Source of the DNA: an uncultured Gammaproteobacteria bacterium
GTDB lineage: Bacteria > Patescibacteriota > Microgenomatia > Levybacterales > UBA12049
Length of the DNA: 64,000 bases
Direction: 5' to 3'
NCBI GenBank assembly: GCA_964507055.1
Contig: CAZDOJ010000002.1
Location: forward strand, 687-64,686
Shown here: piece by piece, positions 1 through 64,000 of the stretch
How the letters are laid out: every line of letters starts with the position of its first letter
How positions within the stretch are numbered: the first letter of the stretch is position 1
Notes under the pieces: model-generated
Told to the model about the DNA's origin: nothing
Seen by the model: only the letters and a program-made list of their open reading frames with translations
Databases searched by the model: none
Translations under genes and position numbers: made by a program

Positions 1-2424
1 TTTGGTACTACCTTTGACCGACTTGGAGCGGCAATATCTGTCCGTAATACCAATACATCCGATCAATATGTGGCTGAATACTTTGGACAAAACTCATCGT
101 ATGCAGGATTTTTGGTCGCAGCAGAAGCAAATAATGCAGTACCATTTATTCAATTTGCAGATAATGCAGGATCTTCTTGTTGTTCTGTTACTTCAGATTG
201 GACATTGACCAGTGAAAATGCACGGTTCAATTTCCGACCAGGGAACGCAGTGCAGGCTCCTATTTTCACTCTGACAAACAATGGTTCTGTTGGTATTAAT
301 GCTGTTTCACAACTTGCAACACTTGATGTTCGAGGTAATACAGGTACATCTCCAATAGCATCTTTCTCTGGAGCAACTACACATGCAAGCTTGGTTGTTG
401 ACCAGTCAGGAACCGGAGACATATTTACAGCAAGTAAGAGTGGAGCAACGAAGTTCGTTATCAATAATGCCGGTAATGTAGGCATCGGGACTTCCCAGCC
501 TAGTGCACTGCTACATCTTGCAGGAACAAACGCTGGAGGCACAACTGGTATTAGTGCAGCTCAAGTATTGCAAATGACAGGTGGTAATGGCGGTACGGGG
601 TCAAGCGGTTCATCAGGCGGTACCGGAGGTAATGGAAGTGCGTTCACTTTTGCAGGTGGAACCGGAGGTAATGGAGGAGCTGGAACTACTGTTTTGGGCG
701 GTACTGGAGGTAATGGAAGTGCATTTAACTTTACGGGTGGAGCTGGAGGAACGGGTGGAGCCGCAACAAGTGGTTTGGCTGGAGCTGGAGGTACAGGTAG
801 TAGCTTATTCCTTACTGGAGGTAACGGTGGAGCTGGTGGAAGTGCTGGCAGTGGAGCTGGTGGGAATGGAGGAACTGGTGGCTCAATCAATCTCCAAGGA
901 GGACTTGGAGGAGTGCTTGGTACAGGAAGTGGTGGAAATGGATCTGCAGGTTCTATCGGAAGCATTAATATGCAAGTGAGTGGAGGTAATGTAGGTATTG
1001 GAACAAATGCTCCAACATCATTGCTTGACCTTAGACTTGCAGGTACCAATAAAGGTGACATGATGCAATTTGGAAATATTACGGATGGTGTATATGGTCG
1101 AATTGGAACAAGTGGCGGGACTGGTTTTCCTTTCTACATTTTTGGATCAAGTGGAGATGATTTAGCACTCGGAGCAGATAATGTAGAGAAAGTACGTATT
1201 ACCGCAACTGGTGCAGTAGGTATAGGAACCATAACACCGCTTGCAACATTGGATGTACGAGGAACATCCGGAACAACGCCAATTGCATCATTCTCAGGTA
1301 CAACAGCACGGGCTGGTTTAATCGTCGATAATAATGGAGTTGGAGACTTATTTACAGCGTCAAAGAGTGGTGCTACCAAGTTCGCTGTCTTAAATAATGG
1401 TGATGTGAGAATTGCAAATCTTACCGCTGCTGGCGGAGTTCTCTATACAAATGGTACTGGAACAATTGCTCAGACTGCTCAAGGAGCATCAGGACAATGT
1501 CTCCAATCACAAGGTGTCGGCGGTGCTCCAGTATGGGGATCTTGTGATTCAGCAAGTAGTGTCGATGCATTCACTGTCGCAAATGGACTTGTATACAATG
1601 GCAACCAAACAACAGACTTCGCATTTGGAGGTACATCATCAGCAAGTGCGAAGTTCAAGATCAGTGTCAGTGGTACACAACCAACAGCATCTGTCGCAGG
1701 ACAGACTTCAAATGCAGCAATGATTGTAGATCAGAATGGCGTTGGTGATGTCTTCACAGCATCTAAATCTGGAAAGACATTCTTTACCGTTAAGAATAAT
1801 GGTGTTATCCAAATGGGTAATAACACTGATGGAATTACATTTGATTACCTTAATGGCGGACCAAATTATGTAGGAAAAGCACGTCCAACAAAGCAAATTA
1901 TCCTTTCACCTGAATATGCTGGTGGTATCATGACCGCTTCAGGATCGGCGACAACTGATGGAGATATGACTGCTGATGCATCTGCTTCGGCATCGACATT
2001 GATTACATTAAATGGTGTTGCAAACAACTATCTCACATACTACGAATGGTCATCAGATGAAACATCATTCCAAGATTACACTGTTGGAGTTCGTGTCACA
2101 TTACCACCAGACTTCTCATCATGGGCTCCAGGAGGTTCATCAATTCAAGTCGTCTACAACACAGAATTGGGTACAAGTACTAGTAACAAGATGGATATGA
2201 TTATCTATCCATCAAGTAGCTCAACACCTACTGTCTATCGCCAAACACAAAATTCAGCTTCCAAGACTTGGACAACTATCGATGTCCCAGCGACAGATTT
2301 GAATGATGGAACACCTTGGAATGCTGCAAGTCAGTCAGCGATGTTGTACTTCAAGATGTCATCCAAAGACGGTAATCACGTCCAATTAGGTGACATTATC
2401 TTGAACTACCTCAGTAAGTTCTAG
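1..2424 (+). CDS. Gly-rich fibre-like repeat surface protein. 5' end is truncated by the window edge; the frame is open back to nt 1 and the annotated GTG at 70 is not the true start.
   Basis: Frame 1 has no stop from nt 1. A ~80-aa unit (LATLDVRG(N/T)(T/S)GT(S/T)PIASFSG(A/T)T..A.L(V/I)VD(Q/N)(S/N)G(T/V)GD(I/L)FTASKSGATKF(V/A)(I/V)(N/L)N) occurs at ~310-480 and ~1240-1410, with a shorter third copy at ~1690-1800. A long GGTGGNG/GAGG poly-Gly tract spans ~580-960. Recurrent GNVGIGT..P..LL.L motifs resemble tail-fibre / chlorovirus-glycoprotein-type repeats. Confidence 0.6.
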   Translation, partial: FGTTFDRLGAAISVRNTNTSDQYVAEYFGQNSSYAGFLVAAEANNAVPFIQFADNAGSSCCSVTSDWTLTSENARFNFRPGNAVQAPIFTLTNNGSVGINAVSQLATLDVRGNTGTSPIASFSGATTHASLVVDQSGTGDIFTASKSGATKFVINNAGNVGIGTSQPSALLHLAGTNAGGTTGISAAQVLQMTGGNGGTGSSGSSGGTGGNGSAFTFAGGTGGNGGAGTTVLGGTGGNGSAFNFTGGAGGTGGAATSGLAGAGGTGSSLFLTGGNGGAGGSAGSGAGGNGGTGGSINLQGGLGGVLGTGSGGNGSAGSIGSINMQVSGGNVGIGTNAPTSLLDLRLAGTNKGDMMQFGNITDGVYGRIGTSGGTGFPFYIFGSSGDDLALGADNVEKVRITATGAVGIGTITPLATLDVRGTSGTTPIASFSGTTARAGLIVDNNGVGDLFTASKSGATKFAVLNNGDVRIANLTAAGGVLYTNGTGTIAQTAQGASGQCLQSQGVGGAPVWGSCDSASSVDAFTVANGLVYNGNQTTDFAFGGTSSASAKFKISVSGTQPTASVAGQTSNAAMIVDQNGVGDVFTASKSGKTFFTVKNNGVIQMGNNTDGITFDYLNGGPNYVGKARPTKQIILSPEYAGGIMTASGSATTDGDMTADASASASTLITLNGVANNYLTYYEWSSDETSFQDYTVGVRVTLPPDFSSWAPGGSSIQVVYNTELGTSTSNKMDMIIYPSSSSTPTVYRQTQNSASKTWTTIDVPATDLNDGTPWNAASQSAMLYFKMSSKDGNHVQLGDIILNYLSKF

Positions 2425-2436
2425 GGGAATTGACCA

Positions 2437-5400
2437 GTGTCCAGCAGATTGGATACACTAATATTTATGTCGAAATTAACACTAACGATCACACTTTATA
2501 TCCTCAATACCATCGCATTTCGACAAGTTCCTGCGTATCATCTCACAGCAAAAAGAGCGGTAGCAATCAGACGCGGTGTCATCAGTATTCTGATTGCACT
2601 CATGGCTATAGAAAATATTATCGTTCCACTTGCTCATGCGGAACAATTGAATCCATCACCAAAAACACAAAAAGAAGCATTCAAAACATTAATAACAGAT
2701 ACAAATCTTGAAGGTGTCGATCCGTATGTCGGAGAGGGACGAGGCGTCAAATCTCTTATCCCAGCGATCACGGATTTAAGTGTTTCCAACAATTCAGCAA
2801 ATGTTGTTGTCCCGGCAAGAGTTCATAAATTGGCAAAAGAAAATTATCGACCAAATGAGGAAATAAAAGTTGTTATCGAAAATGGGTTGCATAAAGAATT
2901 CAAAACAGAACTTATCGATGCAGTTGGTGGCAAAGTCGCACTAGAAACAACTGAAACAGAAACCGGTGCTGCAAAAGTTATTACCATCAATCAGCCAAGT
3001 AGTTTTCGTCCTGGAAAATATACACTTCGAATCTCTGATGGAAAAGGTGGAGTTTCAGAGCAAGACTTCAGTTGGGGAGTACTCGCGATAAATCCAGACA
3101 AATCTATTTATTCCCCAAATGAGACTGCGGATCTTGCAATTGGTGTGTTGGATGAAGGCGGAAATATGGTTTGTGATGCACAAGTTGAATTGCAGATCAC
3201 CGATCCAAGCGGCAAGGTTACTTCACTTTCAACAGATAATGGAAAAGTCATTATTAATCCAGAATGTAAGTCACATAACTTTACCTTAAAACCCGATTAT
3301 GAGACGAACTACCACGTTGGTGGAGCCGGAAAATACAACATGAACTTGAAAGCACAAACAAAGAATGGTGAATACAGCATCTCTGATTCATTTGAAGTAC
3401 AAAATGCTGCAGCATTTGATGTCAAAAGAATTACAGCAACTCGTATTTACCCACCAAATACCTATCCCGTAACAATGGAAATCACTGCCAATCAAGATTT
3501 CGAAGGAACAGTTACTGAATCCGTGCCAGCAAGTTTCCGAATCGCAAAACCTGGTAGTCAAGTCCTCACTGAAGCACAACAGGTTGATAAGGATGTGAAT
3601 GCCTCTGATTCCGGAATCCTTGCCCCAGAACCACAATTACCAAATGCTCCTGAAGTTGCAGGTATTCAGACAACTGCTATTCTGCCATTTAATACTGTCA
3701 ATAATTTGGCTGATACAACGGGTGGAGAGCGAGCAGTCTTTGGTGTCACAATTCCAGGACTTGGTATGCCGTTTACTGGACCATTCCCAGTCACACAGGA
3801 ATTTGGAGAAAATTTGGTGCATATGGATGATGCAGGATTGTATGAAACATTTGGAATGCATGGACATGATGGCATCGATTTCGGAATGCCAATTGGCACT
3901 GCTATTCAAGCAGTCGATGGAGGGACAGTTGTCCAAGCAGGTCCTGGAGATTATGGAACCACTGTTATCGTACAGCATGCATGGGGTAAAAGTTATTACG
4001 GCCATTTGAGTGAAGTCAAAGTAAAAGTTGGGGATCAGGTCATCCGTGGAAGTGGATTGGCATTATCAGGAAACTCCGGTATCACAACTGGTCCTCATTT
4101 GCATTTCAGTGTTAAACCGGACAAGAATGATAACGACAATGGATATTATGGCAAAGTAGATCCTGCATATTATTTAGGTTTGAAACAATCAGCTGGAGTT
4201 GTTCTTGCTGCAGCTACCAAATTGCAACCAGAGACATATACAACTCCTGTTTCAACAGATATTCAAGTTCTCACCTGGAAGATTAATGTCAAAAAAGGTG
4301 ACAAGATAAAGATAGGCTACAACTACCTCGCACCAAGAATCAGTCCACAATTTTACACACTTGGTCCAGCAACATTTACTGATACAAATGGCCGTGAAGT
4401 ATTCCATGAAATTCGTAAATGGCAAATCGCATCCGATGCGTTGGAATATAAATTTAAGCGGGGATCATTCATTAAAGCAGATTGTACTGCTCCATGTAGT
4501 CAGGCTGTTAGTGGTGTTGGATTTCGAGGGAAAGCAGTTATATTTGAATGGACAAAACAAACAACAGAAGCAGCCGTTCAGGATCAGCATATGGGTGTAG
4601 GTTTTGCAACATCATCTTCCCAACAACGAGCAGTGTCATTCTGGGCGGATGATGGTGATGCGACTTCTGATACTGGAAGACTAAGATCGGATACAAAAGC
4701 GATTGTTGTCCAGACCAATGGAGGTACTATTGCTGCTCAGGCAGAGTTTGCTTCATTCGATGATGATGGTTTTACTCTCAATTGGACTACCAATAATTCG
4801 AGTGGGTATATACTTCATTACACAGTTCTGGGTGGAGCTGATGTCAGTAACGCAAAAGCAGGAACATTCACACTTACTACTGGTACAGGCTCTCTCGGTG
4901 TAACAGACCCTGGGTTCAAACCTGACTTTCTTATGGTAGCTGGAACAGCAAACGACACTGTCAATACAAATGTTGCACATGCCGCAATGAATATAGGCTA
5001 TGCAGCTGGTTCTTCTGAAGAAGGTGCGATAACTATCAACTCTGAATCAACCAGAACGACATCAGACACTTGGGGGCAACAACGCACAGACGCAACAGTT
5101 CTTCTCCTTACTCCAACGACCGGAGCACAAGATGCAATTGCCGACTTTACGAGCTTTGATACTAATGGCTTTACCTTAAACAAAAGTGATGCACCAGCTG
5201 CTAATACAGATATCTTTTATCTGGCAGTCCAAGGTGGGCAATATGATGTAGGAGCTTTGACACAACCAAGTACAGAAGGTGAATCAACTATATCAACCAA
5301 TTTCAGACCCGTTGGTGTCAGTCTTGCAAGCGAAAATGGAACCGCAAACACAGGTATCACAGCACATAGTTCTTTGTCTCTCGGTGGGGCTTCAAAAGAT

Positions 5401-8400
5401 ACTTCTAATCCATGGTGTAAGGATACGACAGGTGTTACTTGTATTGCACCAGATGGTACTTCAAGTGGTTGGTCAGAGAGAATTAAAATCTCAATAAATA
5501 ATGATGATTCTGATGAAACACTTACTGATTTCCCATTACTCGTAAAACTCAATTCCAGTAGGGTCGATTACAATAAAACACAAAATAGTGGACAGGATAT
5601 TCGTTTTGTCGACCCCGCAAATCCTAGTGTCGTTCTTTCTCATGAAATTGAAGTATGGAATGAGTCTGGAGATTCCTATGTTTGGGTAAAAATACCACAA
5701 TTACGGCCTGGAAACAATGATGTTATCTGGATGTATTACAACAATCCTTCAGCCGCAGATGGACAAGATGCAGCAAATGTTTGGAGCAATAATTACAAAG
5801 CTGTCTATCACATGGATGAACAGAGTGGCACAACCAATGCAGATTCGACAGCTAACACAAATGCTGGTTCAAAGAAATCCGCAACCGAACCAAACCCTAC
5901 AACATCTGGACCAATTGATGGGGCACAGGATTTTGATGGGACGGACGATTATGTCCGAGCAAATGATAGTAATTCATTGGACCTCGGTGCAACAGGAACG
6001 ATGAGTGTCTGGTTTAACCGAGATGGTATAGGTACATGGGATGCTTTGATTGCAAAAGGTAATGCAAATAATAGTGATATTCATAATTACGCCATGACGA
6101 TTAATACAAGTAATCAGCTTGCTGTGTATTGGGGAAATGGGTCTACTACAGAAACAATACAGACACCCACAACACTCACTAGCACTACAAATAATTACTA
6201 TGCTGCGAGTACATGGACAGGTAGTAATTACTTCCTTTATGTAAATGGAGCACAAAGCCAGACAGGAACCCAATCTATCACACCTGCCGCAAATACATCT
6301 CAATTGCGGATAGGTGAATTTGGTGGTAATGTCGACTACTTTAATGGTCTTATCGATGAAGTCAGAATTTCTTCAGTTCCTCGTTCTCAGAGTTGGATTG
6401 AAGCAGAATATTGGAGTGGTACTGATGCGATGAATACATTTAGTTCTGCTGAAAGTTATGCATCTCTTGGACAATCAATCTATCAAAGTACTCTTTGGTC
6501 AAGTGATACAGATAATCTTTCTGTTGAAGAGAATTCAAATGAGTCCACTTCAACAAATGATGTTCTAGAGTTGTTTACTAGTCCAACAGGTGTAAATCCA
6601 CCAGCAGCAGTTGCTGGTTCAGCAGAAATAACCTCATTTAATTCCAATGGGTTTAATATTAACTGGACGACAACGGATGGAACAGCACGTGAAGTTTTGT
6701 ATTGGACAGTAGGAAGTGTAACGGCATCACAAGAGGATTATCGGTGGTATAAAAATGCCAATTCGATAACGCCTGGAGTTGCTCTTGAAGATGAAAACTC
6801 TTCTACAATCATTGCTAAGAATAAGCCAACTGCTCGATTGCGTGCCAGTATGTCTGTTGGAGGAAATGGCTTGAATGCTTCATCACAAGGCTTTAAATTG
6901 CAATACGCAGCAGCAGGTGCAGAGTCGGCAGTCGGTGGTACTTCTGATTGGTGTAATGACACAACTGGTGTTACATGTATCGCTCCAGGACCACAAACAC
7001 AACAAACAGTGACTCAAACCGATTGGTGCAATGATGCGTCAGGTATTACCTGCGACACTAATTGGCAATATCGGCGTAAGATAACAATTAATAACTCAGC
7101 TTCAGGACAGACGTTAACTGATTTTCCATTACTTGTTAAGTTGGATAGTACAAGGATTGACTATTCCAAAACACAGAGTGATGGTGATGATCTCAGATTC
7201 GTTGCAGATGGTGCACCGACTGTTGTCCTCCCGCATGAAATTGAAGGAACATGGGCAAATAGTGGAACAAATTATGTTTGGGTCAAGGTCACACTAGCCT
7301 CTGGATCAACTACAGGTGCAATTTATATGTATTATGGCAATAACGGTGCTTCAAGTGGACAAGATGGCACAAATGTTTGGGATGGAAGTTATAAGGGAGT
7401 TTGGCATATGACAGAAGCTACAAGTACTGCAGGTGAAAATTACAAAGATAGTACAAGTACTAGTAATGATGGAACAGGTGGCGGCACTGGTCCTGGAGCA
7501 GGGACTGCAGGACGTAATCCAGCTCAAGCTACAGGCCAGATTGGCTATGGGCAGAGTTTTGATGGTGATAATGACGCCATCGGATTGCAAAGTAATACTC
7601 TTTATAATGCCAAAAATGCTTATACGATTGATGTTTGGATTAACCCAGACGATTGTGGAGATACCGCGACAAATGCAGCTACACTTTTTGAAAAACTTAC
7701 GGATATTTCAGAATTTTACATTTGTCGTACCAATGATAGAACATTAGCTTTATGGATTAATTCGACAGGATCCGATGCATATTCAAATACAAATGTAATT
7801 AGCTTTGGAGTATGGCAGCATATTGCAATAGTATATAACGGCTCCGGTACCGTTCAGATGTATGTAAATGGAGTTGCTGTTGGTATGACTGCTGCATCTT
7901 CAACTGAACCAACAAGTGATGGTGCAACCGCTACTGCCGTTATTGGTCAAGATGAAGCAGCAGGCGTATTAACAAGTTACAACTATGATGGACTTATGGA
8001 TGATATGCGTATCTCTGATACTGGACGTTCGGCCGATTGGTTGGAAGCAGAATATTTGACTGGAACTGATGCTATGAATTCATTTGGATCAGAGCAGACA
8101 TATCAAACGACAACTTCCACAAATGGGGGATGGGATATGCGAAAGAAGATTACTTTTAATAACGCAGATTCCACAGATAATCTTGCCAATTTCCCAGTTT
8201 TAATCAAGCTAGATTCTTCAAGAATCGATTACTCAAAGACGCAAAGTGCTGGACAAGATATCCGCTTTGTTGATCCATCCGATCCAACAACAGTTCTCCC
8301 ACATCAAATTGAAACTTGGAACGAAAGTGGGGCTTCGTATGTTTGGGTGAAAGTTCCACAGATCGATTCTGGTTCGGCTTCTGATTATATCTGGATGTAT

Positions 8401-10563
8401 TATGATAACCCGACAGTTTCGGATGGACAGGATGCAACCAATGTCTGGGATAGTAACTTCAAGATGGTCCAACATCTTAATCAAAATCCTGCAACAACTT
8501 GTGCAAGCACCTATGAATTCTGTGATTCGACCTCAAATGCAAACAATGGAGATAACAGTTCTAGTATGCCTTCAGGAGATCAAGTTGCCGGCAAAATTGG
8601 TGGTTCATTAAATATGGATAATGATTTTATAACAGTTCCAGATTCTGTTTCCCTAGACACACTCTCCGCAAATATGACTGTTTCTGTTTGGGTGAATGCA
8701 CAGGAGCTTGATGCAGTATACAGAAGAATCATTCAACGAAATCCACATCCAGCACAGCAGTGGTATATGGAAAGTGATGGTGGAGTGCCTGGTGCGATAT
8801 TGTGGGATAGTGGAAATAATAGTGGAAGTACGGCCGTGCTTACTACAAATAAGTGGTATTACCTTACCATGGTAACAACACCTACCTCAGGATCGTTTTA
8901 TATAAATGGAGTATTGGATGAAGCCCTTAGTGGCACAGGGGCTATTGGAACAACAGGTGATATTCATATCGGTGCATCAGATGATGGGAACTCAGATTGG
9001 CAAGGACGTATTGATGAAGTTCGCTTGAGTAGCTCTGCAAGGTCTGTTTCATGGATAAAAGCTTCTTACTTGAGTGAGAATGATTCTTTTGCCTCTTTTG
9101 GAGATGAATCACCGTATACTACTGGAGGTCAAGTAAGTTCTGGATGGACGGATGTTGCGGATATATGGTGTAACGATGCAAGTGGTGTAACGTGTAATAC
9201 AAGCTGGAGTACAAGAAAGAGGGTTACTATCAATAATCAAGCTTCTAGTACGAATTTAACCAATTTCCCTGTACTTATTAAATTAGATTCAACAAGAATC
9301 GACTACAGCAAAACACAAAACAGTGGCCAAGATATCCGCTTTGTTGATCCATCCGATCCTACAACTGCACTTCCTCATCAAATTGAAACTTGGGATGAGA
9401 ACGGCACATCATATGTTTGGGTGAAAGTTCCGCAACTTGATGGTAAATCAGCTTCTGATTCGATATGGATGTATTACGGAAATGCGTCAACGAGTGATGG
9501 TCAAGCATCTTCAAGTGTTTGGGATAGTAATTTCCGTATGGTGCAACATCTCAATCAAAATCCAGGTGGATCTGCTCCACAAATGACAGACAGTACTTCA
9601 GTTGGCCAGAATGGAACATCAAATGGAAGTATGACTTCCTCCAATCAAATAACAGGACAAATTGATGGAGCCTTAAGTTTTGATGGTATCAATGACAATA
9701 TCGATTTTGGTAATGTTACCTCCCTTGTGAGTGCGACCAATTTCACAATTTCAGCCTGGATGAAACGCCCCACAACTGCATCAGGTGGATGGGTAATTAA
9801 ATGTGACAACAGTTTTGCGAACTGTGTCGGGCTTGAATATAGCAGTACAGAAGTTAATTTTTTTGTTTCTCCAACTGGGTCCACGGCATATGGGACAATT
9901 GCTTTTACGGATACCAATTGGCATCTCTTAACGCTGCAATATGATGGCTCGCAGACAGGCAATGCAAATCGTTTGAAAGGATATATCGATGGTGTTCCTC
10001 AAACATTAAGCTTTACAGGAACTGTCCCATCATCTTCAACATCAAATACAAGTGCACTTAAGTTGGATCAGCAAGCTACGGCTTATTGGAATTCATCAAT
10101 TGATGAAGTGAGAGTTTCTAATACTACACGAACTTCAGATTGGATTAAGACTGATTATCTTTCACAATCAGATCAAATAAATACCTTTGGCAATGAGGAA
10201 ACACAGACATCGGCTGTCTGGAAGTTTAAAGATAATGCTTCAGTATCGGATGGCACTACGATCACATCAGCTGTTCTTGGAACTTCGACAAGTGGAAACC
10301 AAATGACCTATCAAGAATCAAATCCTTCATCGCTTATTCCGACAGCTTTGGCTGTAGGAGAGAAGCGAGAGTTTGATTTCTCACTGGATGGATCCCGTAC
10401 AAGCAACAGAAGAACGTATTATTTCAGAATCGTCAATGCTGATGGAACTCCAATGACAAACTATACTAAGTATCCGTCAATTACTGTTGGTGTGCCAAAT
10501 CAAAAATTGATGCGTAATGGGAAATGGTTTAACTATAAAAAAGAGCAAAGCGTTAGCTTCTGA
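2437..10563 (+). CDS. Giant (2708 aa) cell-surface protein: N-terminal hydrophobic anchor, M23 (LytM-type) metallopeptidase domain, then four tandem units each of a DUF2341-like domain plus a LamG/concanavalin-A-like lectin domain.
   Basis: M23 signature HDGIDFG ... GNSGITTGPHLHF at ~3780-4120. Four units begin W(S/Q/D/S)xR(K/I)x(I/V)(S/T)(I/F)NN...L(T/A)(D/N)FP(L/V)L(V/I)KL(N/D)S(S/T)R(V/I)DY(N/S)KTQ..G.D(I/L)RFVD...LPH(E/Q)IE.W...YVWVK(V/I)PQ, which is DUF2341-like. Each unit ends ...IDEVR(I/L/V)S...RS..WI(E/K)AEY, which is LamG_3-like. Confidence 0.75.
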   Translation: MSSRLDTLIFMSKLTLTITLYILNTIAFRQVPAYHLTAKRAVAIRRGVISILIALMAIENIIVPLAHAEQLNPSPKTQKEAFKTLITDTNLEGVDPYVGEGRGVKSLIPAITDLSVSNNSANVVVPARVHKLAKENYRPNEEIKVVIENGLHKEFKTELIDAVGGKVALETTETETGAAKVITINQPSSFRPGKYTLRISDGKGGVSEQDFSWGVLAINPDKSIYSPNETADLAIGVLDEGGNMVCDAQVELQITDPSGKVTSLSTDNGKVIINPECKSHNFTLKPDYETNYHVGGAGKYNMNLKAQTKNGEYSISDSFEVQNAAAFDVKRITATRIYPPNTYPVTMEITANQDFEGTVTESVPASFRIAKPGSQVLTEAQQVDKDVNASDSGILAPEPQLPNAPEVAGIQTTAILPFNTVNNLADTTGGERAVFGVTIPGLGMPFTGPFPVTQEFGENLVHMDDAGLYETFGMHGHDGIDFGMPIGTAIQAVDGGTVVQAGPGDYGTTVIVQHAWGKSYYGHLSEVKVKVGDQVIRGSGLALSGNSGITTGPHLHFSVKPDKNDNDNGYYGKVDPAYYLGLKQSAGVVLAAATKLQPETYTTPVSTDIQVLTWKINVKKGDKIKIGYNYLAPRISPQFYTLGPATFTDTNGREVFHEIRKWQIASDALEYKFKRGSFIKADCTAPCSQAVSGVGFRGKAVIFEWTKQTTEAAVQDQHMGVGFATSSSQQRAVSFWADDGDATSDTGRLRSDTKAIVVQTNGGTIAAQAEFASFDDDGFTLNWTTNNSSGYILHYTVLGGADVSNAKAGTFTLTTGTGSLGVTDPGFKPDFLMVAGTANDTVNTNVAHAAMNIGYAAGSSEEGAITINSESTRTTSDTWGQQRTDATVLLLTPTTGAQDAIADFTSFDTNGFTLNKSDAPAANTDIFYLAVQGGQYDVGALTQPSTEGESTISTNFRPVGVSLASENGTANTGITAHSSLSLGGASKDTSNPWCKDTTGVTCIAPDGTSSGWSERIKISINNDDSDETLTDFPLLVKLNSSRVDYNKTQNSGQDIRFVDPANPSVVLSHEIEVWNESGDSYVWVKIPQLRPGNNDVIWMYYNNPSAADGQDAANVWSNNYKAVYHMDEQSGTTNADSTANTNAGSKKSATEPNPTTSGPIDGAQDFDGTDDYVRANDSNSLDLGATGTMSVWFNRDGIGTWDALIAKGNANNSDIHNYAMTINTSNQLAVYWGNGSTTETIQTPTTLTSTTNNYYAASTWTGSNYFLYVNGAQSQTGTQSITPAANTSQLRIGEFGGNVDYFNGLIDEVRISSVPRSQSWIEAEYWSGTDAMNTFSSAESYASLGQSIYQSTLWSSDTDNLSVEENSNESTSTNDVLELFTSPTGVNPPAAVAGSAEITSFNSNGFNINWTTTDGTAREVLYWTVGSVTASQEDYRWYKNANSITPGVALEDENSSTIIAKNKPTARLRASMSVGGNGLNASSQGFKLQYAAAGAESAVGGTSDWCNDTTGVTCIAPGPQTQQTVTQTDWCNDASGITCDTNWQYRRKITINNSASGQTLTDFPLLVKLDSTRIDYSKTQSDGDDLRFVADGAPTVVLPHEIEGTWANSGTNYVWVKVTLASGSTTGAIYMYYGNNGASSGQDGTNVWDGSYKGVWHMTEATSTAGENYKDSTSTSNDGTGGGTGPGAGTAGRNPAQATGQIGYGQSFDGDNDAIGLQSNTLYNAKNAYTIDVWINPDDCGDTATNAATLFEKLTDISEFYICRTNDRTLALWINSTGSDAYSNTNVISFGVWQHIAIVYNGSGTVQMYVNGVAVGMTAASSTEPTSDGATATAVIGQDEAAGVLTSYNYDGLMDDMRISDTGRSADWLEAEYLTGTDAMNSFGSEQTYQTTTSTNGGWDMRKKITFNNADSTDNLANFPVLIKLDSSRIDYSKTQSAGQDIRFVDPSDPTTVLPHQIETWNESGASYVWVKVPQIDSGSASDYIWMYYDNPTVSDGQDATNVWDSNFKMVQHLNQNPATTCASTYEFCDSTSNANNGDNSSSMPSGDQVAGKIGGSLNMDNDFITVPDSVSLDTLSANMTVSVWVNAQELDAVYRRIIQRNPHPAQQWYMESDGGVPGAILWDSGNNSGSTAVLTTNKWYYLTMVTTPTSGSFYINGVLDEALSGTGAIGTTGDIHIGASDDGNSDWQGRIDEVRLSSSARSVSWIKASYLSENDSFASFGDESPYTTGGQVSSGWTDVADIWCNDASGVTCNTSWSTRKRVTINNQASSTNLTNFPVLIKLDSTRIDYSKTQNSGQDIRFVDPSDPTTALPHQIETWDENGTSYVWVKVPQLDGKSASDSIWMYYGNASTSDGQASSSVWDSNFRMVQHLNQNPGGSAPQMTDSTSVGQNGTSNGSMTSSNQITGQIDGALSFDGINDNIDFGNVTSLVSATNFTISAWMKRPTTASGGWVIKCDNSFANCVGLEYSSTEVNFFVSPTGSTAYGTIAFTDTNWHLLTLQYDGSQTGNANRLKGYIDGVPQTLSFTGTVPSSSTSNTSALKLDQQATAYWNSSIDEVRVSNTTRTSDWIKTDYLSQSDQINTFGNEETQTSAVWKFKDNASVSDGTTITSAVLGTSTSGNQMTYQESNPSSLIPTALAVGEKREFDFSLDGSRTSNRRTYYFRIVNADGTPMTNYTKYPSITVGVPNQKLMRNGKWFNYKKEQSVSF
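3780..4120 (+). other. M23 peptidase catalytic domain within the giant protein.
   Basis: HxxxD (HGHDGIDFG) and HxH (GPHLHF) zinc-ligand motifs with typical M23 spacing. Confidence 0.7.
5470..6410 (+). repeat. Intragenic repeat unit 1 (DUF2341-like plus LamG-like).
   Basis: WSERIKISINNDDSDETLTDFPLLVKLNSSRVDYNKTQNSGQDIRFVD ... IDEVRISSVPRSQSWIEAEY. Confidence 0.6.
7063..8055 (+). repeat. Intragenic repeat unit 2 (DUF2341-like plus LamG-like).
   Basis: WQYRRKITINNSASGQTLTDFPLLVKLDSTRIDYSKTQSDGDDLRFV ... MDDMRISDTGRSADWLEAEY. Confidence 0.6.
8133..9070 (+). repeat. Intragenic repeat unit 3 (DUF2341-like plus LamG-like).
   Basis: WDMRKKITFNNADSTDNLANFPVLIKLDSSRIDYSKTQSAGQDIRFVDPSDPTTVLPHQIETW ... 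IDEVRLSSSARSVSWIKASY. Confidence 0.6.
9205..10160 (+). repeat. Intragenic repeat unit 4 (DUF2341-like plus LamG-like). Near-identical at nucleotide level to unit 3 over ~80 nt (8254-8335 versus 9330-9410).
   Basis: WSTRKRVTINNQASSTNLTNFPVLIKLDSTRIDYSKTQNSGQDIRFVDPSDPTTALPHQIETW ... IDEVRVSNTTRTSDWIKTDY. The stretch caagatatccgctttgttgatccatccgatcc is shared verbatim with unit 3. Confidence 0.6.
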
Positions 10564-10574
10564 TAGGACTCGGA

Positions 10575-11138
10575 TTGCTAATAATGTATACTAAAGACAT
10601 GGCTGAAAATGTCTTTAATCCAGAACAATTAGCATATGTAGAGCCCACCAAAAAACCTCGAAAGTTCTCATTCCTAAAGCCGAATAAGAAAGCATTTGTG
10701 ATCTCTTTAATCTTTGTGTTTGGAATAGTTATGGGTGCTGGTGGAATCTTTGGGTACTTACAGTTGAAAAAAACGCCAGTTCCTGTAGAACAGTTGCAAG
10801 ACGATAAACCTCCACAAGAGGTGCTCGGTTTAATTGAGACAGTTGAAAAGAAAGTTCCGAATATTCCCAAAAATGAAATTCCTTCCGTTGCTACGGTAAA
10901 AGATCTCGCAGACTTATCTGACCAGGAATTCCTTGCAGGTGCAAAAGTAGGGGACCGAATTATGATTTATTCTGCTTCCAAGCGTGCGATTCTTTATAGA
11001 CCAAGTACGAATGAAGTCATTCGCCAAGGTCCAGTTGAGATTATTGGAGAAGAAACGGATGAAGCAGAGAAAGCTTCCTCCTCTGCTGTGCTTTCCGCCT
11101 CAGACTCCGCAGTTCCTGCTTTACGGATTAAATATTAA
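10575..11138 (+). CDS. Hypothetical single-pass membrane protein.
   Basis: ORF with one hydrophobic helix (VISLIFVFGIVMGAGGIFGYL). No recognisable family. Confidence 0.4.
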   Translation: MLIMYTKDMAENVFNPEQLAYVEPTKKPRKFSFLKPNKKAFVISLIFVFGIVMGAGGIFGYLQLKKTPVPVEQLQDDKPPQEVLGLIETVEKKVPNIPKNEIPSVATVKDLADLSDQEFLAGAKVGDRIMIYSASKRAILYRPSTNEVIRQGPVEIIGEETDEAEKASSSAVLSASDSAVPALRIKY

Positions 11139-11178
11139 GCTAAGCAGCAAAGGAGTATAATACAATCGTTTACGAATT

Positions 11179-11251
11179 GCCGATGTAGCTCAACGGATAG
11201 AGCAATCCCGTCCTAAGGGAGAGGTTGTGAGTTCGATTCTCACCATCGGTA
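11179..11251 (+). tRNA. tRNA-Arg (anticodon CCT).
   Basis: Cloverleaf: acceptor GCCGATG/CATCGGT, D-arm GCTC-AACGGAT-AGAGC, anticodon stem/loop with loop GTCCTAA (anticodon CCT), T-arm GTGAG-TTCGATT-CTCAC, discriminator A. CCA is not encoded. Confidence 0.8.
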
Positions 11252-11262
11252 CTCAGGCTTAT

Positions 11263-11318
11263 GAGGAGGCCACCTGCTTGACAGGGGTGGTTGGAGGTTC
11301 GATTCCTCTCGACGGTAC
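11263..11318 (+). pseudogene. tRNA-like 3' fragment (T-arm plus acceptor 3' strand) with no matching 5' half. Possible tRNA remnant or integration scar.
   Basis: GGAGG-TTCGATT-CCTCT T-arm followed by CGACGGTAC. The upstream sequence does not supply a complementary acceptor 5' strand or a D-arm. Confidence 0.3.
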
Positions 11319-11486
11319 TTTATTCAGTTTTTATTATTTGGAATGCTTCACAGTATACTTTCTAAGCCCCTGAAATCTGTTCTAATAGCTCTATACCCTC
11401 TGAAACGGACATTTAGCTAACTCATCCATTTGTCAGGATTGTCATCAAACTCAGCGGCTTATATTGTATAGTGCTATTGGGAGGAG

Positions 11487-11756
11487 GTGATGAATATGGC
11501 AGAATTTGAAAGGCGGAGGCCAAGAACTCCGGACATGTCCCCAAATGCAGGCTTAGCCGGGGAATTGCGTAGGGCATTTACTGAACCTGCTCAAACGGAA
11601 GTTCCTGTGGACGTTATTGGCAAAGCAAAAGCTATCTTTTCAATGACCCAAACACGTGATCGTGTTGGCGAATTAGATATTTTACGCACCGAGATTGGGG
11701 ACAGAGCTGCTGATGCTCTTGATCCGCAGGTTACAATCTCTAAAGAAGTGAAGTAA
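11487..11756 (+). CDS. Hypothetical small protein (89 aa).
   Basis: ORF only. No recognisable motifs. Confidence 0.3.
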   Translation: MMNMAEFERRRPRTPDMSPNAGLAGELRRAFTEPAQTEVPVDVIGKAKAIFSMTQTRDRVGELDILRTEIGDRAADALDPQVTISKEVK

Positions 11757-11773
11757 TACTGTATAATCCACCC

Positions 11774-12517
11774 ATGACACGGAATGAGGCGATCAAGTTT
11801 ATTGTACTTAGAAGTCTGGGTAATTTTTTAGTGCTATTTAGTTTGTATGGTGTTGGAGCAACTTTTGGTCCAGCACTCACAGAACAAATAAAGTATGCAG
11901 TTATTCAAATGCGTGGAATAGAGTTTACTGTCCAGGCGGACAATACTTCAGTAAGTCAACCAAGTTTCACTCAATCATCTTCAGAATCAACTCCACAAGT
12001 CCCTCAGGATTCTATCGGACGAGATCTTGGATTTGCAGATGTACTTGCAGGGAGTAAAGAGCAAGTATTGATGCCGAAAGACCCACTGTTTAGTATATTG
12101 ATACCTAAAATAGGGGCATCTTCTAAAGTCTATCCAAATATTGATCCAGAGAATCGTGATGAATTTCTTCCGGTACTCCAACATGGTGTTGCCCATGCTA
12201 AAGGAAGCGTTTTTCCGGGCTATCCAGGCAATACCTATCTCTTTGCCCATTCAGCTGACAATTGGTGGGATGTAGGGCGTTACAACGCCGTATTCTATAC
12301 ACTCAATAACCTTTCCGATAATGATGAGATAGTCATCTTCTTTGAAAATCGAAGATATGATTATGTCATAAAGCAGAAAATTGTTGCGGATCCCAATGAT
12401 GTTACTTATCTAACCAATAAGCATGAAGGGCCACATAAGTTAATCTTGCAAACATGTTGGCCTCCAGGAACAACCTGGAAACGGTTGTATATCGTAGCTG
12501 AACCGAAGGCTACTTAA
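11774..12517 (+). CDS. Sortase-family transpeptidase.
   Basis: N-terminal membrane anchor. Conserved His region YLFAHS. Catalytic Cys in LILQTCWPP (the sortase TLxTC motif), followed by the conserved Arg (WKRLYIV). Confidence 0.6.
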   Translation: MTRNEAIKFIVLRSLGNFLVLFSLYGVGATFGPALTEQIKYAVIQMRGIEFTVQADNTSVSQPSFTQSSSESTPQVPQDSIGRDLGFADVLAGSKEQVLMPKDPLFSILIPKIGASSKVYPNIDPENRDEFLPVLQHGVAHAKGSVFPGYPGNTYLFAHSADNWWDVGRYNAVFYTLNNLSDNDEIVIFFENRRYDYVIKQKIVADPNDVTYLTNKHEGPHKLILQTCWPPGTTWKRLYIVAEPKAT

Positions 12518-13832
12518 GGCCAATTGAGTAGAGAGTAGGTGCGATACCTTGGTTATTAAAGTTCGTAAGCATAACAAGCTTTGAACCATCTGGCCAAGGG
12601 TAGACATAATCTTCAACAAATGGTCCTGCATACAGAGTAGTTAGATTGGATCCGTCATGCTCAATTACTTGGATCTGTTTGTTATTTACATAGAGCAAAT
12701 GCAGAGAATCTGGGAACCATGTGAGTGGTGATGGACATTTTCCGAAGACTTCGCACGTACAATCTTCAGATGTCAGCGTACACAGTTTATCTGTCTTTTC
12801 AAGCACTCTTGTATTCACATCTTCTTTGATGTTGTAGACATAAATTGCACCTTCTTCAATGTCACGTCGCTCGTACAGTAAGTTATTTCCAATTAGCCTT
12901 GGTCTCTTGAATATAGGCATCTCAGCTGAGGCTGATGCTTGATAGAGGAATTTATTATCATCTGGTGACCATGAAAGGATTCTCATGTTTTTCTGGGAGA
13001 ACTTTTGTATGTCTGATTTGAGTGATTTTAGCTGAGCAAGTTCTTTGTCCGATCGTTGCTGTTCCCAAAGTTCAAGAGTTGAAGTATATGTTGCTGTTAT
13101 GTCTTGTGGTGCTTCATTCATGCGATCTGCAGCAAGAAGATAATATGAAGTTAAACCATCTGGTGTTGCTGAAATACTTGCCATGATTTGTTTGCCATCA
13201 GGAGACCATGCAAGTTGAGCCTGAGAAAAGACATCTACAGTATCGTCGGCAATCTGTGTTGCAGAACTTTGTCCTGCTAAGACAGGGAAGTTCCGTGCAG
13301 TCATATCAAAGACATAGACACCATTTCTTCGTGCAGAATTGGAAGCTATATTGAATGCGAGTTTGGTTCCTGTAGGATCGATAAATGTCGATTGGATACC
13401 AAATGTAGAAATGCTTTGCAAAGTTGGAGCCTTTGGAAAGAGTGTCGCATCTGCACTATCTACAACTTCTTTCTGGATCTCAAAATCTTTTTGCCAGTCA
13501 TGGTAGCCTTCTTTAGCAATTTTGATTTTGTATTTTCCAGGAGTTAAGTTTAATTTATCGTTAGTTGAAGTTGTGGGGTTTGGACGATCATTGACGAAGA
13601 CTTGTGCACCAGTGGGGTTACTATTGAGATTCAAAATACCGGTTTTAGACAGCTGAGGATTTCCTTCTTGAACAAAAAGTCGATAGCCTTTGCCGTATAA
13701 AATTACTCCAGCAGTTGCAGTAAGAAGAAAAAGAAAAACCAATAACGAAACGAGAAATTGTCTTTTTGCTGAGTGCTGTGGGTGGTCATCCGGAACGGAT
13801 GGCTTCTTGATTTTGAGAAGCGATTTCTTCAT
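12510..13832 (-). CDS. Membrane-anchored PEGA-domain plus TolB-like beta-propeller protein.
   Basis: N-terminal TM. PEGA signature PGKYKIKIAKEGYHDWQKDFEI. Downstream SPDGK / SWSPDDNKFLY WD40/TolB-like repeats. Confidence 0.55.
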   Translation of the reverse strand: MKKSLLKIKKPSVPDDHPQHSAKRQFLVSLLVFLFLLTATAGVILYGKGYRLFVQEGNPQLSKTGILNLNSNPTGAQVFVNDRPNPTTSTNDKLNLTPGKYKIKIAKEGYHDWQKDFEIQKEVVDSADATLFPKAPTLQSISTFGIQSTFIDPTGTKLAFNIASNSARRNGVYVFDMTARNFPVLAGQSSATQIADDTVDVFSQAQLAWSPDGKQIMASISATPDGLTSYYLLAADRMNEAPQDITATYTSTLELWEQQRSDKELAQLKSLKSDIQKFSQKNMRILSWSPDDNKFLYQASASAEMPIFKRPRLIGNNLLYERRDIEEGAIYVYNIKEDVNTRVLEKTDKLCTLTSEDCTCEVFGKCPSPLTWFPDSLHLLYVNNKQIQVIEHDGSNLTTLYAGPFVEDYVYPWPDGSKLVMLTNFNNQGIAPTLYSIGLK

Positions 13833-14002
13833 ACGTCTATTAAATCAGATTATAATCCCATAAACTAGTCCTTGCAACTAAAAAACACGTTGTTATAATC
13901 GATTTATTGTTGCATATCGCACAAATGATATGGATGATGTATATTTTGATATATTAAGAATTTGCATTTTTTGTCTATAACTTTTATTATCACTAGAGTC
14001 TT

Positions 14003-15037
14003 ATGTTTTCACTTTCATTTCCTTCAAGTAAGAGAATCGGTATCGATTTAGGTACAGCCAATACACTCGTTTATGTTGTTGGAGAAGGAATTGTCCTCAA
14101 TGAACCTACCGTAGTCGCAGTCACTGCAGAAGAGAATCGTGTTGTTGCGGTTGGAAAAGAAGCCAAGGAAATGCTTGGCCGAACTCCAGGAAACGTAACT
14201 GCTTTACGGCCGCTTCGAGATGGAGTTGTAGCTGATTACACTATTACAGAAGCCATGCTTTCATACTTTATTGACAAGGTTTGTGGCAAAACTCGCTTTA
14301 TTAAACCTGAAGTTATGGTTTGTATCCCCTCCGGTGTTACACAGGTTGAGCGGCGTGCTGTTCTTGATGCCACCATGTCAGCTGGTGCGAAGGTTGCATA
14401 TCTGATTGATGAACCTTTAGCTGCTGCTATTGGTGCAAAGATTCCAATTGCTCAAGCTGCGGGACATATGATTGTTAACATTGGGGGAGGTTCCACTGAA
14501 TCTGCTGTTATTTCTTTGGGTGGTGTTGTTGTCCATAGTTCTGTTAGGGTTGCAGGTAATAAGATTGATGAGGCAATTGGTTCGTATATCAAAAAGAAGT
14601 TTAACTTACTTGTAGGAGAAACGACGGCGGAGACGATTAAGATTCAGATAGGTAATGCTGTTCCTGAAACTGAAGGCAAAAAGGATAGTAAAACGATGGA
14701 AGTTCGTGGCCGCGATACAATTACTGGATTGCCTCGAACAGTTATTCTTGATGAAGTGCAGATAAATGAGGCGATCAAGCCTGCATTGCTTGAAATTGTG
14801 AAAGGTGTTAAAGAAGTTCTTGAGCAGTGTCCTCCAGAGCTTGCTTCAGATATTATCGATAAAGGGATTGTCATGTCAGGGGGAACGTCGCTTCTTACCA
14901 ACTTCGATAAGCTTATGACGCAGATGACAGGTGTTCCTTGTCATATTGCCGAGGATGCGTTGCTATGTGTTGCAAGGGGAACCGGCGTAGCAATGGAGAA
15001 TATCGAACTGTATAAGCGTTCAATTAATAGAAGATAA
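14003..15037 (+). CDS. mreB: Rod-shape-determining protein MreB.
   Basis: IGIDLGTANTLVYV phosphate-1 motif, VCIPSGVTQVERRAV, IVNIGGGSTE. Actin-fold ATPase, 344 aa. Confidence 0.9.
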   Translation: MFSLSFPSSKRIGIDLGTANTLVYVVGEGIVLNEPTVVAVTAEENRVVAVGKEAKEMLGRTPGNVTALRPLRDGVVADYTITEAMLSYFIDKVCGKTRFIKPEVMVCIPSGVTQVERRAVLDATMSAGAKVAYLIDEPLAAAIGAKIPIAQAAGHMIVNIGGGSTESAVISLGGVVVHSSVRVAGNKIDEAIGSYIKKKFNLLVGETTAETIKIQIGNAVPETEGKKDSKTMEVRGRDTITGLPRTVILDEVQINEAIKPALLEIVKGVKEVLEQCPPELASDIIDKGIVMSGGTSLLTNFDKLMTQMTGVPCHIAEDALLCVARGTGVAMENIELYKRSINRR

Positions 15038-15268
15038 TATCCTGTAAGTATCAGTTATTTATAAAAAAAAGACTCTATGGAAACTTTAAAAGAAAATATT
15101 TTCACACTTAAAAGAGTAGTATAATAATTTAATTGAATTACTGACATAGAAATATCTATTTCAGGTTTAAATAAAAATTTATCCATACTTAAATATAGAG
15201 TAGTATTCTTGTACAACATGATGTATGAAGAACATTTTGTATTATATTTTTTAGATCTATAGTCGTCT

Positions 15269-15991
15269 GTGAAAATGCTTAAAAAACAATTAATATTAGG
15301 AGTAGGTATCACTGTCGCTCCGACTGCCGCTATCCTAGAGAATATTCTCATGCTTTTGTCTGAAGGGCAAAAAAAGTTTTTTATTGTTACTCCAAACCCT
15401 GAAATCCTTGTTTATGCACAATCACATTTAGACTACAAAGATAGGCTAAACAGTGCTGAGGTGTCTTTGGCTGATGGAGTGGGTGTGCTTATCGCAAGTA
15501 AGATTCTGGGGTTAGGGATAACAGAAAGGACTACAGGCGTGGATTTCATTGAAGAGCTGTGTAAAGCGTCTCGTGAAAAGCCTTTATCCATAGGATTTCT
15601 GGGTGGTAGAGGTGGCGTAGCAGAGAAGACTGCTGAGTGCTTGAAGCAGAAGTACCCCTGGATTAATGTAGTTTTCACAGGAGAGACATGGCTAGATCAA
15701 GGCGTGAAAAGTAAAAAGAAGATGGATATGCTTTTTGTTGCTTATGGTTTTCCTAAGCAAGAAAACTGGATTGTTGAAAATTTAGATAGACTTCCTGTGA
15801 CAGCAGCTATGGGAGTGGGAGGAGCATTCGATTATATAAGTGGTTCTGTCCCACGTGCACCTAAGATCATGAGAGTGGTTGGACTTGAATGGTTTTTTCG
15901 TCTTATCGTCCAACCTTGGCGACTCCGACGTCAATTAGCACTAGTGACATTTTTACAACTTACTCTAAAAGAAAAATTCTCTAGCCGTTAA
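15269..15991 (+). CDS. WecB/TagA/CpsF-family glycosyltransferase.
   Basis: FIVTPNPEILVYA, FVAYGFPKQENWI, AAMGVGGAFDYISG. Family-typical motifs and size (~240 aa). Confidence 0.7.
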   Translation: MKMLKKQLILGVGITVAPTAAILENILMLLSEGQKKFFIVTPNPEILVYAQSHLDYKDRLNSAEVSLADGVGVLIASKILGLGITERTTGVDFIEELCKASREKPLSIGFLGGRGGVAEKTAECLKQKYPWINVVFTGETWLDQGVKSKKKMDMLFVAYGFPKQENWIVENLDRLPVTAAMGVGGAFDYISGSVPRAPKIMRVVGLEWFFRLIVQPWRLRRQLALVTFLQLTLKEKFSSR

Positions 15992-16087
15992 TCTACTATA
16001 GACTGAACAATAATTCTTGCTGATCTATGAAAGTAGATCTACAGGATTATAGAGAAATTTTAATGCATCATACTAAATAGAGGCAAT

Positions 16088-17632
16088 TTGGTAACAAGTC
16101 AAAATGGCGAGTTGTACTTTGTGGTGGGAGTAGATGATTGGGGCAATGATGCAAATGCAACAGCAGGGAGTGGTTATATGATTCAAGATCAGCAAGCAGA
16201 TGTTGATACACATGAACGATTCTATACAGAAGCAAAAGTCGCAAATTCAGGAACACACGCAACCAATTTCACCATAGGGTCTGCTTCTAAGTGGGCTGTG
16301 ATCGGAGCATCATTCAAGCCAGCAGTGATAGCAAGTGGTTCAGGAACAGCTTCAGGATCTGCAACATTTACTTATGATTTAAATGGAAATATGGCGAGTG
16401 ATGGTGCGAAGTTGTATCAGTATAACGAAGCAAATCAGCTAAAGACAGTGAAGCTCGCAAGTAACAGTGCGACTATTGCAGAATATGTCTATGATTACAA
16501 AGGTCAAAGAATGGTTAAGAAAAATTACAACAATGGCACGCTTGCAAATACAGTCATCTCATGGAGTGATAGTTTTGAAACAAAAGCGATTGTAGGTGGG
16601 GGAACTGAAACGACAAACTACTATTTTGCAAATAATGAGTTGGTAGCGAAGAAAGATAACAGTGGCAATAAAGTCTACTTCCACAATGATCATCTGGGAT
16701 CGAATTCCATAACGACCAATCAAGCTGGATCACAGGTAGAAAATGTGACATATGACCCATGGGGTAAGGTCCTGGGAGCTGCGACACAGAGTAAGTATCT
16801 GTACACAGGACAAGAATACGACGGAGAGACAGGACTCAATTATTACGATGCTCGATACTACAATGCAGACATTAGAAGGTTTACCCAGCCAGATCCTATT
16901 GTTCAAGATGTCTATGATCCACAATCGCTTAATAGATATTCTTATGCCAGAAATAATCCACTAAGATATACTGATCCGACAGGTCATGCAATCTGGGATA
17001 CAATTGTAAATTCTGTTAAGCAAGCAGTAAGTGCTGTTCAATCGTTCTTCTCACCACCAAAGGCTCCTCCTGTTTATTCATCTTTGCCAGCATCGTCAAT
17101 TCCTTATCGAGGACCAATTAATACTCCTTCAGCCGGAAGGTCAAGTGGAAGTAGTAGCTCAAGTAGTAGTAATGGTGGCGGAAGTGGCGGAAATGGTAAT
17201 TTAGGAGGAGGCTCAGGTGGCAATTCAGGGCAAGGGAGCAATTATAATGGCTCTTCTCCAGTGGTTAAGAAAATAGTAGATAAAACTTCTTTTCCTTTGA
17301 ACTTAGCAGTTTCCGCATACTATGCTTATAGCATTCGTAACGATGTGCGAAAGGAGGCTCAAAATAGACCTGGTGGAGCAGACGATGGCACAGAGGGAGA
17401 TGCTTGGCGACATGCGCGTATTATGGAAATCTTGGTTAAAGATACTGGACCTGAGAATGCATTAATGATAGGTGTAGCACATGAAGTCCAAGGATTAACT
17501 AGCAAGAATTGGACCGCACAGGATAGCTTTATGGATATGCATAACAATGTTGTGTCTGTTTATGGAGTAAGTAATGGCTTAACACCAAATCAGTTGGTCG
17601 AAAAAAATATGCTATATTACTACAAGAAATGA
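16088..17632 (+). CDS. Short RHS/YD-repeat protein: a few YD repeats, the RHS repeat-associated core, then a ~230-aa C-terminal polymorphic-toxin-like domain. It starts at TTG and looks N-terminally truncated (orphan CT cassette).
   Basis: YD repeats (FTYDLNGNM, YVYDYKGQRM, YYFANNELVAKKD). Core motif YTGQEYDGETGLNYYDARYYNADIRRFTQPDPI ... NPLRYTDPTGH. A G/S-rich linker precedes a unique C-terminal domain. A stop lies immediately upstream in frame, and no ATG start is present. Confidence 0.7.
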   Translation: MVTSQNGELYFVVGVDDWGNDANATAGSGYMIQDQQADVDTHERFYTEAKVANSGTHATNFTIGSASKWAVIGASFKPAVIASGSGTASGSATFTYDLNGNMASDGAKLYQYNEANQLKTVKLASNSATIAEYVYDYKGQRMVKKNYNNGTLANTVISWSDSFETKAIVGGGTETTNYYFANNELVAKKDNSGNKVYFHNDHLGSNSITTNQAGSQVENVTYDPWGKVLGAATQSKYLYTGQEYDGETGLNYYDARYYNADIRRFTQPDPIVQDVYDPQSLNRYSYARNNPLRYTDPTGHAIWDTIVNSVKQAVSAVQSFFSPPKAPPVYSSLPASSIPYRGPINTPSAGRSSGSSSSSSSNGGGSGGNGNLGGGSGGNSGQGSNYNGSSPVVKKIVDKTSFPLNLAVSAYYAYSIRNDVRKEAQNRPGGADDGTEGDAWRHARIMEILVKDTGPENALMIGVAHEVQGLTSKNWTAQDSFMDMHNNVVSVYGVSNGLTPNQLVEKNMLYYYKK

Positions 17633-17653
17633 TAGAATATACGTGGAATATTT

Positions 17654-18289
17654 ATGAAAAATAAAAAAGGAAGTAATTTGGTTAATGATCTAGCTTTAAA
17701 AGGATTGCTTTTAGCATTAATCATTGTATTTGGAGTGTACTTATATATAGATTTAAATTCAGTTTTGTCCCAATCTCATAACTCTTCATCTATTGTTAAA
17801 GATAATCCTAGTAATAACTCAAAATCATATCAGAATACTTCCGACGGCTTTAACTTTGAATATCCAGCGAGCTATAATTTAGACGAAAAAAAGCAGGAGG
17901 GTAATACGTTACTTGATCTTGAAAAAGATAGTAAATTAGATCAAGATGGCTATTATTTGGTAAAGGGATCTTGGATCAGGATTACTTTTAAGAAAGACTT
18001 AAAGTCATTTATTCAGTATGTTCAGGAAGAAAATAAAAGAGTAGTAGAAAAAAATGAAGCAGGAATTGAAGAAAGAAATATTAACGGAATAGAAGCTTTA
18101 GAAGTTAATTATCATAATACCTATAGCCACCCTTTAAAGATTGCGGGCATAAAAAAAGTCTATTTAAAAAATAATAATGATGTTTTAGAGTTGTCATTAC
18201 AAGTTGGAAGAGAAACTACAAAAGTTGAATATGAAACATATATAAAAGAGTTTGATTCAGTTGTTAATAGCGTAAAGTTTGGTAATTAG
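17654..18289 (+). CDS. Putative immunity protein for the upstream RHS C-terminal toxin. Membrane-anchored, 211 aa.
   Basis: The gene starts 22 nt after the RHS stop on the same strand. N-terminal TM, no known family. The call rests on position only. Confidence 0.35.
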   Translation: MKNKKGSNLVNDLALKGLLLALIIVFGVYLYIDLNSVLSQSHNSSSIVKDNPSNNSKSYQNTSDGFNFEYPASYNLDEKKQEGNTLLDLEKDSKLDQDGYYLVKGSWIRITFKKDLKSFIQYVQEENKRVVEKNEAGIEERNINGIEALEVNYHNTYSHPLKIAGIKKVYLKNNNDVLELSLQVGRETTKVEYETYIKEFDSVVNSVKFGN

Positions 18290-18402
18290 TTATAACTTCG
18301 TAAACTTTCCGATGTAGTATCTTTCCATTCCTCATGTATAATATTTATAATGTTTAAGAAGAAGATTCTTGCTCTGCTTCCATATGGTATTGTTGCAATG
18401 CA

Positions 18403-18738
18403 GTGGTTACGAATCTCCCCAAAGATGCCTCTGTCGTGTCACAGAATAACATTACGCCGCATATAAGTCAGCGAAATGAGGTATTTACCCTCTTTCCTGA
18501 AAAGAAGGATTTTGTAAAGAATTCTCCATGCGGACAGAAGAGTTGTAATTGGTTCCGTTGGTCTGGCAATCCGCAATTTTTGATAGTGGATACATCAGGG
18601 GACTGGGATGCTAGAGGCTTATTAAGTGACCGAGAAAGCTTTGTAGATGGTCTGGAGAATTTAGAGAAAGCCAAGGTAATTCAAAAGGCTCACGAAAAAG
18701 GAGACGCCGTACTTTACAAGATTGTAAAACAGCCGTAA
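18403..18738 (+). CDS. Hypothetical protein (111 aa).
   Basis: ORF only. Confidence 0.3.
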   Translation: MVTNLPKDASVVSQNNITPHISQRNEVFTLFPEKKDFVKNSPCGQKSCNWFRWSGNPQFLIVDTSGDWDARGLLSDRESFVDGLENLEKAKVIQKAHEKGDAVLYKIVKQP

Positions 18739-18765
18739 AGAGGTTTGTGTGCAAATGCATCATTA

Positions 18766-20745
18766 TTATTTAGATCGCTTTAACGTCAGCAAATAAAGGC
18801 ATAGTAAGAAGAACGGAGAGAGCAATAGCGTAACATATCTTGCTTCTTTATTATCAAAAATATTTTGTATTTTATTTGCAATAAACTCTCCAAATTGACC
18901 TGGATTTGAGAGGAGGGCTTTTTTATCTACTTTTACCACATTTGTCAAAATTGTATCTGAAGAATTAATAATAACATCCTTATTTGCACGAGGGTCAGTA
19001 ATACTTAATTCAACAGTGTAGTTCTTATCTTTCGCATCTGGTATCGGTGGAAATCCCAATGGATATTTATTATTTTTTAAGCGTCCATCTAAATCGTATG
19101 TATTTACTGCATACCAATCTTTTGCTCCTTGTTCTTTAATCTTGAAAATGAAAGTTTGTTTTGTAGGTTTTCCAGTAGTCATTTGCTCATGCATATTAAC
19201 TGTCAGAATTTGCAGATTGGCATCTTGAGATGTGAAGTAGATCGTCACTTTTTCAGACTGCTTCATAGAAATCTTTGTGCTATTTCTCAATTCTACCGGT
19301 GAATATATGGTTGATTTTGCGATAGGGTATTCTTTGGAAAAGAAGTTGAAATTTGATTGATAGGAGCTTAATATTGCTACCACAAGTATCACACATGTTG
19401 CAATCAATGGTATAGAAACGCTCCTCGTAGAGAGTTTCTGTGGCACTTTCTTTAAAGAGACATTATTCGTACTAGTGCTACGGTTAAAATATGGCTTTTC
19501 AAGTAAATAGTACAATATCATCGAAGTAACGATAGTCAAACCAAAATGGAGTAGGATAGAAAGAAAATTACTCAATGGATCGGTTGGCTTATACAGCTCT
19601 TTCGCGATGAGTCCTACAGGAATGTGGCTAAGATATATAGAAAAGCTAATTGTTCCGAGAAAGACCAAAATCTTTGATGATAAAAGCTTTGACAGCATCG
19701 ATATATTTGATAGCGCCAAAGCTATGACAAATCCAAAAGGTATCGTCCAGAGGACATGAATCCATGGATCTAGGTTGACATTATCGGAATTGAAAAAAAG
19801 TGTTTTGCTAAAGATAGCTATGAAGAACAAGAGCACTGCAATAAATTGAAGTTTGCCCGAGAAAAATTTGCCCAAAGATTTAAAGATATATATGTTATTC
19901 CGATAAAGATGTGCCAAAACCATACCGCATATAAAGTAGTAGAAAAGTTGAAACTGCAAAATACCTAACCCATAAACTTTTTGAGACAGTATTTGGAGTC
20001 CTACGAAAAATGGTATAAGAGCAAGGAGGGTAATGACTTTCATAAAACGCTTTCTTTGTATCATAAATCCAATTAAAGGTACGCAAATCACCGGGTAAAC
20101 AATATAAAAAAGAACTTCTGAAGTAAGACTCCAGTAGACTCCATCAATCTGTGGGATATAGTTTCCAAATGGTAATGTAAGTGTTGCATTTACCATCCAA
20201 AGAATTGCATTGCGAACGTATTCGGGCAATTGTTGATTCAAAACGATTGGAGGTTGCCTCATAATCCAGAACATATAGAATAATGCAGAAAAGATTTGGA
20301 ACGCTAGAAATGAAAATAGAAGTGTTTTGTTAAGTACAATTGAAGAAATTTTCTTAATGCCGTAAACCCAAATAATATGGGAAATAAGTGCTAATCCAAA
20401 TATAAGACTTGTTTTCAAATACCAAGCCATATCTGGAGCGATGCGGTATAACACCATAACAGTACACATAGTAAGGAAAAGAGGAAAAATTCTGGTATAT
20501 CTCTTTTGAAGGAATTGTGTATAACTTGGAGGATTTGGATAAATATATGCCATTAAGAAACCGGAAAGAATAAACAGAAGCGTTACACCTGTTACACCAT
20601 TTGAAAATAATATCTGGGTAAAAAGGGGAGACCAATTTTGTGTAAGCGAGGTGAGTTCTACATGATTAAGAAATACCAAAATAATAGCAATTCCGCGGAT
20701 TCCATCTAGCACTTGTAATCTTTTAACATTTTTATCTTTTTCCAT
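18766..20745 (-). CDS. Acyltransferase-3 (OafA/YrhL-like) family membrane protein with a C-terminal extracytoplasmic domain.
   Basis: N-terminus LDGIRGIAIILVFLNH, typical of PF01757. About 10 TM helices, then a soluble C-terminal domain. Confidence 0.7.
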   Translation of the reverse strand: MEKDKNVKRLQVLDGIRGIAIILVFLNHVELTSLTQNWSPLFTQILFSNGVTGVTLLFILSGFLMAYIYPNPPSYTQFLQKRYTRIFPLFLTMCTVMVLYRIAPDMAWYLKTSLIFGLALISHIIWVYGIKKISSIVLNKTLLFSFLAFQIFSALFYMFWIMRQPPIVLNQQLPEYVRNAILWMVNATLTLPFGNYIPQIDGVYWSLTSEVLFYIVYPVICVPLIGFMIQRKRFMKVITLLALIPFFVGLQILSQKVYGLGILQFQLFYYFICGMVLAHLYRNNIYIFKSLGKFFSGKLQFIAVLLFFIAIFSKTLFFNSDNVNLDPWIHVLWTIPFGFVIALALSNISMLSKLLSSKILVFLGTISFSIYLSHIPVGLIAKELYKPTDPLSNFLSILLHFGLTIVTSMILYYLLEKPYFNRSTSTNNVSLKKVPQKLSTRSVSIPLIATCVILVVAILSSYQSNFNFFSKEYPIAKSTIYSPVELRNSTKISMKQSEKVTIYFTSQDANLQILTVNMHEQMTTGKPTKQTFIFKIKEQGAKDWYAVNTYDLDGRLKNNKYPLGFPPIPDAKDKNYTVELSITDPRANKDVIINSSDTILTNVVKVDKKALLSNPGQFGEFIANKIQNIFDNKEARYVTLLLSPFFLLCLYLLTLKRSK

Positions 20746-20881
20746 ATATTATCAGTTTAGTTTATTCTATAATTTCCGCCATTCAGGTGCAATAATCTAG
20801 AAATGCAGAAGTAATCCTGACGTCTAATTAAAAAGGAGGGGCTGTTCTTTACAAGATTATAAACAGCAGTAACTCTAAAAA

Positions 20882-22456
20882 TCAGTCAAGATTAGCTGCT
20901 TTAGGAAGTGAATAATTAAGAGTTTTGATATCGTTTATTTGTTGCTCCGTAAGCTCAGAAACTTTTGATTTCTTCATGTATAAACAAGTCTTTTGGGTAC
21001 CGTTTATTAACTGGATGTACGTATCCTTGGCAGTAGGAGGGATTAATTTGGTTGATGTTTGTTTACCACAATCAATGTAGTAAAAATCTGGTGGATGTTG
21101 TGCAAACATAGTTGTCCTTTCCTGAGCATATTCAGGAACACTACTTGTGACAGGATAATAAAAAGCGTATTTATAGGAAGAATCCCTTTTTGTTTGCCAA
21201 TAGATTAAACTATCCCAGTAGTCAATAAAAACTGTATCGTCTGCTTCAGATAAGATGTTCATGATAATGCCGTTTGTGTAGTACTTACTGTAGTTAATGG
21301 TAAATGCTTCCTCGCGATTTACATTTTCCCAAAGATATGTTTTGGGATAGACCAAAAGAGAAAGAAATAAAAGTGCGATAGGGATAAGGAGTAGCTTCGC
21401 AGCCTTTTTATTTATTTGGTAGATTTCCTTTACAAAAATAAATAAAGTAAAACAAAACATTCCAAACCAAACAATTGCATGATAGGCTACATAAAAATTG
21501 ACAGTGGAACCAACCCATCGAATATTTCCCAATCCAAGCAAGACCAGAAATAGGACTATTTTCCAAGGAGTATATTTTTTGTAGATCAGATATCCAATAG
21601 CCAAAAGAAATGTTATATCGAGTCCGATCAGTATAGTTCTGTAGAAATTCCAGCCTGATTCAAAAAGGATATATATCGGATAGAAAAAAGAAATCAATCC
21701 AGAATCAATTTTGCCATTGCTAGTAACTTCTACTGGTACAACGTATGTTGCGTTAACCGTAATTACTTGGTAAATAAAATCTTTCAGTGAAACAGTACAA
21801 AGGATGAGAAAAGTCAAAAGGAGAAAGGTGCTGATTGGAGCTACGTTCTTTATAAGAGGTCTGTTCCGCCAGAGGAGAATGGCGTACATAATTGCGACGA
21901 GTGGAATAAAAGGCTCACGCATAAAAACCACAAACCATGTGCAAATTGAGGCAAGGATAAGCTCAAACATGTGAATCTTCTTTTTTGAAAAACTTTCCCA
22001 GACCAGACCCAATAAGTAAATAATTGGATAGATGATAAATGATTCTGCGAGAAAGAGATTTCCGAAAAGGTAATACTTTAATGGTTCAAAAAACAAAGCA
22101 AAACCAATCCCTACGTACCGAAAACGATAAATCAGCAGAAGATTCGCAATGAAAGCAAAGGCAATAACAATAAGTCTATGATGAACAATCAATTCGTATA
22201 AAGAATTAGGATGGACGAAAAGTTGATACACATAACTGATGTATGGCATAAGCATTTGATGATGGAAGAAGATATCAGTGTAAAGTCTTCTCCCATGGTC
22301 CATAAAATAAGCTGCTACCATATTGGTATACTCGTCGACAAAATGGAATGTTGTTGCATGCTTAAAATATGTGAACGAGGTAAAAATAAGAAATGCGACT
22401 GTCAGAGTACTACTTATATAAAATAATTTTTTGGGATGTATTTGTTTTATTTTCAT
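20882..22456 (-). CDS. Polytopic membrane protein, possibly a GT-C-type glycosyltransferase or polymerase.
   Basis: More than 10 predicted TM helices. Located between an acyltransferase and two GT4 genes. No specific motif recognised. Confidence 0.35.
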   Translation of the reverse strand: MKIKQIHPKKLFYISSTLTVAFLIFTSFTYFKHATTFHFVDEYTNMVAAYFMDHGRRLYTDIFFHHQMLMPYISYVYQLFVHPNSLYELIVHHRLIVIAFAFIANLLLIYRFRYVGIGFALFFEPLKYYLFGNLFLAESFIIYPIIYLLGLVWESFSKKKIHMFELILASICTWFVVFMREPFIPLVAIMYAILLWRNRPLIKNVAPISTFLLLTFLILCTVSLKDFIYQVITVNATYVVPVEVTSNGKIDSGLISFFYPIYILFESGWNFYRTILIGLDITFLLAIGYLIYKKYTPWKIVLFLVLLGLGNIRWVGSTVNFYVAYHAIVWFGMFCFTLFIFVKEIYQINKKAAKLLLIPIALLFLSLLVYPKTYLWENVNREEAFTINYSKYYTNGIIMNILSEADDTVFIDYWDSLIYWQTKRDSSYKYAFYYPVTSSVPEYAQERTTMFAQHPPDFYYIDCGKQTSTKLIPPTAKDTYIQLINGTQKTCLYMKKSKVSELTEQQINDIKTLNYSLPKAANLD

Positions 22457-22558
22457 GGTATTAAGAGGAAGCTGAACTTTATTTTATATAGTTTATTATA
22501 CATACTTTAGGAGCAGTTTGGTCGATATCCTTTTGCTCAACCACATAGCCTTGAGATC

Positions 22559-23890
22559 ATGGCTAGAAGCTCTTCTATGCTCTTACCTTATCCTTACGCA
22601 AAACCACGGAAAAAGTTTACACAACAACACGATAATGAATCATGTTGTCTCAACAATAATCGTATGAAAATTCTTTACCTATTTAATTTTCCACTTTACG
22701 GGAACGGCAGTGCAAGTTTTCTTCGAGAACTTAGTGCTCAATTGAAAGATAAGCATGAAATTGCAATACTTTCTCCCGATAAAAGAAAGCTCGATGGCGT
22801 CAAACATTTCGTGGTCAGAGCACCACAAGATGGCGTGTTTGTCGGACATCCTGAGTTGCCAGGTGCTAAAAAATTCCAAGATATGGATGGTCGCGAAATT
22901 GGCGAGATCTATACCACATATTTGTGGTCAACGATCCAAGCAGTCAATGAATTCAAACCTGACGTTATTCACGTGTTCCACACAGCATATCTCCCAAGTA
23001 TCGCTCGTCTGATTAAATCTTTCTATGGAACTAAGTACATTATCACAACTCACGGAAGTGATTTAAGTTACTTTGAGCAAGATAAACGGTTTGCAGGACT
23101 CATGCGAGATGCCAATCGTGAAGCACGATTTATTACTGCCTGCAGTGATTTTACGAAGAAATGGTATACAAGAATGTTCGGCGAAGCATTAAAGAGAAAA
23201 ACCTCAACAATAGTTGGAGGAGTAAATCTTGATCATTACAAAAAAGATCCTGAGCAGATTGCAAAGATTAATGACATGTTTGGTCTTCACGGTAAAAAAG
23301 TTGTCTTATTCACCGGTCGCTTAACAAAGCATAAAGGAGTAGCTTATCTTATACGAGCTGCAAAGAGTATTAATGGGACAGTTTTGGTGGTAGGAGATGG
23401 TCCTGAACGACCTAACCTTGAGGCAGAAATCAAAAAGCATAAGCTTACCAACGTGATTATGGCGGGATATGTGGCTAATAAAGAACCATATTATCATGCT
23501 TTTTATGAAAGAGCAGATGTGTATGTTGCTCCAAGTACATGGGATGAGCCTTTGGGCTTGACCATTATTGAGGCTATGGCAGCTCATACTCCAGTTGTTG
23601 CGACCAAAAAAGGTGGAATTTTGTCAATCATTAATGACAAAGTAAATGGCTATCTTATTCCTTCAAGAAACGCGAGTGCGATTGCCGAGAACGTCAATAT
23701 GCTTTTAGAAAATGATAATTTACGAGCTGAAATAGGTGCACGAGCATATGCAACTGTGGAGGAGAAATTTAGTTGGAAAAAGATTGCTAAGAAGTTTGAA
23801 AGACAGTATGAAGAGCTAGTGGGGAAGAATTGGAAGAGGGAAGTACTGCCAATCGAAAAATTCTTCAACTGGGTCTTTGCAAGGAATTGA
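22559..23890 (+). CDS. Glycosyltransferase family 4 (GT-B).
   Basis: EPLGLTIIEAMAAHTPVVATKKGG, the E-x7-E GT4 motif. Confidence 0.8.
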   Translation: MARSSSMLLPYPYAKPRKKFTQQHDNESCCLNNNRMKILYLFNFPLYGNGSASFLRELSAQLKDKHEIAILSPDKRKLDGVKHFVVRAPQDGVFVGHPELPGAKKFQDMDGREIGEIYTTYLWSTIQAVNEFKPDVIHVFHTAYLPSIARLIKSFYGTKYIITTHGSDLSYFEQDKRFAGLMRDANREARFITACSDFTKKWYTRMFGEALKRKTSTIVGGVNLDHYKKDPEQIAKINDMFGLHGKKVVLFTGRLTKHKGVAYLIRAAKSINGTVLVVGDGPERPNLEAEIKKHKLTNVIMAGYVANKEPYYHAFYERADVYVAPSTWDEPLGLTIIEAMAAHTPVVATKKGGILSIINDKVNGYLIPSRNASAIAENVNMLLENDNLRAEIGARAYATVEEKFSWKKIAKKFERQYEELVGKNWKREVLPIEKFFNWVFARN

Positions 23891-24278
23891 TATTGACCTA
23901 TATGTACCCCATACTTTATAGTTTGATATACTAAGATAGTGAAAGAAAGACTTCCACTACTAGTTTATGGCCAAGGCCCTGTATTGAGCGAACAGCCCCG
24001 CTAAATTGTAAAAATGACTGATAGCCCATCCTATTTAACTCGAACTGATCGGCCTCAGACCGACTTAACTCCGTTCGATGGCAGAATGAACCGATGGGAA
24101 CAGGGAATAGGGTGGCCAGAAGAAGTAGAAGTGAAATTCCAACAGACTTTATATCCTCAAGCAGCGTAATTAGCAGCAGATATACATCAAGCGATAGCCT
24201 CAATTGAGTGCTCTTCTTATATAATTCTTACCTTATTTCTATATACTTCTTATTGCTGAGCTTTAGAATTGATGAGCT

Positions 24279-25367
24279 ATGAAAATATTACTAGTCTCTT
24301 TATTAAAACGAAATATATCTCCTGACCAAACTGCTTCAAGGCCAAGAATGATCTATGAACTTGGGAAAGGCTTACTTAATCGTGGTCATGAAGTGACAGT
24401 TCTTGGTACCGAAGATAGTGTTTTGCCTGGAGCAAAAATTATAGGCGTTATTCCAAAAGCGTTTAATGAACTTCCTAGCTTCGAAAATCCCTTTTATGCA
24501 GAGACAAGTTACTTACTACAGCTTGAAAAAAAGCTTGAAGAAATCGCACCTGAGTTTGATATGATCCATAATCATACATATCCAGAGTTTCTCAACCTTA
24601 TGGCCACGGATTCTATAAAAACTCCGATGCTTACCACGGTTCATGCTCAAGCAACTCCAGAGTTTGATGACGCATTAAGTCTTTTTCCGAAAGCAAATTT
24701 GGTTTCAATTTCTAAAGCTCATCAAAAAGGATTTGTAAAATCCAAACCATCACAAGTTATTTATAATGGCATTGACACATCCCTGTATAAATTTTCACAA
24801 CAAAAAGAAGATTATATGCTATGGATAGGCAGATTAAGTAAGTCGCAGAATTCAGATGGATCATATATAGATCCTAAAGGTATTCGTCACGCAATTCAAT
24901 TGGCCCGCGAAACCAATCAAAATTTAAAGCTTTCAGGAAATATTGAAGATATAAATTTTTTCAAAAAAGATGTTGAGCCGTTTTTAAATGACAAAATTCA
25001 GTGGATTGGTAAAAAATCATCTGAACAACCATTATCTAAAGATGAAGTCGTGCAACTTATGCAATCAGCAAAGGTTTTTCTGATGACAATTAACTGGAAT
25101 GAACCTTTTGGGCTTGTAGTTGCGGAAGCGATGAGTTGTGGAACTCCAGTGATTGGATTCAAAAGAGGTGCAATTCCTGAGCTTATAGCAGATGGAAAAA
25201 CCGGTTTTACAGTCGATCCTGAGGCTGGAATTGATGGTTTAAAAGAAGCTTTATCAAAAATTGATTCTATTAATCCGATTGATTGTCGTCGCCATGTTGA
25301 AGAAAATTTTAGTATTCAAAAAATGATTGATAATTATGAAAATGCCTACAAAAGTCTCCAAATTTGA
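24279..25367 (+). CDS. Glycosyltransferase family 4 (GT-B).
   Basis: EPFGLVVAEAMSCGTPVIGFKRGAIPELI. Confidence 0.8.
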   Translation: MKILLVSLLKRNISPDQTASRPRMIYELGKGLLNRGHEVTVLGTEDSVLPGAKIIGVIPKAFNELPSFENPFYAETSYLLQLEKKLEEIAPEFDMIHNHTYPEFLNLMATDSIKTPMLTTVHAQATPEFDDALSLFPKANLVSISKAHQKGFVKSKPSQVIYNGIDTSLYKFSQQKEDYMLWIGRLSKSQNSDGSYIDPKGIRHAIQLARETNQNLKLSGNIEDINFFKKDVEPFLNDKIQWIGKKSSEQPLSKDEVVQLMQSAKVFLMTINWNEPFGLVVAEAMSCGTPVIGFKRGAIPELIADGKTGFTVDPEAGIDGLKEALSKIDSINPIDCRRHVEENFSIQKMIDNYENAYKSLQI

Positions 25368-26068
25368 CAGTAATTTTTCTGAAATCGCATGTTTTTAAAT
25401 TTTATTTCTCTCAAAAATCTACTTGGATAAATTAATCATTGTTATCAAAAAATAAATTTTAGTTTAGGATTTTTAATATTTTCTAAAATATTTTTCCATG
25501 GATTATAGCAATAATTATTGCTTAATTATTTGATTTCATAATGCTTCAAAATCATCATTCATGTTCGGCGAAAATTTACGATAGATTACGGCGTGTAGAT
25601 GTTCAAAATGGTATTTTATAGCCAGTAATTTAGTCAATTATATCAAAGCAAATATCATATTATGTATACATAAGTCATATCTATAAGGAGTTGCAAAAAA
25701 CTGAAAAGTTGCACAAGGCTTACATGACAATTTCTCAAGTATCGATGGTTTTCGAGCTGCGGCTTAAGCTATCAAAAAAAACTTGAAATTATGGTTGAGA
25801 TTGATTATGATTTTTTTACATATTATTTTTTCCGGATTTTTTCTGCCCGGCTAGGTCTTTGCGGCTTAAAAATACCTCTAGCCACAAAGTGAAAAATGAG
25901 AAAAACATTCAAGCAGTAAACTGTTTACTTAGTTTTTTTTATTCAAAGGCCTTCTAGGCGATTCTATGACAATTAAGGCTAAATATTGAAAAAATTTGAG
26001 GCTAACCCTCCATAATGCGATAATCTTACAAGTATTTTTAAAAACTGAGGTATACTTTTTTACTAACT

Positions 26069-26668
26069 ATGAAAAATTCTATTAAAAATAAACCATCTAC
26101 CATTTTGTTTGCTATGCGACATGGACCAACTACGTGGAATCTTGAGAAACGCATTCAAGGGAATGTTGAAACTGATATCGTCAAGGATGCCATAAAGCCC
26201 TACTTTCAACGAATCAAAGCTGCAAAAATCTCTCAGCCTGATGTCATTATCGTTTCAGGTCTAAAAAGAACGACCCAAACTGCAAAGGAGCTTATCAAAT
26301 ATAATAATTGGACTGATATAGCAATCTTCATTGATAAGGATTTTAATGAAAGAAAATGGGGAATCTTTGAAGGATTATCAATAGAAGCTGCACAGGATAG
26401 ATTTTTCAGTGATCCTGCAATCAAAAAGGATTTTCCAAATGCAAAAGATTGGGATGATGGGACATTTAAAGTTGCAAATGGTGAATCGATGAATGAAGTC
26501 GCCCAAAGAGTAAAGCCCGCATTACTGAGAGCATTGAAAAAGTATCGAGGAAAGACAATTCTTCTTGTTCTTCATGCTGGAGTTCTTGTCTCGCTGGGAT
26601 TAGATTTCCAAAAAATAAGCAGGATGGACTTTACATATGAAGGTAAAATGACTGTTAAAACAGTCTAA
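26069..26668 (+). CDS. Histidine phosphatase superfamily (phosphoglycerate-mutase-like) protein.
   Basis: RHG catalytic motif (FAMRHGPTTWN). LVLHAGVL near the C-terminus. Confidence 0.65.
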   Translation: MKNSIKNKPSTILFAMRHGPTTWNLEKRIQGNVETDIVKDAIKPYFQRIKAAKISQPDVIIVSGLKRTTQTAKELIKYNNWTDIAIFIDKDFNERKWGIFEGLSIEAAQDRFFSDPAIKKDFPNAKDWDDGTFKVANGESMNEVAQRVKPALLRALKKYRGKTILLVLHAGVLVSLGLDFQKISRMDFTYEGKMTVKTV

Positions 26669-26696
26669 TCCAAGAAATAATCTCATCTTAGAATCA

Positions 26697-27971
26697 ATGG
26701 CTCAGCTTGACATATACTTTATAAGGTATATAAAAGATAGTGTAGTAGTTTTTTTTGAGGCTACAACGAAGTTATTTTCGTTAAAGGAGGTTTTATCAGC
26801 ATTTATGCAGTCTGTCCAAGAAGCTGATTCTGAAGAGGAATCCGCTCAAATAACAACTAGTAAGCAATCATTTTCTTTTGATACAGTCATCGTTTTTGGC
26901 CAAGGACCAGTAAAGCCGGTCCTGCTCGAAAATGAGTTAACTCCAAAACAACTTCAAAAATGGCAGGCATATAAAAATGATCCTACCCATGCTCCCGAAC
27001 CTGAATTCTGGCTTATGCAGCAACCAAGAAGTCTTGCAGAAATTGAGAAAATTTATGCTGACAAATACCTAACCACCGATCAAAAATCCCAACAAGTCGA
27101 ACTTATCCGTCAACGATGGCAGCGTACCGGTTGGTTTGCAATGAAGCATTGGTGTCGACAAAATGCTCTCGCAGCAGGTTTAGCTCTTTATAAAGGTATG
27201 GCAAGACGCATAATTCTCTCTGGTGGAAAAACAATAAGAAAGGATTTCAAAGCAAAATTGCCTCCTGAACGAATCGTACATTGGCCTTCTGAAGCTCAAT
27301 TAATGGCAGAGGTTATCCGATCTACATATGGGGATTTATATCTAAAGAAGTATGGGCAAAGTATTGACGAGAAAATTCTCATCGAAGATGCTTCAACAAA
27401 TACGCTTGAGAATTTTGCATGTACAGTAAATAAGTATCCTGAACTGCTCAATGTAGAACGCAAAGTTGGATTTCTAGCTGTGGAGCATCACTTAGATCGT
27501 GTCGCGATGTTTGGAAAATTATTCTCTATTCAAGGTGATAAGCTCTGTGCTCAAAAGATGCTAAAATCGATGTCGATTGATTCTGAGATTAGTACACAAG
27601 AAACAAAAACATATATCCAAGAAGCTGATAAATTTGTTGAAGATGTTGAGATAGTAAGCCAAGAAAAACGATGGAGAAAGGGAATTCAAGAACCAGAATA
27701 TGTGAAATACTGGCTTGGTTATGTAGCTTTGGTGAAGCATCCAAAGATTATGCATAATGTAATGAAGCGGTTGCAAACGCCTGACTGGCTGAACCATGCA
27801 GATAAAGCATTTACAGAAGTTGGACTTGATATGAAGGATTATAAAGAGAAGGATTTAGAAGAGCTCGCAAAGACTGATGCAGTTAAATTTAATTACTTAA
27901 TGCAAAAACTTCAGGAACTTCGAAAACCTGAATATAGAATTCTTCCTCCACAATTAAATACAGAACAATAA
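26697..27971 (+). CDS. DUF218 (YdcF/SanA-like) domain protein.
   Basis: RIILSGGKT plus DASTNTLENF, matching DUF218 conserved blocks. Confidence 0.45.
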   Translation: MAQLDIYFIRYIKDSVVVFFEATTKLFSLKEVLSAFMQSVQEADSEEESAQITTSKQSFSFDTVIVFGQGPVKPVLLENELTPKQLQKWQAYKNDPTHAPEPEFWLMQQPRSLAEIEKIYADKYLTTDQKSQQVELIRQRWQRTGWFAMKHWCRQNALAAGLALYKGMARRIILSGGKTIRKDFKAKLPPERIVHWPSEAQLMAEVIRSTYGDLYLKKYGQSIDEKILIEDASTNTLENFACTVNKYPELLNVERKVGFLAVEHHLDRVAMFGKLFSIQGDKLCAQKMLKSMSIDSEISTQETKTYIQEADKFVEDVEIVSQEKRWRKGIQEPEYVKYWLGYVALVKHPKIMHNVMKRLQTPDWLNHADKAFTEVGLDMKDYKEKDLEELAKTDAVKFNYLMQKLQELRKPEYRILPPQLNTEQ

Positions 27972-28017
27972 TAGTTTCCTCATTGACACAGGCACGGAAC
28001 TGCATTAAACTCATCGT

Positions 28018-29073
28018 ATGACTGAGACAAAAAAGTCCGCTAAACCAACCAAAAGAAAAACCACAGCTTCTGCCTCTAAAACAAGTACTGTAAAAACTAC
28101 TAAAAGAACAACAAAATCTAATTCTCGAACTACCACAAGAAAAAGTTCAAAGCCCGTTCAAACAGAAACAGTCGTCACGGTTTCAAAAAGTCAGAAAACA
28201 CTGACACCTTTCAAGGAACATTTACAAAATACTTGGACGCTTTTTAAGGCAAGTTTTACATCGTATTTAAAAATACTTGGAGTAGGAATTCTTTTGCTGA
28301 TAGGTTTGGGAATTGCTGGAGTATTATTGGGACTACCGCTTATTTTCACCGGATCAACAGATATTTTTAGATCACCATCGCCAGTACAGATTATTTCAGG
28401 AATTGTATTTATTCTTTATGGGCTAGCTGCATTAGTCGTTTCATATATATTCTTTTTGCTGATGCCAATTGCAAGTATTTTCATCCTTGATAGTGAAAAG
28501 AAGCTTGATCTTAAGTCACTTTTTGATAAGAGTGTGCCTTTCTTATTACCATTTTTTATTGTAAGTTTACTCGTCGGATTTCTTGTAACTGGCGGTTGGA
28601 TTGTATTTGTTTTGCCTGGAATACTTTTTGGTTTATTGTTTAGTTTTGTCGCATATGTTGTTATTCTTGAAGGCAAAAGGGGGAGGAGTGCACTTAAGCG
28701 AAGTTATGCACTTGTAAAGTCTCACTTCCGGGAAGTAATTCTTCGTTTACTTGCTTTACAAATAACTGTGTTCTTTATCTCATATATCTTTGATGATCTC
28801 TCTGAAGAAGCTGATATCTTCTCCTTACTTTCATTCATTTTTTCAGTACTAGCTGGATGGTTTTCTCAAGTTTATGTATATCTTCTTTACAGAGATCTCA
28901 AAGCAATATCTCCTGCAAGTTCGGTGGTTTCGTTAAAATGGATATGGATAGTTTCTCTCATTGGATGGGTATTAATACTTGCTGTCGTTATCGCTGCAGC
29001 TGTTGGCGTTATGCATCTTCCTTCATGGCAAGATAGTCTTGAAATGATGGTGCCTCCTCCTGATAGTGCTTAA
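28018..29073 (+). CDS. Hypothetical multi-pass membrane protein with a Lys/Thr-rich N-terminal tail.
   Basis: KTTKRTTKSNSRTTTRKSSK low-complexity N-terminus, followed by several TM helices. Confidence 0.4.
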   Translation: MTETKKSAKPTKRKTTASASKTSTVKTTKRTTKSNSRTTTRKSSKPVQTETVVTVSKSQKTLTPFKEHLQNTWTLFKASFTSYLKILGVGILLLIGLGIAGVLLGLPLIFTGSTDIFRSPSPVQIISGIVFILYGLAALVVSYIFFLLMPIASIFILDSEKKLDLKSLFDKSVPFLLPFFIVSLLVGFLVTGGWIVFVLPGILFGLLFSFVAYVVILEGKRGRSALKRSYALVKSHFREVILRLLALQITVFFISYIFDDLSEEADIFSLLSFIFSVLAGWFSQVYVYLLYRDLKAISPASSVVSLKWIWIVSLIGWVLILAVVIAAAVGVMHLPSWQDSLEMMVPPPDSA

Positions 29074-29076
29074 TTA

Positions 29077-30492
29077 TTGACTCCGCACCATCGCTTCATT
29101 ACGATTAGGTTAATGGTAAATTCACACCGCTTTTTATTTTTGATTTCATTTATAGTGTTTTCTATTGTTTTTGCTTCTATAATCCCCAAAACTTATGCAG
29201 CAAATACACAATTGTCTGTTACTGTTTTTCTTCATGGGATAGGCAAAGGAGGAGATAGTGCCAATGCAAATAGTGGTGGGAATACTTCTCCCAAGAGTCA
29301 GCAAAAAGATGTATCAATTGGAGTATTTAATGCTCAGAATGTTTTAGTTTCAAGCAGCCGAGTTACAGCGACGTACTCTGCAACAGATGGTAATTATAAA
29401 GCCACGGTAGATTTAGGATCACTTGCATCAGGTTCGTACAATGTAGCAATACGCAGTGATAAGTATTTACAAAAGACTGCTGCTGGTATTCAGAACATTA
29501 CGTCAGGTAAGTCCAACACAATTGCTCCAGTTCGTTTAATAGCTGGAGATATCCTCATCGACAATATGATCAATATTCAGGATTTTAATATGCTGATGAA
29601 CTGTTATGCAGATTTAACTCCAGCAAAGGCTTGTACAACTGCCCAAAGCTCTCTGGCGGATTTAACTGATGATGGAAATGTAAATCAGTTAGATTACAAT
29701 TTATTCATTCGGGAGATAGGTAATAGAAGTGGTGAAGCAAATCCTACCAGCACTATTACATCTGCTCCAACAGTTAATCCTACAACGACAAAGTCTCCAA
29801 CTCCAAATCCATCTGGAAGTAATGCTTCTCTCCCTGCTCAAATACTAAATTTGACTAATTGGAAACTTCAGCTTCCGTCAGGTCAAGCAGAAAGTCCGAC
29901 GGAGATCAAACAGCCCGCACTTGCTACATATAAAAATGATCCATATTTTGTAACGTCAAATGGAGGTGTTCGATTTCGTGCTCCTGTTAATGGGGTAACG
30001 ACAAGTGGTTCTGATTATCCTCGTTCTGAACTCCGTGAGATGACCAGTAACGGTACAGCTCAAGCGAGTTGGTCTACTTCTTCAGGAACGCATACAATGC
30101 TTCTCGATGAGGCAATCACAGCGGTTCCTGTAACAAAGAAACATGTAGTCGCGGGGCAAATACATGATGGTGAGAATGATGTCATTGTTATTCGTTTGGA
30201 AATGCCAAAGTTGTTTATCGATATTGGGGGAACTGCTGGCCCGACACTTGATACAAATTATACTTTGGGTAAGCGATTTACAGTTAAGTTTGAGGTTACA
30301 GGTGGCAAAACAAATATTTATTACAATGGCAGTACAACTCCTACTTATACGATGGCAAATAATTATGCAAATGCATATTTTAAGGCTGGTGCATATACGC
30401 AATCTAATTGTACGAAGGAACCTTCAAATTTATGTAATGCGAATAACTTTGGTGAAGTAATTATTTACAAGACTGAAGTGGTACACAAATAG
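29077..30492 (+). CDS. Secreted polysaccharide lyase family 7 (alginate-lyase-2 fold) protein with a dockerin-like Ca-binding repeat and a Thr/Pro linker.
   Basis: PL7 blocks: NWKLQLPSG, YPRSELREM, GQIHDGEND, YFKAGAYTQSN. Dockerin-like segment DLTDDGNVNQLDYNLFI. Confidence 0.65.
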   Translation: MTPHHRFITIRLMVNSHRFLFLISFIVFSIVFASIIPKTYAANTQLSVTVFLHGIGKGGDSANANSGGNTSPKSQQKDVSIGVFNAQNVLVSSSRVTATYSATDGNYKATVDLGSLASGSYNVAIRSDKYLQKTAAGIQNITSGKSNTIAPVRLIAGDILIDNMINIQDFNMLMNCYADLTPAKACTTAQSSLADLTDDGNVNQLDYNLFIREIGNRSGEANPTSTITSAPTVNPTTTKSPTPNPSGSNASLPAQILNLTNWKLQLPSGQAESPTEIKQPALATYKNDPYFVTSNGGVRFRAPVNGVTTSGSDYPRSELREMTSNGTAQASWSTSSGTHTMLLDEAITAVPVTKKHVVAGQIHDGENDVIVIRLEMPKLFIDIGGTAGPTLDTNYTLGKRFTVKFEVTGGKTNIYYNGSTTPTYTMANNYANAYFKAGAYTQSNCTKEPSNLCNANNFGEVIIYKTEVVHK

Positions 30493-30515
30493 GATTTTAA
30501 GTTACGTTAGGTAGG

Positions 30516-30725
30516 TTATTCAGTCTTTGCCTGAATTCCGAGGAGCCAAAGAACGGCTTCTTTCTTGTATCGACGATCACCACGTGAATTGATGCGGATT
30601 GCAGGGAGTTTACCTCTTTTACCCCAGCGTTTGATAGTCAATGGAGATACTCGTAATACTTCAGCAACTTCACGGACAGTGAGTAAATCAGGTAATGATT
30701 CAATAGTGAGTTTCTGGTTGGTCAT
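30516..30725 (-). CDS. Excisionase/MerR-type helix-turn-helix DNA-binding protein (69 aa).
   Basis: LTVREVAEVLRVSPLTIKRWGKRGKLPAIRI, an HTH_17/excisionase-family signature. Confidence 0.6.
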   Translation of the reverse strand: MTNQKLTIESLPDLLTVREVAEVLRVSPLTIKRWGKRGKLPAIRINSRGDRRYKKEAVLWLLGIQAKTE

Positions 30726-30840
30726 AGATGCAGTATGACTATATTGATTAACATCAATTTAGTCTCTATCTATATATACTGTAACAATCTGTAACAAGGT
30801 TGTCAATACTGAAGTTTATACCGTAATTCTAAGGGAAAAA

Positions 30841-32691
30841 TTATCGACAAGCCATCTCTTTTTCATCGTAGGTAGTTTGGCAGCCTTTATCTCGAACACA
30901 TTGGTTGAATAAATCGCCACTTCTGCCATTTCGACAGAAGTTATAACATGCTTGACTCTCTATAACGACTGGTTCCATACATGCACCGTAGGTATTTTTA
31001 TAACCTTTTTGTTTGGCCAAACAATCAAAGTCGCTCTTTTTATTCAAATCTCCAATACTACATGCTGGCTCAGGATCTGCAGGTGCAGGATTTACTGGTG
31101 CTGGATCCGCAGGGGCTGGATTATTTCCTTTGCAAACGCCTGCTGAAATTTCAGCTGGAGTACAGTCATTTGGATTAGTTTGTCTATCTGCTGGTGCTTT
31201 ATAGTTTGGCGGATAAATCTTATTGGTATCTCGAGGAATCTCTGACTCTCCTGGAAGAGGTTTTTTGCCCGCAGGAACCTGGCTTGGTTGGCAGTAACCA
31301 AATTTTTCTACAGTATCTTTTGCACATGGAACTCCGAATTTATTTCGATACTGTGCATTATCTCTTGTCGCAGGAGCTGAATGATAGACAAAACATCCTG
31401 GTTGGCAACATCCATTAATAAGAGGGAAGTCACTTGCACAGCATTGGCCACTTTCGTTTGCACGATGTGATGGGCAGGATGGTTTGTATCCTATTGAGCT
31501 TCGTGGGTCAACACCTGGTGCAGCTGGCTTTGGAGGGAATGGATTTGTCTTTGGCTTAGCAGGGGATGGTGCTTTACACAATCCACTTGGAGGATTTACT
31601 GAAAGATCTACATATCCACTACAACATCCAGCCACATTATCTCCACTTTGACCATTTGGGATACATGCTTCTGCTTTGACTCCTGCATCATTTTGAGCCC
31701 CAATTGCATTGGCAACAATTTTTGCTCCAGCCACAGAAGGCTCATTGGTACTTGCCATATATTTAGCCGGTTGCGGGAATACTTGTTTGCCATCCTTATC
31801 AAACCACAACATTTCTACCGGACAGATCTTTGCACCAATGGCTCGCTTACAAAAATCTTTACAAGCATCACTATCAGGGGATGCTTTACAGAGTTGCTCG
31901 AGAATATCTTGTTCCTTTTGATCTAAAACAATATACTCATCACATTGTTGGTTTTCGCGTGCTTCACCAAGAACTGGACCAGAACATTGTCCGCCTTTAA
32001 ATATTTCACAATACTGACGACTCGTACAAAGAATATTCTTAGGATCTTTACTACAAAGTGCCTGGATATTGCTTTTGTCATTTGCGGTAAGAGTTTTTAC
32101 GCGGAGAGCTGTGCAGGCTGAACTTACGCGAACATTTGTGGCTTCTGTAATAGGGAGAGGTTGGCCATCGGTATTTGTGATGCCCGGTCCTACAACCCAA
32201 CCTTCACTTGGATCACCAGATTTGAACATATACGATGATTCTTTGCTGGTAAGGGTATCACCAGGATTAAGCGTCTTAGCTCCTTCCAATGGTTCAAAAG
32301 TTGCGATGTAATACTTTTTAAGTGACCCTGCAGCTATACCGTAATTTGCTATGTTAATTGGTAAATCTCCAATATTTTTATAGGTAAATGATCCTGAGAG
32401 GGTATCATTATAATAAATATTTTGCCCTACAAATTTTTGTCCATTCACCTTTATCAAACTTGCACCTTCTTGTCCCATACGGGTCCCACACAGTGTTGGA
32501 TCTGCTTCTCCTGTATGTAGACAACCAAAAATCGGGGGAGCATTAAATCCCTCTGCAAATTGCATGATACGCTGTGGCTGGAGGAGCGTAAAGACAGTCA
32601 ATGCCAGAATCGGCAACATGACGAAAAAGAAAAGCAAATTTCTTTTTTTATTCTTTACTTGTCTTGTATTCTTTTTTCTTAATTTAGCCAT
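30841..32691 (-). CDS. Secreted or membrane-anchored Cys-rich protein with a Pro/Ala repeat tract.
   Basis: N-terminal signal anchor. More than 40 Cys. PAPADPAPVNPAPADPEPA repeat. Confidence 0.4.
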   Translation of the reverse strand: MAKLRKKNTRQVKNKKRNLLFFFVMLPILALTVFTLLQPQRIMQFAEGFNAPPIFGCLHTGEADPTLCGTRMGQEGASLIKVNGQKFVGQNIYYNDTLSGSFTYKNIGDLPINIANYGIAAGSLKKYYIATFEPLEGAKTLNPGDTLTSKESSYMFKSGDPSEGWVVGPGITNTDGQPLPITEATNVRVSSACTALRVKTLTANDKSNIQALCSKDPKNILCTSRQYCEIFKGGQCSGPVLGEARENQQCDEYIVLDQKEQDILEQLCKASPDSDACKDFCKRAIGAKICPVEMLWFDKDGKQVFPQPAKYMASTNEPSVAGAKIVANAIGAQNDAGVKAEACIPNGQSGDNVAGCCSGYVDLSVNPPSGLCKAPSPAKPKTNPFPPKPAAPGVDPRSSIGYKPSCPSHRANESGQCCASDFPLINGCCQPGCFVYHSAPATRDNAQYRNKFGVPCAKDTVEKFGYCQPSQVPAGKKPLPGESEIPRDTNKIYPPNYKAPADRQTNPNDCTPAEISAGVCKGNNPAPADPAPVNPAPADPEPACSIGDLNKKSDFDCLAKQKGYKNTYGACMEPVVIESQACYNFCRNGRSGDLFNQCVRDKGCQTTYDEKEMACR

Positions 32692-32693
32692 AG

Positions 32694-33254
32694 CTACTGC
32701 AACATAGATGTTGGTATTAATGCATTGGTCATAATATGGATTACTCCGTTTTTGGTGTCTATATCATAAGTCTCAAAGTACGAATATCCATTGATGTTCC
32801 AATAGCCATTTGTTTTATTAAAGACTAATTTATCGCCTTGTATTGTTGTAAGTTCTAAGCCTTCTTTCAGGTCAGAAAAGTGATATTCGCCTTTAACAAT
32901 ATGAAACAAAAGGAACTCGCGTAATAAACCCTCTTGGTTTGGGTCACGAAGTCTTCCTGTTAAATCAGTAGAAAGCTTTCCAAAAGCCTGATCAGATGGA
33001 ACAAATACTGTATATGGTCCATTCTGATGAAGGAACGTATCAAAACCAGCAAGTCGTATAAGTGTATTAAATTGACGGGTTTTTTCGGAATAGGTTAAGT
33101 TGTCAGCGATATCGGATGAAGGACGCATTTGAATGCCATCGTATTCAATGATTGAGGTATTATGGTAAATCCAAATAAGTGCAGCAGGGATGAGTATCGC
33201 TAAAAGAATAACGATTATATAGACTGGTTTCTTTTTTACCTTTACTGTCATCAC
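32694..33254 (-). CDS. Fasciclin (FAS1) domain protein, membrane-anchored.
   Basis: GPYTVFVPSDQAFGKL and NGVIHIMTNALIP FAS1 motifs. Confidence 0.7.
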   Translation of the reverse strand: MMTVKVKKKPVYIIVILLAILIPAALIWIYHNTSIIEYDGIQMRPSSDIADNLTYSEKTRQFNTLIRLAGFDTFLHQNGPYTVFVPSDQAFGKLSTDLTGRLRDPNQEGLLREFLLFHIVKGEYHFSDLKEGLELTTIQGDKLVFNKTNGYWNINGYSYFETYDIDTKNGVIHIMTNALIPTSMLQ

Positions 33255-33315
33255 TTTATCTTATCTTAAGAAAAATAGAGAGTCAACGAGCTTCACCATA
33301 GTTGTGACCAATCCA

Positions 33316-33948
33316 TTATGGAGTTGGTTGGGCTGATGTTACTGCTGCCGTTGGGAAAGTCGTTGGAATACTGGTCGGAGATTTGTAGTTCGGTGGCATG
33401 ATCCCTGCTGTAGGTGCAGCTGTTGGAGCACCTGTCGGTACACCTGTAGGCGTACAAAATCCACCAATGACGAGCATTATATCCTTTGCACAACTGACCT
33501 TAAAGGCGTTCTTAAAGGGGGAGTTCTCACGAGTGAGGGGAGTTTGAATATATTTCGGTGTAGGTGTAGGCATATTAACTGGTCCTGAAGTGATTTTTCG
33601 GGCAGGAGCTTTTGTTGGAACTGGTGCTTTTGCAGCAGGGGCAAGATTAATAACGGGATTTGCTGGGGCCGCCGGTCCGGGTGCTCCTCCAGCACAATAA
33701 CCAGCACGGCCCGCTCCGTATGGAACACATGGTCCTGTCCCAACACATTGGTTATTTCCAGCCATATCACATCCTTGAGCCACGACTCTATTTACCTCTA
33801 GAGCATCTTTCTCTGCAGCAAACTGTCGTAGTATTTGTGATTGACTCAATGTAAATATAGTCAAGGCCAGAATAGGCAACATAATAAAAAAGAAAAGTAT
33901 ATTTTCTTTTTGTCTTTTAATAGTCTTTTTCTTTTTTATTTTGGCCAT
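33316..33948 (-). CDS. Secreted Pro/Ala/Thr-rich protein. Its N-terminal ~50 aa are paralogous to 30841-32691.
   Basis: The leader MAKIKKKKTIKRQKENILFFFIMLPILALTIFTL aligns with MAKLRKKNTRQVKNKKRNLLFFFVMLPILALTVFTL. Confidence 0.4.
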   Translation of the reverse strand: MAKIKKKKTIKRQKENILFFFIMLPILALTIFTLSQSQILRQFAAEKDALEVNRVVAQGCDMAGNNQCVGTGPCVPYGAGRAGYCAGGAPGPAAPANPVINLAPAAKAPVPTKAPARKITSGPVNMPTPTPKYIQTPLTRENSPFKNAFKVSCAKDIMLVIGGFCTPTGVPTGAPTAAPTAGIMPPNYKSPTSIPTTFPTAAVTSAQPTP

Positions 33949-33949
33949 A

Positions 33950-34501
33950 TTATTTAAGTTGACTTGGAGGTTTCATGAAGCTGGTAACTGTATGAATTAC
34001 ACCATTTTTACTTTCGACATTGTAAGTTTCAATGTATGAATAGCCGTTAATTATCCAATAATCTTTTGCTTTATTAAATTTGAGTTTCTCACCTTGGATA
34101 GTGGTTAATTCCATTCCATTTGTAATATCTTCAGCAAGATATCGTCCTCGAACTATATGATAGAGAAGCATTTGTCTGAGTGTTCCTTCTTGATCTGGAA
34201 GTTTCAAAGACTCGGTAAATTCATCAGAAAGGTTATTATACGCAGTATTTGTTGGTGCAAAGACTGTAAACGGACCAGGTTCATGAAGAATATCATCATA
34301 GCCAACTGATTCTAAAAGCGAGCCAAAACGATTTGTTTCTGGAGAATAGGAGAGGTTATCTGCAATATCCATAGAGGGACGCATATGCAGACCTTCATAT
34401 TCAATGGTCGATGGATTTGCATAAATAGTATATGCACCTACAGGAATAAAAATGAGAGGTAAAAGAATGATGATAATGAGTATTTTTGTTCGTAATTTCA
34501 T
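33950..34501 (-). CDS. Fasciclin (FAS1) domain protein, membrane-anchored. Paralog of 32694-33254.
   Basis: GPFTVFAPTNTAYNNL and NGVIHTVTSFMKPP. Confidence 0.7.
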   Translation of the reverse strand: MKLRTKILIIIILLPLIFIPVGAYTIYANPSTIEYEGLHMRPSMDIADNLSYSPETNRFGSLLESVGYDDILHEPGPFTVFAPTNTAYNNLSDEFTESLKLPDQEGTLRQMLLYHIVRGRYLAEDITNGMELTTIQGEKLKFNKAKDYWIINGYSYIETYNVESKNGVIHTVTSFMKPPSQLK

Positions 34502-34630
34502 ATATTCATATTAAGAATATATGAAGCAAAACACTGCTGTCAAATACATACAAAAATAGTATCTAGTATTACATTTCTTTCTGAGAAATAAATATAACAA
34601 CTAGATACTATTTCGTTTAAGACCGAAGTC

Positions 34631-35020
34631 TTATTTCAACTCGACAGTAGCTCCTGCTGCTGTAAGTTTTTCTTTTGCTTCGTCAGCTGTTTTTTTGTTA
34701 ACTTGGTTCAAAACTTCTTTTGGTGCCGCATCAACTAAGTCTTTCGCTTCTTTAAGACCCAATGCTGGGTTTAATTCACGAAGTGCTTTAATAACAGCGA
34801 TCTTTTGAGCTCCTGAGCTCGCAATGATAACGTCGAATGAAGTCTTTTCTTCTGCAGGTTCTGCATCAGCTGAGGCTCCAGCTGCAGGTGCAGCGGCGAC
34901 CATAGTAGCGGCAGCAGAAACTCCGAACTTCTCTTCAAGAGCTTTTACTAAATCTGAAAGCTCGAGAACTGACATCTCTTCAATTGCTTGCATTAATTCG
35001 TCTTTACTTAATTTTGCCAT
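34631..35020 (-). CDS. rplL: 50S ribosomal protein L7/L12.
   Basis: [34 protein letters not shown] ... [24 protein letters not shown]. Confidence 0.9.
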
Positions 35021-35069
35021 CTATAATCACCTCCTTTATGTTAGGGGACTAGATACTTGGGATTAAATC

Positions 35070-35618
35070 CTAAGCACTAGCTCCTTTCTTTTCTTTAATT
35101 GCATTAAGTGTCATTACAAAATTTTGGATGTTCCAACTAAGTGCTCGATGCAAACCTTGTACAGGTGCATTCATCTGGCCAAGAAGTCGTGCTCGAAGTA
35201 CTGGCAATGGTGGGAGCGTTGCGATCTTTACAACTTCTTTATCTGTTACGATACTACCTTCAATAAGTCCAAATTTGATTGTTGGAAGTTTGAAATCTTT
35301 GATAGTCTTTGAAAGAAGTTTTAATGGTTCAACGATATCGCCATAGATAAAGAGTGCTGCTGTTGGTTGTGTAAATTTATTTTTTTCAGCTTCTGTATCA
35401 ATTTTATCTGTAAGTGCTCGGAGTAAAAGCGTGTTCTTCGCTGCTACAAATTCTGCATCAACTTTCTTCAAACCCTTTTTCAAACCCTCAAGTTGTTGAT
35501 GAGTAAGACCTTGGTAGTTTGCAAAAACAATACCATTTGCTTTACCGACCTTTTCGATAAGTTCTGCAGCAATTGCTTCTTTTTTTAATCTGTTTTGCGA
35601 TGTATTTACGTCTGCCAT
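35070..35618 (-). CDS. rplJ: 50S ribosomal protein L10.
   Basis: L10-family sequence, located immediately upstream of rplL. Confidence 0.8.
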   Translation of the reverse strand: MADVNTSQNRLKKEAIAAELIEKVGKANGIVFANYQGLTHQQLEGLKKGLKKVDAEFVAAKNTLLLRALTDKIDTEAEKNKFTQPTAALFIYGDIVEPLKLLSKTIKDFKLPTIKFGLIEGSIVTDKEVVKIATLPPLPVLRARLLGQMNAPVQGLHRALSWNIQNFVMTLNAIKEKKGASA

Positions 35619-35775
35619 ATTGATAAAAAAAAGACACTCTCGAGGAGTGCCGTGAAGTTCAAATAAACTAATGTGGCTCCTCGGTTGGGCTTACTTTTAC
35701 GCCAACTGTCTTTGGAATAATTAGTATTATAGCAGGGAAGGGGAAAAGTGTAAAGGGTAGTAAGGTTTTAAATTC

Positions 35776-38148
35776 TTACTGGGATCCAAGTGCTTGTTGG
35801 ATTGCACTTTTATATGCATCAGATCTAGCTTGATTCACAGTGCCACTTTCAGTAATAAAGCCTAAGTAATCACGTCCAGAATAGCCGTTCATAGTAAACA
35901 TATGTATCTCTTTAACCCATGGTCTATCCTTTGCAATTTTAACAAACTCTGGCATTGCACTGATATATTCTTGTTCAGAAGATGCTCGTTGATCTGTTAA
36001 ATTCATTTCAGTAATAATGAATGGTTTGCCATTTCCTCCCGGTTTGGACCACGCCCAAGCCTTTTTTTCATCAAGAACACTTGCCATTTCACTTGGTGTA
36101 AAGTAGAGATGGATTTCAAATCCATCAGCTAATTCGTATAGGTCAGGTACAGCGGCAAGGACTTGTTCTTGCCAGGTATTACTATCTGGATCAAGTGCTA
36201 CATATATTTTTGCATTTGGATTTGCAGCATGCCCGGCGATAATTGCATCCTTCATAATTCGTCCATAGGAAGCAGGGTCAATATCTCCTCCACGGAACCA
36301 ATTTCCATATGGTTCATTCATCCCTGAAAATGATTCGACTGCATATTGTGCTTGGTCTGGCTTGTTAGCAAAGTATGTTCCTCCTGGTCCATATTTTTTC
36401 ACTGCTTCTGCCATCTTGTTGGCATAATCTTGTCGATGTTTATCGAGGGAGGATAATCCTTCACCATCATTGACACAAAGCGATAAGTGCATTCCTTGAG
36501 CAGCTAGGGCCGGCAAGCCACCATTTGCGTCTTCAATGTTCACTTCACCCAGACAATCACGTGTTCCATTAACACCAAGAAGTGATTTAGCTCTTGCAGC
36601 AGCTCCATATCCGACTACTCCTGTTGCTCCATAAATCTTTTGCCCTGCTGTAGGAGCTGTCGATGGATTTGTACTTGGAGTTGGGGAAGTCCCAAAGAGC
36701 GTAGGAGTTGGATCCTGTGTAGGTTGTGCTCCAGTTGTAGGCACAGTTGTTGGCTCCACAGCATTGGTTGGTTCAGGGCATGGTGAAGGATTGCCCGGAT
36801 CTGTTGGGAGTGGGACATTGCCCCCACGAAGGATGTATTCGATAAGCCAGATCAGGAACTTCATAAACCGTTCGATGAAACCACCACCACGACCATGCTT
36901 GTGTTTTTTATGTTTTTTCTTGTTATGCATGACACTGCTTGTGCTTTCTTGACACGGGTTTATTGAAGGATACGGTGTACTTGCTCCACCTGAGGGATTA
37001 ACACCACCGCTAGGGACTGTTGATGGGTTTGTAGCACCACCACTCGGTGCGGCAGAGGTCGAAGGATTAATTGGTGCACAAGGAGGTTCTCCCACGCCAC
37101 CGACACAATAAATGGTTGGCGTAATAAGTGAAGGAGCTGTAGTAATCTGCGTTCCTGTCGAAGGTTGAACTCCTCCTGCAACTGGTGTGTAGCTGTTCCA
37201 CTCTTTTAACACTCGAAGTTTCTCCCACGGAATACCATTCATTTGATAGTAATCGCTGGTAAATCCTACGCTTGGATAAGGATCAGGTTTATCCATTGGA
37301 TGTTCAAATTGGAATGCCATACCTGCACCGCCACAGTCGATAACATATGCACCGTATTTTTGTAGTGCTTTTGCTACTGTTTTTTCACCTGCCGACATAG
37401 AGAGAGAATCAACATTTACAGATGGATCAAGCTGAATACGTGCACCTTCGGGGATTGCTCCAGCTCCACTATACTTTCCATCAGTTTTAACTGCAGGGAA
37501 GCGAATTTCATCAACGGCACAATAACTAGACGAGAATACTAAAGCATGCTCAATATTTCCTTGTTGCATTTCGTATGTTCTGACAATTCCAGCCAAACGT
37601 GAAGTTCCAGCTCCAATTGCTGAATTTTCAGGGGACCCTCGTCCGTCACCATCAAGGGGCAGAATTCCTCCCCAATTAGTCGTGGCTTTATCGTTTTTAT
37701 AAACCCAGAATTCATAACTTTTTCTTGAAGATAAATCAACAATCACCATTTGTCCGTCTGAGCCGGGAGCTTGCTTCGCATCGTCTGGGATTGGGACTTG
37801 TTCTGTCGAAATACCACAAGTACCCCAACTCTCAGTACAATTTATGTTATATTTGGGTGTATTTGCATCAGCGAAATATATAGGAGTACCGAACTCATAC
37901 AGGTCCGCAACCTTATCTCCACCGGCTAATGTTTGAACCATCTCAGCACTTTTCGGATCCAGTTGTACATTTGTGCCAATAGGCTGGTTCCATGCACTAT
38001 CATCTGCAAAAGGTCTTCCAGCATTTGGAGTCATATTTGTCGAAGCTTTACTGCGGTTATCTTGTTGTTGAAATACTGAGAAAATAGTGAGAGGAATTGC
38101 TAATGCAATTAATAGAGTAGGTATCAGGATATTAGGTTTTCTTCCCAT
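35776..38148 (-). CDS. Secreted modular protein: QQQDNRSKA leader, unknown N-terminal domain, shared cassette, and a C-terminal clan GH-A (GH5-like) TIM-barrel glycoside hydrolase.
   Basis: Leader FSVFQQQDNRSKAS. Putative acid/base GMNEPYG and nucleophile FIITEMN motifs, with FEIHLYF between them. Confidence 0.55.
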   Translation of the reverse strand: MGRKPNILIPTLLIALAIPLTIFSVFQQQDNRSKASTNMTPNAGRPFADDSAWNQPIGTNVQLDPKSAEMVQTLAGGDKVADLYEFGTPIYFADANTPKYNINCTESWGTCGISTEQVPIPDDAKQAPGSDGQMVIVDLSSRKSYEFWVYKNDKATTNWGGILPLDGDGRGSPENSAIGAGTSRLAGIVRTYEMQQGNIEHALVFSSSYCAVDEIRFPAVKTDGKYSGAGAIPEGARIQLDPSVNVDSLSMSAGEKTVAKALQKYGAYVIDCGGAGMAFQFEHPMDKPDPYPSVGFTSDYYQMNGIPWEKLRVLKEWNSYTPVAGGVQPSTGTQITTAPSLITPTIYCVGGVGEPPCAPINPSTSAAPSGGATNPSTVPSGGVNPSGGASTPYPSINPCQESTSSVMHNKKKHKKHKHGRGGGFIERFMKFLIWLIEYILRGGNVPLPTDPGNPSPCPEPTNAVEPTTVPTTGAQPTQDPTPTLFGTSPTPSTNPSTAPTAGQKIYGATGVVGYGAAARAKSLLGVNGTRDCLGEVNIEDANGGLPALAAQGMHLSLCVNDGEGLSSLDKHRQDYANKMAEAVKKYGPGGTYFANKPDQAQYAVESFSGMNEPYGNWFRGGDIDPASYGRIMKDAIIAGHAANPNAKIYVALDPDSNTWQEQVLAAVPDLYELADGFEIHLYFTPSEMASVLDEKKAWAWSKPGGNGKPFIITEMNLTDQRASSEQEYISAMPEFVKIAKDRPWVKEIHMFTMNGYSGRDYLGFITESGTVNQARSDAYKSAIQQALGSQ
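36690..37130 (-). repeat. Copy 1 of the shared ~140-aa Cys/polybasic/hydrophobic cassette (conserved at nucleotide level).
   Basis: LITPTIYCVGGVGEPPCAPI ... PYPSINPCQESTSSVMHNKKKHKKHKHGRGGGFIERFMKFLIWLIEYILRGGNVPLPTDPGNPSPCPEPT. Confidence 0.8.
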
Positions 38149-38201
38149 AGATAATAAGTAGTTCTAGTTTATATAAAAAATGGGGGTAAATACAAGTGTA
38201 A

Positions 38202-40205
38202 CTAGCGGCCAAGTGTGTTTATGAGAGAAGTATAAGCAGGTTTGGGTTGGAAATTAGAATCAAACATCAACGGATTTTGTCCCGAAAGCCATGTGTGTCC
38301 ATCGTAAAGTCCCCACGTTGTTATACCTGTGCATCCATTCTGTTTGCAAGCTGTCCCAAGTTCTGCATATCTACCGGCTTGATCGTCAATATTGATAACA
38401 TCAAGTTCAGTGATTTCAGCTTTTACTCCAGCTTCAGTAAGTCGTTTGATATTTGCACCGATTTCTGTACCAGTTCCTGGATAATCTCCCGCTGAATGCG
38501 TTTGGAGGCCGACTCCATTAATTGGGATCCCACGTGCCTTAAAGTCTTTTACCATATTGTAGACTGCATCAGATTTTGCTTTTTTATTCCCACCGCGATC
38601 GGCGATTCCTTCAGTCCCATAATCGTTATAGAATAACTCTGCATTTGGATCTGCTTCATGTGCCCATTGGAACGCTTTTGCAATGTAATCATCTCCAAGT
38701 TTTTGTTTCCAGACAGTATCTCTTAATGAACCATCATCATTAAATGCTTCGTTCACCACATCCCATTGTGCAACTTTTCCTTTATATCTTGTGACGACAG
38801 TTTGTATATGGTTTTTTAGTGCTGTTTCAGCTTCCGCATTACTTAATCCATCAACCCAGCCTGGTACTTCAATATGCCAAACGAGTGTATGGCCCCGAAC
38901 TCGCATATTATTTGCTTGTGCATAGTTCACTATTTTATCTGCACCGTCCCAATTAAACTGCCCTTGAGTTGGTTCAAGGGGACCAAACTTCATTGCATTT
39001 TCAGGGGTGAGGGAATCGAATTTATAGGTTTTTAATGTGTTAGTAAATGTTGCATTGTCGAGTTGGTCTGGTTCTATGGCTGCTCCCAAACGTACAGTCC
39101 CTGTTGAGGGGGCTGTTGTTGGGATTGTTCCAAAGAGCGTAGGGGTCGGATCCTGTGTAGGCTGTGCTCCCGTTGTCGGAACAATTGTTGGCTCCACGGC
39201 ATTGGTTGGTTCAGGACAAGGTGAAGGATTTCCTGGATCTGTTGGGAGTGGAACATTGCCACCACGAAGGATGTATTCGATTAACCAAATGAGGAATTTC
39301 ATAAACCTTTCGATGAAACCACCGCCACGACCGTGCTTATGTTTTTTATGTTTTTTCTTGTTATGCATGACACTACTTGTACTTTCTTGGCATGGGTCGA
39401 TTGAAGGATACGGCGTACTTGCTCCACCTGAAGGTGTAACACCACCAGTGACACCTGGCGTTCCATTGCCAGGAGTACCTCCACCAGTACTCGGAGTTGT
39501 TGTTCCAATCGGAGCACAAGGAGGTTCGCCAACACCACCGACACAATAGATTGTTGGTGTGATGAGTGTGGGAACAGGCTGTGTGGGTTGCACTGTTGTA
39601 GTTGTTGCAGGAATTGATTGCAAACAAGTCTTGGATTGGGGATCAAATACATTACCAGAAAACACTTCACGTCCTGCAGGAGGATTTACTTCAACTGCTG
39701 TTGTTTCTTTCGTCCACTGATTCTCACACTGAATGACACTATCTCCGGAATTGGTATCGCTGGTCATCCATATATCGATATGATATTTCTGACCGCTAGA
39801 CCAATCTGATATACATTGGGCACAGGTATCTTCCATGACGCCGTATTTTTTGAGAAAAGGAATATATACTTTTGTGCCAGCAGGAAATTCATTTGGATCG
39901 GTCGCAAATGTGACAGGATCTTCAAATGTTCCTACACCTCCTGCGGATTGATGAATTCCGGGAAGGGCAATATTTGCACTTGGAGGATCATTGTCTGGCC
40001 AGCCATAGAATGTTACCTGCATGTCTATTGTTTCAGTGGCTACTGTCTTTGCTGCCAGTGTTGATTCTTTTGGATTATCTTGTTGGCTATTTCGTTGCTG
40101 TAAATCTGCGTTATACTGTTGCGTTAGAGAATGAAGTGTAATGACTGGAACTATGACAATAGTGGCGAAAAGTATAAGTAATAAATGAGTCTTTTTCATA
40201 GTCAA
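38202..40205 (-). CDS. Secreted modular protein: N-terminal DPBB-fold (RlpA/3D/expansin-like) domain, shared cassette, and a C-terminal GH10 endo-1,4-beta-xylanase domain.
   Basis: GH10 blocks GHTLVWH, WDVVNEAFNDDGSLR, ITELDV, ITTWGLYDGHTW. N-terminal VTFYGWPDNDPP ... TKVYIPF. Confidence 0.75.
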   Translation of the reverse strand: MTMKKTHLLLILFATIVIVPVITLHSLTQQYNADLQQRNSQQDNPKESTLAAKTVATETIDMQVTFYGWPDNDPPSANIALPGIHQSAGGVGTFEDPVTFATDPNEFPAGTKVYIPFLKKYGVMEDTCAQCISDWSSGQKYHIDIWMTSDTNSGDSVIQCENQWTKETTAVEVNPPAGREVFSGNVFDPQSKTCLQSIPATTTTVQPTQPVPTLITPTIYCVGGVGEPPCAPIGTTTPSTGGGTPGNGTPGVTGGVTPSGGASTPYPSIDPCQESTSSVMHNKKKHKKHKHGRGGGFIERFMKFLIWLIEYILRGGNVPLPTDPGNPSPCPEPTNAVEPTIVPTTGAQPTQDPTPTLFGTIPTTAPSTGTVRLGAAIEPDQLDNATFTNTLKTYKFDSLTPENAMKFGPLEPTQGQFNWDGADKIVNYAQANNMRVRGHTLVWHIEVPGWVDGLSNAEAETALKNHIQTVVTRYKGKVAQWDVVNEAFNDDGSLRDTVWKQKLGDDYIAKAFQWAHEADPNAELFYNDYGTEGIADRGGNKKAKSDAVYNMVKDFKARGIPINGVGLQTHSAGDYPGTGTEIGANIKRLTEAGVKAEITELDVINIDDQAGRYAELGTACKQNGCTGITTWGLYDGHTWLSGQNPLMFDSNFQPKPAYTSLINTLGR
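39140..39570 (-). repeat. Copy 2 of the shared cassette.
   Basis: Identical polybasic-hydrophobic core to copy 1. Confidence 0.8.
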
Positions 40206-40237
40206 TTTGAAAATAATGTATCTACAAAGAAATTAAA

Positions 40238-41329
40238 CTAATTCTTTGGAGACATGCATGTTCCCGTAGCTTGATTCCAAATAGGATTTGGATCTACTGC
40301 AAGGTTTGCTGGAGGGTCGATAATAATTTGTTCATTACCAGATGGGGTGAGTGATTCTTCACATTGTATAACTGATTCACTATCTGAAGGATTTCCTACG
40401 TAGAGATCAACCATAGTTACTGCACCACATCCATCAGGAGCTGTCCATGAAACAGCACATTCGTCTTCACGAATAAAGTATTTTTGGACACGAGGGACAT
40501 AGATTTTCTGTCCAAATGCATATTCACCAGGACCAGCAGGGGAGGCAAATGTAAGTGGGTCTTCATATGATCCTGTCCCTCCAGCCTCTTGATGGATAAC
40601 TGGATTTGCAATTGCCTTTGAACCCTTTGGATCATTATCATATGAACCATAAAATGTAATCTTTACAGTTGCCTGAGTTCCACTACCTGTAGAAGGGGAC
40701 ACAGATGGAGAAACTGTTGGAGCCGTAGTTGTCCCAAATGTAGTTGGTGTTGGATCTTGTGTCGGTTGAGCTCCACCTGTTGGTTGGGTTGTAGGTTGTG
40801 GTTCTGTTGTTGGCTCAGGGCAAGGATTTGGAGTTCCTGGATCTGTTGGTGCAGGTACGCTACCGCCTCGAAGAATATATTGAATGAACCAAAATATAAA
40901 TTTAAAGAATCGTTCGAAGAATCCACCACCTCGACCTTGCTTGAACTTCTTTTTCTTTTTGTTATGCATGACACTGTTTGAACTGTCAGTATTACATGGA
41001 TCGACTGAAGGATATGGAGTACTTGCTCCACCTGTTGGATTTGTTACACCGGTAGGAGGAGCTGTAGAAGGTGAAGTACTTGCTCCGTTTGTCGGTGCTG
41101 TCGTTGAGGTTGGTGCCATGGTCGCACATGGAGCGGATCCTACGCCTCCAACACAATAAATTGTTGGTGTGATAAGGGTAGGAGCCATTGCTTGCAAAAC
41201 TGCTGTTTGTTGATTCTCACTAGCAGCTGCTTTACTGCGGTTGTCTTGGTTTTGCGATACAGAAAAAATAGTGAAAGGGAGGGCGAATAATAAAAAGAGG
41301 GTAGAAAGTAATAAGAATTTTTTCTGCAT
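40238..41329 (-). CDS. Secreted protein: QNQDNRSKA leader, a diverged copy of the shared cassette, and a C-terminal DPBB-fold domain.
   Basis: Leader FSVSQNQDNRSKAAA. Cassette SVMHNKKKKKFKQGRGGGFFERFFKFIFWFIQYILRGGSVPAPTDPG. C-terminal VKITFYGSYDNDPKG ... QKIYVPRVQKY. Confidence 0.6.
   Translation of the reverse strand: MQKKFLLLSTLFLLFALPFTIFSVSQNQDNRSKAAASENQQTAVLQAMAPTLITPTIYCVGGVGSAPCATMAPTSTTAPTNGASTSPSTAPPTGVTNPTGGASTPYPSVDPCNTDSSNSVMHNKKKKKFKQGRGGGFFERFFKFIFWFIQYILRGGSVPAPTDPGTPNPCPEPTTEPQPTTQPTGGAQPTQDPTPTTFGTTTAPTVSPSVSPSTGSGTQATVKITFYGSYDNDPKGSKAIANPVIHQEAGGTGSYEDPLTFASPAGPGEYAFGQKIYVPRVQKYFIREDECAVSWTAPDGCGAVTMVDLYVGNPSDSESVIQCEESLTPSGNEQIIIDPPANLAVDPNPIWNQATGTCMSPKN
40759..41185 (-). 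repeat. Copy 3 of the shared cassette (most diverged).
   Basis: See the parent CDS. Confidence 0.7.
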
Positions 41330-41401
41330 CTTACTTATATCGTATCCAAATTAAGGCGGCGTTACAATAGTTGCTTACAAAATAAATTGTACTTGTGAAA
41401 T

Positions 41402-43846
41402 TTATTTCTTGTACATGTGGACCCAATCTACTTCCATCTTACCTTCTTTAACTGGAGTTTGACCGGTGAGATTATCAAGTTGAATTGTTTGGTGCATTGA
41501 AACATTTGGATTTGATCCTTGGCCATCGGTTGAATAGATTTCTTGGCCATCAACATATCCTTTGAACCCAGCAGCTGTCCATTCAAAACCATAGACATGC
41601 CATTGAGAAATATCTACATCTTCTTCATGACTGAAACAATTTTGTGAAGCATTGCCAACACAATGGAGGAATACACCCATACCACTTCCAATATTTGACT
41701 CAAAGTAATCTAATTCACCGTCATTCCAAACATCAGTGTCTGGCCAAAGAATTAATACAGGGTGAGGTGCTGATCCACTCGTTCCTGTAGAATATGCTCG
41801 CATTCTGACTTCCCAGTATCCATATTTTTGTGCAAAGTCAGAAGACATACCACATGTTGATCCATCCGCGAGTTGTGTTTGCGTCAACATACCGTTACCA
41901 AATGTACATTGTGAAGATTTACGTCCACCGCCAACTACGGTATCACCACCGCCGCCGTCATACGCTGTCCATCCTGAAGGCATACTTGTACCATTAAAAT
42001 CTTCGCATTTACTTATCGTATATCCGGTGACTGGGGCATTTGGTGTAGCAGCTGATCCGCCACATGTTGTTGCCGTTGGATCTCCAGTTCCGCCTCCGGT
42101 TGAAGGAACAGGGGAAGCAGCTGTAGAAATAGTTGGAACCGCTGTTGTTCCGAATGTTGTAGGCGTTGGATCTTGTGTTGGCTCAGCTCCTCCTGTTGGT
42201 TCAGTTGTAGGCTGTGGCTCTGTTGTTGGTTCAGGACAAGGGTTATTCGGATCAGTTGGAAGTGGGACATTCCCGCCACGAAGGATATATTCAATTAACC
42301 AGATCAGGAACTTGATGAATCGTTCGATAAAGCCACCACCACGACCATGTTTGTGCTTTTTATGCTTTTTCTTATTATGCATGACACTATTTGTACTTTC
42401 TTGGCATGGTTCAACAGTGGAAGGGTATGGTGTGCTTGCACCACCAGAGGGGTTTACTCCACCAGTAACACCAGGAGTTCCTGAACCTGGAGATCCACCA
42501 CCTGCACCTGGAGTAGTTGTTCCATTAATCGGAGCACAAGGAGGTTCACCAACGCCACCGACACAATAAATTGTTGGTGTAATTAGGGATGGGGATGCAC
42601 TGATTGATGGATTTGCTCCACCGGTTGCACCAAATTCATATGCACCCATATCAATGCCACTGCCAGCAGGTCGAGCTTTATTCTCTTTATCAAATGTTGG
42701 AGCACCGTTAGCATCACCTTTATCAATAGCAGGGGAGCCTGCTGCAAGATGGTAGTCGCCATTACCTACGAAACCTGTCGTCGTAACAAGATTATTACCC
42801 ATTTGCAGGCCATTACCACTTGGATTACTCGTAAAGATGTTATTAAAGACAGGATTCGATCCACTTGGAGCTTCGACTACATTAATTGGCTTATCCTCAT
42901 CAATAGTATTGTTATAAACGCGGATATCTGACAATGTTCCTCCAGATTCTACCCAGAATGTTATACCGCCTCCAGCATTACCGTAGATAACATTATTAAA
43001 GATATCAATATTTCCAGCTTTTTTTGGATTCTCACTTCCTCCATAGGATGTTTCAGCAGCAATCATGATGCCGGCTTTACTTCCTTCGGTTGTGCCATAG
43101 GAAGTATTATTGTAGATTTTAATGCCACTTGAGCCATCGACATAAATGTTTGGACCGCGATTACCAAAGACTACATTGTCGTGAATAGTTCCGTTAACTT
43201 CACCTGCACCATTGTATTTAGCATCAATTCCTTCTTCGCCATTGTCATGAACTTGGCAATTCTTGATCTCAAAGCCTGTTGAGCCGCCAGTAATACTCAA
43301 AGCTTCGCCGTCAGCACCTGTACCTTCAGCATTTGTTCCGTGGATATTACAACCATCAACAACGACGTTTTTACTGCCAGATATTATCAATCCACCATCT
43401 TGTGAGCCATCAATCTCAAAGTCTTTTAGTACTAAACCATCTGCACCGTTGACTTGTGCACCAAAGCTGCTTGAGCCTTTTACTGTAATCCCGATGAGCG
43501 TAACACTCTGACCAGAGATTTTCATTGTGCCATTGGTTATTACGCGTCCTCCAGTTGCTTGAACTGTGACATTGCTTGCAGATATATCAAGTGTTTCATT
43601 ATATGTGCCTGCTGCGACATTGACAGTACCTCCTGATCCTGCTGATTGGATTGCAGAATTGATTGAGCCTCCGGGTTGAACGTCAACTGTTACTCTTGCG
43701 GATGCAGCTTTACTACGATTATCCTGTTGTTGGAGTGCTGCAATGACCGTAATAGGTAGAACGAACATTGTAACGAGAATAGCAAAAAGAACTTTACGAT
43801 TTTTCATCCGTATCTTTATGTTATATACAAAACTCGTGTAATACAA
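41402..43846 (-). CDS. Secreted modular protein: QQQDNRSKA leader, right-handed parallel beta-helix (pectate-lyase-like) domain, shared cassette, and a C-terminal GH16 beta-glucanase domain.
   Basis: Leader IAALQQQDNRSKAAS. PbH1-like repeats (NCQVHDNGEEGID, IHDNVVFGN, IFNNVIYGNAGGG). GH16 catalytic motif WNDGELDYFESN (ExDxxE). Confidence 0.7.
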   Translation of the reverse strand: MYYTSFVYNIKIRMKNRKVLFAILVTMFVLPITVIAALQQQDNRSKAASARVTVDVQPGGSINSAIQSAGSGGTVNVAAGTYNETLDISASNVTVQATGGRVITNGTMKISGQSVTLIGITVKGSSSFGAQVNGADGLVLKDFEIDGSQDGGLIISGSKNVVVDGCNIHGTNAEGTGADGEALSITGGSTGFEIKNCQVHDNGEEGIDAKYNGAGEVNGTIHDNVVFGNRGPNIYVDGSSGIKIYNNTSYGTTEGSKAGIMIAAETSYGGSENPKKAGNIDIFNNVIYGNAGGGITFWVESGGTLSDIRVYNNTIDEDKPINVVEAPSGSNPVFNNIFTSNPSGNGLQMGNNLVTTTGFVGNGDYHLAAGSPAIDKGDANGAPTFDKENKARPAGSGIDMGAYEFGATGGANPSISASPSLITPTIYCVGGVGEPPCAPINGTTTPGAGGGSPGSGTPGVTGGVNPSGGASTPYPSTVEPCQESTNSVMHNKKKHKKHKHGRGGGFIERFIKFLIWLIEYILRGGNVPLPTDPNNPCPEPTTEPQPTTEPTGGAEPTQDPTPTTFGTTAVPTISTAASPVPSTGGGTGDPTATTCGGSAATPNAPVTGYTISKCEDFNGTSMPSGWTAYDGGGGDTVVGGGRKSSQCTFGNGMLTQTQLADGSTCGMSSDFAQKYGYWEVRMRAYSTGTSGSAPHPVLILWPDTDVWNDGELDYFESNIGSGMGVFLHCVGNASQNCFSHEEDVDISQWHVYGFEWTAAGFKGYVDGQEIYSTDGQGSNPNVSMHQTIQLDNLTGQTPVKEGKMEVDWVHMYKK
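42166..42586 (-). repeat. Copy 4 of the shared cassette.
   Basis: SVMHNKKKHKKHKHGRGGGFIERFIKFLIWLIEYILRGGNVPLPTDPNNPCPEPT. Confidence 0.8.
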
Positions 43847-43877
43847 GTATTATTTTAGACTTTCTTTATCTTTAAGA

Positions 43878-44015
43878 TCATCTCGGTTCAATAAGAAATG
43901 GCTCCACGGTTTGTGCCTTGGTTCTATTATCTTGTCCTTGAAGTGCCATAAATACGGCGAATGGAATGACCAGAAGAGAAAGTAAAAGAAGAATAAGAAT
44001 TTCTTTGCGTTTCAT
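43878..44015 (-). CDS. Leader-only mini-ORF (45 aa): signal-anchor helix plus QGQDNRTKA motif, then stop.
   Basis: Manual translation of the minus strand: MKRKEILILLLLSLLVIPFAVFMALQGQDNRTKAQTVEPFLIEPR*. It is below the 60-aa cut-off of the ORF track. Confidence 0.4.
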   Translation of the reverse strand: MKRKEILILLLLSLLVIPFAVFMALQGQDNRTKAQTVEPFLIEPR

Positions 44016-44068
44016 GAACTATAACTATCGTAGCTGAAGAAATCTAGTCTTTCAAGAGAAGGGGAGTA

Positions 44069-44899
44069 TTACAAAGAAGCTGTTTCTATCTTTAGTCCTG
44101 GTGACATTGTGGATTTCAAGGTTACATTCTTAATATTCTTTACTTTAACTGCACTTACAGCTGTTTTGATGTTATCAGCTAATTTTTTATCACCAAATGA
44201 AACTTTACCTACTGCCATATGAAGAATAGGGAATTTAGCTTCAGTTTTGAAATTAATTTGTCCACCAGCAAACTTCTTTGCTGCTTCCTCAGGTTTTGGA
44301 GTCACTGTTCCATTTTTTGGATTTGGCATAAGTCCTCGTGGTCCAAGCACACGTGCAACTCGTGCAAGTTTTGGCATAGAATCAGGTGTCGCGATCAACA
44401 CATCAAAATCTACTTTTCCAGCTTCAATTGCTTTAATTAATTCTTCAACAGCTTTTGGATCTTCAGAAGCATTTGCAACTACAACTCGTGTCTCTTTACC
44501 AGTTCCATGAGGCAATACGACATTTCCATTGATTCCTTTTTCATTTGTATTAATGTGAAGTTCGACCGTTTCATCAAACTTTGCTCTTTGGAGCTTTGGA
44601 AGTAATTCGAGTGCTTCCGCTAAAGCGTATTTTTTATTCTTATCAACTTCAGATGAAACTTTATTGTAACTCTTTGAGTGTTTTACTTTCTTTTCAGCAG
44701 TTTGCTTTACGTAGTTTTTCCCTTTTTCAGGTTTTGATTCCGGAGATTCAGTTACTTCAGCTGTTGCTACTTTTTCATCAGCAGCTTTTGCCGCTGCTTC
44801 TAATCCAGCTTTTTTTGCTTCAGCCTTTTTCTCAGCTCGTAGCTTTTCTTTATTTTCTTGTTCTTCGTCTCCGACTGTTTTGACTCTAATTTTTCCCAT
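44069..44899 (-). CDS. rplA: 50S ribosomal protein L1 with a ~95-aa Lys/Glu/Ala-rich N-terminal extension.
   Basis: L1 core GKVDFDVLIATPDSMPKLARVARVLGPRGLMPNPKNGTVT. N-terminus KEKLRAEKKAEAKKAGLEAAAKAADEK. Confidence 0.85.
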   Translation of the reverse strand: MGKIRVKTVGDEEQENKEKLRAEKKAEAKKAGLEAAAKAADEKVATAEVTESPESKPEKGKNYVKQTAEKKVKHSKSYNKVSSEVDKNKKYALAEALELLPKLQRAKFDETVELHINTNEKGINGNVVLPHGTGKETRVVVANASEDPKAVEELIKAIEAGKVDFDVLIATPDSMPKLARVARVLGPRGLMPNPKNGTVTPKPEEAAKKFAGGQINFKTEAKFPILHMAVGKVSFGDKKLADNIKTAVSAVKVKNIKNVTLKSTMSPGLKIETASL

Positions 44900-44910
44900 A
44901 ATATCCTTTC

Positions 44911-45333
44911 TTATTCTACTGCGATACCCATTGATCGTGCAGTTCCTGCTACGATTCGAGCACCCATTTCGACATCATCTGTATTCAAATCTTCAAGTTT
45001 TGTCTCAGCAATTTCTTTTGCTTGAGCCATTGTTAATGTTGCATGCTTTTCTCGTCCTGGTTTTTGGCCACCTTTATCTTTACCGATTGCCTTTTTGATC
45101 ATTTCAGCAACTGGTGGTTTTTTCGTAATGAAATCAAATGTACGATCTTCGTATACTGTGATAACAACAGGGATAACATTTCCCTTAAGTTCAGCTGTCT
45201 TATCGTTATACGCTTTAACGAACTCCATGATATTCAAACCATGAGGTCCAAGTGCTGTACCAACAGGTGGTGCTGGTGTTGCTGCTCCTGCTGGAAGAGC
45301 AATTTTAATTAATGTTTTAATTTTCTTTGCCAT
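44911..45333 (-). CDS. rplK: 50S ribosomal protein L11.
   Basis: [32 protein letters not shown]. Confidence 0.9.
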
Positions 45334-45340
45334 AGTGTTA

Positions 45341-46009
45341 TTAGATCTTCTTAACTTGTAAGAAGTCGAGTTCTACTGGAGTTTCACGTCCAAAGATACT
45401 TACGAGAACTTTAACTTTACCTCGAGCGTCATCAATGGATTCGATTGTACCTAAGAATTCACTGAAAGGACCGTCTGTAATCTTCACAGCTTCACCAACA
45501 ACAAATTGTACTTTGTACATTGGTTCCTCGAGTTGCATAAACTTCTGGATTGCTTCAACTTCTTTTTCAGAGATTGGAGTTGGTTTGTTACCAGCACCAA
45601 TGAATGAAGTAACACCTTGTGTACTTCTGACCATGAACCAAGTTTCATCGTCAAGCTTCATCTTTACCAAAACATATCCTGGAAAGATCTTTTCTTTAAC
45701 GGTTTCTTTTTTGCCTTGTGAAACTTTAATTGTATTTCGTGTAGGAACGATGATATCAAAAACTCGATCTGTGAACTTCATCGCTTCAACACGCTGTTTA
45801 AGTGATCGCTCTACTTTGTTTTCGTGTCCAGCGTAGGTATGAATGATGTACCATCGTGCACCTTCTGAAGCTTTTGCTCGTGCATCAGCATCTTCTTGTG
45901 CTTTCTTTGCAGCATCATCTGCGATTACATCTTCGACAGGAGTTTCTTCCTGTACTTCAGTAGCCTCTACTTCTTGTTCGTCTTTAACTGTTTGTTTTGT
46001 GTGATCCAT
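45341..46009 (-). CDS. nusG: Transcription termination/antitermination factor NusG with an acidic N-terminal extension.
   Basis: [25 protein letters not shown] (NGN domain). C-terminal KOW ([25 protein letters not shown]). Confidence 0.85.
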
Positions 46010-46015
46010 AATATT

Positions 46016-46198
46016 TTATCTTAGTAATGTTTCGACAGCAGTGGTGAAGACATAATCTAAACCTCCAATGTACAAGCCCATTATAACACTTAATATGATA
46101 ACAATTGTGGTCAATCGAAAAACTTCTTTCCGTGTCGGCCAAACTACAAGTTTGAGTTCATCCCATATCTGGCGGAAAAATATTATCGGTGCTGTCAT
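46016..46198 (-). CDS. secE: Preprotein translocase subunit SecE.
   Basis: 60 aa, VVWPTRKEVFRLTTIVIILSVIMGLYIGGLD. Canonical position upstream of nusG. Confidence 0.8.
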   Translation of the reverse strand: MTAPIIFFRQIWDELKLVVWPTRKEVFRLTTIVIILSVIMGLYIGGLDYVFTTAVETLLR

Positions 46199-46301
46199 GT
46201 TAACAAATACAAAAGCTCCACGTCGTGGAGTTTGGGCTTGAAGTATTTTATCAGATCAGATAATGCTTGACAAGTGGTAGTAGATCATTCATGCTGAGTT
46301 T

Positions 46302-46970
46302 ATGATAAGTGAAGAGGTAATTTCCTATATAAGAAAAGCACATAGCCTAAAGGTTTCAGACCAGCAAATCACAACAGATCTTCAAAGAAGTGGCTGGACG
46401 CTTAATGATATTCAACAAGGATTTGCACAAGAGTCGGGGAAAGTTATAACAGAAGATCTTACACCGCCAATGAAACCAGCAGCGGTAAATGCCCATGGAA
46501 TGTGGGATGCTTTTGAGCACATTCTCCTTTTTATTAGTCTCTATGTTATGGCAACATCTATCGCTGTTATCTTATATTTTCTAGTTGATAAGTGGAGCCC
46601 AAGCTCACTTGCTGCTGTAAGTTCTAATGCTTACATTAACGATACAGCAGAAATTATTGTGAGAGGCTTTTTGGCAGCTCTTATCGTCTCTCTTCCGCTT
46701 TTTATTTTCTTTTATTTAGATATAACAAAAAGAACACTTAAAGATGCAACAATGCGTAATATCCGTGCAAGGAAAATATTAATCTATATTACTTTGGTTA
46801 CAACTTTCCTTACGATGCTGGGGCATATCATCGGAGTGATTTTTTCTTTATTGAGTGGGAGTGTCGATCTTAATTCAGTGCTTCATTTACTTGTTACTCT
46901 TCTTATAAACGGTATTATCTTTGCATATTACTTATTACAGGTAAAAGAGGATAGGAGTATTCATGCGTAG
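46302..46970 (+). CDS. Hypothetical multi-pass membrane protein.
   Basis: Soluble N-terminal ~60 aa, then 4 TM helices. Confidence 0.35.
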   Translation: MISEEVISYIRKAHSLKVSDQQITTDLQRSGWTLNDIQQGFAQESGKVITEDLTPPMKPAAVNAHGMWDAFEHILLFISLYVMATSIAVILYFLVDKWSPSSLAAVSSNAYINDTAEIIVRGFLAALIVSLPLFIFFYLDITKRTLKDATMRNIRARKILIYITLVTTFLTMLGHIIGVIFSLLSGSVDLNSVLHLLVTLLINGIIFAYYLLQVKEDRSIHA

Positions 46971-47826
46971 TTATTACCTTTTTTCAGCTGTACTAGGACT
47001 TTTAGGTTTAGCATTGATTATTACTACATTTGGAATAATAGGTTCGCCTCTCGACCAAAAAGCAAAACAGTTTGATGCACAGAGACTAAATGATTTTTCT
47101 GCAATTGCAAGTACAATGGATACCTATTTATACGACAAAAAAGAACTTCCTAAAAAACTTTCTGATCTGAAAGACAATGGGACCACTAGTAGTCAGTTGT
47201 CATTTACAGATCCTGAAACGAAAAAAGAATATGCTTATACAGTAGTTAATACTCATTCATATCAATTATGTACTGATTTCTCCTCGGATATGGTTTCCGA
47301 TGAAGTTAAAAATTATAGTAGTGGTACGTATGTAGATACGTACTACCTTAATCGATATGCCAAAGATAAGAATTTTAAGCATAAAAAAGGCTACGATTGT
47401 TTAACATTTGAACATCCTGAACCAGAGAATACTATGCAATATAATACGAATAGCTATACATATCCACAAATATCCTCTACAATTTCAAAATCCTCAACTC
47501 CATCAGCTAAGTTGCTTAGTGTTAAAAAAACAGGGGATTGTGAATGGGTGGCAACGCTTCAGCTTGAAGGATTTTCTCCAAATACAACATTTTATGCAAA
47601 ATCAGAAGGGACAATAACTGAAGGATGCGATACTGCTAACACACATCCATATAGTTGGATGGCAGGACCAGGTGGACAAGCTGACGCGAATGGGAATACA
47701 GTTTTTGATTACACACAGCGTGATTATGGTAACTATACATATACCTTTACTGACACACAAGGGAAATCAGCAGCAGTGAGTTTCAAATATTCACTTACAA
47801 CAACTCCCACACCAAGTGCCAACTAG
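46963..47826 (+). CDS. Hypothetical secreted or anchored protein.
   Basis: N-terminal TM. No recognisable family. Confidence 0.35.
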   Translation: MRSYYLFSAVLGLLGLALIITTFGIIGSPLDQKAKQFDAQRLNDFSAIASTMDTYLYDKKELPKKLSDLKDNGTTSSQLSFTDPETKKEYAYTVVNTHSYQLCTDFSSDMVSDEVKNYSSGTYVDTYYLNRYAKDKNFKHKKGYDCLTFEHPEPENTMQYNTNSYTYPQISSTISKSSTPSAKLLSVKKTGDCEWVATLQLEGFSPNTTFYAKSEGTITEGCDTANTHPYSWMAGPGGQADANGNTVFDYTQRDYGNYTYTFTDTQGKSAAVSFKYSLTTTPTPSAN

Positions 47827-47833
47827 AATAGCT

Positions 47834-49609
47834 CTATTTTACTGTCACACTTTTGGCTAAATTACGTGGCTTATCCGGATCTTCTATGTTTCGTTCCAAG
47901 GCTAAATAGTAAGCAAAAAGTTGTGCAATAACAATTTGAGGAATCATTGTTGCTTCTTTTATATCAGCTGTTTCTATAAAAGTATCAAAAACACCATTGT
48001 TCTTTGGACCAATTCCGATTACATATGCTCCGCGTGCTTTTACTTCTTGTGCATTTGAGATGATTGCATCATACGTCTCATCATTTGGAGCGTAAATGAT
48101 ACAAGGAGTGCCTTTCTCAATTAATGCCATAACGCCATGTTTTAATTCGCCTCCTGCAAAACCCTCAGCATGGACATAGCTTGTTTCTTTGATTTTGAGA
48201 GTAGCCTCCATCGCTGTTGCATATGATAAACCCCGTCCCAAAATATAATAGTGTTCTTTGTCTTTGAGTTTTTTTGCTAGTTCCTTAATTTGTTTGATCG
48301 TATTTTCTTTTAATAATTCTTGTACATTTTTTGCAGCAGCGAGGAGTAGGGAAGATGCTTCATTCGGTCTTCCTGCCAAAGTATATGCAGTTAAGATAAG
48401 TGTCGAAACCATTGCCATAAAGCTTTTAGTTGCTACAACAGCTTTTTCTTGCCCCGCACCGAGGACGATATTATAATCAGCTTGGCGATAGAGCGTCGAT
48501 CCAATCACATTTACGAGAGCGGCGATAGTAACACCTTTCTCTTTCGCTTTGCCGACAGGTTCTGTCACATCTACAGTTTCACCACTTTGTGAGATAGGGA
48601 TTAATAATGTTTTATCTGTCAGATAATCTTCAAGGTATTCAAATTCAGATCCAATTGAGAAGTTAACATGCTTTTTTGCAATAGATGAGAAAAGATATAC
48701 ACCAGCAAGTGCAGCATATGATGCTGTTCCACAGCCGACCATAAATGTTCCAAAAGCTTTATGGATTCGTTCGGCGAGCTCTTTTGTTTGCTCATGATAG
48801 GTTAACGCAATATTCTCAATTACTCGTGGTTGTTCGTGAATTTCTTTTAAAAGAAAATGTGGGAAATCACCTTTTGTTGTATTTTCAAATTCCCAAGTTA
48901 ATTTACTTATTTCAGGTTCAACTTCTTTTCCATCAGGGAGTTGCAGTAATTTCATTGTTTTTCCAAGAATTACCATTTGATGATCTGCGAGAAAGACAAC
49001 ATTTCTTGTATAAGGTGCAATCCCTGAAGCATCTGAAGCTACATAATAATCATCTCCATCGATCCCGACAATAAGAGGGGAGCCTGATTTTGCAGCAATG
49101 ATCTCTTTTGAAGGTGCATATGCGACCACAATTGCATTCATTCCCTGCAGTGCATTAAATGCATCTCGTGTTGCTGTCGCAAAACCTTTTGTTTTTAAAT
49201 TCTCCTCGATCAGGTGTGCAATAACTTCAGTATCTGTTTCAGAAATAAATGCGTGTCCTTGGTTTCGAAGCGTTTCTTTGAGTTCTTGGAAGTTTTCGAT
49301 GATGCCATTGTGGACGACTGCAATATTTTTTTGACAATCTACGTGAGGATGAGCGTTGCTTTCTGTTACTCCTCCATGTGTCGCCCAACGTGTATGTCCG
49401 ATTGCCAGTTGGGTTTCAAGTTTGGCGAAGTCTGTGTTGAGTGAGAGGTTCCCGATCTTTCCAACATGCTTCTCTGTTGTGATCGTTTTGCCTGATTTAA
49501 TTGCGATTCCCCATGAATCGTAACCACGATATTCGAGCGTCTTGAGTCCTTCAAAGACTGTTTTCGAGGCATTTGTTTTGGTTCCGATATAACCGTAAAT
49601 TCCGCACAT
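47834..49609 (-). CDS. glmS: Glutamine--fructose-6-phosphate aminotransferase (isomerising).
   Basis: N-terminal MCGIYGYIG (Ntn Cys). Two SIS domains. 591 aa. Confidence 0.9.
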   Translation of the reverse strand: MCGIYGYIGTKTNASKTVFEGLKTLEYRGYDSWGIAIKSGKTITTEKHVGKIGNLSLNTDFAKLETQLAIGHTRWATHGGVTESNAHPHVDCQKNIAVVHNGIIENFQELKETLRNQGHAFISETDTEVIAHLIEENLKTKGFATATRDAFNALQGMNAIVVAYAPSKEIIAAKSGSPLIVGIDGDDYYVASDASGIAPYTRNVVFLADHQMVILGKTMKLLQLPDGKEVEPEISKLTWEFENTTKGDFPHFLLKEIHEQPRVIENIALTYHEQTKELAERIHKAFGTFMVGCGTASYAALAGVYLFSSIAKKHVNFSIGSEFEYLEDYLTDKTLLIPISQSGETVDVTEPVGKAKEKGVTIAALVNVIGSTLYRQADYNIVLGAGQEKAVVATKSFMAMVSTLILTAYTLAGRPNEASSLLLAAAKNVQELLKENTIKQIKELAKKLKDKEHYYILGRGLSYATAMEATLKIKETSYVHAEGFAGGELKHGVMALIEKGTPCIIYAPNDETYDAIISNAQEVKARGAYVIGIGPKNNGVFDTFIETADIKEATMIPQIVIAQLFAYYLALERNIEDPDKPRNLAKSVTVK

Positions 49610-49677
49610 AGAACCTGTTCAGTGTAGTTACTGAGATAATCCTTGTCAAGCCAAACTTCATCGAGTATAATCATGGC

Positions 49678-50568
49678 ATGGCTCAGAAAAAAATCCGTAA
49701 AGCAGTGATCCCCGCAGCAGGGTTCGGTACTCGTTTTCTCCCTCAAACAAAAGCTATGCCAAAAGAAATGCTTCCTGTCGTTGATAAGCCAGTTATTCAA
49801 TACGTCGTTGAAGAAGCAGTCCAATCAGGAATTCGTGATGTTATCATAGTAACTGGAGCTTTAAAGCGTGCGATTGAAGATCATTTCGATTTCCCAAATG
49901 CAGATCTTATCCAAAATCTTGAAGCTGGCGGTAAAACAGAACTTCTCAAGCAAACTCGTGCGATCTCAGAAATGGCAAACTTTATTTATATTCGACAAAA
50001 AGGAATGTACGGAAATGGAACACCAGTTTTGTCAGCAGAACCAGTCATTGAAGATGAATTCTTTGCTGTACTTTGGGGAGATGAATTTATTTATAGTAAT
50101 CCACCAAGACTCGCACAAATGATGGCTGTGCACGAAAAGCATGGTGGTGCAGTTATCTCAGGTGTCCGTATCAAAAATAAAGCAGACCTTAAGCGATATG
50201 GTATCGCAGAGGTTGAAAGTATGGGTGGCAATATTCACAGAATTAAAAAGATTGTTGAGAAACCAAATCCAGAAGATGCCCCTTCAGATCTTGCAACACA
50301 CGGTGCATATATTTTGCCTCCAGATATCTTTGGAATATTGCGTGATCAAAAACCAGGAACAGGTGGAGAAATTTACCTTCCAGAGGCTATTGATCAATTA
50401 ATCAAGACTGGATATCCTGTTTATGCATGTGAAGTCGAAAATGGTCGCTACTATGATACTGGAAATAAGCTTGAATACTTAAAGACCGTGATCGAATTTG
50501 CACTACAACATCCTGATATCAAAGACAGTTTTGTTGAATACCTCAAGACGCTTGAATTGAAGAAATAG
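49678..50568 (+). CDS. galU: UTP--glucose-1-phosphate uridylyltransferase.
   Basis: KAVIPAAGFGTRFLPQTKAMPKEMLPVVDKPVIQYVVEEA. Confidence 0.85.
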   Translation: MAQKKIRKAVIPAAGFGTRFLPQTKAMPKEMLPVVDKPVIQYVVEEAVQSGIRDVIIVTGALKRAIEDHFDFPNADLIQNLEAGGKTELLKQTRAISEMANFIYIRQKGMYGNGTPVLSAEPVIEDEFFAVLWGDEFIYSNPPRLAQMMAVHEKHGGAVISGVRIKNKADLKRYGIAEVESMGGNIHRIKKIVEKPNPEDAPSDLATHGAYILPPDIFGILRDQKPGTGGEIYLPEAIDQLIKTGYPVYACEVENGRYYDTGNKLEYLKTVIEFALQHPDIKDSFVEYLKTLELKK

Positions 50569-50762
50569 TTCTTTCTTGTACTTTGTGCCGACAAAGTACC
50601 AAAGCTCTCCGTCAAATACTGTGCTCACTAAAAAGTTTATTCCATTCGCTAACACCCGGACTGCACTTCGTTCCGCCTTGCTGGTTTTCCGCTTTCAGCG
50701 GACGCTCATTCCATAAACTTTTCTTAACGTGTGCTCGTAACTGATGGATTTGGAGTTTAGAG

Positions 50763-52133
50763 TTATTCAACGAGGCTGCAGGCGATTTTGATGCCTTCAG
50801 AATAGGTAGGGTAGGCGTGGATCATATCAGCAAGCTCATCTGCAGTTACGCGGCATTTCATAGCCAATGCTATCTCATGGATCATTTCACCGGCTCTTGG
50901 GGCAACGATTGAACCACCGATGATGACACCTTTTTTATCTGTAATTACTTTGACAAAACCATCAAATTCATTTTCGGTATTCGCACGTCCAAGCATGCCA
51001 AGTGCCATGATGCCTTTTTTGATTTTAATCTTCTTTTCGTTTGCTTCGACCTCACTGATACCAACTGATGCAACTTCAGGACTGACGAAAACACATCGTG
51101 GGACGACAGTGTAATCAGGCTCTACTTGGTCGCGGGAGAACATATTTTGTGCTGCGATATAGCTTTGGAATGAGCTTGTGTGGGTAAATAGGTATGGACC
51201 GACTAAATCTCCAGCAGCATAAATGTGGGGGACACTCGTTTGCAAATTCTTTTTAACGACGAGCTTATGATCTTTGATCTTAAGTCCAGCCTTTTCTGGA
51301 GCAAAACTCATCACTGGAACTTTTCCTAATGCACAAAGGATTTCTTCGTATTCGTGTGAAAATGATTCATTACCTGATTTGAAATAGACAGCTTTATGTC
51401 CATTTCTTTTCTCAACTTTTTCGACATTTGTATTCGTGAGAACTTTGATTCCTGCATTTTCAAAGAGGGCTTCGACCAATTCACTGACTTCAAGATCTTC
51501 TTTACTCAGGATTCTTTCTGATCGGTTTACAAGCGTTACTTTGGTACCAAAGCTTGAAAAGATTTGAGCAAATTCGCAGGCAATTGCACCACCACCGTAA
51601 ATTAACATTGATTTTGGTGGGTGATCGAGGTCAATTGCTTCACGGAATGTTATGTATCCAGTCTCTTCCAATCCCTCGACATGAGGCACAAAGGTTTTTG
51701 ATCCGGTTGCCAAAAGGATTTTCGCGGCAGAATATGTTTTGCCATTAGCTTCGACTTCATGGGGTGAAACAAATTCTGCCTTATGTTGAATTAAGGTAAT
51801 GCCTTCTTTCTTAAATGAGGCTTCCCCATGAGCTGCACCTGTTCTTGAAACAACCAAGTCTTTCCAGCGTTTTACTGCATGGTAATTGACTGAAGTCTTT
51901 TCGTTTTCTGTACCAAAAAGCTTTGAGCCAAGTGTGGTTTGATAAACATGACCTGCATGCAAAAGAGCCTTTGTAGGAACGCATGCATAGTTTGGACATT
52001 CACCACCGACAGCAGATGCTTCAAATATTGCAACTTTTTTACCAAGTGAATCTGCATAATGTGCCGCGACACTTCCACCAGAACCACTTCCTATAATGAT
52101 TAAATCGTAATCGTATTTTTTCTTGCTAAACAT
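50763..52133 (-). CDS. FAD-dependent pyridine nucleotide-disulfide oxidoreductase (dihydrolipoyl-dehydrogenase family).
   Basis: GSGSGG FAD motif. Redox-active GGECPNYACVPTK. Second Rossmann fold GGGAIACEFA. C-terminal dimerisation HAYPTYSE. Confidence 0.75.
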   Translation of the reverse strand: MFSKKKYDYDLIIIGSGSGGSVAAHYADSLGKKVAIFEASAVGGECPNYACVPTKALLHAGHVYQTTLGSKLFGTENEKTSVNYHAVKRWKDLVVSRTGAAHGEASFKKEGITLIQHKAEFVSPHEVEANGKTYSAAKILLATGSKTFVPHVEGLEETGYITFREAIDLDHPPKSMLIYGGGAIACEFAQIFSSFGTKVTLVNRSERILSKEDLEVSELVEALFENAGIKVLTNTNVEKVEKRNGHKAVYFKSGNESFSHEYEEILCALGKVPVMSFAPEKAGLKIKDHKLVVKKNLQTSVPHIYAAGDLVGPYLFTHTSSFQSYIAAQNMFSRDQVEPDYTVVPRCVFVSPEVASVGISEVEANEKKIKIKKGIMALGMLGRANTENEFDGFVKVITDKKGVIIGGSIVAPRAGEMIHEIALAMKCRVTADELADMIHAYPTYSEGIKIACSLVE

Positions 52134-52165
52134 AATATTTTCGGGGAAAGGGTTTAACTTTACCC

Positions 52166-52459
52166 TTATGAAAGATCTTTGTGTGTTTGATATAAGTATG
52201 CAGCATCAGGATGATACTTCTTCAAACTCTTCGTCGCTGACTTTTGTAATGCATCCGAAGTAATCTCTTTGGTATCTTTCAATTCCGTTTTTACTTCCTC
52301 TGTCACCATATGTGAAATGGTTTCTGCTTCCTCATCAGACATCCTCAAACTCAAAAGTGATGCATACACACTCGCATATAACTTGCGTTCATCGAATGCT
52401 TCTTTGTGACCTTTGCGTTTAACTATATGATTCATATTATCCAAAATTGATTGTGCCAT
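52166..52459 (-). CDS. Hypothetical small protein.
   Basis: ORF only. Confidence 0.3.
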   Translation of the reverse strand: MAQSILDNMNHIVKRKGHKEAFDERKLYASVYASLLSLRMSDEEAETISHMVTEEVKTELKDTKEITSDALQKSATKSLKKYHPDAAYLYQTHKDLS

Positions 52460-53141
52460 TTGCGATAAGGATCAATAACCAACCAAGTCCGATCAGCATG
52501 AAACCGATTGCAAATCGCATATAGCCTTTGTTTGCTTGCTTCCATTTCTTGATTTTACTAACTTTTGTTCCACCTGCAACTAAGAGCAAGATAACGATTA
52601 ATGGTAAGACGAAGATGAAGTTATACAATACTAATAATCCAAATGCATAGATATCAAAGTTTAGAGAAAGCAATGTTATGATGGCCAAGTATGGAGCTCC
52701 AGTACAAGGCAATTCTACTGCTGATATAAACGCTCCAAGGAGAATAACACCAGGTACAGTTACATTCTGAGAATATTTATGGATCATGGCTGCAAAGACT
52801 GGAGGAATTTGTAATGAAAAACCTTTGCCATACCAATAATAATCTTTGATTTCCAGGACACCAGCCATGATAACGAATGTTCCAACGATTAAAGCTAGGT
52901 ACTCAGCCACAAATAGGGGAACTGCTGACAAGAAGTACACTAGTCCAAGTCCAGCAACCAAGTAAGTGATAAAGATAGCCCCTATGTACAATCCACCAAG
53001 CATGAGAAGTCGTCGCACAGATCCTTTACCACTAAGGATAACTGAAACCATAAGGATCAATACACCGATCGCACATGGATTAATGGAATCAACTGCTGCG
53101 GATAAAATAACTATAGATAATGTTGGGACATCAATGACCAT
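52437..53141 (-). CDS. CcdA/DsbD-family thiol:disulfide electron-transfer membrane protein.
   Basis: Two TM-embedded Cys (SINPCAIGVL and ELPCTGAPY) in a 6-TM protein. Confidence 0.7.
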   Translation of the reverse strand: MVIDVPTLSIVILSAAVDSINPCAIGVLILMVSVILSGKGSVRRLLMLGGLYIGAIFITYLVAGLGLVYFLSAVPLFVAEYLALIVGTFVIMAGVLEIKDYYWYGKGFSLQIPPVFAAMIHKYSQNVTVPGVILLGAFISAVELPCTGAPYLAIITLLSLNFDIYAFGLLVLYNFIFVLPLIVILLLVAGGTKVSKIKKWKQANKGYMRFAIGFMLIGLGWLLILIANGTINFG

Positions 53142-53866
53142 TATTGTCTTTCTCCTTTCAGTTTATCAATTTCTTCTGCAACTTTATAGCTTCTGCAGAG
53201 TTTGTCTGTTTTATCTTTGTTCGGACCAAACTCAACGATGATGCAATCTCCAGGTGGTACTTGAGAATGAGGAGAGATAAGATATGATGCAGGATCATCT
53301 AGTTTCTTTTGTGTGTAGTAGAGATCATCACTTGTTTGATACACGAATACTTGCATTTGGCCTTCAGACCCATCTGCACACATGCTGCCATTGGTATATG
53401 GAACAGGACCATTATTTGTTGGAACGATTACAGAATCACTCTTTAAGTCTCCGCCAATAACTTGGAAGAATTTGCCAAGACTTGCATCTTCAGGATGAAC
53501 GACGACACCTTCTAAATGAATTCTTTTATCATTATGCTCGTGAAGTGTTGCTGTACCGATTTTATTACTAAGAAATCCTGTTGGATCTTGCAATTCAACT
53601 TCTTTACCACAAGCCCAGATTTCGATATCCGCGTGCCAATGGACTGGACCTTTACTCACTGAAACCGTATTGAGATATACGGTTGAGACAATCATATAAA
53701 GAGTTGGGATTGCAATGACAAGGCAAATTGAGAAGAAGAGGAATTTCTTCAGTTTTTCATTAAGATACTTTTCGTGCAGAGAAATACCTACGAGGACAGC
53801 AAGGACGACAGTAGCTCCTATAAGGATATTGACCGAGTTTCTAGCAATTGATTCTTCTAATCCCAT
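53141..53866 (-). CDS. Hypothetical membrane protein with His/Cys-containing extracytoplasmic domain.
   Basis: 2 TM helices, then HWHADIEIWACGKEVE ... TLHEHNDKRIHLEG. Confidence 0.3.
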   Translation of the reverse strand: MGLEESIARNSVNILIGATVVLAVLVGISLHEKYLNEKLKKFLFFSICLVIAIPTLYMIVSTVYLNTVSVSKGPVHWHADIEIWACGKEVELQDPTGFLSNKIGTATLHEHNDKRIHLEGVVVHPEDASLGKFFQVIGGDLKSDSVIVPTNNGPVPYTNGSMCADGSEGQMQVFVYQTSDDLYYTQKKLDDPASYLISPHSQVPPGDCIIVEFGPNKDKTDKLCRSYKVAEEIDKLKGERQ

Positions 53867-53937
53867 TTGGTTTATAAAACCTGCCTATATTTACAGTACA
53901 GTATTTGCGATATCGAATGCAAGTAGTTTTCTTAAGT

Positions 53938-56643
53938 TTACTTGCTTTCTCGAAAAGCTGGGATTGCGTCGAGGGCTATTCTCATTAATTGGAATGCAAA
54001 ATAAAGCCAGATGCTTGCAAGGATCATAAAAATCCAATCATTTGTTTGAAGAGGTACGATACCAAAGAGGGTATTAAAGAATGGCGTGTAGACAATAACA
54101 AGTTGTAATGCCATTGTTGCCACGATAGAGATGAGTAACCATTTATTTGAGAAGAAGGAAACTTTGTATCCTGATCGAATTAAATAAATACTAACCAATT
54201 CAAATACAACCAAACTTGTAAAGGCGGCACTTTGTGCGGCCTGCATACCATTTGCGAGATTAAGCATGTATGAACCGAGGACAAAAACACTTAAGAAAAT
54301 ACCAAAGATTATCATTTCTACCCACAATCGTGTGCTGACAATTTGAGTTTGGAAGACACGAGGGGAGTATCTCATGATTCCTTTTTCAGCCGGATCAAGT
54401 CCAAGAGCGACAGCAGGGATACCATCAGTGACAACATTAATCCAAAGCAGCATTGTTGCTGTCAGTACAAGGTCCTGCAAAATGATGACGCCAAAGAAAA
54501 CGATTAATACTTCAGCCAAGTTACAAGAGAGAAGATAGATAACGAATTTACGAATGTTATGGAAGATACCACGACCTTCTTCAATTGCATTAATAATTGT
54601 TGAGAATTTATCATCCAAAAGAACCATGTCCGATGCTTCTTTGGCTACATCGGTTCCTGTGATACCCATTGCAATACCAATATCTGCTTTCTTCAATGCT
54701 GGAGCGTCATTAACGCCATCTCCGGTCATTGCTACGATATGTCCATTCTTTTGAAGGGCTGCGACAATTCGGAGTTTAGTATCTGGATTGACCCGTGCAT
54801 AGACGCTAATTGTTTCAACGGCTTTTGCCAAGGCTTTATCATCCATTCTGCTCAATGCATCACCGGTTAGTGCATCACCTTTGATACCTATTTCCCCAGC
54901 AATTGCTTTTGCTGTTTCGGGATGATCACCAGTGATCATAATGACACGGATACCGGATTCATTGCATTGTGCGATAAGTGGAGTAACTTCAGTTCGTGGG
55001 GGATCGATCATCGCTTGAATACCTAAAAAGGTGAGTCCTTTTTCAAGTTGTTTTTCATCAGATTTGAGTTTTTCAAATTCTGCTTTGGTCATTACTTTAT
55101 ATGCGAATCCTAAATTACGAAGTGCAGCAGTAGAAAGTTTATGGTTGATATCCAGAATATCTTTTTTATCTTTTGTAACAATTGGATCTTCTTTCGAAGT
55201 TTGCATGATGCGATAGCAGTGATCGAGGATTACCTCCGGTGCACCCTTTGCGTACAGAACATACTTATCGTCTTTCTTCACAACGACTGACATCATTTTC
55301 CGTTCACTACTGAAAGGAATTTCGATGACTCGTTCTGCTGCAATTTTATCCAAGTTTGCTTTTGCAGCACTTACTATCAACGCAGCTTCCGTAGGATCAC
55401 CAAGTACTTTGCCATCGTTAATTTTGGCATTATTACAATAGACCCCAGCCTCAAGCATGACGTTAAATGGATACTTGGTAATTTCTTTTCCTTCATCTGT
55501 AAATTTACCTTCTGTCGCATATCCTGTTCCAGTGACTTCATATAAATGATTTGCATAGTAGACTTTAGTCACTGTCATTTCACCTTTTGTGAGCGTTCCT
55601 GTTTTATCAGAACAGATAGTATCTGTTGATCCAAGTGTTTCGACAGAATTTAATTTGCGGACCAATGCATTCTTCTTCAGCATACGTTGTGTACCAAGTG
55701 CCAAAGAAATGGTCACAACTGCAGGGAGTCCTTCAGGGATTGCCGCGACAGCCAAAGCTACTGCAGCAATGAACGAATGAATGACTCGTTGCATCAATGG
55801 TTGATCAACAAATTCCTTTGCAAAGAACATAATAAAAACAAAAACAACTGCACAAATGCCCAAGATTACATAGCCAATCATTTTGCCAATTTCATCCAAA
55901 CGCTTCTGAATTGGTGTTTCTTCATCTTCAGTTTCAGCGACACTTTGTGCAATTTTACCAATTTCTGTAAGATCACCGGTTCGGACAACAATACCAACTG
56001 CTCGGCCTGAAGCAATTGCTGTCCCTGAAAAGGCCATATTTTTTTGATCGCCAAGTTGCTTATTGCCTTCAAGATCTGCTGGATTTTTACTTGCTGGGAC
56101 GGATTCTCCTGTCAATGATGCTTCATTGACACTTAAACTGTAGACTTCAAGGAGTCTCATATCAGCTGGGATCTTCGTTCCTTCTTCCAATATGACAATG
56201 TCCCCAGGGACCAATTCAGCTACGGGAATTTCTTTCTCTTTCCCATTACGGCGGACTTTGGCATTAAACGCCAATAGTTTTTTGAGTGATTCAATAGCTT
56301 TTTCAGCCTTATACTCCTGAATAAAGCCGAGGATCGTGATCATAAAGACGATTGCTAAAATAAGTCCAGCTTCAATTAGATCTGACTGATCTTTCTCACC
56401 AAAGTTGTAGATGAACAAAATGAGAAATGCAGCAATGATTAAAATAATAGTTAGTGTATTTTTGAATTGACTGAAGTACATGCTCCATGGAGAGATTTTC
56501 TTTTTAACTGTGAGAGCATTTCGACCATATGTTTCTAAACGCTTTGCTGCTTCAGCATCTGAAAGGCCATCATTACTTGTTTGGAGTTTCGAGAATATAT
56601 CAGCTTTTGATAATGAATAATAAGACAATTTTTCTTCGGACAT
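53938..56643 (-). CDS. Cation-transporting P-type ATPase (type IIA, Ca2+-ATPase-like).
   Basis: DKTGTLT phosphorylation site, [16 protein letters not shown] hinge, N-terminal cation-ATPase-N domain, 10 TM helices. 901 aa. Confidence 0.85.
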
Positions 56644-56880
56644 TACATTAACTATAAAAGAAAACTTCAGCTATTGACAATACCTCAGAATTTATTTTAC
56701 CATAGATATATGGCAATATTCGGATTATTCAGTAGTGATAAAAAAGCTCCTAAAAAGGAAGCTGCAAAGAAGCTTGCAAGTAAAGTTTCAAAAGCAAAAA
56801 AAGGCAAAAAGAAAGCTAAAGGCTGCGAATTCTGCTAATTTTACTCTCTCCATGATGCACTTGTTGTTTTATTTTATCGA

Positions 56881-57444
56881 TTATTTCAGGATTATTACTG
56901 TGGCAATAGAGAAGTAGATCAACAAACTCAATAAGTCTTGCAATACTGTTGTAAAAGGACCAGAACCCACAGCAGGATCTTTATGTTCTTTCCGAATTAA
57001 CTCGGGAATTATTAATGCAAGCACAGGTGCTGTTGCCATTGTCGCAAACATCGCCAAACCAATTGTGAGACTTGTATCAACAACTCCAAACCAGATATAT
57101 GAAACTAGCCCGATAATTGCTCCAAATAAAAGTCCTAAAAGAACTCCTAAAAGTAATTCCTTAAATATATACTTACGGAAAAGCTCTTTACGCTTTCCCA
57201 TATTTCGGACATACACGGTTTGGGTTTGTGTACCTATTGCATCTGCCATGTATACAATGATTGGGATGAAGAAAGCTAGTTGAATATTCTTTGAAATAAG
57301 TTCTTCGAAATGTGCAGAAAGAATTGTCGCGACGATACCACCAATCAATCCTATTACAAGCCAAGGAAGGCGATGCTCGATGAGCAGCACTTCTTTTTCT
57401 TTTGCGTCATCCTCAAATTCTGATTCTTTTACGGAATTTGCCAT
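56881..57444 (-). CDS. MgtE-like divalent-cation transporter, transmembrane domain only.
   Basis: DPAVGSGPFTTVLQDLLSLLIYFSIA resembles the MgtE TM-domain signature. 187 aa, with no CBS or N-terminal domain. Confidence 0.45.
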   Translation of the reverse strand: MANSVKESEFEDDAKEKEVLLIEHRLPWLVIGLIGGIVATILSAHFEELISKNIQLAFFIPIIVYMADAIGTQTQTVYVRNMGKRKELFRKYIFKELLLGVLLGLLFGAIIGLVSYIWFGVVDTSLTIGLAMFATMATAPVLALIIPELIRKEHKDPAVGSGPFTTVLQDLLSLLIYFSIATVIILK

Positions 57445-57502
57445 AATTAATTTGTAGCATATTTCATTTGCTACATGCTAGGGCATTCTTTATAATAGAG
57501 AG

Positions 57503-58198
57503 ATGCCCGCGAGACAAATATACTTATTAGTAGGATCATTCTTCTTTATTCAATTTGTACTCTTTTCTTATTTGGTCCACGAAAATTTATTTACGACATT
57601 TGACTTCAATACAACAGTACGATTGCAGGATAAAATAGGAATGAATTGGACAAATGAATTCTCTTTTTTGAGTGAAGTAGGGAAGTTTGAAATAACTACA
57701 GTAGTTCTTATCGTAATACTTCTTTTAACAAGAAAAGTTATGGCAGGTCTTATTGCCTTTAGTTTATATGTAGGGTTTCACGTTATTGAAGTTTTTGGTA
57801 AGTTCTTTGTCGATCATCCACCACCACCAGAATTTATGTTGCGTACGGAACAACTTTTTAATATGCCTCAATTTCATGTGCGGTCAGAGTTCTCGTATCC
57901 GTCTGGACATTCCGGAAGAACAATTTTTATTTCAATAATTCTGGTAACATTACTTTGGCAAAGTAAACGATTGCCACTTCTTATCAAGCTAATCTTGTCA
58001 GGACTGATTGTCGGTTTTGATATTGCAATGTTAGTTTCTCGGGTAACATTGGGTGAACATTGGACAACAGATGTTATTGGTGGGTCACTCTTGGGAGCAT
58101 CATTAGCCTTTATTGCAGGAATGTTTTTTGTGAATGCGAAATGGAATAAGAAATCATTTTTGCCTAAATATAGACTCGAATTAAAGAAGGTCGAATAA
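57503..58198 (+). CDS. PAP2-family phosphatase (membrane).
   Basis: SYPSGHS and SRVTLGEHWTTDVIGG (PAP2 motifs 2 and 3). Confidence 0.65.
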   Translation: MPARQIYLLVGSFFFIQFVLFSYLVHENLFTTFDFNTTVRLQDKIGMNWTNEFSFLSEVGKFEITTVVLIVILLLTRKVMAGLIAFSLYVGFHVIEVFGKFFVDHPPPPEFMLRTEQLFNMPQFHVRSEFSYPSGHSGRTIFISIILVTLLWQSKRLPLLIKLILSGLIVGFDIAMLVSRVTLGEHWTTDVIGGSLLGASLAFIAGMFFVNAKWNKKSFLPKYRLELKKVE

Positions 58199-58888
58199 TT
58201 ATTTCGTAAAAGCAAAGGTTTTCAGTACTTCCTCAATTTGTTCTCTGTCATCAAATCCGCTCGCAAAGATTACTAATGCATTGGTTGTTTCAACCATCGT
58301 TCCAAGCTCAGGTTCTTGATTATCGGGATTTGGGGATGGTACAGATGTATAATCAATTGCCCGAAGTCCATTAACTTCTCTGTTGCGTATTTTTGTAAAA
58401 CTTTCAGCTCCATTATCTTGTCCAAAGGGACTTTTAATGGTCTTTGAAGATTTATCGGCCATAGTATAGTACGAATCGAAGTCTTGTCCAATTGCTTTTG
58501 CGATTGTTTTTGGCACTGTTAATATTTGCACATCGGGTGCATAAGCGGGGTCATTGTTGTCATCGCTCCGTAGTTCGACAGTATTTACTCCAAATCCATA
58601 GGAAGATTCTTTTATCGTGAGTTCTTCCGGGTAGTTGAGCGAATATTTTTGTTCTGTATTCTGATAGGTTTTAAATCCACTTGGTGCTGGAACAGCTGTT
58701 GGTGTTACTGTAGTAGTTGAAGGAACCGATGCTGGTGTTTTGATAACGGTAGTTTTTATAAAGTAAACAATGAAAAAACCAACGATAGCAATTGCTACAT
58801 AAATTAAAACTATAGCTGCTACCGCTAGATATTTTTTTCGTCGAGTCATGCACTTATTGTAGCAGAGAATATCTCTTCTTTCATTCAT
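58199..58888 (-). CDS. Hypothetical membrane-anchored protein.
   Basis: N-terminal TM plus Thr/Pro linker. Confidence 0.3.
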   Translation of the reverse strand: MNERRDILCYNKCMTRRKKYLAVAAIVLIYVAIAIVGFFIVYFIKTTVIKTPASVPSTTTVTPTAVPAPSGFKTYQNTEQKYSLNYPEELTIKESSYGFGVNTVELRSDDNNDPAYAPDVQILTVPKTIAKAIGQDFDSYYTMADKSSKTIKSPFGQDNGAESFTKIRNREVNGLRAIDYTSVPSPNPDNQEPELGTMVETTNALVIFASGFDDREQIEEVLKTFAFTK

Positions 58889-58921
58889 TTTATTGCAGAC
58901 AAATGGGGACTACAATGATAA

Positions 58922-59884
58922 CTATATCTTTGTTACTTTTACCTCTTGAGTGACTCTTGTGTCAGGAGTAGTATTAATTTCGTATTCAATGGTTGTAGCA
59001 TCTTTCCAACCTTTTACCAAACCTCGAGCTGGTAGTAATTCCATTCTTTCAGTCCCTAAATCAATTGCAACAATAAATGTTGCTGCATCAATCGGTCCAG
59101 TATTAAATGTATTTCCATAACTAAGAGCAACTTTTCTTCCATCAGGAGATGGCATCATCTGACTTATTGTCGCGGTTTTTTGTATTTGAAGTGCCGGCAA
59201 TGTGCGTTTGATATCAGCCAATGTAATATCTTTTACAACTTTTTTCTGTGGTATGGAATAGATGATGACATTTTGGTAATCAGTTTTACTGCCGCCTGCG
59301 AATATTACTTGAGAGAAATCCTTTGAAAAGAATGCAGAGTCTCCATATGCAGAATCATATGTATATCCAATAACTCTTACCTCGGTTGTCCGTGCATTAA
59401 CCAATTGTACTTCATTAAGCAAATCCCAGTCTTCACGCTTAAACAAACGTATTCTTAGGTCATTTTGCTTACCATTTGCTGTAAAAAACGGTCCAGGAAG
59501 GGGAGTTGGAGTAGGCGTTACAGGTTTTGTTGGCAAAAGTGAATTAATATCAACTGTTGGTTCAGGGATATATTCATATTGAGGAGTTGCTCCTCCAATT
59601 GGTGTGGGTGTTCGATACGGCTTTGTCGTAATCATTCCTGAACCTCCGGTTATTTGAGCATCTGCTTCATTTGTTGGGATTGGTGTCCCTTGTTCATTAA
59701 CGACCACTGAATTTTGTGGAGTGAGCGTTCCGTTTTTATGGGTACCTGGAGCAAAGAATCCGGCAATAAGTGCTGCAACCACTGCTACAGCTAAGCCTCC
59801 CAGTGAAATAAAAAGTATTTTCTTTTTTTTTGATCCGCCAGTATCTGATGTGGGGAACTCAGATTGTTGATTGAATAATGCCAT
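58922..59884 (-). CDS. Hypothetical membrane-anchored protein.
   Basis: N-terminal TM plus Pro/Thr-rich linker. Confidence 0.3.
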   Translation of the reverse strand: MALFNQQSEFPTSDTGGSKKKKILFISLGGLAVAVVAALIAGFFAPGTHKNGTLTPQNSVVVNEQGTPIPTNEADAQITGGSGMITTKPYRTPTPIGGATPQYEYIPEPTVDINSLLPTKPVTPTPTPLPGPFFTANGKQNDLRIRLFKREDWDLLNEVQLVNARTTEVRVIGYTYDSAYGDSAFFSKDFSQVIFAGGSKTDYQNVIIYSIPQKKVVKDITLADIKRTLPALQIQKTATISQMMPSPDGRKVALSYGNTFNTGPIDAATFIVAIDLGTERMELLPARGLVKGWKDATTIEYEINTTPDTRVTQEVKVTKI

Positions 59885-59971
59885 GTACTCTATAGTATTC
59901 CAGCTATCGCAAGATAATTCAAGTCAAAATGCTATTTACGATTCAAATGTGTTTCTGTACAATAGCGTTGC

Positions 59972-60544
59972 ATGGCAAAACTCTTTATTCCAATCCTTCT
60001 TGGTACAGTCCGTCAGAAACGTGAATCAATAAAAGCTGCAAAATTGGTAGAAAAAGTTGGAAAGACAATCAAAGATATTGAAGTAGAACTTGTTGATCCG
60101 AATGATTATCATTTTCCATATGATGGAAATGATCCTGAAGGGAAAGACCCGAGATACACAGCCTTAACGCAACGTGCCGACGCATTCTTTATCGTTACTC
60201 CCGAATATAATCATAGTTTTCCAGGTACTTTAAAAAGAATGCTTGATAGTGAATTGCAAAATTATATCCATAAACCTGTTGCTTTCGCAGGAGTTTCAAA
60301 TGGTATTTTTGGTGGAGCACGTGCAATTGAATCACTGGTAAATGCAGTTCGTGAAATGGGGATGGTTGCAACTTTTGCTGATGTGTACTTTCCGCAAGTA
60401 CAAAATTTATTTGATGAAAAAGGTGAGATTATTGATGAAGGTTATATTCGTCGAATAGAGCATGGATATAAAGAACTTATCTGGATGGCAAAATCTTTAC
60501 AATGGGGGAGAGAGCATGTAGAAAGTATTTATCACAAAAAATAG
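59972..60544 (+). CDS. NADPH-dependent FMN reductase family flavoprotein.
   Basis: FIVTPEYNHSFPGTLKRMLD (PF03358 motif). Confidence 0.65.
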   Translation: MAKLFIPILLGTVRQKRESIKAAKLVEKVGKTIKDIEVELVDPNDYHFPYDGNDPEGKDPRYTALTQRADAFFIVTPEYNHSFPGTLKRMLDSELQNYIHKPVAFAGVSNGIFGGARAIESLVNAVREMGMVATFADVYFPQVQNLFDEKGEIIDEGYIRRIEHGYKELIWMAKSLQWGREHVESIYHKK

Positions 60545-60546
60545 TA

Positions 60547-61698
60547 CTAGTTTACTGGCAAAGAGAATGCAAATGTTGATCCTTTCCCTAAAATACTTTT
60601 AACCCAAATCTTTCCACCATGTTGTTTAATAATTTCAGAAACAAGGTACAAACCTAATCCCAAACCTTCTATCTTATTTTCAGTTTTTCCTTTCACTCTA
60701 AAGAATCTTTCAAATACTTTCTTTTGCTCTTCTTTTGATATTCCAAAACCAAAATCCTTCACACTTATAATAACTTCTTTTGGCTTTTGAATCATTTTAA
60801 TAACTACTTTATTCCCATGGGGAGAGTACTTAATCGCATTGATAATAAGATTGATAAGAACTTCATGAATACGTTCTTTGTCAGCTGGAATTTCTTTTTC
60901 AATCTCACCTTTGATAAGTAGGTCATGCGTTGATGTCGTATATTGAAATGCTTCGACTACTTCATGAACCAATTTAGAAATATTTACTTGTTGTTTATGG
61001 ATTTCGATTTTACCAGTTTGTGCTTTGTAAACATTTGCGAAAGAGTTTAATAGTCCTGTAAGTCTCTCCATTTGATTGGCAATTTTTGCTAGAAGAAATT
61101 GCGATTTTTTATCACCAGTTTTTGCGTGGTATCCTTGCATAATCTGAATAAAAGCTGTGACCGTTGTTATTGGAGTTTTCAACTCATGTGTTACATATCC
61201 GATGAAATCATCTTTTTGTTGTTCAATAAGTTTTCTTTTTGTTATATCTTCGATTTCAAGTAATATAAACTCAGTTGCGAGTTTACCCAATAAAATCCTT
61301 CTTGCATTAAGTACTAAAGTTCGTACCCCAACTTTCTCAAATCTATATGAAATCTCGACTTCATCAAAAGACGTATTCTTTGTCGAGAGTTCTTTTAGTT
61401 TTTCAACCAAATCTTTTACTTCATGGTCTTGTGCAGCAATCTCAACAAGATTCGTCCCAAGAGTTTGTTTTTTCATTAATTTAAATGTCTTATAAAATGT
61501 TTTATTTGCTGATCTAATAGTGAGGGATTTATCGAGGATAAGAATTGGTTCATGCACCGCTTCTACAATTGCTTCAGCATAAGCGTATGGATCCATAGTA
61601 TCTAATACTTTGCTTGGTGGGGAGTTGGTTGTGGCAGTACGAAACAACAAGTTTTGCAACCCGGATAGTGACTTTCTCCTGAGCCTATTGCTTTTCAT
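60547..61698 (-). CDS. Sensor histidine kinase (PAS plus HisKA plus HATPase_c).
   Basis: H-box HELKTPIT. N, G1 and G2 boxes (GLGLGLYLV). Confidence 0.8.
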   Translation of the reverse strand: MKSNRLRRKSLSGLQNLLFRTATTNSPPSKVLDTMDPYAYAEAIVEAVHEPILILDKSLTIRSANKTFYKTFKLMKKQTLGTNLVEIAAQDHEVKDLVEKLKELSTKNTSFDEVEISYRFEKVGVRTLVLNARRILLGKLATEFILLEIEDITKRKLIEQQKDDFIGYVTHELKTPITTVTAFIQIMQGYHAKTGDKKSQFLLAKIANQMERLTGLLNSFANVYKAQTGKIEIHKQQVNISKLVHEVVEAFQYTTSTHDLLIKGEIEKEIPADKERIHEVLINLIINAIKYSPHGNKVVIKMIQKPKEVIISVKDFGFGISKEEQKKVFERFFRVKGKTENKIEGLGLGLYLVSEIIKQHGGKIWVKSILGKGSTFAFSLPVN

Positions 61699-61756
61699 AA
61701 TTCCGCCTAAGAATTAATCATGATATATCACAAAACAAGCGTAAATTCAATATGTA

Positions 61757-62545
61757 TTATGTAAAGAATATTGGTAAGAGTTGGGGGTGATGAAGGTAGA
61801 TAAGAGCGAGATAAAGGATCAAATCAGCCGTAAGATGGATGGCAATAACATACAAAAGTGATTCAGTCTTCTTAAAAACATAACCTTGAAGTAGTGCAAA
61901 GAGGAATATAATTACAAATATCCATCCCCGAAATCCTAGCTCAAAAAGAAATGATGTAAAAAGGATACTTTGTATAAGGTTCGCAATTGGAAAAGAGAGA
62001 TGCTTTCTTAGGATCCCCAAAACAGTATTTACGAAAAATAATTCATCCCAGATACCCAAGGCATTTGTTCCAAGAAAAAGGATGAAAAGGTTTATAGCAC
62101 CAAGTTCTACGGTCCAATTCAAATAAGATCCGGTTTCTCTCAACATAAAAGGGAAGAGCAAATATGAAATAACTGCTGTAAGTAAAATATATCCAATTTC
62201 AGTTTTTGTCCATTTACGTCTATGATGAAATGTGAATCTGACTAAATGATCTTTATATATATACCGTGAAATAGCGTAGGGAATAGCGATGGCAAGTGTT
62301 AAAAGTGCACCCATTTGTAATATATGCGAAATGCTTATATCTGTTGTGATAGGTGTTACACCAAGTAATGCCAAACTTATATAAACGAGTAGTAAGTCTT
62401 TACGTAATTGTCTGGTACAGAAAAAGAGAGTTAGAACTCCAGCAATAAATATGTACCATCCAAATGGTTTCATTTGTAATGCAATAAGACAAATTGCAGT
62501 AGTGGGAAGGAGAAGGAATGTTACTAGTTTAAAAACTTTTTGCAT
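61757..62545 (-). CDS. CPBP (CAAX protease / Abi) family intramembrane protease-like protein.
   Basis: Multi-TM. DELFFVN (degenerate EExxxR) and a later HLTADL motif. Confidence 0.4.
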   Translation of the reverse strand: MQKVFKLVTFLLLPTTAICLIALQMKPFGWYIFIAGVLTLFFCTRQLRKDLLLVYISLALLGVTPITTDISISHILQMGALLTLAIAIPYAISRYIYKDHLVRFTFHHRRKWTKTEIGYILLTAVISYLLFPFMLRETGSYLNWTVELGAINLFILFLGTNALGIWDELFFVNTVLGILRKHLSFPIANLIQSILFTSFLFELGFRGWIFVIIFLFALLQGYVFKKTESLLYVIAIHLTADLILYLALIYLHHPQLLPIFFT

Positions 62546-62548
62546 AGT

Positions 62549-64000
62549 TTATTCCCATTCCATTGTTGCGGGAGGTTTTGTCGTAATGTCATAAACAACT
62601 CTAGAAACATGCGGAACTTCGTTAACAATTCTTGATGCAATTGCTTGTAAAACGGTATAAGGAACATCAGCGACACTGGATGTCATAACGTCCACCGATT
62701 CATATGCTCTGATTGCTACTACTTCAGCAAATACTCTTGCATCACCTTTAACAGCAGTACTAAATGCACCAGACATGATCGCAAAGCACTGGAAAACGCG
62801 ATTGTAAATATCAGCATTCATAAATTCTTCAAGTACAATTTCATCAGCTATCTTCACTTGTTCCAGACGTTCCTTTGTAACTTCACCGCGAATCCTTACC
62901 GCATATCCTGGACCTGGGAAAGGATGAAGCATTATAACTTCCTCAGGTAATCCTGCAAGTCTTCCGATTTCTCGTACTTCATCTTTATAAAAGTTTCGTA
63001 CCGGTTCAAGTAATTTGAGTTTCATATTCTTTGGGAGTCCACCAACATTATGGTGTGATTTAATGTGTGATGCATGTTTGGAGCCTTTTGATTCTATAAC
63101 GTCGGAATATATTGTTCCTTGCCCAAGGAAGGCTGCTTCAGAATGTTTTTTTGCTACATTGTCAAAAATATCGACATACATTTTGCCAATGATTTTTCTT
63201 TTCTGTTCAGGATCTGTAATACCTTTTAATGCTTTGAGAAATTGTTTGCGTGCATCGATGATAACTAAATCAGATTTTACGAGTTTAGAAAAAATATATT
63301 TCACTCGTTCTTCTGTATCATTTCTCATCAAACCACTTTCGACATACACGGGTATGAGGTTCTTGCCAATAGCTTTTCCGATAAGGAATGCAGCAACAGT
63401 TGAATCAACACCTCCGGAAACAGCACAAATAACTTTTTGTCGCCCAACAGTTTCTTTAATTTCTTCAATGAGTTTTTTTGGATCAAGAGAAAGTATTTCC
63501 AAGGTTTCATTACAAATCATTGCAAAGTTTCGAAGGACTTCCAAACCGTTTTCTGTATGATGTACCTCTGGATGGAATTGCACGCCATAAAGTTTTTTTG
63601 CAGTGTTTTCAACAGCGGTAAATGCAACTGTTTTCGTGGATGCAGTTGCCTCAAAACCTTTTGGTAAAGTAATAACTGAATCCCCATGAGAGACATATAC
63701 TTGAAATGGTTTCTTGGGAAGTTTATCCAAAACACCAATTGCATTGTTGATTGTTATTTTTTCTGGACCATATTCTTTACTCGTGTTTTTGACTTTTCCA
63801 CCAAGTAGTTTTGCCATTATCTGCCAACCATAACAAATACCAAGAATAGGAAGATTTTGTTCAAAAATCTCTTTGGTTATCATTGGAGCATCTTTGTCAT
63901 ACACAGATGCTGGGCCACCAGAAAGGATAATGCCATTGGGTTTTAGCTTGATTGCTTGTTCTACTGCGTCTTCAGGATGGACATATTCTACTTTGACACC
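62549..64000 (-). CDS. guaA: GMP synthase (glutamine-hydrolysing). The N-terminus extends beyond the window end.
   Basis: PP-loop ICAVSGGVDSTVAA. C-terminal PPATMEWE. GATase motif GIILSGGPASV, read upstream of the annotated GTG. Confidence 0.85.
   Translation of the reverse strand, partial: GVKVEYVHPEDAVEQAIKLKPNGIILSGGPASVYDKDAPMITKEIFEQNLPILGICYGWQIMAKLLGGKVKNTSKEYGPEKITINNAIGVLDKLPKKPFQVYVSHGDSVITLPKGFEATASTKTVAFTAVENTAKKLYGVQFHPEVHHTENGLEVLRNFAMICNETLEILSLDPKKLIEEIKETVGRQKVICAVSGGVDSTVAAFLIGKAIGKNLIPVYVESGLMRNDTEERVKYIFSKLVKSDLVIIDARKQFLKALKGITDPEQKRKIIGKMYVDIFDNVAKKHSEAAFLGQGTIYSDVIESKGSKHASHIKSHHNVGGLPKNMKLKLLEPVRNFYKDEVREIGRLAGLPEEVIMLHPFPGPGYAVRIRGEVTKERLEQVKIADEIVLEEFMNADIYNRVFQCFAIMSGAFSTAVKGDARVFAEVVAIRAYESVDVMTSSVADVPYTVLQAIASRIVNEVPHVSRVVYDITTKPPATMEWE

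Follow-up and report, generated by a model that had tools for sequence, protein, structure and literature searches.

Four exoenzyme genes share a cassette between rplA and rplJ

The window, the whole 64-kb stretch of DNA analyzed here, contains four consecutive minus-strand open reading frames (P1 to P4), each with one copy of a cassette of ~148 amino acids (aa). A preliminary description of this DNA had reported four adjacent minus-strand genes with a common block, and tblastn bore this out with exactly four copies in the 64 kb. P1 (35776..38148, minus strand; 790 aa by ORF translation) runs from a signal peptide with the motif QQQDNRSKAS through domain A (aa ~37-325) and the cassette to a C-terminal clan-GH-A-like domain. 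Its sequence is identical to P0001; the whole protein had no match in Pfam, and aa ~500-790 gave a weak match to GH5/Glyco_hydro_cc (E = 0.01). P2 (38202..40199, minus strand; 665 aa from ATG, with a listed TTG start at 40205 that makes it 2 aa longer) matches P0002 (665 aa) and comprises a signal peptide, a DPBB-like domain, the cassette and a GH10 xylanase domain (Pfam, E = 9.9e-100). Its N-terminal domain is homologous to the C-terminal domain of P3 and also has a weak 3D-domain match. P3 (40238..41329, minus strand; 363 aa) consists of a signal peptide with the motif QNQDNRSKAA, the cassette and a DPBB-fold domain. P4 (41402..43807, minus strand; 801 aa from the ATG at MKNRK, the listed TTG start of the ORF lying at 43846) has a signal peptide with the motif QQQDNRSKAA, a right-handed beta-helix, the cassette and a GH16 domain, with profile matches to Beta_helix (1.8e-15), GH16 (1e-7) and a choice-of-anchor Q domain (Pfam, NCBIfam); the Logan contigs carry the same gene call of 801 aa. 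The earlier statement that the block sits between unrelated catalytic domains thus holds for P1, P2 and P4 but not for P3, where the cassette directly follows the signal peptide.

The island is bounded upstream by rplA (L1; 44069..44899, minus strand), identified from its translation and from Pfam labels on an identical Logan contig, with rplK (44911-45333) and nusG (45341-46009) further upstream. Its downstream boundary is rplJ (L10; 35070..35618, minus strand), with rplL at 34631-35020, and a near-consensus promoter-like site lies between P1 and rplJ (35754-35726). Elsewhere in the window are genes for MreB, a TagA/WecG-type transferase and a sortase (11774-12517), a combination that fits a monoderm envelope with anionic glycopolymers.

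Anatomy of the cassette

The cassette is a disordered stalk rich in Pro, Thr, Ser and Gly (65% P/T/S/G/A outside the basic tract and helix) in which four elements are conserved: a small Cys-Cys loop at the N-terminus (TPTxYC[VL]G..C); a third cysteine (C3) 20-33 residues ahead of the helix; a K/H/R-rich tract with a terminal Gly, followed by one helix of ~20 residues; and a Gly, a Pro-rich stretch and a fourth cysteine (C4). Copy 1, delimited by alignments and tblastn, lies at 36688..37128 (minus strand; P1 aa 341-487) and contains the Cys loop (37075-37128), the C3 motif (36952-36975), the polybasic tract (36880-36924), the amphipathic helix (36826-36879), a GG/Pro-rich stretch with C4 (36766-36825) and a PT linker that extends to 36688. 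In copy 2 (39126..39566, minus strand; P2 aa 212-358), the same elements are found at 39513-39566 (Cys loop), 39390-39413 (C3 motif), 39318-39362 (polybasic tract), 39264-39317 (helix) and 39204-39263 (Pro-rich stretch with C4). Copy 3 (40730..41176, minus strand; P3 aa 52-200), the most divergent of the four, has its Cys loop at 41123-41176, C3 motif at 40994-41017, polybasic tract at 40922-40963, helix (FFERFFKFIFWFIQYILR) at 40868-40921 and Pro-rich stretch with C4 at 40808-40867. Copy 4 (42146..42586, minus strand; P4 aa 408-554) has its Cys loop at 42533-42586, C3 motif at 42404-42430, polybasic tract at 42332-42376, helix (FIERFIKFLIWLIEYILR) at 42278-42331 and Pro-rich stretch with C4 at 42224-42277. 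Successive motifs are LITPTIYCVGGVG(E/S)(P/A)PCA, PYPSxxPC, SVMHNKKK..GRGGG, F(I/F)ERFxKFxxWxIxYILR, GG(N/S)VP(L/A)PTDP..PCPEPT and the PT linker; all those quoted in the preliminary description are present, with the four cysteines invariant.

A family of exported CPR/Patescibacteria enzymes

Searching 1.84 billion cluster representatives with an HMM of the cassette recovered 78 proteins with 85 copies in a common element order, 20 of them at E<=1e-10, a signal far above chance. Members with named hosts belong to Candidatus Levybacteria and Saccharimonadales, and in the CPR/Patescibacteria (Levybacteria-type Microgenomates and Saccharimonadales), ultra-small, mostly uncultured bacteria with reduced genomes, the cassette serves exported enzymes as a lineage-specific accessory module. 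Most often, in 41 of the 78 proteins, it stands directly after the signal peptide and ahead of the enzyme, so a position in the middle of the enzyme, previously taken as basic to its nature, is not the rule; it lies between two domains in 16 of the 78. The accompanying domains include GH16 (11 proteins), S8 (seven) and ricin (six), besides GH114, lyases, GH10, GH5, GH26, phosphoesterases, phytase and M28. Most copies have three cysteines ahead of the helix and one behind it. Seven proteins carry two cassettes, the second of which lacks C1-C2 and retains C3 and C4, a pattern that fits C1-C2 and C3-C4 as independent pairs.

The block had been said to match no catalogued linker or anchor, and our searches agree. 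In Pfam, the cassettes of P1-P4 were unmatched and none of the families found in a scan of the 78 members covers the cassette; NCBIfam gave no match at E<=1; a profile search of the PDB returned nothing meaningful, the best hit (the Nav beta-2 Ig domain, E = 0.038) being judged spurious; and a literature search found no description of it. Among the closest familiar structures are the Pro/Thr-rich "PT box" linkers of actinobacterial cellulases and xylanases, which, like the cassette, are disordered, extracellular and rich in P/T/S, join catalytic to accessory domains and are places of shuffling. Unlike the cassette, ordinary PT linkers have no conserved Cys pattern, polybasic tract or amphipathic helix and are not recognizable by HMM across lineages. 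A plain PT linker drifting freely was rejected as a description, since 85 copies preserve the Cys loop, C3, helix and C4. The cassette merits a family definition of its own: at present it is invisible to Pfam and NCBIfam, and its inclusion would improve annotation of CPR secretomes.

Conservation among paralogues and between species

Pairwise protein identity of the cassette among P1-P4 is 69-88%. At the nucleotide level, identity among the four copies falls to 67-82% (pS 0.47-0.71), with dS of 0.7-2.1 and dN/dS of 0.07-0.15 (about 0.1), and identical residues are often encoded by different synonymous codons. The helices of P1 and P2, for instance, are identical as protein and differ at 6 synonymous sites, and those of P1 and P4 match at 19/20 positions with 8 synonymous differences. 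The near-identity in nucleotides claimed earlier was therefore overstated, and the cassette is a conserved unit under selection at the protein level. Across species, where synonymous sites have reached saturation, identity is 90-95% in the helix and Cys-loop blocks, much as in the flanking domains (95% in domain A and 84% in the beta-helix). For the PTG spacer it is 44% in the P1 pair and 90% in the P4 pair. The basic tract retains 64% identity, so its composition is preserved and its sequence is not.

The antisense frames had also been described as open and nearly identical in all copies. Their lengths are 87, 140, 91 and 140 codons, and resampling of synonymous codons gave frames no less open than the real ones in 6-66% of resamples. 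Their openness is an artifact of amino-acid composition.

The helix is amphipathic and unsuited to membrane insertion

AlphaFold2, run on a 20-sequence alignment, predicted a single helix (residues 85-102; pLDDT block means 76-87) and left the remainder of the cassette as coil (pTM 0.20). Statistics were computed over 76 family helices, and over 83 for the counts of charged residues in and ahead of the helix and for the cysteine layout. Polar residues fall at helix positions 3, 7, 11, 14 and 18, and the periodicity is strongest at 100 degrees; the remaining positions are 67-99% hydrophobic, except position 4 (47%). The result is a broad hydrophobic face with a narrow polar stripe of mixed E/K/Q and a net charge of about 0 (median of 4 K/R/D/E per helix), and the median hydrophobic moment (muH) is 0.60 on the Eisenberg scale and 0.64 on the Fauchere-Pliska scale. 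The stripe is compatible with periodicities of both 3.6 and 3.5, and the helix is only about 2.5-3 heptads long. The 22 residues upstream contain a median of 7 K/R/H and 1 D/E, and the helix plus 15 upstream residues has a median net charge of +4; adding those residues raises a HeliQuest-type discriminant from a borderline 0.62 for the helix alone to 1.85. The helix thus combines a high moment at 100 degrees with an adjoining net-positive segment, two of the features expected of a peripheral cationic amphipathic anchor.

By the additive Hessa ΔGapp, a position-independent approximation, insertion of the helix costs a median of +9.4 kcal/mol (range, +2.5 to +21), with 0/76 below 0, whereas the h-regions of the N-terminal signals in P1-P4 score +0.2 to -2.1. 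A ΔGapp that never falls below 0 implies that the helix is exported rather than inserted. A junction of Gly and Phe at the start of the helix is common (Phe at helix position 1 in 43/76). A type IV prepilin (class III) signal was considered and rejected: the Glu is at +3 rather than +5, the helix is amphipathic, and it is internal or stands behind a Sec signal peptide.

A putative peripheral anchor for exoenzymes

Our preferred hypothesis, held tentatively and with rather less than even confidence, is that the cassette is a disulfide-stapled loop that anchors exoenzymes peripherally to the cell envelope. Sec would export the protein by its N-terminal signal peptide, and disulfides C1-C2 and C3-C4, which we assume to form, would shape the cassette, with C3-C4 clamping the two flanking stalks to each other at the foot of a loop that displays the cationic tract and amphipathic helix. 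We infer the steps after export: the loop may bind the anionic envelope peripherally, the helix lying flat within the outer leaflet of the cytoplasmic membrane and the basic tract touching the head groups of lipids or the anionic polymers of the wall. Long, flexible tethers would thereby keep one or two catalytic domains close to the surface of a very small cell instead of letting the enzymes diffuse away. A tether is suggested by the two prevailing layouts (signal peptide-cassette-enzyme in 41/78, interdomain in 16/78), by the diversity of the partners and by the lack of another retention signal: in P1-P4, anchor families of Pfam and NCBIfam are absent and the C-termini are catalytic domains.

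Known systems offer partial precedents. E. coli PBP5 and PBP6 are anchored by C-terminal amphipathic helices. In septins, a polybasic domain with an amphipathic helix is described as a membrane-binding unit (PMC6403118; bioRxiv 10.1101/379982). Like the anchors of PBP5 and septins, the cassette has a single amphipathic helix of ~18-20 residues, not competent to span a membrane, beside a cationic cluster, and would be expected to bind through electrostatic and hydrophobic contacts; as in PBP5, the helix is attached to an enzyme that acts outside the cytoplasm. Unlike the anchors of PBP5, PBP6 and septins, it is internal or N-terminal, lies in a long Pro/Thr stalk bracketed by conserved cysteines, has a much broader hydrophobic face and is unrelated in sequence, and its binding is something that we infer.

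Several points count against a peripheral anchor. A narrow polar stripe on a helix that is ~70% hydrophobic is just as typical of helical bundles that self-associate; the polybasic tract must pass the Sec channel against the positive-inside bias; and a wall could limit the reach of tethered domains. An alginate lyase of the same genome (29077-30492) lacks the cassette and has a dockerin-like domain (Dockerin_1 match) instead; with one exoenzyme lacking the cassette, retention is not its sole possible rationale. If the cassette does retain enzymes, it would bear on how CPR cells keep costly extracellular enzymes and their products nearby. Found on dozens of hydrolases of various kinds from two or more CPR lineages, it is a concrete candidate, open to testing, for a device that retains or assembles enzymes without lipidation, sortase or S-layer-homology machinery, and with ~60 residues from C3 to C4 it is a short, portable tag that might serve for surface display.

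Alternative explanations

The preliminary description had named membrane tethering, a processing site and a docking module as candidate roles, and all three are among the readings still weighed here. A serious alternative to anchoring, although on balance an unlikely one, is that several cassette proteins associate through their helices, or dock by them on a scaffold, building a multi-enzyme complex as a minimal helix-based analogue of the cellulosome. About 5/7 of the helix positions are hydrophobic with the polar residues on one stripe, and in water a helix of this kind cannot exist as a monomer; variants rich in Q, among them LLQQLLQLILQLLQLLLQQI, resemble Leu/Gln zippers. Purifying selection has kept the helices of neighboring paralogues the same or almost the same (P1 equals P2, P4 has one change), both cassette genes of genome L006 encode the same helix, and the seven proteins with two cassettes would also suit oligomerization. 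However, a parallel bundle would gather tracts of about +4 to +11 charge, the adjacent cassette genes of L018 have clearly different helices (LIDVFMRFIIEFLRFLLEML and IIERFLQFLFKLLEMFFKFL), and those of L015 match at only 15/20 positions. The helix is also short (about 18-20 residues, with Gly at either end), the commonest layout is a single enzyme behind the cassette, and no recurring partner or scaffold gene was found in six gene contexts. Dockerins, which pair with cohesins, resemble the cassette as small non-catalytic modules on many exoenzymes of one organism that could organize them at the surface. The cassette differs in having no duplicated Ca-binding EF-hand-like fold and no identified cohesin-like partner; Dockerin_1 gave no match in the P1-P4 cassettes and is not among the families listed for the 78 members.

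Two further readings give the basic tract the leading role, and we regard both as doubtful. In the first, a subtilisin/kexin-like protease would cut the tract, splitting a polyprotein or removing an N-terminal pro-segment and perhaps freeing a cationic, amphipathic peptide active on membranes. A polybasic tract in disordered sequence is an accessible protease target, and seven family members are themselves S8 subtilases. The basic segment with a helix of narrow polar face and bulky hydrophobics also resembles the cationic, amphipathic lytic peptides of "class L," from which the cassette differs in its mixed E/K/Q stripe, its net charge of about 0 and its place within large enzymes. Against processing, only a disordered segment of ~60 aa precedes the tract in 41/78, so cleavage would separate no domains; the strict helix length, polar stripe, flanking Gly residues and C3/C4 would be needless for cleavage; the tract is in many cases rich in His (up to 7) instead of dibasic; and the partners are saprotrophic polymer hydrolases, not cell-killing effectors.

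In the second reading, about as improbable as cleavage, the tract would substitute electrostatically for a carbohydrate-binding module by binding anionic polymers (pectin, alginate, glucuronoxylan, extracellular DNA or biofilm matrix). The conservation of its composition while its sequence drifts would fit such a role, as would partners that act on anionic polymers (alginate lyases, pectate-lyase-like beta-helices, polysaccharide lyases and GH114). This leaves the best-conserved elements, the amphipathic helix and the Cys pattern, unexplained, and many partners act on neutral polymers, proteins or phosphoesters (GH16, GH10, GH5, S8 and phytase).

It is very improbable that the helix is a transmembrane or re-entrant segment, or that the cassette is a reversed or internal sorting signal for a sortase-like enzyme. 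The helix has ~20 residues, a bilayer's thickness, with a basic cluster at one end, and the window does encode a sortase. Yet the ΔGapp values given above for the 76 helices and the P1-P4 h-regions disfavor the re-entrant topology raised in the preliminary description, and a membrane-spanning helix would leave either the GH10, GH16 or S8 domains on the cytoplasmic side or the basic tract on the outer side, contrary to the positive-inside rule. The likeness to a mirrored sortase signal noted in that description proved superficial. The cassette shares three parts with the LPXTG signals of monoderm surface proteins: a short motif of Pro, Thr and Gly, a stretch of hydrophobic residues and a cluster of basic ones. 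It differs in having PLPTDPG or PAPTDPG in place of LPXTG, in the reversed order (basic tract, helix, Pro motif), in being internal or N-terminal rather than C-terminal and in a hydrophobic part that, by the additive ΔGapp, cannot span the membrane; P(L/A)PTDPG itself is weakly conserved across the family, degenerating to PxPxxP.

Domain exchange at the cassette

Besides a possible role in anchoring, the cassette marks a point at which domains change. P1 of the window and its L006 orthologue have domain A (95% identity) and the cassette in common, followed by unrelated C-terminal domains (18% identity); an L015 protein has domain A and the cassette followed by BSP and ricin; and an L006 protein joins a P4-type beta-helix and cassette to a P3-type DPBB domain. 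Within the window, the similarity of the copies is mosaic, with the spacer most alike in P2 and P4 and the C-terminal linker most alike in the pairs P1/P2 and P3/P4, and P1 and P2 have a 300-nt stretch in common that is 89% identical. This mosaic and the P1/P2 stretch show that the copies do recombine with one another. They would also fit a functionless passive spacer kept similar by recent duplication or gene conversion among neighboring paralogues, a barely credible reading that is already contradicted by a dS of 0.7-2.1 with dN/dS of about 0.1, by helix and Cys-loop identities of 90-95% across species compared to 44% for the true spacer in the P1 pair, and by recurrence of the architecture in two CPR lineages and 78 divergent representatives.

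Comparison of these proteins indicates that the cassette acts as a homologous junction for the exchange of catalytic domains within a variable exoenzyme island, a capacity that follows from its conservation among paralogues. A broader proposal, fairly improbable as a whole, is that the cassette represents a new means, peculiar to the CPR, of building enzyme systems at the cell surface: the loop would both fix exoenzymes to the envelope and zip them together by helix contacts as a minimal helix-based cellulosome, and would double as the recombination junction by which ultra-small cells re-assort domains combinatorially in a hotspot within the rplKA-rplJL ribosomal-protein cluster. Cassette genes occupy the gap between rplA and rplJ in four genomes (that of the window, L006, L015 and L018), and a variable exoenzyme island at this position, with swapping at the cassette, is an unusual genome organization.

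Cassette-bearing enzymes of the rplA-rplJ gap

Four consecutive minus-strand genes at 35776-43846, transcribed in the order P4 (41402-43807, 801 aa), P3 (40238-41329, 363 aa), P2 (38202-40199, 665 aa) and P1 (35776-38148, 790 aa), encode secreted proteins sharing a block of about 148 residues, here called the cassette. The start of P4 is MKNRK according to gene calls on identical public contigs; its listed minus-strand ORF opens with a TTG at 43846. All four N termini resemble signal peptides, with best 19-residue windows of +0.2 to -2.1 kcal/mol (additive insertion energy). In Pfam searches, P2 carries a GH10 domain (E = 1e-99) and P4 a right-handed β-helix plus GH16, and the C-terminal domain of P1 gave only subthreshold matches to GH5/Glyco_hydro_cc (E = 0.01). 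The preliminary description of four CAZymes is thereby verified for two genes and plausible for one, the other being backed by fold only. The N-terminal domain of P1 (domain A; aa ~37-325, 37174-38040, about 290 secreted residues) had no match in Pfam or among PDB sequences; it occurs in three further cassette proteins, P0004, P0020 (Levybacteria) and P0034, each time with the cassette downstream. The conserved motif QQQDNRSKA(A/S) follows the hydrophobic core of the signal peptide in P1 (aa 26-36, about 38041-38073) and P4 (aa 26-36), with the version QNQDNRSKAA in P3 (aa 25-35). Within the window it is limited to these three proteins, all with cassettes, and kindred motifs (QQPQEIRQRAQ, QQQDPRSRAS, KEQDVRSRAQ) occur in other members of the cassette family; it is a candidate lineage-specific motif for signal peptidase or for sorting.

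Each of the four proteins holds one cassette with every sequence feature first quoted for it, and tblastn found exactly these four copies in the 64 kb. The cassette does lie between catalytic domains in P1, P2 and P4, as first described, but in P3 it directly follows the signal peptide. Four cysteines (C1 to C4) are invariant across the copies, and pairwise amino acid identity is 69 to 88%. The similarity had also been said to extend to the nucleotides, which is not what codon alignment gives: identity falls to 67 to 82%, with synonymous differences of 0.47 to 0.71 and dS of 0.7 to 2.1. Pairwise dN/dS among the four cassettes is 0.07 to 0.15. For the helix segment, protein identity is 20/20 between P1 and P2, with six codons differing, and 19/20 between P1 and P4, with eight synonymous differences. 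The low dN/dS and the synonymous codon changes therefore indicate that purifying selection on the protein maintains the similarity, which, judged from these codon comparisons, is not solely the product of recent duplication or conversion. Open antisense frames had been read as a further DNA-level signal. Of resamples in which these peptides were recoded by the codon usage of their genes, 6 to 66% were at least as open, as expected of Pro/Thr/Gly-rich coding sequence. Antisense coding in the cassette (long antisense ORFs at 39037-39549, 42027-42569 and 40884-41159) was rejected, since composition explains the openness and synonymous changes in the sense frame are frequent. The conserved core at 36800-36960 folds as RNA no better than its shuffles (z = +1.09), and Rfam found only a tRNA in the window.

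Comparison with orthologues in the related genome L006 (OZ246394.1), at a dS of about 1.8 or not computable, i.e., saturated, separates the parts of the cassette. Identity is 95% in domain A of P1, 84% in the β-helix of P4, and 90 to 95% in both the Cys loop and the helix block, where the change in the helix is from FIERFMKFLIWLIEYILR to FIERFMRFLIWLIEYILR. The PTG spacer is 44% identical in the P1 pair and 90% in the P4 pair; the basic tract, at 64%, drifts in sequence and keeps its composition. Constraint on the helix and Cys loop thus about equals that on the flanking domains; in the basic tract it acts on composition, and the spacer is free to vary.

An uncatalogued family in CPR bacteria

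A profile built from the four copies, run against 1.84 billion cluster representatives, retrieved 78 proteins at E ≤ 1e-3, 20 at E ≤ 1e-10 and 4 at E ≤ 1e-30. Seven of the 78 have two cassettes, giving 85 copies. A word-index homologue search with the P1 cassette returned 49 word candidates and none at E ≤ 0.01; because the exhaustive HMM search found 78 proteins, this null probably reflects a limit of word indexing on low-complexity sequence. A locus search with a narrower cassette alignment yielded only one genome locus and seven metagenome loci. Wherever the sources name an organism, it belongs to a CPR lineage, namely Candidatus Levybacteria (MBA3724687.1, MBA3724688.1) and Candidatus Saccharimonadales (HSX09082.1, from a subfamily with Gln-rich helices). 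Public short-read assemblies of the same organism (L001-L004) stop 855 nt into P2, at about 39350 of the window and within the cassette. The repeated cassette breaks assemblies, which probably leaves family members underrepresented or truncated in databases.

Eight elements follow in the same order in all copies: xTPTxYC[VL]G with a second Cys 3 to 9 residues on; a spacer rich in Pro/Thr/Ser/Gly; P-x-x-P-C and about 5 to 8 further residues, often S[VI]xH; a Lys/His/Arg-rich tract ending in Gly; a helix of ~18 to 20 residues of the type F[ILF]ExF[FMI][KRQ]F[LI]xxL[IL]ExLL; a Gly and then a Pro-rich stretch; the fourth Cys, often as PCPEPT or DPC; and a PT linker. The Met of "SVMHN" and the P(L/A)PTDPG motif are confined to the local subfamily. 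Several readings of single motifs were discarded: an internal translation start at that Met, which is replaced elsewhere in the family (SIQH, SVQH, NVFH); by inspection, an intein-like Cys ... HN arrangement, as Lys follows HN, the intervening sequence is of low complexity and HN is unconserved; also by inspection, a lipobox at the first Cys, which is preceded by Tyr or Phe at -1, with no signal peptide before internal copies; and a prepilin-like G|F..E junction.

The order signal peptide, cassette, enzyme is found in 41/78 proteins, and 16/78 have the cassette between two domains, like P1, P2 and P4. Another 14 have a domain upstream and fewer than 100 residues downstream, some of them stopping mid-cassette and looking truncated; the remaining 7, mostly short fragments, have neither an upstream domain nor more than 100 residues downstream. 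Partner domains span a wide range of extracellular hydrolases and binding domains, among them GH16 (11 proteins), S8 subtilases (7), ricin lectins (6), GH114, polysaccharide and alginate lyases, GH10, GH5, GH26, phosphoesterases, phytase, an M28 peptidase and β-lactamase-fold proteins. None of the Pfam families listed for the members covers the cassette, in keeping with the initial impression that it matches no catalogued linker or anchor, and NCBIfam gave nothing at E ≤ 1. The sole profile match among PDB sequences, a sodium-channel β-2 Ig domain (E = 0.038), was judged spurious. Literature searches combining CPR with amphipathic or polybasic elements, and others for the literal motifs, turned up nothing relevant. 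The cassette is outside every catalogued family, and we found no prior description of it.

Anatomy and a putative envelope anchor

AlphaFold2, given a 20-sequence alignment, models a single helix at cassette residues 85 to 102 (block mean pLDDT, 76 to 87) and the remainder as coil (pTM, 0.20); P/T/S/G/A account for 65% of the residues that belong to neither the basic tract nor the helix. When 76 family helices are aligned at their first residue, polar residues occupy positions 3, 7, 11, 14 and 18 (typically E, K/R/Q, Q/E/K, E/N/Q and K/Q/R), hydrophobic ones make up 67 to 99% at every other position except position 4 (47%), and the periodicity of hydrophobicity is strongest at 100 degrees per residue. 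The predicted structure is an α-helix whose apolar face is very broad and whose polar residues form a narrow stripe. Its median hydrophobic moment is 0.60 (Eisenberg) or 0.64 (Fauchere-Pliska). By the additive Hessa scale, its 19-mers have a median insertion energy of +9.4 kcal/mol (range, +2.5 to +21) and are never below zero; export of the helix by the Sec translocon, not its integration, is thus to be expected. The helices of the window copies contain Trp. In the 22 residues upstream of the helix, the median count is 7 for K/R/H and 1 for D/E, the basic residues averaging 4 K/R plus 2 H and including as many as 7 H. Three Cys precede the helix and one follows it in most copies. Where a protein has two cassettes in tandem, the second is missing the first Cys pair and retains the two Cys that flank the basic tract plus helix, a pattern that suggests two independent disulfides, C1-C2 and C3-C4. 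A C3-C4 bond would close a loop of ~55 to 75 residues around the basic tract and helix.

We tentatively propose that the cassette is a disulfide-stapled loop acting as a peripheral envelope anchor that retains exoenzymes, a reading to which we give somewhat less than an even chance. The cassette is a disordered stalk that is exported, with a loop, probably disulfide-stapled, presenting the cationic tract and amphipathic helix. The helix would rest at the interface of the cytoplasmic membrane's outer leaflet, with the basic tract touching anionic head groups or wall polymers, and the flanking PT stalks would let one or two catalytic domains extend outward. Such an anchor is supported by a helix that is highly amphipathic yet unable to insert as a transmembrane segment, by the adjoining positive charge conserved in composition, and by Gly at both ends of the helix. 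Further support comes from the preferred site directly after the signal peptide, the diversity of partner exoenzymes, the lack of any other recognizable retention signal in P1 to P4, and an envelope context comprising MreB, a TagA/WecG-type transferase and a sortase. Such binding has precedents. E. coli PBP5/6 bind membranes through amphipathic helices at their C termini. In septins, membranes are bound by units of a polybasic tract plus an amphipathic helix (PMC6403118; 10.1101/379982). A PT-tethered anchor that is peripheral, cationic and amphipathic would be a known kind of solution, carried here by an uncatalogued cassette. The anatomy, the selection, the family, the non-transmembrane character and the domain swapping are shown by the analysis; disulfide pairing, binding to membrane or envelope, and retention are inferred. 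The cassette is a solid and generalizable finding with a testable function and an unusual genomic setting; its proposed mechanism is unlikely to overturn a principle.

A less likely alternative is that the helices mediate oligomerization or docking of the enzymes, which would fit the broad apolar face and the near-identical helices of co-located paralogues. Oligomers would, however, cluster positive charges; adjacent genes in L018 and L015, two of the related genomes, have clearly different helices; and six gene-neighborhood contexts contained no recurrent partner gene (protease, oxidoreductase or scaffold). The exposed basic tract could instead be a proteolytic processing site or release a cationic peptide, which we consider improbable because it leaves unexplained the N-terminal placement in 41 of the family proteins and the conserved helix geometry. 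Targeting of the enzymes to anionic substrates by electrostatics is similarly improbable, as it accounts for neither the helix nor the cysteines. A transmembrane or re-entrant segment, or the reversed sortase signal to which the preliminary description had likened the cassette, is very improbable given the insertion energies, the topology and the missing LPXTG. That the cassette is a passive spacer homogenized by conversion is scarcely credible, being contradicted by dN/dS, conservation between species and the breadth of the family.

A variable island and domain swapping

P1 to P4 sit between rplA (44069-44899) and rplJ (35070-35618), inside an otherwise conserved nusG-rplK-rplA-rplJ-rplL cluster, and cassette genes occupy the same gap in three further genomes. 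The gap of L006 (4187-9183) encodes β-helix-cassette-DPBB (DPBB being the fold of the P3 C-terminal domain) and domain A-cassette-unrelated C-domain proteins; that of L015 (Levybacteria JACDET010000050.1, 3666-7602), signal-cassette-GH16 and domain A-cassette-BSP plus ricin; and that of L018 (5188-12080), GH5-cassette, β-helix-cassette, a CBM96 protein and a Pel9A-like protein. In three of these genomes (the window, L006 and L015), domain A and the cassette are retained in the last gene ahead of rplJ, and what differs is its C-terminal domain, which is only 18% identical between P1 and its L006 orthologue. The L006 β-helix gene joins a P4-type N terminus to a P3-type C terminus. Similarity is also mosaic within the window: P2 and P4 are most alike in the spacer (22/27), the closest pairs in the C-terminal PT linker are P1 with P2 (25/26) and P3 with P4 (24/26), and a 300-nt stretch is common to P1 and P2 at 89% identity. 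Together, these patterns indicate recombination within and beside the cassette, reshuffling catalytic domains.

The rplA (L1)-rplJ (L10) gap, 35619-44068 in the window, is thus a variable secreted-hydrolase island in four related genomes, whose gene content and domain combinations vary by genome within a normally conserved (secE-)nusG-rplK-rplA-rplJ-rplL cluster. A near-consensus promoter-like site lies at 35754-35726, just upstream of rplJ. Besides the rplA-rplJ position, only a ClpB-like gene upstream of two S8-cassette genes recurs in the neighborhoods. On two unrelated contigs (L016, 5832-12679; L019, 6431-12265), S8 subtilase-cassette-DPBB genes lie directly 3' of a very long ClpB-like AAA+ gene; their products are P0014, with two cassettes, and P0026, with one, and a 109-aa ORF lies within about 650 nt downstream. 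Collinearity of OZ246394.1 (L006/L017, 1.61 Mb) with the window extends over the rplKAJL region, the cassette genes and the genes beside them, and its rplKAJL island with the domain-A cassette gene matches the arrangement in a Candidatus Levybacteria contig. The label "uncultured Gammaproteobacteria bacterium" on OZ246394.1 is probably wrong.

Other features of the window

The region 2437-12517 holds the gene for a 2708-aa protein (M23 peptidase, four LamG-like and four DUF2341 domains) and, after it, a 187-aa ORF, a tRNA (11179-11251) and the gene for a sortase (11774-12517). A simple pattern search saw no LPXTG-type C-terminal tails on proteins near this sortase. A TagA/WecG-family glycosyltransferase (15269-15991), hinting at a wall glycopolymer, precedes an RHS repeat and DUF6973 protein (16088-17632) with hints of a polymorphic toxin. 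A PL7-type alginate lyase (Alginate_lyase2; window 29077-30492, L017 10519-11611) has a dockerin-like domain and a short PT linker and no cassette; its catalytic domain in the window is of the same family as those of the cassette-bearing P0012 and P0037. Given this dockerin-like domain and weak cohesin and dockerin matches on OZ246394.1, the lineage may also have a cohesin-dockerin system. A 210-aa secreted protein (33316-33948), rich in Pro and containing Cys, lies between two fasciclin-domain paralogues and resembles the cassette in composition only; the trio (32694-34501) is syntenic in L006 (10390-12182).

Follow-up and report, generated by a model that had tools for sequence, protein, structure and literature searches.

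Results

Four co-oriented modular genes between rplA and rplJ

Within the 64-kb window (the whole stretch of DNA that was analysed), four co-oriented genes on the minus strand, here called P1 to P4, lie in the gap between rplA and rplJ. An ORF check of the window showed all four to be real at the coordinates listed below. The downstream edge of the gap was placed from window ORFs and synteny, the upstream edge from ORFs and the Pfam labels of identical genes.

34631..35618, minus strand: rplJ and rplL, downstream edge of the insertion gap
35776..38148, minus strand: P1 (790 aa, ORF), leader, N-domain X, cassette, GH-A-like C-domain
38041..38148, minus strand: P1 leader, a hydrophobic helix followed by QQQDNRSKA, direct-repeat family D4
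38202..40205, minus strand: P2 (667 aa from TTG), leader, DPBB-like domain, cassette, GH10
40238..41329, minus strand: P3 (363 aa, ORF), leader, cassette, DPBB-like domain
41402..43846, minus strand: P4 (814 aa from TTG), leader, right-handed beta-helix with choice-of-anchor Q, cassette, GH16
44069..46009, minus strand: nusG, rplK and rplA, upstream edge of the gap

The public gene calls start P2 at ATG 40199, two codons downstream of the TTG of the longest ORF (665 aa), and P4 at an ATG near 43807, 13 codons downstream of its TTG (801 aa). Public collections hold a protein identical to P1 (P0001); an exact look-up with the P1 sequence returned no record. Leaders resembling that of P1 are present in P3 (41225-41329) and P4 (43700-43807), the repeat family D4 showing 63-75% nucleotide identity over 76 nt, and the leader of P2 is unlike these. 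The AF2 models of P1 and P3 contain N-terminal helices. ORFs and domain calls returned the module order that the original prediction had given for each of the four genes. P1 to P4 belong to a Levybacteria-like (Microgenomates/CPR) family of secreted modular enzymes which is defined by one connector of about 150 residues, the cassette, and which also has a similar N-terminal leader in common.

Domain assignments of the heads

The domains flanking the cassettes were assigned as follows:

38220..39104, minus strand: GH10 catalytic domain of P2 (Pfam PF00331, E=9.9e-100)
41420..41908, minus strand: GH16 domain of P4 (Pfam PF00722, 32.1 bits, cut-off 22), ELDYFE (ExDxxE) motif
42632..43585, minus strand: beta-helix and choice-of-anchor Q of P4, aa 88-405 (Pfam Beta_helix E=1.8e-15, NosD E=2.9e-8)
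39621..40031, minus strand: N-side DPBB-like domain of P2, aa 59-195, by homology to the P3 C-domain
40241..40678, minus strand: C-side DPBB-like domain of P3, aa 218-363 (AF2 pLDDT >90)
37174..38031, minus strand: N-domain X of P1, aa 40-325, without a Pfam family (pLDDT >95)
35779..36591, minus strand: C-domain of P1, probable clan GH-A (beta/alpha)8 glycosidase, with NEP and ITEM 102 residues apart

The heads had been called DPBB, GH10, GH16 and GH-A from the sequence, and these calls are essentially right. GH10, GH16 and the beta-helix pass the Pfam thresholds; DPBB and GH-A fall below them and are drawn from fold-level and transitive evidence. The GH10 domain of P2 scored 334 bits against PF00331 (cut-off 22.1), covering profile positions 9-309 of 311, and its translation contains WDVVNEAF and EITELDV, of which we take WDVVNEA and ITELD to carry the acid/base Glu (NE motif) and the nucleophile Glu (TEL/TELD motif) of GH10. 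In P4, GELDYFE was read in the translation, so that the ExDxxE catalytic motif is present, and the beta-helix lies above the gathering score (PF13229, 57.3 bits vs 25.9; NosD, 33.9 vs 23.6), with further matches of this N-domain to the NCBIfam models para_beta_helix and choice_anch_Q (NF041518, E=8e-13).

The N-domain of P2 and the C-domain of P3 are homologous (37% identity, E=1e-23), which bears out the claim that the same domain precedes the cassette in one gene and follows it in the next. Upon clustering of the flanks, the P2 domain was the sole N-side instance among the 27 homologous domains sampled. The threshold of the DPBB-clan profiles was not reached (Pfam 3D domain in P2 only, E=0.033, 14.8 bits vs 23.8), and a search of PDB sequences with a profile of this domain gave only noise. 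Foldseek with the P3 C-domain returned double-psi beta-barrels for all of the top 12 PDB matches (expansins, kiwellin, loosenin, cerato-platanin, VAT-N, Ufd1 and other AAA-ATPase N-domains), the best E-value being only 0.026. We therefore call both domains DPBB-like, an assignment made at fold level only and dependent on a predicted model.

The C-domain of P1 is likely a clan GH-A glycosidase whose scores lie below the profile cut-offs (GH5 E=0.0095, 15.9 bits vs 23.5; Glyco_hydro_cc E=0.01, 15.8 vs 21), and its comparison with PDB sequences gave only noise. It aligns to the C-domain of P0033 (BLASTP E=3e-6), which passes Glyco_hydro_cc, and its top Foldseek matches are GH10, GH5, GH51 and GH128, at E>=0.05 and on a low-confidence model (pLDDT 35-68). 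The PDB matches listed for the P1 model are all TIM barrels of 121-273 columns, and hence none of them evidently covers N-domain X. In relatives, N-domain X is invariably N-terminal of the cassette and is combined with six different C-side partners.

Architecture of the cassette

Each of the four proteins carries a cassette of about 149 aa with four Cys, Pro/Thr-rich linkers, a Lys/His run and an amphipathic helix:

36688..37134, minus strand: P1 cassette, aa 339-487
39126..39572, minus strand: P2 cassette, mosaic, 5' side P4-like and 3' side P1-like, breakpoint near 39441
40730..41182, minus strand: P3 cassette, the most divergent copy, 70% aa identity to P1
42146..42592, minus strand: P4 cassette, 5' side P1/P2-like and 3' side P3-like, breakpoint near 42224, just after PCPEP

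The window holds exactly four copies (tblastn E=1e-44 to 1e-126), and an HMM scan of all window ORFs found none beyond these. The first half of the connector consists of a 'TPTxYC..G..PC' motif, a Pro/Thr/Gly-rich linker, a 'PC....S' motif, a Lys/His/Arg run and a Gly hinge; the second half continues with a strongly amphipathic helix of 20 residues, a 'P.PTDP...PCPEP' motif and a second Pro/Thr-rich linker. Apart from the one helix, the cassette is predicted to be disordered in both AF2 models (P1 and P3). The helix has a mean Eisenberg hydrophobicity of 0.40, a hydrophobic moment of 0.59 and on average 3.6 charged residues, about 70% of its surface is hydrophobic, and the segment preceding it contains 7.6 basic vs 1.5 acidic residues. 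Three Cys before the helix and one after it were found in 84 of 96 cassette copies, and in genuine C-terminal cassettes the stop codon comes directly past the fourth Cys.

The cassette gave no Pfam match even at E<=10, including Dockerin_1 (PF00404); it is not a dockerin. A transmembrane segment (defined here as about 18 or more consecutive uncharged hydrophobic residues) was considered for the helix and rejected in view of its 3.6 charged residues on average and of the implausible topology, since the glycosidase heads would be placed in the cytoplasm. A C-terminal sorting signal of the LPXTG or PEP-CTERM type was likewise rejected, because such signals run from motif to helix to basic tail, whereas the cassette is mostly N-proximal or internal and runs from basic run to helix. 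No description of this module was found in the literature, and the connector of about 150 residues is previously undescribed.

Distribution and partners of the cassette

An exhaustive profile (HMM) search with the cassette core (E<=1e-3) yielded a family of 79 representative clusters. About 34 Pfam head families occur among 76 family members, comprising glycosidases, lyases, proteases, phosphoesterases and lectins; six of the 76 are S8 subtilases that bear the cassette. Among 105 cassette proteins, the cassette comes directly after the leader in 59, lies between two heads in 23 and has no C-side head in 17, and every recurrent head has several different partners. When the cassette alignment was used in a word-index homology search, no match emerged because low-complexity words dominated the 8000 candidates, and a scan of metagenome contigs with cassette patterns confirmed no relatives.

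Alternative heads at the same locus in related genomes

Alternative combinations of heads and cassettes, for which a survey of variants had been proposed, were found by syntenic comparison at the same locus in related genomes (L001, L007 and a JGI contig), showing that heads are indeed swapped around the cassette. In the gene adjacent to rplJ, the N-domain and the cassette are kept and are followed by four unrelated C-heads in four genomes: GH-A-like here, Polysacc_lyase in L001, BSP plus ricin in L007 and Peptidase_A4 in the JGI contig. The N-domains of this gene in different genomes are orthologues (94% aa identity) whose dS of 2.2 resembles that of the genome background, and the genomes compared at the rplA-rplJ locus are only about 80-84% identical in DNA. 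In L001, the gene LA encodes beta-helix, cassette and DPBB in a single reading frame, matching the front of P4 plus the back of P3. Its 5' part, up to and including the cassette, aligns to P4 (77% nucleotide identity), and its stretch from the middle of the cassette to the 3' end aligns to P3 (73%); fusion by deletion or fission by insertion could each have produced the difference. Variability of this kind was also seen at a second locus (dprA, GSDH-cassette, ..., X-cassette). The idea that P0032 (GSDH-cassette-PL) is a direct fusion of two adjacent L011 genes was rejected, as the PL parts are 32% identical and the architecture alone is in common. The related genomes show that enzyme domains on either side of the connector have been exchanged by recombination.

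Swapped architectures could also be produced by an assembler that joins unrelated sequences at a repeat, and the k=31 Logan contigs do all break in the P2 cassette, at a 35-nt repeat common to P1. Sequencing reads are much longer than this repeat, however, which is the longest exact one, all others measuring 21 nt or less. At least five sequencing runs gave contigs that span P4 and P3 intact, and a closed 1.6-Mb chromosome as well as other MAGs contain architectures of the same kinds. A protein identical to P3 is encoded on the independent Logan contigs L002-L006. Chimeric joins were therefore rejected, and we regard this explanation as hardly credible.

Recombination between cassette copies

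Breakpoint structure, the absence of which would have spoken against shuffling at the cassette, is visible within the cassettes: the maximum chi-square was 35.2 for P2 (permutation p=0.0005) and 22-25 for P4 (p=0.0005), and P2 is 89% identical to P1 in nucleotides over 300 nt (39118-39417 against 36680-36979). A PHI-type permutation over the whole cassette gave p<=0.0005; the conserved blocks alone gave no signal for the four copies (p=0.5), nor did third codon positions alone (p=0.59). It is thus the linker segments that supply the PHI signal, and some of the mosaic pattern rests on alignments of low-complexity linkers.

The cassettes also group by genome. Nucleotide sites supporting the genome grouping, orthology and the third grouping were in the ratio 24:6:9 over the whole cassette and 17:2:3 in the core, where third positions favour the genome grouping over orthology by 7:2; amino acid sites are split 8:0:0. 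Core dS is 0.71 for P1-P2 and 0.86 for LA-LB, vs 1.9-2.4 in cross-genome orthologues, and the two L007 cassettes match exactly over 46 nt and contain a tract that is 93% identical, with a pS of 0.09. Copies within one genome are homogenised relative to orthologues and hence have recombined; with both the genome grouping and the breakpoints present, this is concerted evolution, or gene conversion, among cassette copies.

The cassette had been described as nucleotide-conserved and as a recombination substrate. The similarity is there, but the wording is too strong, as most synonymous sites have reached saturation and exact matches extend to 35 nt at most. P1 and P2 differ from P4 by a dN of 0.04-0.05 and a dS of 1.6-2.7, and in general paralogues have a dN of 0.01-0.05 with dS saturated between most copies. 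The present nucleotide similarity is mostly due to strong purifying selection on the peptide, and exact tracts of 35 nt or less are poor RecA substrates today. From the saturated dS between most copies, together with the lack of a PHI signal in conserved blocks or third positions, it follows that most of the exchanges are old. The same observations (saturated dS at a dN of 0.01-0.05, short exact matches, no PHI signal outside the linkers) would suit a history without meaningful ongoing recombination, in which heads were fused independently and long ago to a popular linker and nucleotide similarity is a by-product of purifying selection. We consider such a history improbable: different heads with orthologous N-parts stand at the same locus in genomes of about 80-84% identity, the copies group by genome, tracts of low dS exist (P1-P2 0.5-0.7; L007, pS 0.09), and the breakpoints are significant.

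Cassette genes lie in tandem within a chromosomal gap that recurs between genomes, in the same orientation as rplKA and rplJL, and recombination between cassette copies or in the flanking linkers homogenises copy segments within a genome by gene conversion. The same recombination joins whatever precedes one cassette to whatever follows another, giving in-frame fusions, fissions and replacements of the C-terminal head. Recombination of this kind explains why the DPBB-like domain precedes the cassette in P2 and follows it in P3, and why beta-helix plus GH16 and cassette plus DPBB here correspond to a single beta-helix, cassette and DPBB gene in a relative. As the best overall explanation, with a probability of roughly 0.7, we propose a modular enzyme family whose heads have been moved by cassette recombination and whose connector serves as a surface tether or stalk.

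Discussion

Possible roles of the connector

The connector most likely functions as a surface tether or as an assembly module. That it is an autonomous cell-surface tether or stalk is a tentative reading to which we give somewhat less than an even chance. Binding to an anionic membrane or envelope surface would be the task of the polybasic run and the amphipathic helix, and Pro/Thr linkers stapled by disulfides would keep one or two catalytic heads at a distance from the cell, a role equal to that of the dockerin or SLH modules which replace the connector in homologous enzymes of other lineages: Dockerin_1 stands at the position of the cassette in DPBB homologues, and SLH or dockerin accompany homologues of N-domain X. 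If the leader is an uncleaved anchor, a tether would be redundant for many proteins of the leader-cassette-head type.

The helices might instead bundle, or dock on a common genome-specific partner, to form a multi-enzyme surface complex and thus a true analogue of cohesin-dockerin. Burial in a bundle would suit a helix surface that is about 70% hydrophobic, the replacement by dockerin in homologues points the same way, and the near-identity of the cassette peptides of one genome, with differences between genomes (eight amino acid sites following genome, none following orthology), would suit co-evolution with one partner. We nevertheless hold such an assembly module to be unlikely. The locus yielded no scaffold or partner gene, the P3 cassette stands clearly apart from the other three (70% identity), and the grouping of third positions by genome (7:2) means that gene conversion suffices to account for the likeness of copies within a genome. 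No cohesin family was present among the Pfam-scanned genes in and around 29-46 kb of the window or among the genes listed in the related loci. Of the original comparison with cellulosomes, only the modular logic stands, with dockerin in the position of the cassette in homologues; the cassette itself is not a dockerin.

A processing hinge is a further alternative, in which a subtilisin/kexin-like protease would cut the polybasic run and free the N-head from the C-head, the helix staying on one fragment and two-headed genes encoding polyproteins. It draws on the position of the Lys/His/Arg run in a disordered region beside the Gly hinge and on the S8 subtilases among the cassette-bearing family members (6/76). 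It leaves the four conserved Cys and the conserved helix unexplained, however, and in 59 of the 105 cassette proteins there is no N-head that could be released. We hold it to be very improbable. Returning to the tether and assembly readings, a broader proposal is that the cassette is a new surface display or assembly module specific to Levybacteria-like CPR bacteria, a disordered, disulfide-stapled stalk that, through its polybasic run and amphipathic helix, docks enzymes to the envelope or to each other and so gives these ultra-small bacteria a minimal cellulosome-like array of exoenzymes, re-dealt by recombination of tandem cassette genes inside a ribosomal-protein gene cluster. We put this forward as a speculative and, on balance, somewhat unlikely extension.

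CPR bacteria (Patescibacteria) have tiny genomes and depend on other cells, and little is known of the way in which they deploy extracellular enzymes. Their surface exoproteome could be sought by means of a lineage-specific connector that occurs in at least 79 protein clusters, together with catalytic or binding domains of about 34 kinds, and the connector HMM together with the rplA-rplJ and dprA-GSDH loci gives concrete places to look in other genomes. The connector is a candidate for a new principle of anchoring or assembly, and the locus offers a natural example of new enzyme combinations arising in a streamlined genome.

Comparison with known systems

Dockerin-bearing modular glycoside hydrolases (cellulosomal and other; type I, PF00404) resemble the cassette proteins in that many secreted enzymes have a small non-catalytic module in common, with Pro/Thr-rich linkers, a variable module position and heads shuffled around the module. 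The cassette differs in having no duplicated Ca-binding segment and no Dockerin_1 match at E<=10, in its predicted disorder except for one amphipathic helix, and in its four conserved Cys and polybasic run; we know of no cohesin-like partner for it.

The Pro/Thr-rich linkers of bacterial cellulases and xylanases (Cellulomonas fimi CenA/Cex type) are disordered, indel-tolerant spacers and classic sites of domain shuffling. The cassette linkers are similar as disordered PT-rich spacers between catalytic and accessory modules, but unlike those of CenA/Cex they flank a strongly conserved core (dN 0.01-0.05; invariant Cys, GGGF.ERF and the helix). The cassette is thus a module and not only a spacer, its core HMM recovering 79 clusters.

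An amphipathic-helix membrane anchor of an extracytoplasmic enzyme is known from the C-terminal helix of E. coli PBP5/DacA. Judged by sequence, the single amphipathic helix of the cassette, with its high hydrophobic moment and flanking basic residues, could similarly hold an enzyme on the outer face of the membrane; unlike the PBP5/DacA helix it can occupy an N-proximal, internal or C-terminal position, and disordered sequence rich in Cys and PT surrounds it.

Gene conversion between paralogues in bacterial surface-protein families usually results in antigenic variation. The cassette genes have in common with such concerted evolution that paralogues within a genome are closer than orthologues, that segments are mosaic and that fusions and deletions arise by unequal exchange; they differ in that the tracts of identity are short and old, with synonymous sites largely saturated, and in that the outcome is new enzyme combinations.

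Gene layout and domain composition of the rplA-rplJ gap

Four closely packed genes, P1 to P4, each carrying a shared cassette of about 149 aa, occupy the gap between rplA and rplJ and run on the same strand as the adjoining ribosomal-protein genes.

Genes and cassette copies in and around the rplA-rplJ gap
34631-35618, minus strand, rplJ/rplL, one edge of the gap
35776-38148, minus strand, P1, ORF
36688-37134, minus strand, cassette of P1
38202-40205, minus strand, P2, longest ORF
39126-39572, minus strand, cassette of P2
40238-41329, minus strand, P3, ORF
40730-41182, minus strand, cassette of P3
41402-43846, minus strand, P4, longest ORF
42146-42592, minus strand, cassette of P4
44069-46009, minus strand, rplA/rplK/nusG, other edge of the gap

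In public gene calls, P2 starts at an ATG 2 codons and P4 at one 13 codons inside the longest ORF. The other cassettes are 70-87% identical in protein sequence to the P1 copy, and an HMM scan of every ORF of the 64-kb window found no fifth copy. P1, P3 and P4 also have a common leader, in which QQQDNRSKA comes after a hydrophobic helix (63-75% nucleotide identity across 76 nt). No terminator-like site was found after rplA in the gap, and it is conceivable that the cassette genes are expressed by read-through from ribosomal-protein promoters. A strong promoter-like site (11/12 matches, extended -10) is located at 35754-35726, directly upstream of rplJ.

The original prediction described four genes in which different heads, i.e. 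the domains on either side of the cassette, were shuffled around it; ORFs, HMM scan and syntenic loci bear this out. Among the heads named, Pfam supports GH10 in P2 (E=1e-99) as well as Beta_helix/NosD and GH16 in P4 (GH16 32 bits, cut-off 22), and catalytic motifs are legible in the translations (WDVVNEA and ITELD in P2, ELDYFE in P4). The N-domain of P2 and the C-domain of P3, both called DPBB, are homologous (37% identity, E=1e-23), so that this domain indeed changes sides between the two genes. Neither matches a Pfam family at threshold, the sole match being a DPBB-clan '3D' domain (E=0.033). In the AlphaFold model of P3 (47 homologues) the domain has a pLDDT >90, and its best 12 PDB neighbours are all double-psi beta-barrels, with weak E-values (>=0.026): bacterial expansins, kiwellin, loosenin, cerato-platanin, VAT-N, Ufd1 and other AAA-ATPase N-domains. 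The DPBB call is therefore probably right, with its support at the fold level only. The C-domain of P1 matches GH5 and Glyco_hydro_cc below threshold (E ~0.01), contains NEP and ITEM motifs spaced by 102 residues and aligns to the C-domain of the cassette protein P0033 (E=3e-6), which is above the Glyco_hydro_cc threshold. In a low-confidence model its closest barrels are GH10, GH5, GH51 and GH128, and it likely belongs to clan GH-A.

The cassette is a widespread connector

When 1.84 billion representative proteins were searched exhaustively with a profile, 79 cassette clusters were found at E<=1e-3, and 105 proteins were collected once homologues of P1 and P3 were added. From N- to C-terminus the consensus comprises a 'TPTxYC.G..PC' motif, a Pro/Thr-rich linker, a 'PC...S' motif, a Lys/His/Arg run (7.6 basic versus 1.5 acidic residues), a Gly hinge, a 20-residue helix, a 'P.P...PC' motif and a further Pro/Thr linker. 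Exactly three cysteines precede the helix and one follows it in 84 of 96 copies. The AlphaFold models of P3 and P1 show the cassette as disordered except for the helix. A cassette model is absent from Pfam and NCBIfam, and no description of the module was found in the literature. The cassette is a genuine and widespread module, a novel conserved connector.

Among 76 representatives, 34 Pfam families adjoin the cassette, including GH16, ricin, S8 subtilase, GH114, phosphoesterase, polysaccharide lyase, BSP, GH5, alginate lyase, Peptidase_A4, CAP and GH10. Clustering of the flanks placed the cassette directly after the leader (59), between two heads (23) or without a C-side head (17); some of the latter are truly C-terminal, with a stop codon just past the fourth Cys. 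The DPBB-like domain lies on the C-side 26 times, with no head, an S8 subtilase, a beta-helix or a metallophosphatase on the N-side, and on the N-side once (P2). X, the N-domain of P1, is always N-terminal to the cassette and combines with six different C-side states; the beta-helix, likewise always on the N-side, is followed by DPBB, GH16, alginate lyase or nothing.

The cassette occurs at N-proximal, internal and C-terminal positions, and homologues carry a dockerin in its place or SLH/dockerin modules alongside. We favour a surface tether or stalk as its function, with a probability of roughly 0.4. The helix has its polar residues on a single narrow face (mean hydrophobicity 0.40, hydrophobic moment 0.59, 3.6 charged residues). 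Second to the tether or stalk comes a helix-mediated assembly module, which seems to us rather unlikely for the cassette, and then a processing hinge, very improbable. A transmembrane role was considered unlikely, since the helix is charged and the resulting topology would be absurd for glycosidases. Next to the tether or stalk that we favour, cellulosome-like assembly may stand as an analogy.

Some members of the family hold two cassettes in tandem, and six are S8 subtilases in which a fervidolysin-type prodomain precedes the cassette (proteins listed for these two groups: P0004, P0010, P0018, P0022, P0056, P0064 and P0069).

Heads are exchanged at the same locus in related genomes

At 90% identity, the L11 protein of the source organism clusters with a protein named Candidatus Levybacteria, and the cassette-collection protein P0017 comes from GCA_013816255.1; the host of P1-P4 is Levybacteria-like. 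Cassette genes recur in the rplA-rplJ gap: at least five related assemblies have between one and four of them there, in every case reading in the direction of the ribosomal-protein genes.

Extent of the cassette-gene gap
35619-44068, window
6177-11328, L001 (related chromosome)
3574-7790, L007 (Levybacteria MAG)
2745-4335, L009 (further relative)

L001 is a closed 1.6-Mb chromosome with flanking genes 80-84% identical to the window and only two cassette genes, LA and LB. LA (beta-helix, cassette, DPBB) aligns to P4 from its start up to and including the cassette, and to P3 from the middle of the cassette to its end; either a fusion or a fission may account for the difference between LA and the P4-P3 pair. 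An assembly chimera at a repeat in the window was rejected: the longest repeat, 35 nt, is too short to mislead read-length assembly, and P4 and P3 are spanned intact in several independent runs. LB consists of X, cassette and Polysacc_lyase; its X is a true orthologue of that of P1 (94% aa identity, dS 2.2), and the homology ends directly past the PCPEP motif of the cassette. The order is rplA / cassette-GH16 / X-cassette-BSP-ricin / rplJ in L007, rplA / X-cassette-Peptidase_A4 in a JGI contig and rplA / GH26-cassette in L009. More distant relatives have a second site with tandem cassette genes, dprA / GSDH-cassette / ... / X-cassette(-GH114). Comparison of the window, L001, L007 and the JGI contig reveals that the gene upstream of rplJ keeps X and the cassette but has a different, unrelated C-head in each of the four genomes. 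Domains have been shuffled around the connector, and the alternative combinations anticipated originally exist in L001, L007, L009, the JGI contig and the dprA site.

L001 (OZ246394.1) is titled 'uncultured Gammaproteobacteria bacterium', a label that is probably wrong: it is syntenic with the window and its L11 is in a >=90% cluster with Candidatus Levybacteria. Between rplA and its first cassette gene lies a cytidylyltransferase-like gene (6183-6713, 176 aa, Pfam E=3.6e-4) that the window lacks.

Cassette copies exchange sequence

Segment-by-segment identities between cassettes are discordant, and the predicted breakpoint structure is visible. Maximum chi-square places a breakpoint at ~39441 in P2 (5' side P4-like, 23:3 sites; 3' side P1-like, 50:13; p=0.0005) and another at ~42224 in P4 (P1/P2-like, then P3-like; p=0.0005); for the cassette as a whole, PHI-type permutation gave p<=0.0005. 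When P1, P4, LB and LA are compared, more nucleotide sites unite the copies of one genome than unite orthologues (24:6 in the whole cassette, 17:2 in its conserved core, 7:2 at core third positions), and the amino-acid sites agree (8:0). In the core, P1-P2 have a dS of 0.71 and LA-LB of 0.86, versus 1.9-2.4 for cross-genome orthologues; between the two L007 cassettes, 46 nt match exactly and one tract is 93% identical. Grouping by genome, the dS contrast and the shared L007 tract show that cassette copies exchange sequence, i.e. evolve in concert.

The connector therefore takes part in recombination, as proposed. Nucleotide conservation as the driver received no such support: P1/P2 differ from P4 by a dN of 0.04-0.05 and a dS of 1.6-2.7, and the longest exact match between copies is 35 nt (P1/P2), every other being <=21 nt. 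The nucleotide similarity is mostly what extreme conservation of the peptide predicts, and the original interpretation is partly supported. The PHI signal disappeared when the test was limited to conserved blocks or to third positions. Given this loss, the high dS and the short exact matches, the exchanges are mostly old and the mosaic lies partly within low-complexity linkers.

All five k=31 Logan contigs (L002-L006, from runs SRR14271331-40) stop 855 nt into P2, exactly at the 35-nt repeat common with the P1 cassette. Contig ends may thus have truncated many of the cassette proteins that databases show as 'N-head only'.

Domain X and neighbouring secreted proteins

The model of X (P1 aa 40-325; 37174-38031) has a pLDDT >95; the domain matches no Pfam family, and Foldseek gave no evident neighbour in the PDB. 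Its homologues form ~100 clusters, among them proteins of Acidimicrobiia, Gaiellaceae and Thermoanaerobaculia in which X is fused to fn3, malectin, SLH, dockerin or ricin modules. Near-invariant residues include D131, H201, R237 and Q239, and X probably represents a secreted enzyme fold that has yet to be characterised.

The GSDH-cassette proteins (L010 6202-7935; L012 2048-3814) have at their C-terminus a small domain with six Cys, CxPSGQKCDATGAR.CC..ACV.NIN....P.DPGTCD, which may be a knottin-like binding module. The window also encodes an alginate lyase without cassette (29077-30492, plus strand; Alginate_lyase2, E=1e-42) with a borderline Dockerin_1 segment (22.6 bits, cut-off 22.9); its close relatives in other genomes, the alginate-lyase heads of P0012, P0039 and P0217, have the cassette instead. 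Genes for FAS1 (fasciclin, Pfam E ~1e-24) and for Cys-rich secreted proteins (210 and 616 aa) form tandem pairs, two in the window (30841-34501, minus strand) and three in L001 (12386-18334), with their own conserved leader, MAK.(R/K)KK...NLLFFF.MLPILALT.FT.

Follow-up and report, generated by a model that had tools for sequence, protein, structure and literature searches.

A conserved, probably Sec-type leader on secreted proteins of Levybacteria and a leader-only open reading frame between rplA and rplJ

Proteins encoded between the ribosomal protein genes rplA and rplJ of an uncultured candidate-phyla bacterium begin with a common leader. It is likely that this leader is a Sec-type signal peptide that is cleaved by signal peptidase I (SPase I) and is typical of Levybacteria and other candidate-phyla (Microgenomates-like) bacteria, and that a 45-aa open reading frame (mini-ORF), which holds the leader and little else, is the remnant start of a lost first cargo gene. 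The best reading of the leader from its sequence is a Sec/SPase I signal peptide with a lineage-specific flavour. Such a signal peptide would consist of a short n-region rich in Lys and Arg, an h-region of 20-22 residues with an almost invariant Pro-x-Thr, and a polar c-region, (Q/K)-Q-Q-(E/D)-x-R-(S/T)-(K/R)-A, in which the last Ala would occupy position -1 and the S/T position -3. It would carry the glycoside hydrolases and the other cargo of the rplA-rplJ interval across the membrane, and the mature proteins would begin with A/S/Q. The window referred to below is the whole stretch of DNA that was analysed (64,000 nucleotides).

The cargo island and its leaders

The genes of the region lie on the minus strand in the order secE, nusG, rplK, rplA, mini-ORF, g801, g363, g667, g790, a promoter-like site with an L10-leader-like RNA, rplJ and rplL. 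The upstream boundary of the island is rplA (44069..44899, minus strand). According to the ORF listing and Pfam, it is followed on the same strand by the mini-ORF (43878..44015; 45 aa), g801 (41402-43807; beta-helix, cassette and GH16), g363 (40238-41329; cassette and a C-terminal domain without a Pfam match), g667 (38202-40205; GH10) and g790 (35776-38148). The start of g801 is the ATG at 43807 and not the TTG at 43846; the 801-aa gene in Logan is called from this ATG and the orthologue in L009 agrees. The downstream boundary (35617..35754, minus strand) is a strong promoter-like site (TTTACA-17-TATAAT with TG) and the L10-leader-like RNA, which scores 40.2 bits against RF00557 (E 0.0011), just below the gathering score of 44. 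Since both elements precede rplJ, the island sits between the rplKA and rplJL transcription units. A sortase is encoded within the 64-kb window. The closest relatives of the rplA gene carry the labels Candidatus Levyibacteriota/Levybacteria or Patescibacteria.

Six-frame regular-expression scans and the ORF listing place the leader on four minus-strand ORFs of the rplA-rplJ interval, the mini-ORF included, and a degenerate copy on a fifth. All five leaders begin at the initiator Met. In the four non-degenerate copies, the basic n-regions (MGRK, MKNRK, MQKK and MKRKE) are followed by 20-22 uncharged, mostly hydrophobic residues and then by Q-x-Q-D-N-R-(S/T)-K-A. A hydrophobic stretch of this length is long enough for an uncleaved membrane anchor, and the c-region, at nine residues, is longer than usual. 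The leader of g790 (38038..38148, minus strand) reads MGRKPNILIPTLLIALAIPLTIFSVF-QQQDNRSKAS, with predicted cleavage at MGRKPNILIPTLLIALAIPLTIFSVFQQQDNRSKA↓ST, and is identical in the protein P0093. The leader of g363 (41222..41329, minus strand) ends in LPFTIFSVS-QNQDNRSKAA, with predicted cleavage at MQKKFLLLSTLFLLFALPFTIFSVSQNQDNRSKA↓AA, and is identical in P0001. That of g801 (43700..43807, minus strand) ends in LPITVIAAL-QQQDNRSKAA and would be cleaved at MKNRKVLFAILVTMFVLPITVIAALQQQDNRSKA↓AS. The degenerate leader of g667 (40050..40199, minus strand) is lengthened and contains QQRNSQQDNPKEST and IVPVITLHSLTQQYNADLQQRNSQQDNPKESTLAA. The first-pass annotation had quoted the leader sequences and the translation of the mini-ORF correctly throughout, as judged by the ORF listing and the six-frame scans, and the degenerate leader that it had noticed on one island protein is that of g667.

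At the DNA level, the back-translated motif pattern CARNNNCARGAYAAYMGNASNAARGC matches the window at 38045, 41229, 43707 and 43915, every time on the minus strand, and has no match in 100 shuffles of the window. Of the recurring DNA string that had been proposed, gctttactgcggtt(a/g)tcttg(t/g)t, the copies at 38045 and 41229 are perfect matches, and the one at 43707 departs from it at three positions.

The leader on unrelated proteins

The leader module is found in other metagenomes on unrelated passengers, which include cohesin/PKD, beta-helix, GH26, laminin-G, dockerin and BNR proteins and LPxTG-type sortase substrates. Its general form is P-x-T followed by (Q/K)-Q-Q-(E/D)-x-R-(S/T)-(K/R)-A, the Ala being fixed at 16 residues past the Pro. 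A 36-position profile built from the four window leaders matches 21 of 1.84 billion representative proteins at E <= 0.001. All 21 matches are at the extreme N-terminus (within residues 1-52, beginning at residues 1-23), and the passengers among them include PKD, cohesin and laminin-G, beta-helix, dockerin and BNR. In two leader-bearing proteins, P0100 and P0111, the C-terminus is a sortase-type signal, LPATG/LPVSG followed by a hydrophobic tail. P0046, which matches the g363 query, is a GH26 enzyme with LPLTVFSLLQNQDSRSKA and is encoded directly after rplA; the GH26 enzyme at this place in L113 carries QNQDSRSKA. The leaders of P0002 and P0005 contain PLTIFLV(E/Q)KEQDVRTEA. The comparative search for the motif that the first-pass annotation had proposed for related CPR genomes, here run on metagenomes and protein collections, recovers leaders on many unrelated exported proteins.

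Matches to the raw DNA pattern are less specific. Only two of the 82 exact matches in metagenomes are true leaders, namely those of L034 (a 479-aa FN3 protein) and L093 (cohesin-like), both of which have Q(Q/R)QDNRSKA behind a hydrophobic helix; the other 80 are due to chance or are unrelated, such as a conserved enzyme with LDQKQDNRSKAVAIAAGRKFF. The cohesin-like protein encoded between rplA and rplJ in L014 has a leader of its own, KNPKENRTAA, without the Q motif. A search seeded with this protein returned 33 proteins, at least 20 of which read IAIP(L/V/I)T(I/V/L)(Y/F)..(Q/K)QQ(E/D)(L/T)R(S/T)(R/K)A↓A. When 59 partly redundant leader sequences are anchored on the Pro, T is found at +2 in 52, Q at +10 in 45, E/D at +11 in 48, R/K at +13 in 48, S/T at +14 in 47 and A at +16 in 56. 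The residues most common after the conserved Ala in these partly redundant sequences are A, S, Q, T and L; Pro is not among these five.

The description of the leader as typical of the lineage is based on 26 Levybacteria-like loci and on domain types, as most matches have no taxonomic label; the only organism label returned by a cluster look-up was Levybacteria, for P0077. A leader-only profile run against 5.8 billion proteins with a word-indexed method returned 49 proteins that share words with it, none of them at E <= 10, although the same kind of profile succeeded in the exhaustive search. A metagenome scan from the leader alignment gave 71 pattern matches, of which tblastn, with a very short query, confirmed none. 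No model in Pfam or NCBIfam (the latter at E <= 1) covers the leader. No account of it was found in the literature searched, a search of limited reach, such that an earlier description is possible.

Conservation of the peptide rather than the DNA

The leader DNA of the island genes is only 63-75% identical. A codon-by-codon comparison of eleven motif copies (four in the window, two in L009 and a single one in each of L005, L006, L113, L034 and L093) shows synonymous variation at nearly every codon: CAA/CAG, GAT/GAC, AAT/AAC, CGT/CGC/CGA/AGA, AGT/AGC, AAA/AAG and GCT/GCA/GCG. This variation indicates that the peptide is under selection, and not a site in the DNA. The window and L009 share 81% rplA identity, and between the two the g790 leader is conserved at least as well as the mature protein. 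These comparisons support the view that the leader is maintained by selection as a true signal and did not simply arise with a recent duplication of paralogs. The first-pass annotation had considered that the motif might be confined to the island paralogs by such a duplication; the leader is instead present on unrelated proteins and in other organisms, with synonymous codon differences.

The same data bear on the suggestion of a DNA-level role for the conserved stretch, as a site of recombination or a cassette acceptor, which would allow cargo to be swapped behind a fixed leader. In favour of this suggestion, domain architectures are shuffled in the rplA-rplJ interval, a hotspot of cargo, and a leader-only stub lies at its upstream edge. 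The synonymous differences in almost all codons and the low identity of the leader DNA speak against it. Furthermore, recombination between leaders would yield hybrid genes and no stub, and the DNA repeats that look recombinogenic lie in the internal cassette, not in the leader. A DNA-level acceptor site, as the first-pass annotation had entertained for the mini-ORF, is largely refuted by the codon table, since the conservation is at the amino acid level, and we consider it extremely improbable.

Cleavage of the leader

Each Sec/SPase I sequence feature tested is present in the leader, namely the N-terminal position, the basic n-region with an uninterrupted h-region, and the residues at -3 and -1. 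The (S/T)-x-A at its end fits the -3/-1 rule, with A at -1 in 56 and S/T at -3 in 47 of the 59 partly redundant sequences. Homologues of the cassette family (L007, L008, L011, L012 and P0006-P0020) have signal peptides of the VYA↓Q, VNA↓Q or FAQ type right before TPT(L/I)YC(L/V)G. The corresponding junctions in cargo homologues from other Levybacteria are VVYA↓QS, VVNA↓QS and TFA↓QE, and the mature part begins with the conserved TPT(L/I)YC(L/V)G. The L005 orthologue of g790 retains the SKA↓STN...AGRPFAD junction, although its Q motif has decayed to NASQQTGLNSKA. What is observed directly is the sequence of the leader and its fixed geometry, its confinement to the N-terminus, the many unrelated passengers and the positional equivalence with the AXA signal peptides of homologues. 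The ordinary signal peptides at the equivalent position in homologues, the sortase-type C-termini and the -3/-1 pattern together lead to the reading of the leader as an SPase I signal peptide. We infer that the proteins use the Sec pathway and are cleaved after the conserved Ala. The first-pass annotation had suggested a signal peptidase site in a KAA context. A site at the conserved Ala remains the best reading, placed one residue earlier, after S/T-K-A, because this is the only site that is common to all copies.

A leader that is not cleaved would instead be an N-terminal signal anchor, with Q-Q-(E/D)-x-R-(S/T)-(K/R)-A as a juxtamembrane stalk that tethers hydrolases and adhesins to a very small cell. 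The h-region can span a bilayer and the c-region is unusually long, and retention of exo-enzymes at the surface would make sense for such organisms. The near-constant A at -1 and the scarcity of Pro at +1, however, are needs of a cleavage site and not of an anchor. The same leader is also found on proteins with C-terminal LPxTG-type signals, and such substrates normally lose their signal peptide; the sortase-type C-termini argue for a cleavable export signal. In addition, the homologues carry short, clearly cleavable signal peptides. An anchor is therefore an improbable explanation of the leader.

Signal peptides normally conserve only physicochemical properties, and such strong sequence conservation of a c-region across unrelated proteins would not be expected of an ordinary Sec signal peptide. 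Conservation of the Q-Q-(E/D)-x-R segment may reflect a preference of the signal peptidase or the envelope of this lineage. A stronger proposal is that the motif is a dedicated sorting or processing tag, recognised by some factor specific to the lineage, for instance a specialised signal peptidase or a secretion machinery at a particular envelope site. Both the sequence and the spacing of the motif are conserved on unrelated passengers far beyond what is seen in ordinary signal peptides. Leader-type and ordinary AXA-type signal peptides coexist in the region (for example in the window proteins at 29077-30492 and 2437-10563 and in the fasciclin proteins), so that two classes of exported protein could exist, and motif-bearing signal peptides with a role in targeting have a precedent (PMC5962339). 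Yet no candidate for a cognate enzyme is encoded in the island or the 64-kb window (none of the scanned window proteins is a peptidase S26), none of the NCBIfam signal-class models matches, and the homologous cargo of sister lineages has plain AXA signal peptides. The motif also decays gradually, in the 856-aa protein of L005, in the L014 family and in g667, with (S/T)-x-A kept, which suggests that the cleavage site is the essential part. A tag of this kind is unlikely, and the dedicated export or modification system imagined in the first-pass annotation finds no backing in the same three respects (enzyme, model and homologues). It is distinctly unlikely that the P-x-T...QQ(E/D)xR(S/T)(K/R)A leader forms a separate undescribed class that is read by a lineage-specific factor and defines its own export route for surface enzymes and adhesins, with leader-only ORFs as expressed products such as small exported peptides.

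Relation to known signal peptides

Type I Sec signal peptides of monoderm bacteria, which are processed by SPase I (LepB/Sip), resemble the leader in their N-terminal position, their n-region rich in Lys and Arg and their long h-region with a helix breaker in the middle. They also share with it small residues at -3 and -1, the lack of Pro at +1 and a total length of about 35 residues, and the leader is interchangeable with AXA signal peptides among homologues. What sets the leader apart is a c-region of conserved sequence and constant spacing from P-x-T, which unrelated proteins have in common.

Among known signal peptides with an internal sequence motif, the closest precedent in concept is the YSIRK/GXXS type of staphylococcal and streptococcal surface proteins, in which YSIRK at the boundary of the n- and h-regions directs septal secretion (PMC5962339). 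In these, as in the leader, a motif within a Sec signal peptide marks a subset of exported or surface proteins, some of them with LPxTG, in a monoderm envelope. The motif of the leader is located in the c-region by the predicted cleavage site instead. The leader does not belong to this group, as neither YSIRK nor the GxxS that these carry in the h-region is present in the five leaders and no NCBIfam model matches. The SipW-cognate signal peptides (TasA/TapA-type) form another class, described by NCBIfam TIGR04088. They illustrate the concept of a signal peptide class that is defined by sequence and tied to one signal peptidase. The leader is unrelated to them in sequence, has no NCBIfam match at E <= 1 and has no gene for a SipW-type peptidase nearby.

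Other types of export signal were rejected. The n-regions have no RR pair, whereas a Tat signal peptide would have S/T-R-R-x-F-L-K there. No Cys is present in the first 50 residues of any leader, in disagreement with a lipoprotein (signal peptidase II) signal, whose lipobox L-x-x-C has an invariant Cys at +1. The G↓F-T-L-x-E of type IV pilin-like signals is absent from the leaders; a true example for contrast is the 191-aa protein of L026, with KGFTLIELLVV.

The leader-only open reading frame

The mini-ORF (43878-44015, minus strand) encodes MKRKEILILLLLSLLVIPFAVFMALQGQDNRTKAQTVEPFLIEPR followed by a stop codon. It comprises a complete leader (MKRKE, an h-region of 20 residues with IPFA, and QGQDNRTKA) and 11 further residues, QTVEPFLIEPR. 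Four independent Logan assemblies of different runs (L001-L004) show exactly this arrangement, which indicates that the mini-ORF is not an assembly artefact of the window. No gene call for it is on record. When rplA, rplK and rplJ were looked up by exact match, only the same population (runs SRR142713xx) came back, and no closer relative. The comparison with close relatives that the first-pass annotation had suggested finds no counterpart of the mini-ORF in the three closest relatives that span the site. At its position, L009 has a 176-aa ORF with an HxGH motif, L005 has a 449-aa gene composed of leader, cassette and GH16, and L113 has the GH26 gene. The homology with L009 restarts right after the stub, 44 nt before the start of g801, and amounts to 93% over 71 nt before and into g801.

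The sequence upstream of the mini-ORF resembles that of a first cargo gene. A promoter-like site (TTGAAA-17-TACGAT; 44027..44055, minus strand), recognised by consensus match only, ends 11 nt before the ATG of the mini-ORF. The mini-ORF context, cTCTTGAAA-17 nt-TACGAT-AGTTATAGTTC-ATG, is similar in sequence and spacing to that of the first cargo gene of L005, cTCTTGCAA-17 nt-TACGAT-AATTATAGTA-ATG, and the first cargo gene of L113 has an upstream layout like both. The junction of the mini-ORF (KA↓QT) likewise resembles those of the first cargo genes in L005 and L113 (NA↓QS and KA↓QS), whereas the neighbouring genes of the window have KA↓A/S.

The cargo between rplA and rplJ is highly variable. 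Across 26 Levybacteria-like loci, the spacer is between about 270 bp and 7.5 kb long and contains differing cargo. The architectures are shuffled via the internal cassette, as in a 726-aa protein of L009 that combines the N-terminal part of g801 with the C-terminal part of g363. This comparison shows the spacer to be a hotspot for secreted-enzyme cargo genes in Levybacteria, of whose turnover the stub would be a footprint. The mini-ORF is most likely a truncation stub. It would have kept the promoter, start codon and signal peptide of the ancestral first cargo gene downstream of rplA, and the rest of this gene would have been lost or replaced, by deletion or replacement, during the frequent rearrangements of the hotspot. 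Among the options in the first-pass annotation, a recombination stub is the best-fitting one, as the mini-ORF lacks a counterpart in the three relatives, is uncalled and shares its promoter-like box and start context with the first cargo gene of L005.

The mini-ORF may still be transcribed and translated, but no observation points to a role of its own. A Shine-Dalgarno sequence is lacking from most genes here and is therefore uninformative on translation of the mini-ORF; a TATAAT-like box is found 6-8 nt ahead of the ATG in many genes. An intact mini-ORF that has all conserved leader residues and a promoter-like site fits a recent truncation and also a functional small ORF. Short leader ORFs occur elsewhere as well. 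L121 has one of 80 aa, which consists of the leader, a TP-rich linker and a short non-homologous tail, and others are present in L120 (62 aa) and L122 (89 aa).

It is conceivable that the mini-ORF is a functional gene, either for an exported pro-peptide that releases the final 11 or so residues in the manner of the Phr peptides or as an upstream ORF that modulates g801. The conserved arrangement of its promoter-like site and the retention of every conserved leader residue in an intact frame are in line with this. No terminator-like site precedes g801, which begins 70 nt downstream, so that a shared transcript is possible, and complete short leader ORFs are known from P0099 (89 aa) and P0101 (62 aa). 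Its size and layout resemble those of Sec-exported signalling pro-peptides. The Phr family of Bacillus provides the closest likeness (about 40-45 residues, made up of a signal peptide and a very short C-terminal peptide). However, the mini-ORF has no adjacent Rap/RNPP-type receptor gene or other regulator, its neighbours being rplA and the glycoside hydrolase gene g801. It is not conserved in L009, L005 or L113, it was not called by gene finders, and it occupies the position of a lost cargo gene with the promoter-like context of that gene; a Phr-type identity was rejected. The RNA structure of the region is not unusual (z = +0.5). A functional gene is thus quite improbable, and a truncation stub is the preferred reading.

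Three further candidates were rejected. Secretion-monitor arrest peptides (SecM, MifM and VemP) would need more than the 45 codons available, which are probably too few for Sec-monitoring arrest, as translation would end before the signal peptide had left the ribosome; such peptides also precede a sec or yidC gene, and the gene downstream of the mini-ORF encodes a beta-helix/GH16 enzyme. Between the mini-ORF and g801, the fold z-score of +0.5 gives no indication of a regulatory RNA or attenuator, and no terminator-like site is present. A frameshift or read-through that joins the mini-ORF to g801 is rejected because the frames differ and stop codons intervene.

Significance for candidate-phyla bacteria

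Neither the leader nor the stub overturns anything in the current understanding of these organisms. In genomes of this kind, the leader can improve the calling of gene starts and the prediction of signal peptides, and its conservation points to a testable substrate preference of the signal peptidase or the envelope. As judged from the sequences compared, the leader appears to be a sequence-defined signal peptide class of candidate-phyla bacteria that is undescribed in the literature searched. The surface and secreted proteins of candidate-phyla bacteria are thought to mediate host attachment and polymer degradation. As a simple marker, the leader can be used to find the secreted and surface proteins of these uncultured bacteria.

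Internal cassette of the island proteins

All four proteins of the island, the group of minus-strand genes between rplA and rplJ, contain an internal cassette of about 170 residues (minus-strand coding at 36680-37146, 39118-39584, 40722-41194 and 42132-42604) that had no match in Pfam or NCBIfam. The cassette reads LITPTIYCVGG..PC.., followed by HNKKKHKKHKHGRGGG-FIERFMKFLIWLIEYIL-RGG..PCPEPT, and includes a stretch of consecutive basic residues as well as an amphipathic/hydrophobic helix. In the close relative L009, the N-terminal part of g801 and the C-terminal part of g363 are connected via the cassette, which thus resembles a domain-shuffling linker and is perhaps a surface-retention module. 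Logan metagenome assemblies are interrupted within it. Long plus-strand ORFs of 170 aa (39037-39549) and 180 aa (42027-42569) lie opposite the Pro/Thr/Gly-rich cassette and are most likely composition artefacts rather than genes.

Leaders and secreted proteins

The N-terminal leader of the island proteins is also found with only a short tail in complete short ORFs on unrelated metagenome contigs: 62 aa on L120 (948-1136), 80 aa on L121 (2534-2776) and 89 aa on L122 (360-629). Of these, the one on L121 resembles a truncated gene, and the one on L122 a small basic secreted protein. A second, related leader, ...LLFFF(V/I)MLPILALT(V/I)FTL(L/S)Q(P/S)Q..(M/R)QFA(E/A), is present on two more exported proteins (30841-32691 and 33316-33948, both minus strand) and is kept in L009 and in another close relative, L005. 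It shares the theme of the island leader (a proline in the h-region, Q-x-Q and a terminal alanine), but the spacing differs.

A sortase-domain protein is encoded on the plus strand at 11774-12517, downstream of the gene for a 2708-aa protein (2437-10563, plus strand) whose signal peptide, AHA|E, is of the ordinary type. Outside the window, the leader-bearing library proteins P0100 and P0111 have C-termini with LPATG/LPVSG followed by a hydrophobic tail. A C-terminal module, ...F.(I/L).LHGIG..GD..N..., recurs on many of these secreted proteins, with a dockerin-like segment after it; carriers include L034, P0104, P0106, P0107 and the alginate-lyase-domain protein of the window (29077-30492, plus strand).

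Gene expression and the rplA-rplJ spacer

Throughout the window, most gene starts are missing a Shine-Dalgarno sequence, and in many genes a TATAAT-like box ends 6-8 nt upstream of the ATG (for example at 11774, 49678, 57503, 58922-59884 and 59972). This sequence pattern suggests widespread leaderless or near-leaderless mRNAs.

Ribosomal protein L1, encoded by rplA, has an N-terminal extension of about 70 residues rich in Lys, Glu and Ala (44690-44899, minus strand), which is also present, with varying identity, in the Levybacteria-like relatives.

Among Levybacteria-like genomes, the rplA-rplJ spacer (35619-44068 in the window; loci L005-L030 and L113) is a hotspot of variable cargo: its length lies between about 270 bp and 7.5 kb in 26 loci, and it carries for the most part secreted enzymes and adhesins. 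Upstream of rplJ, a separate putative promoter and an L10-leader-like RNA are kept.
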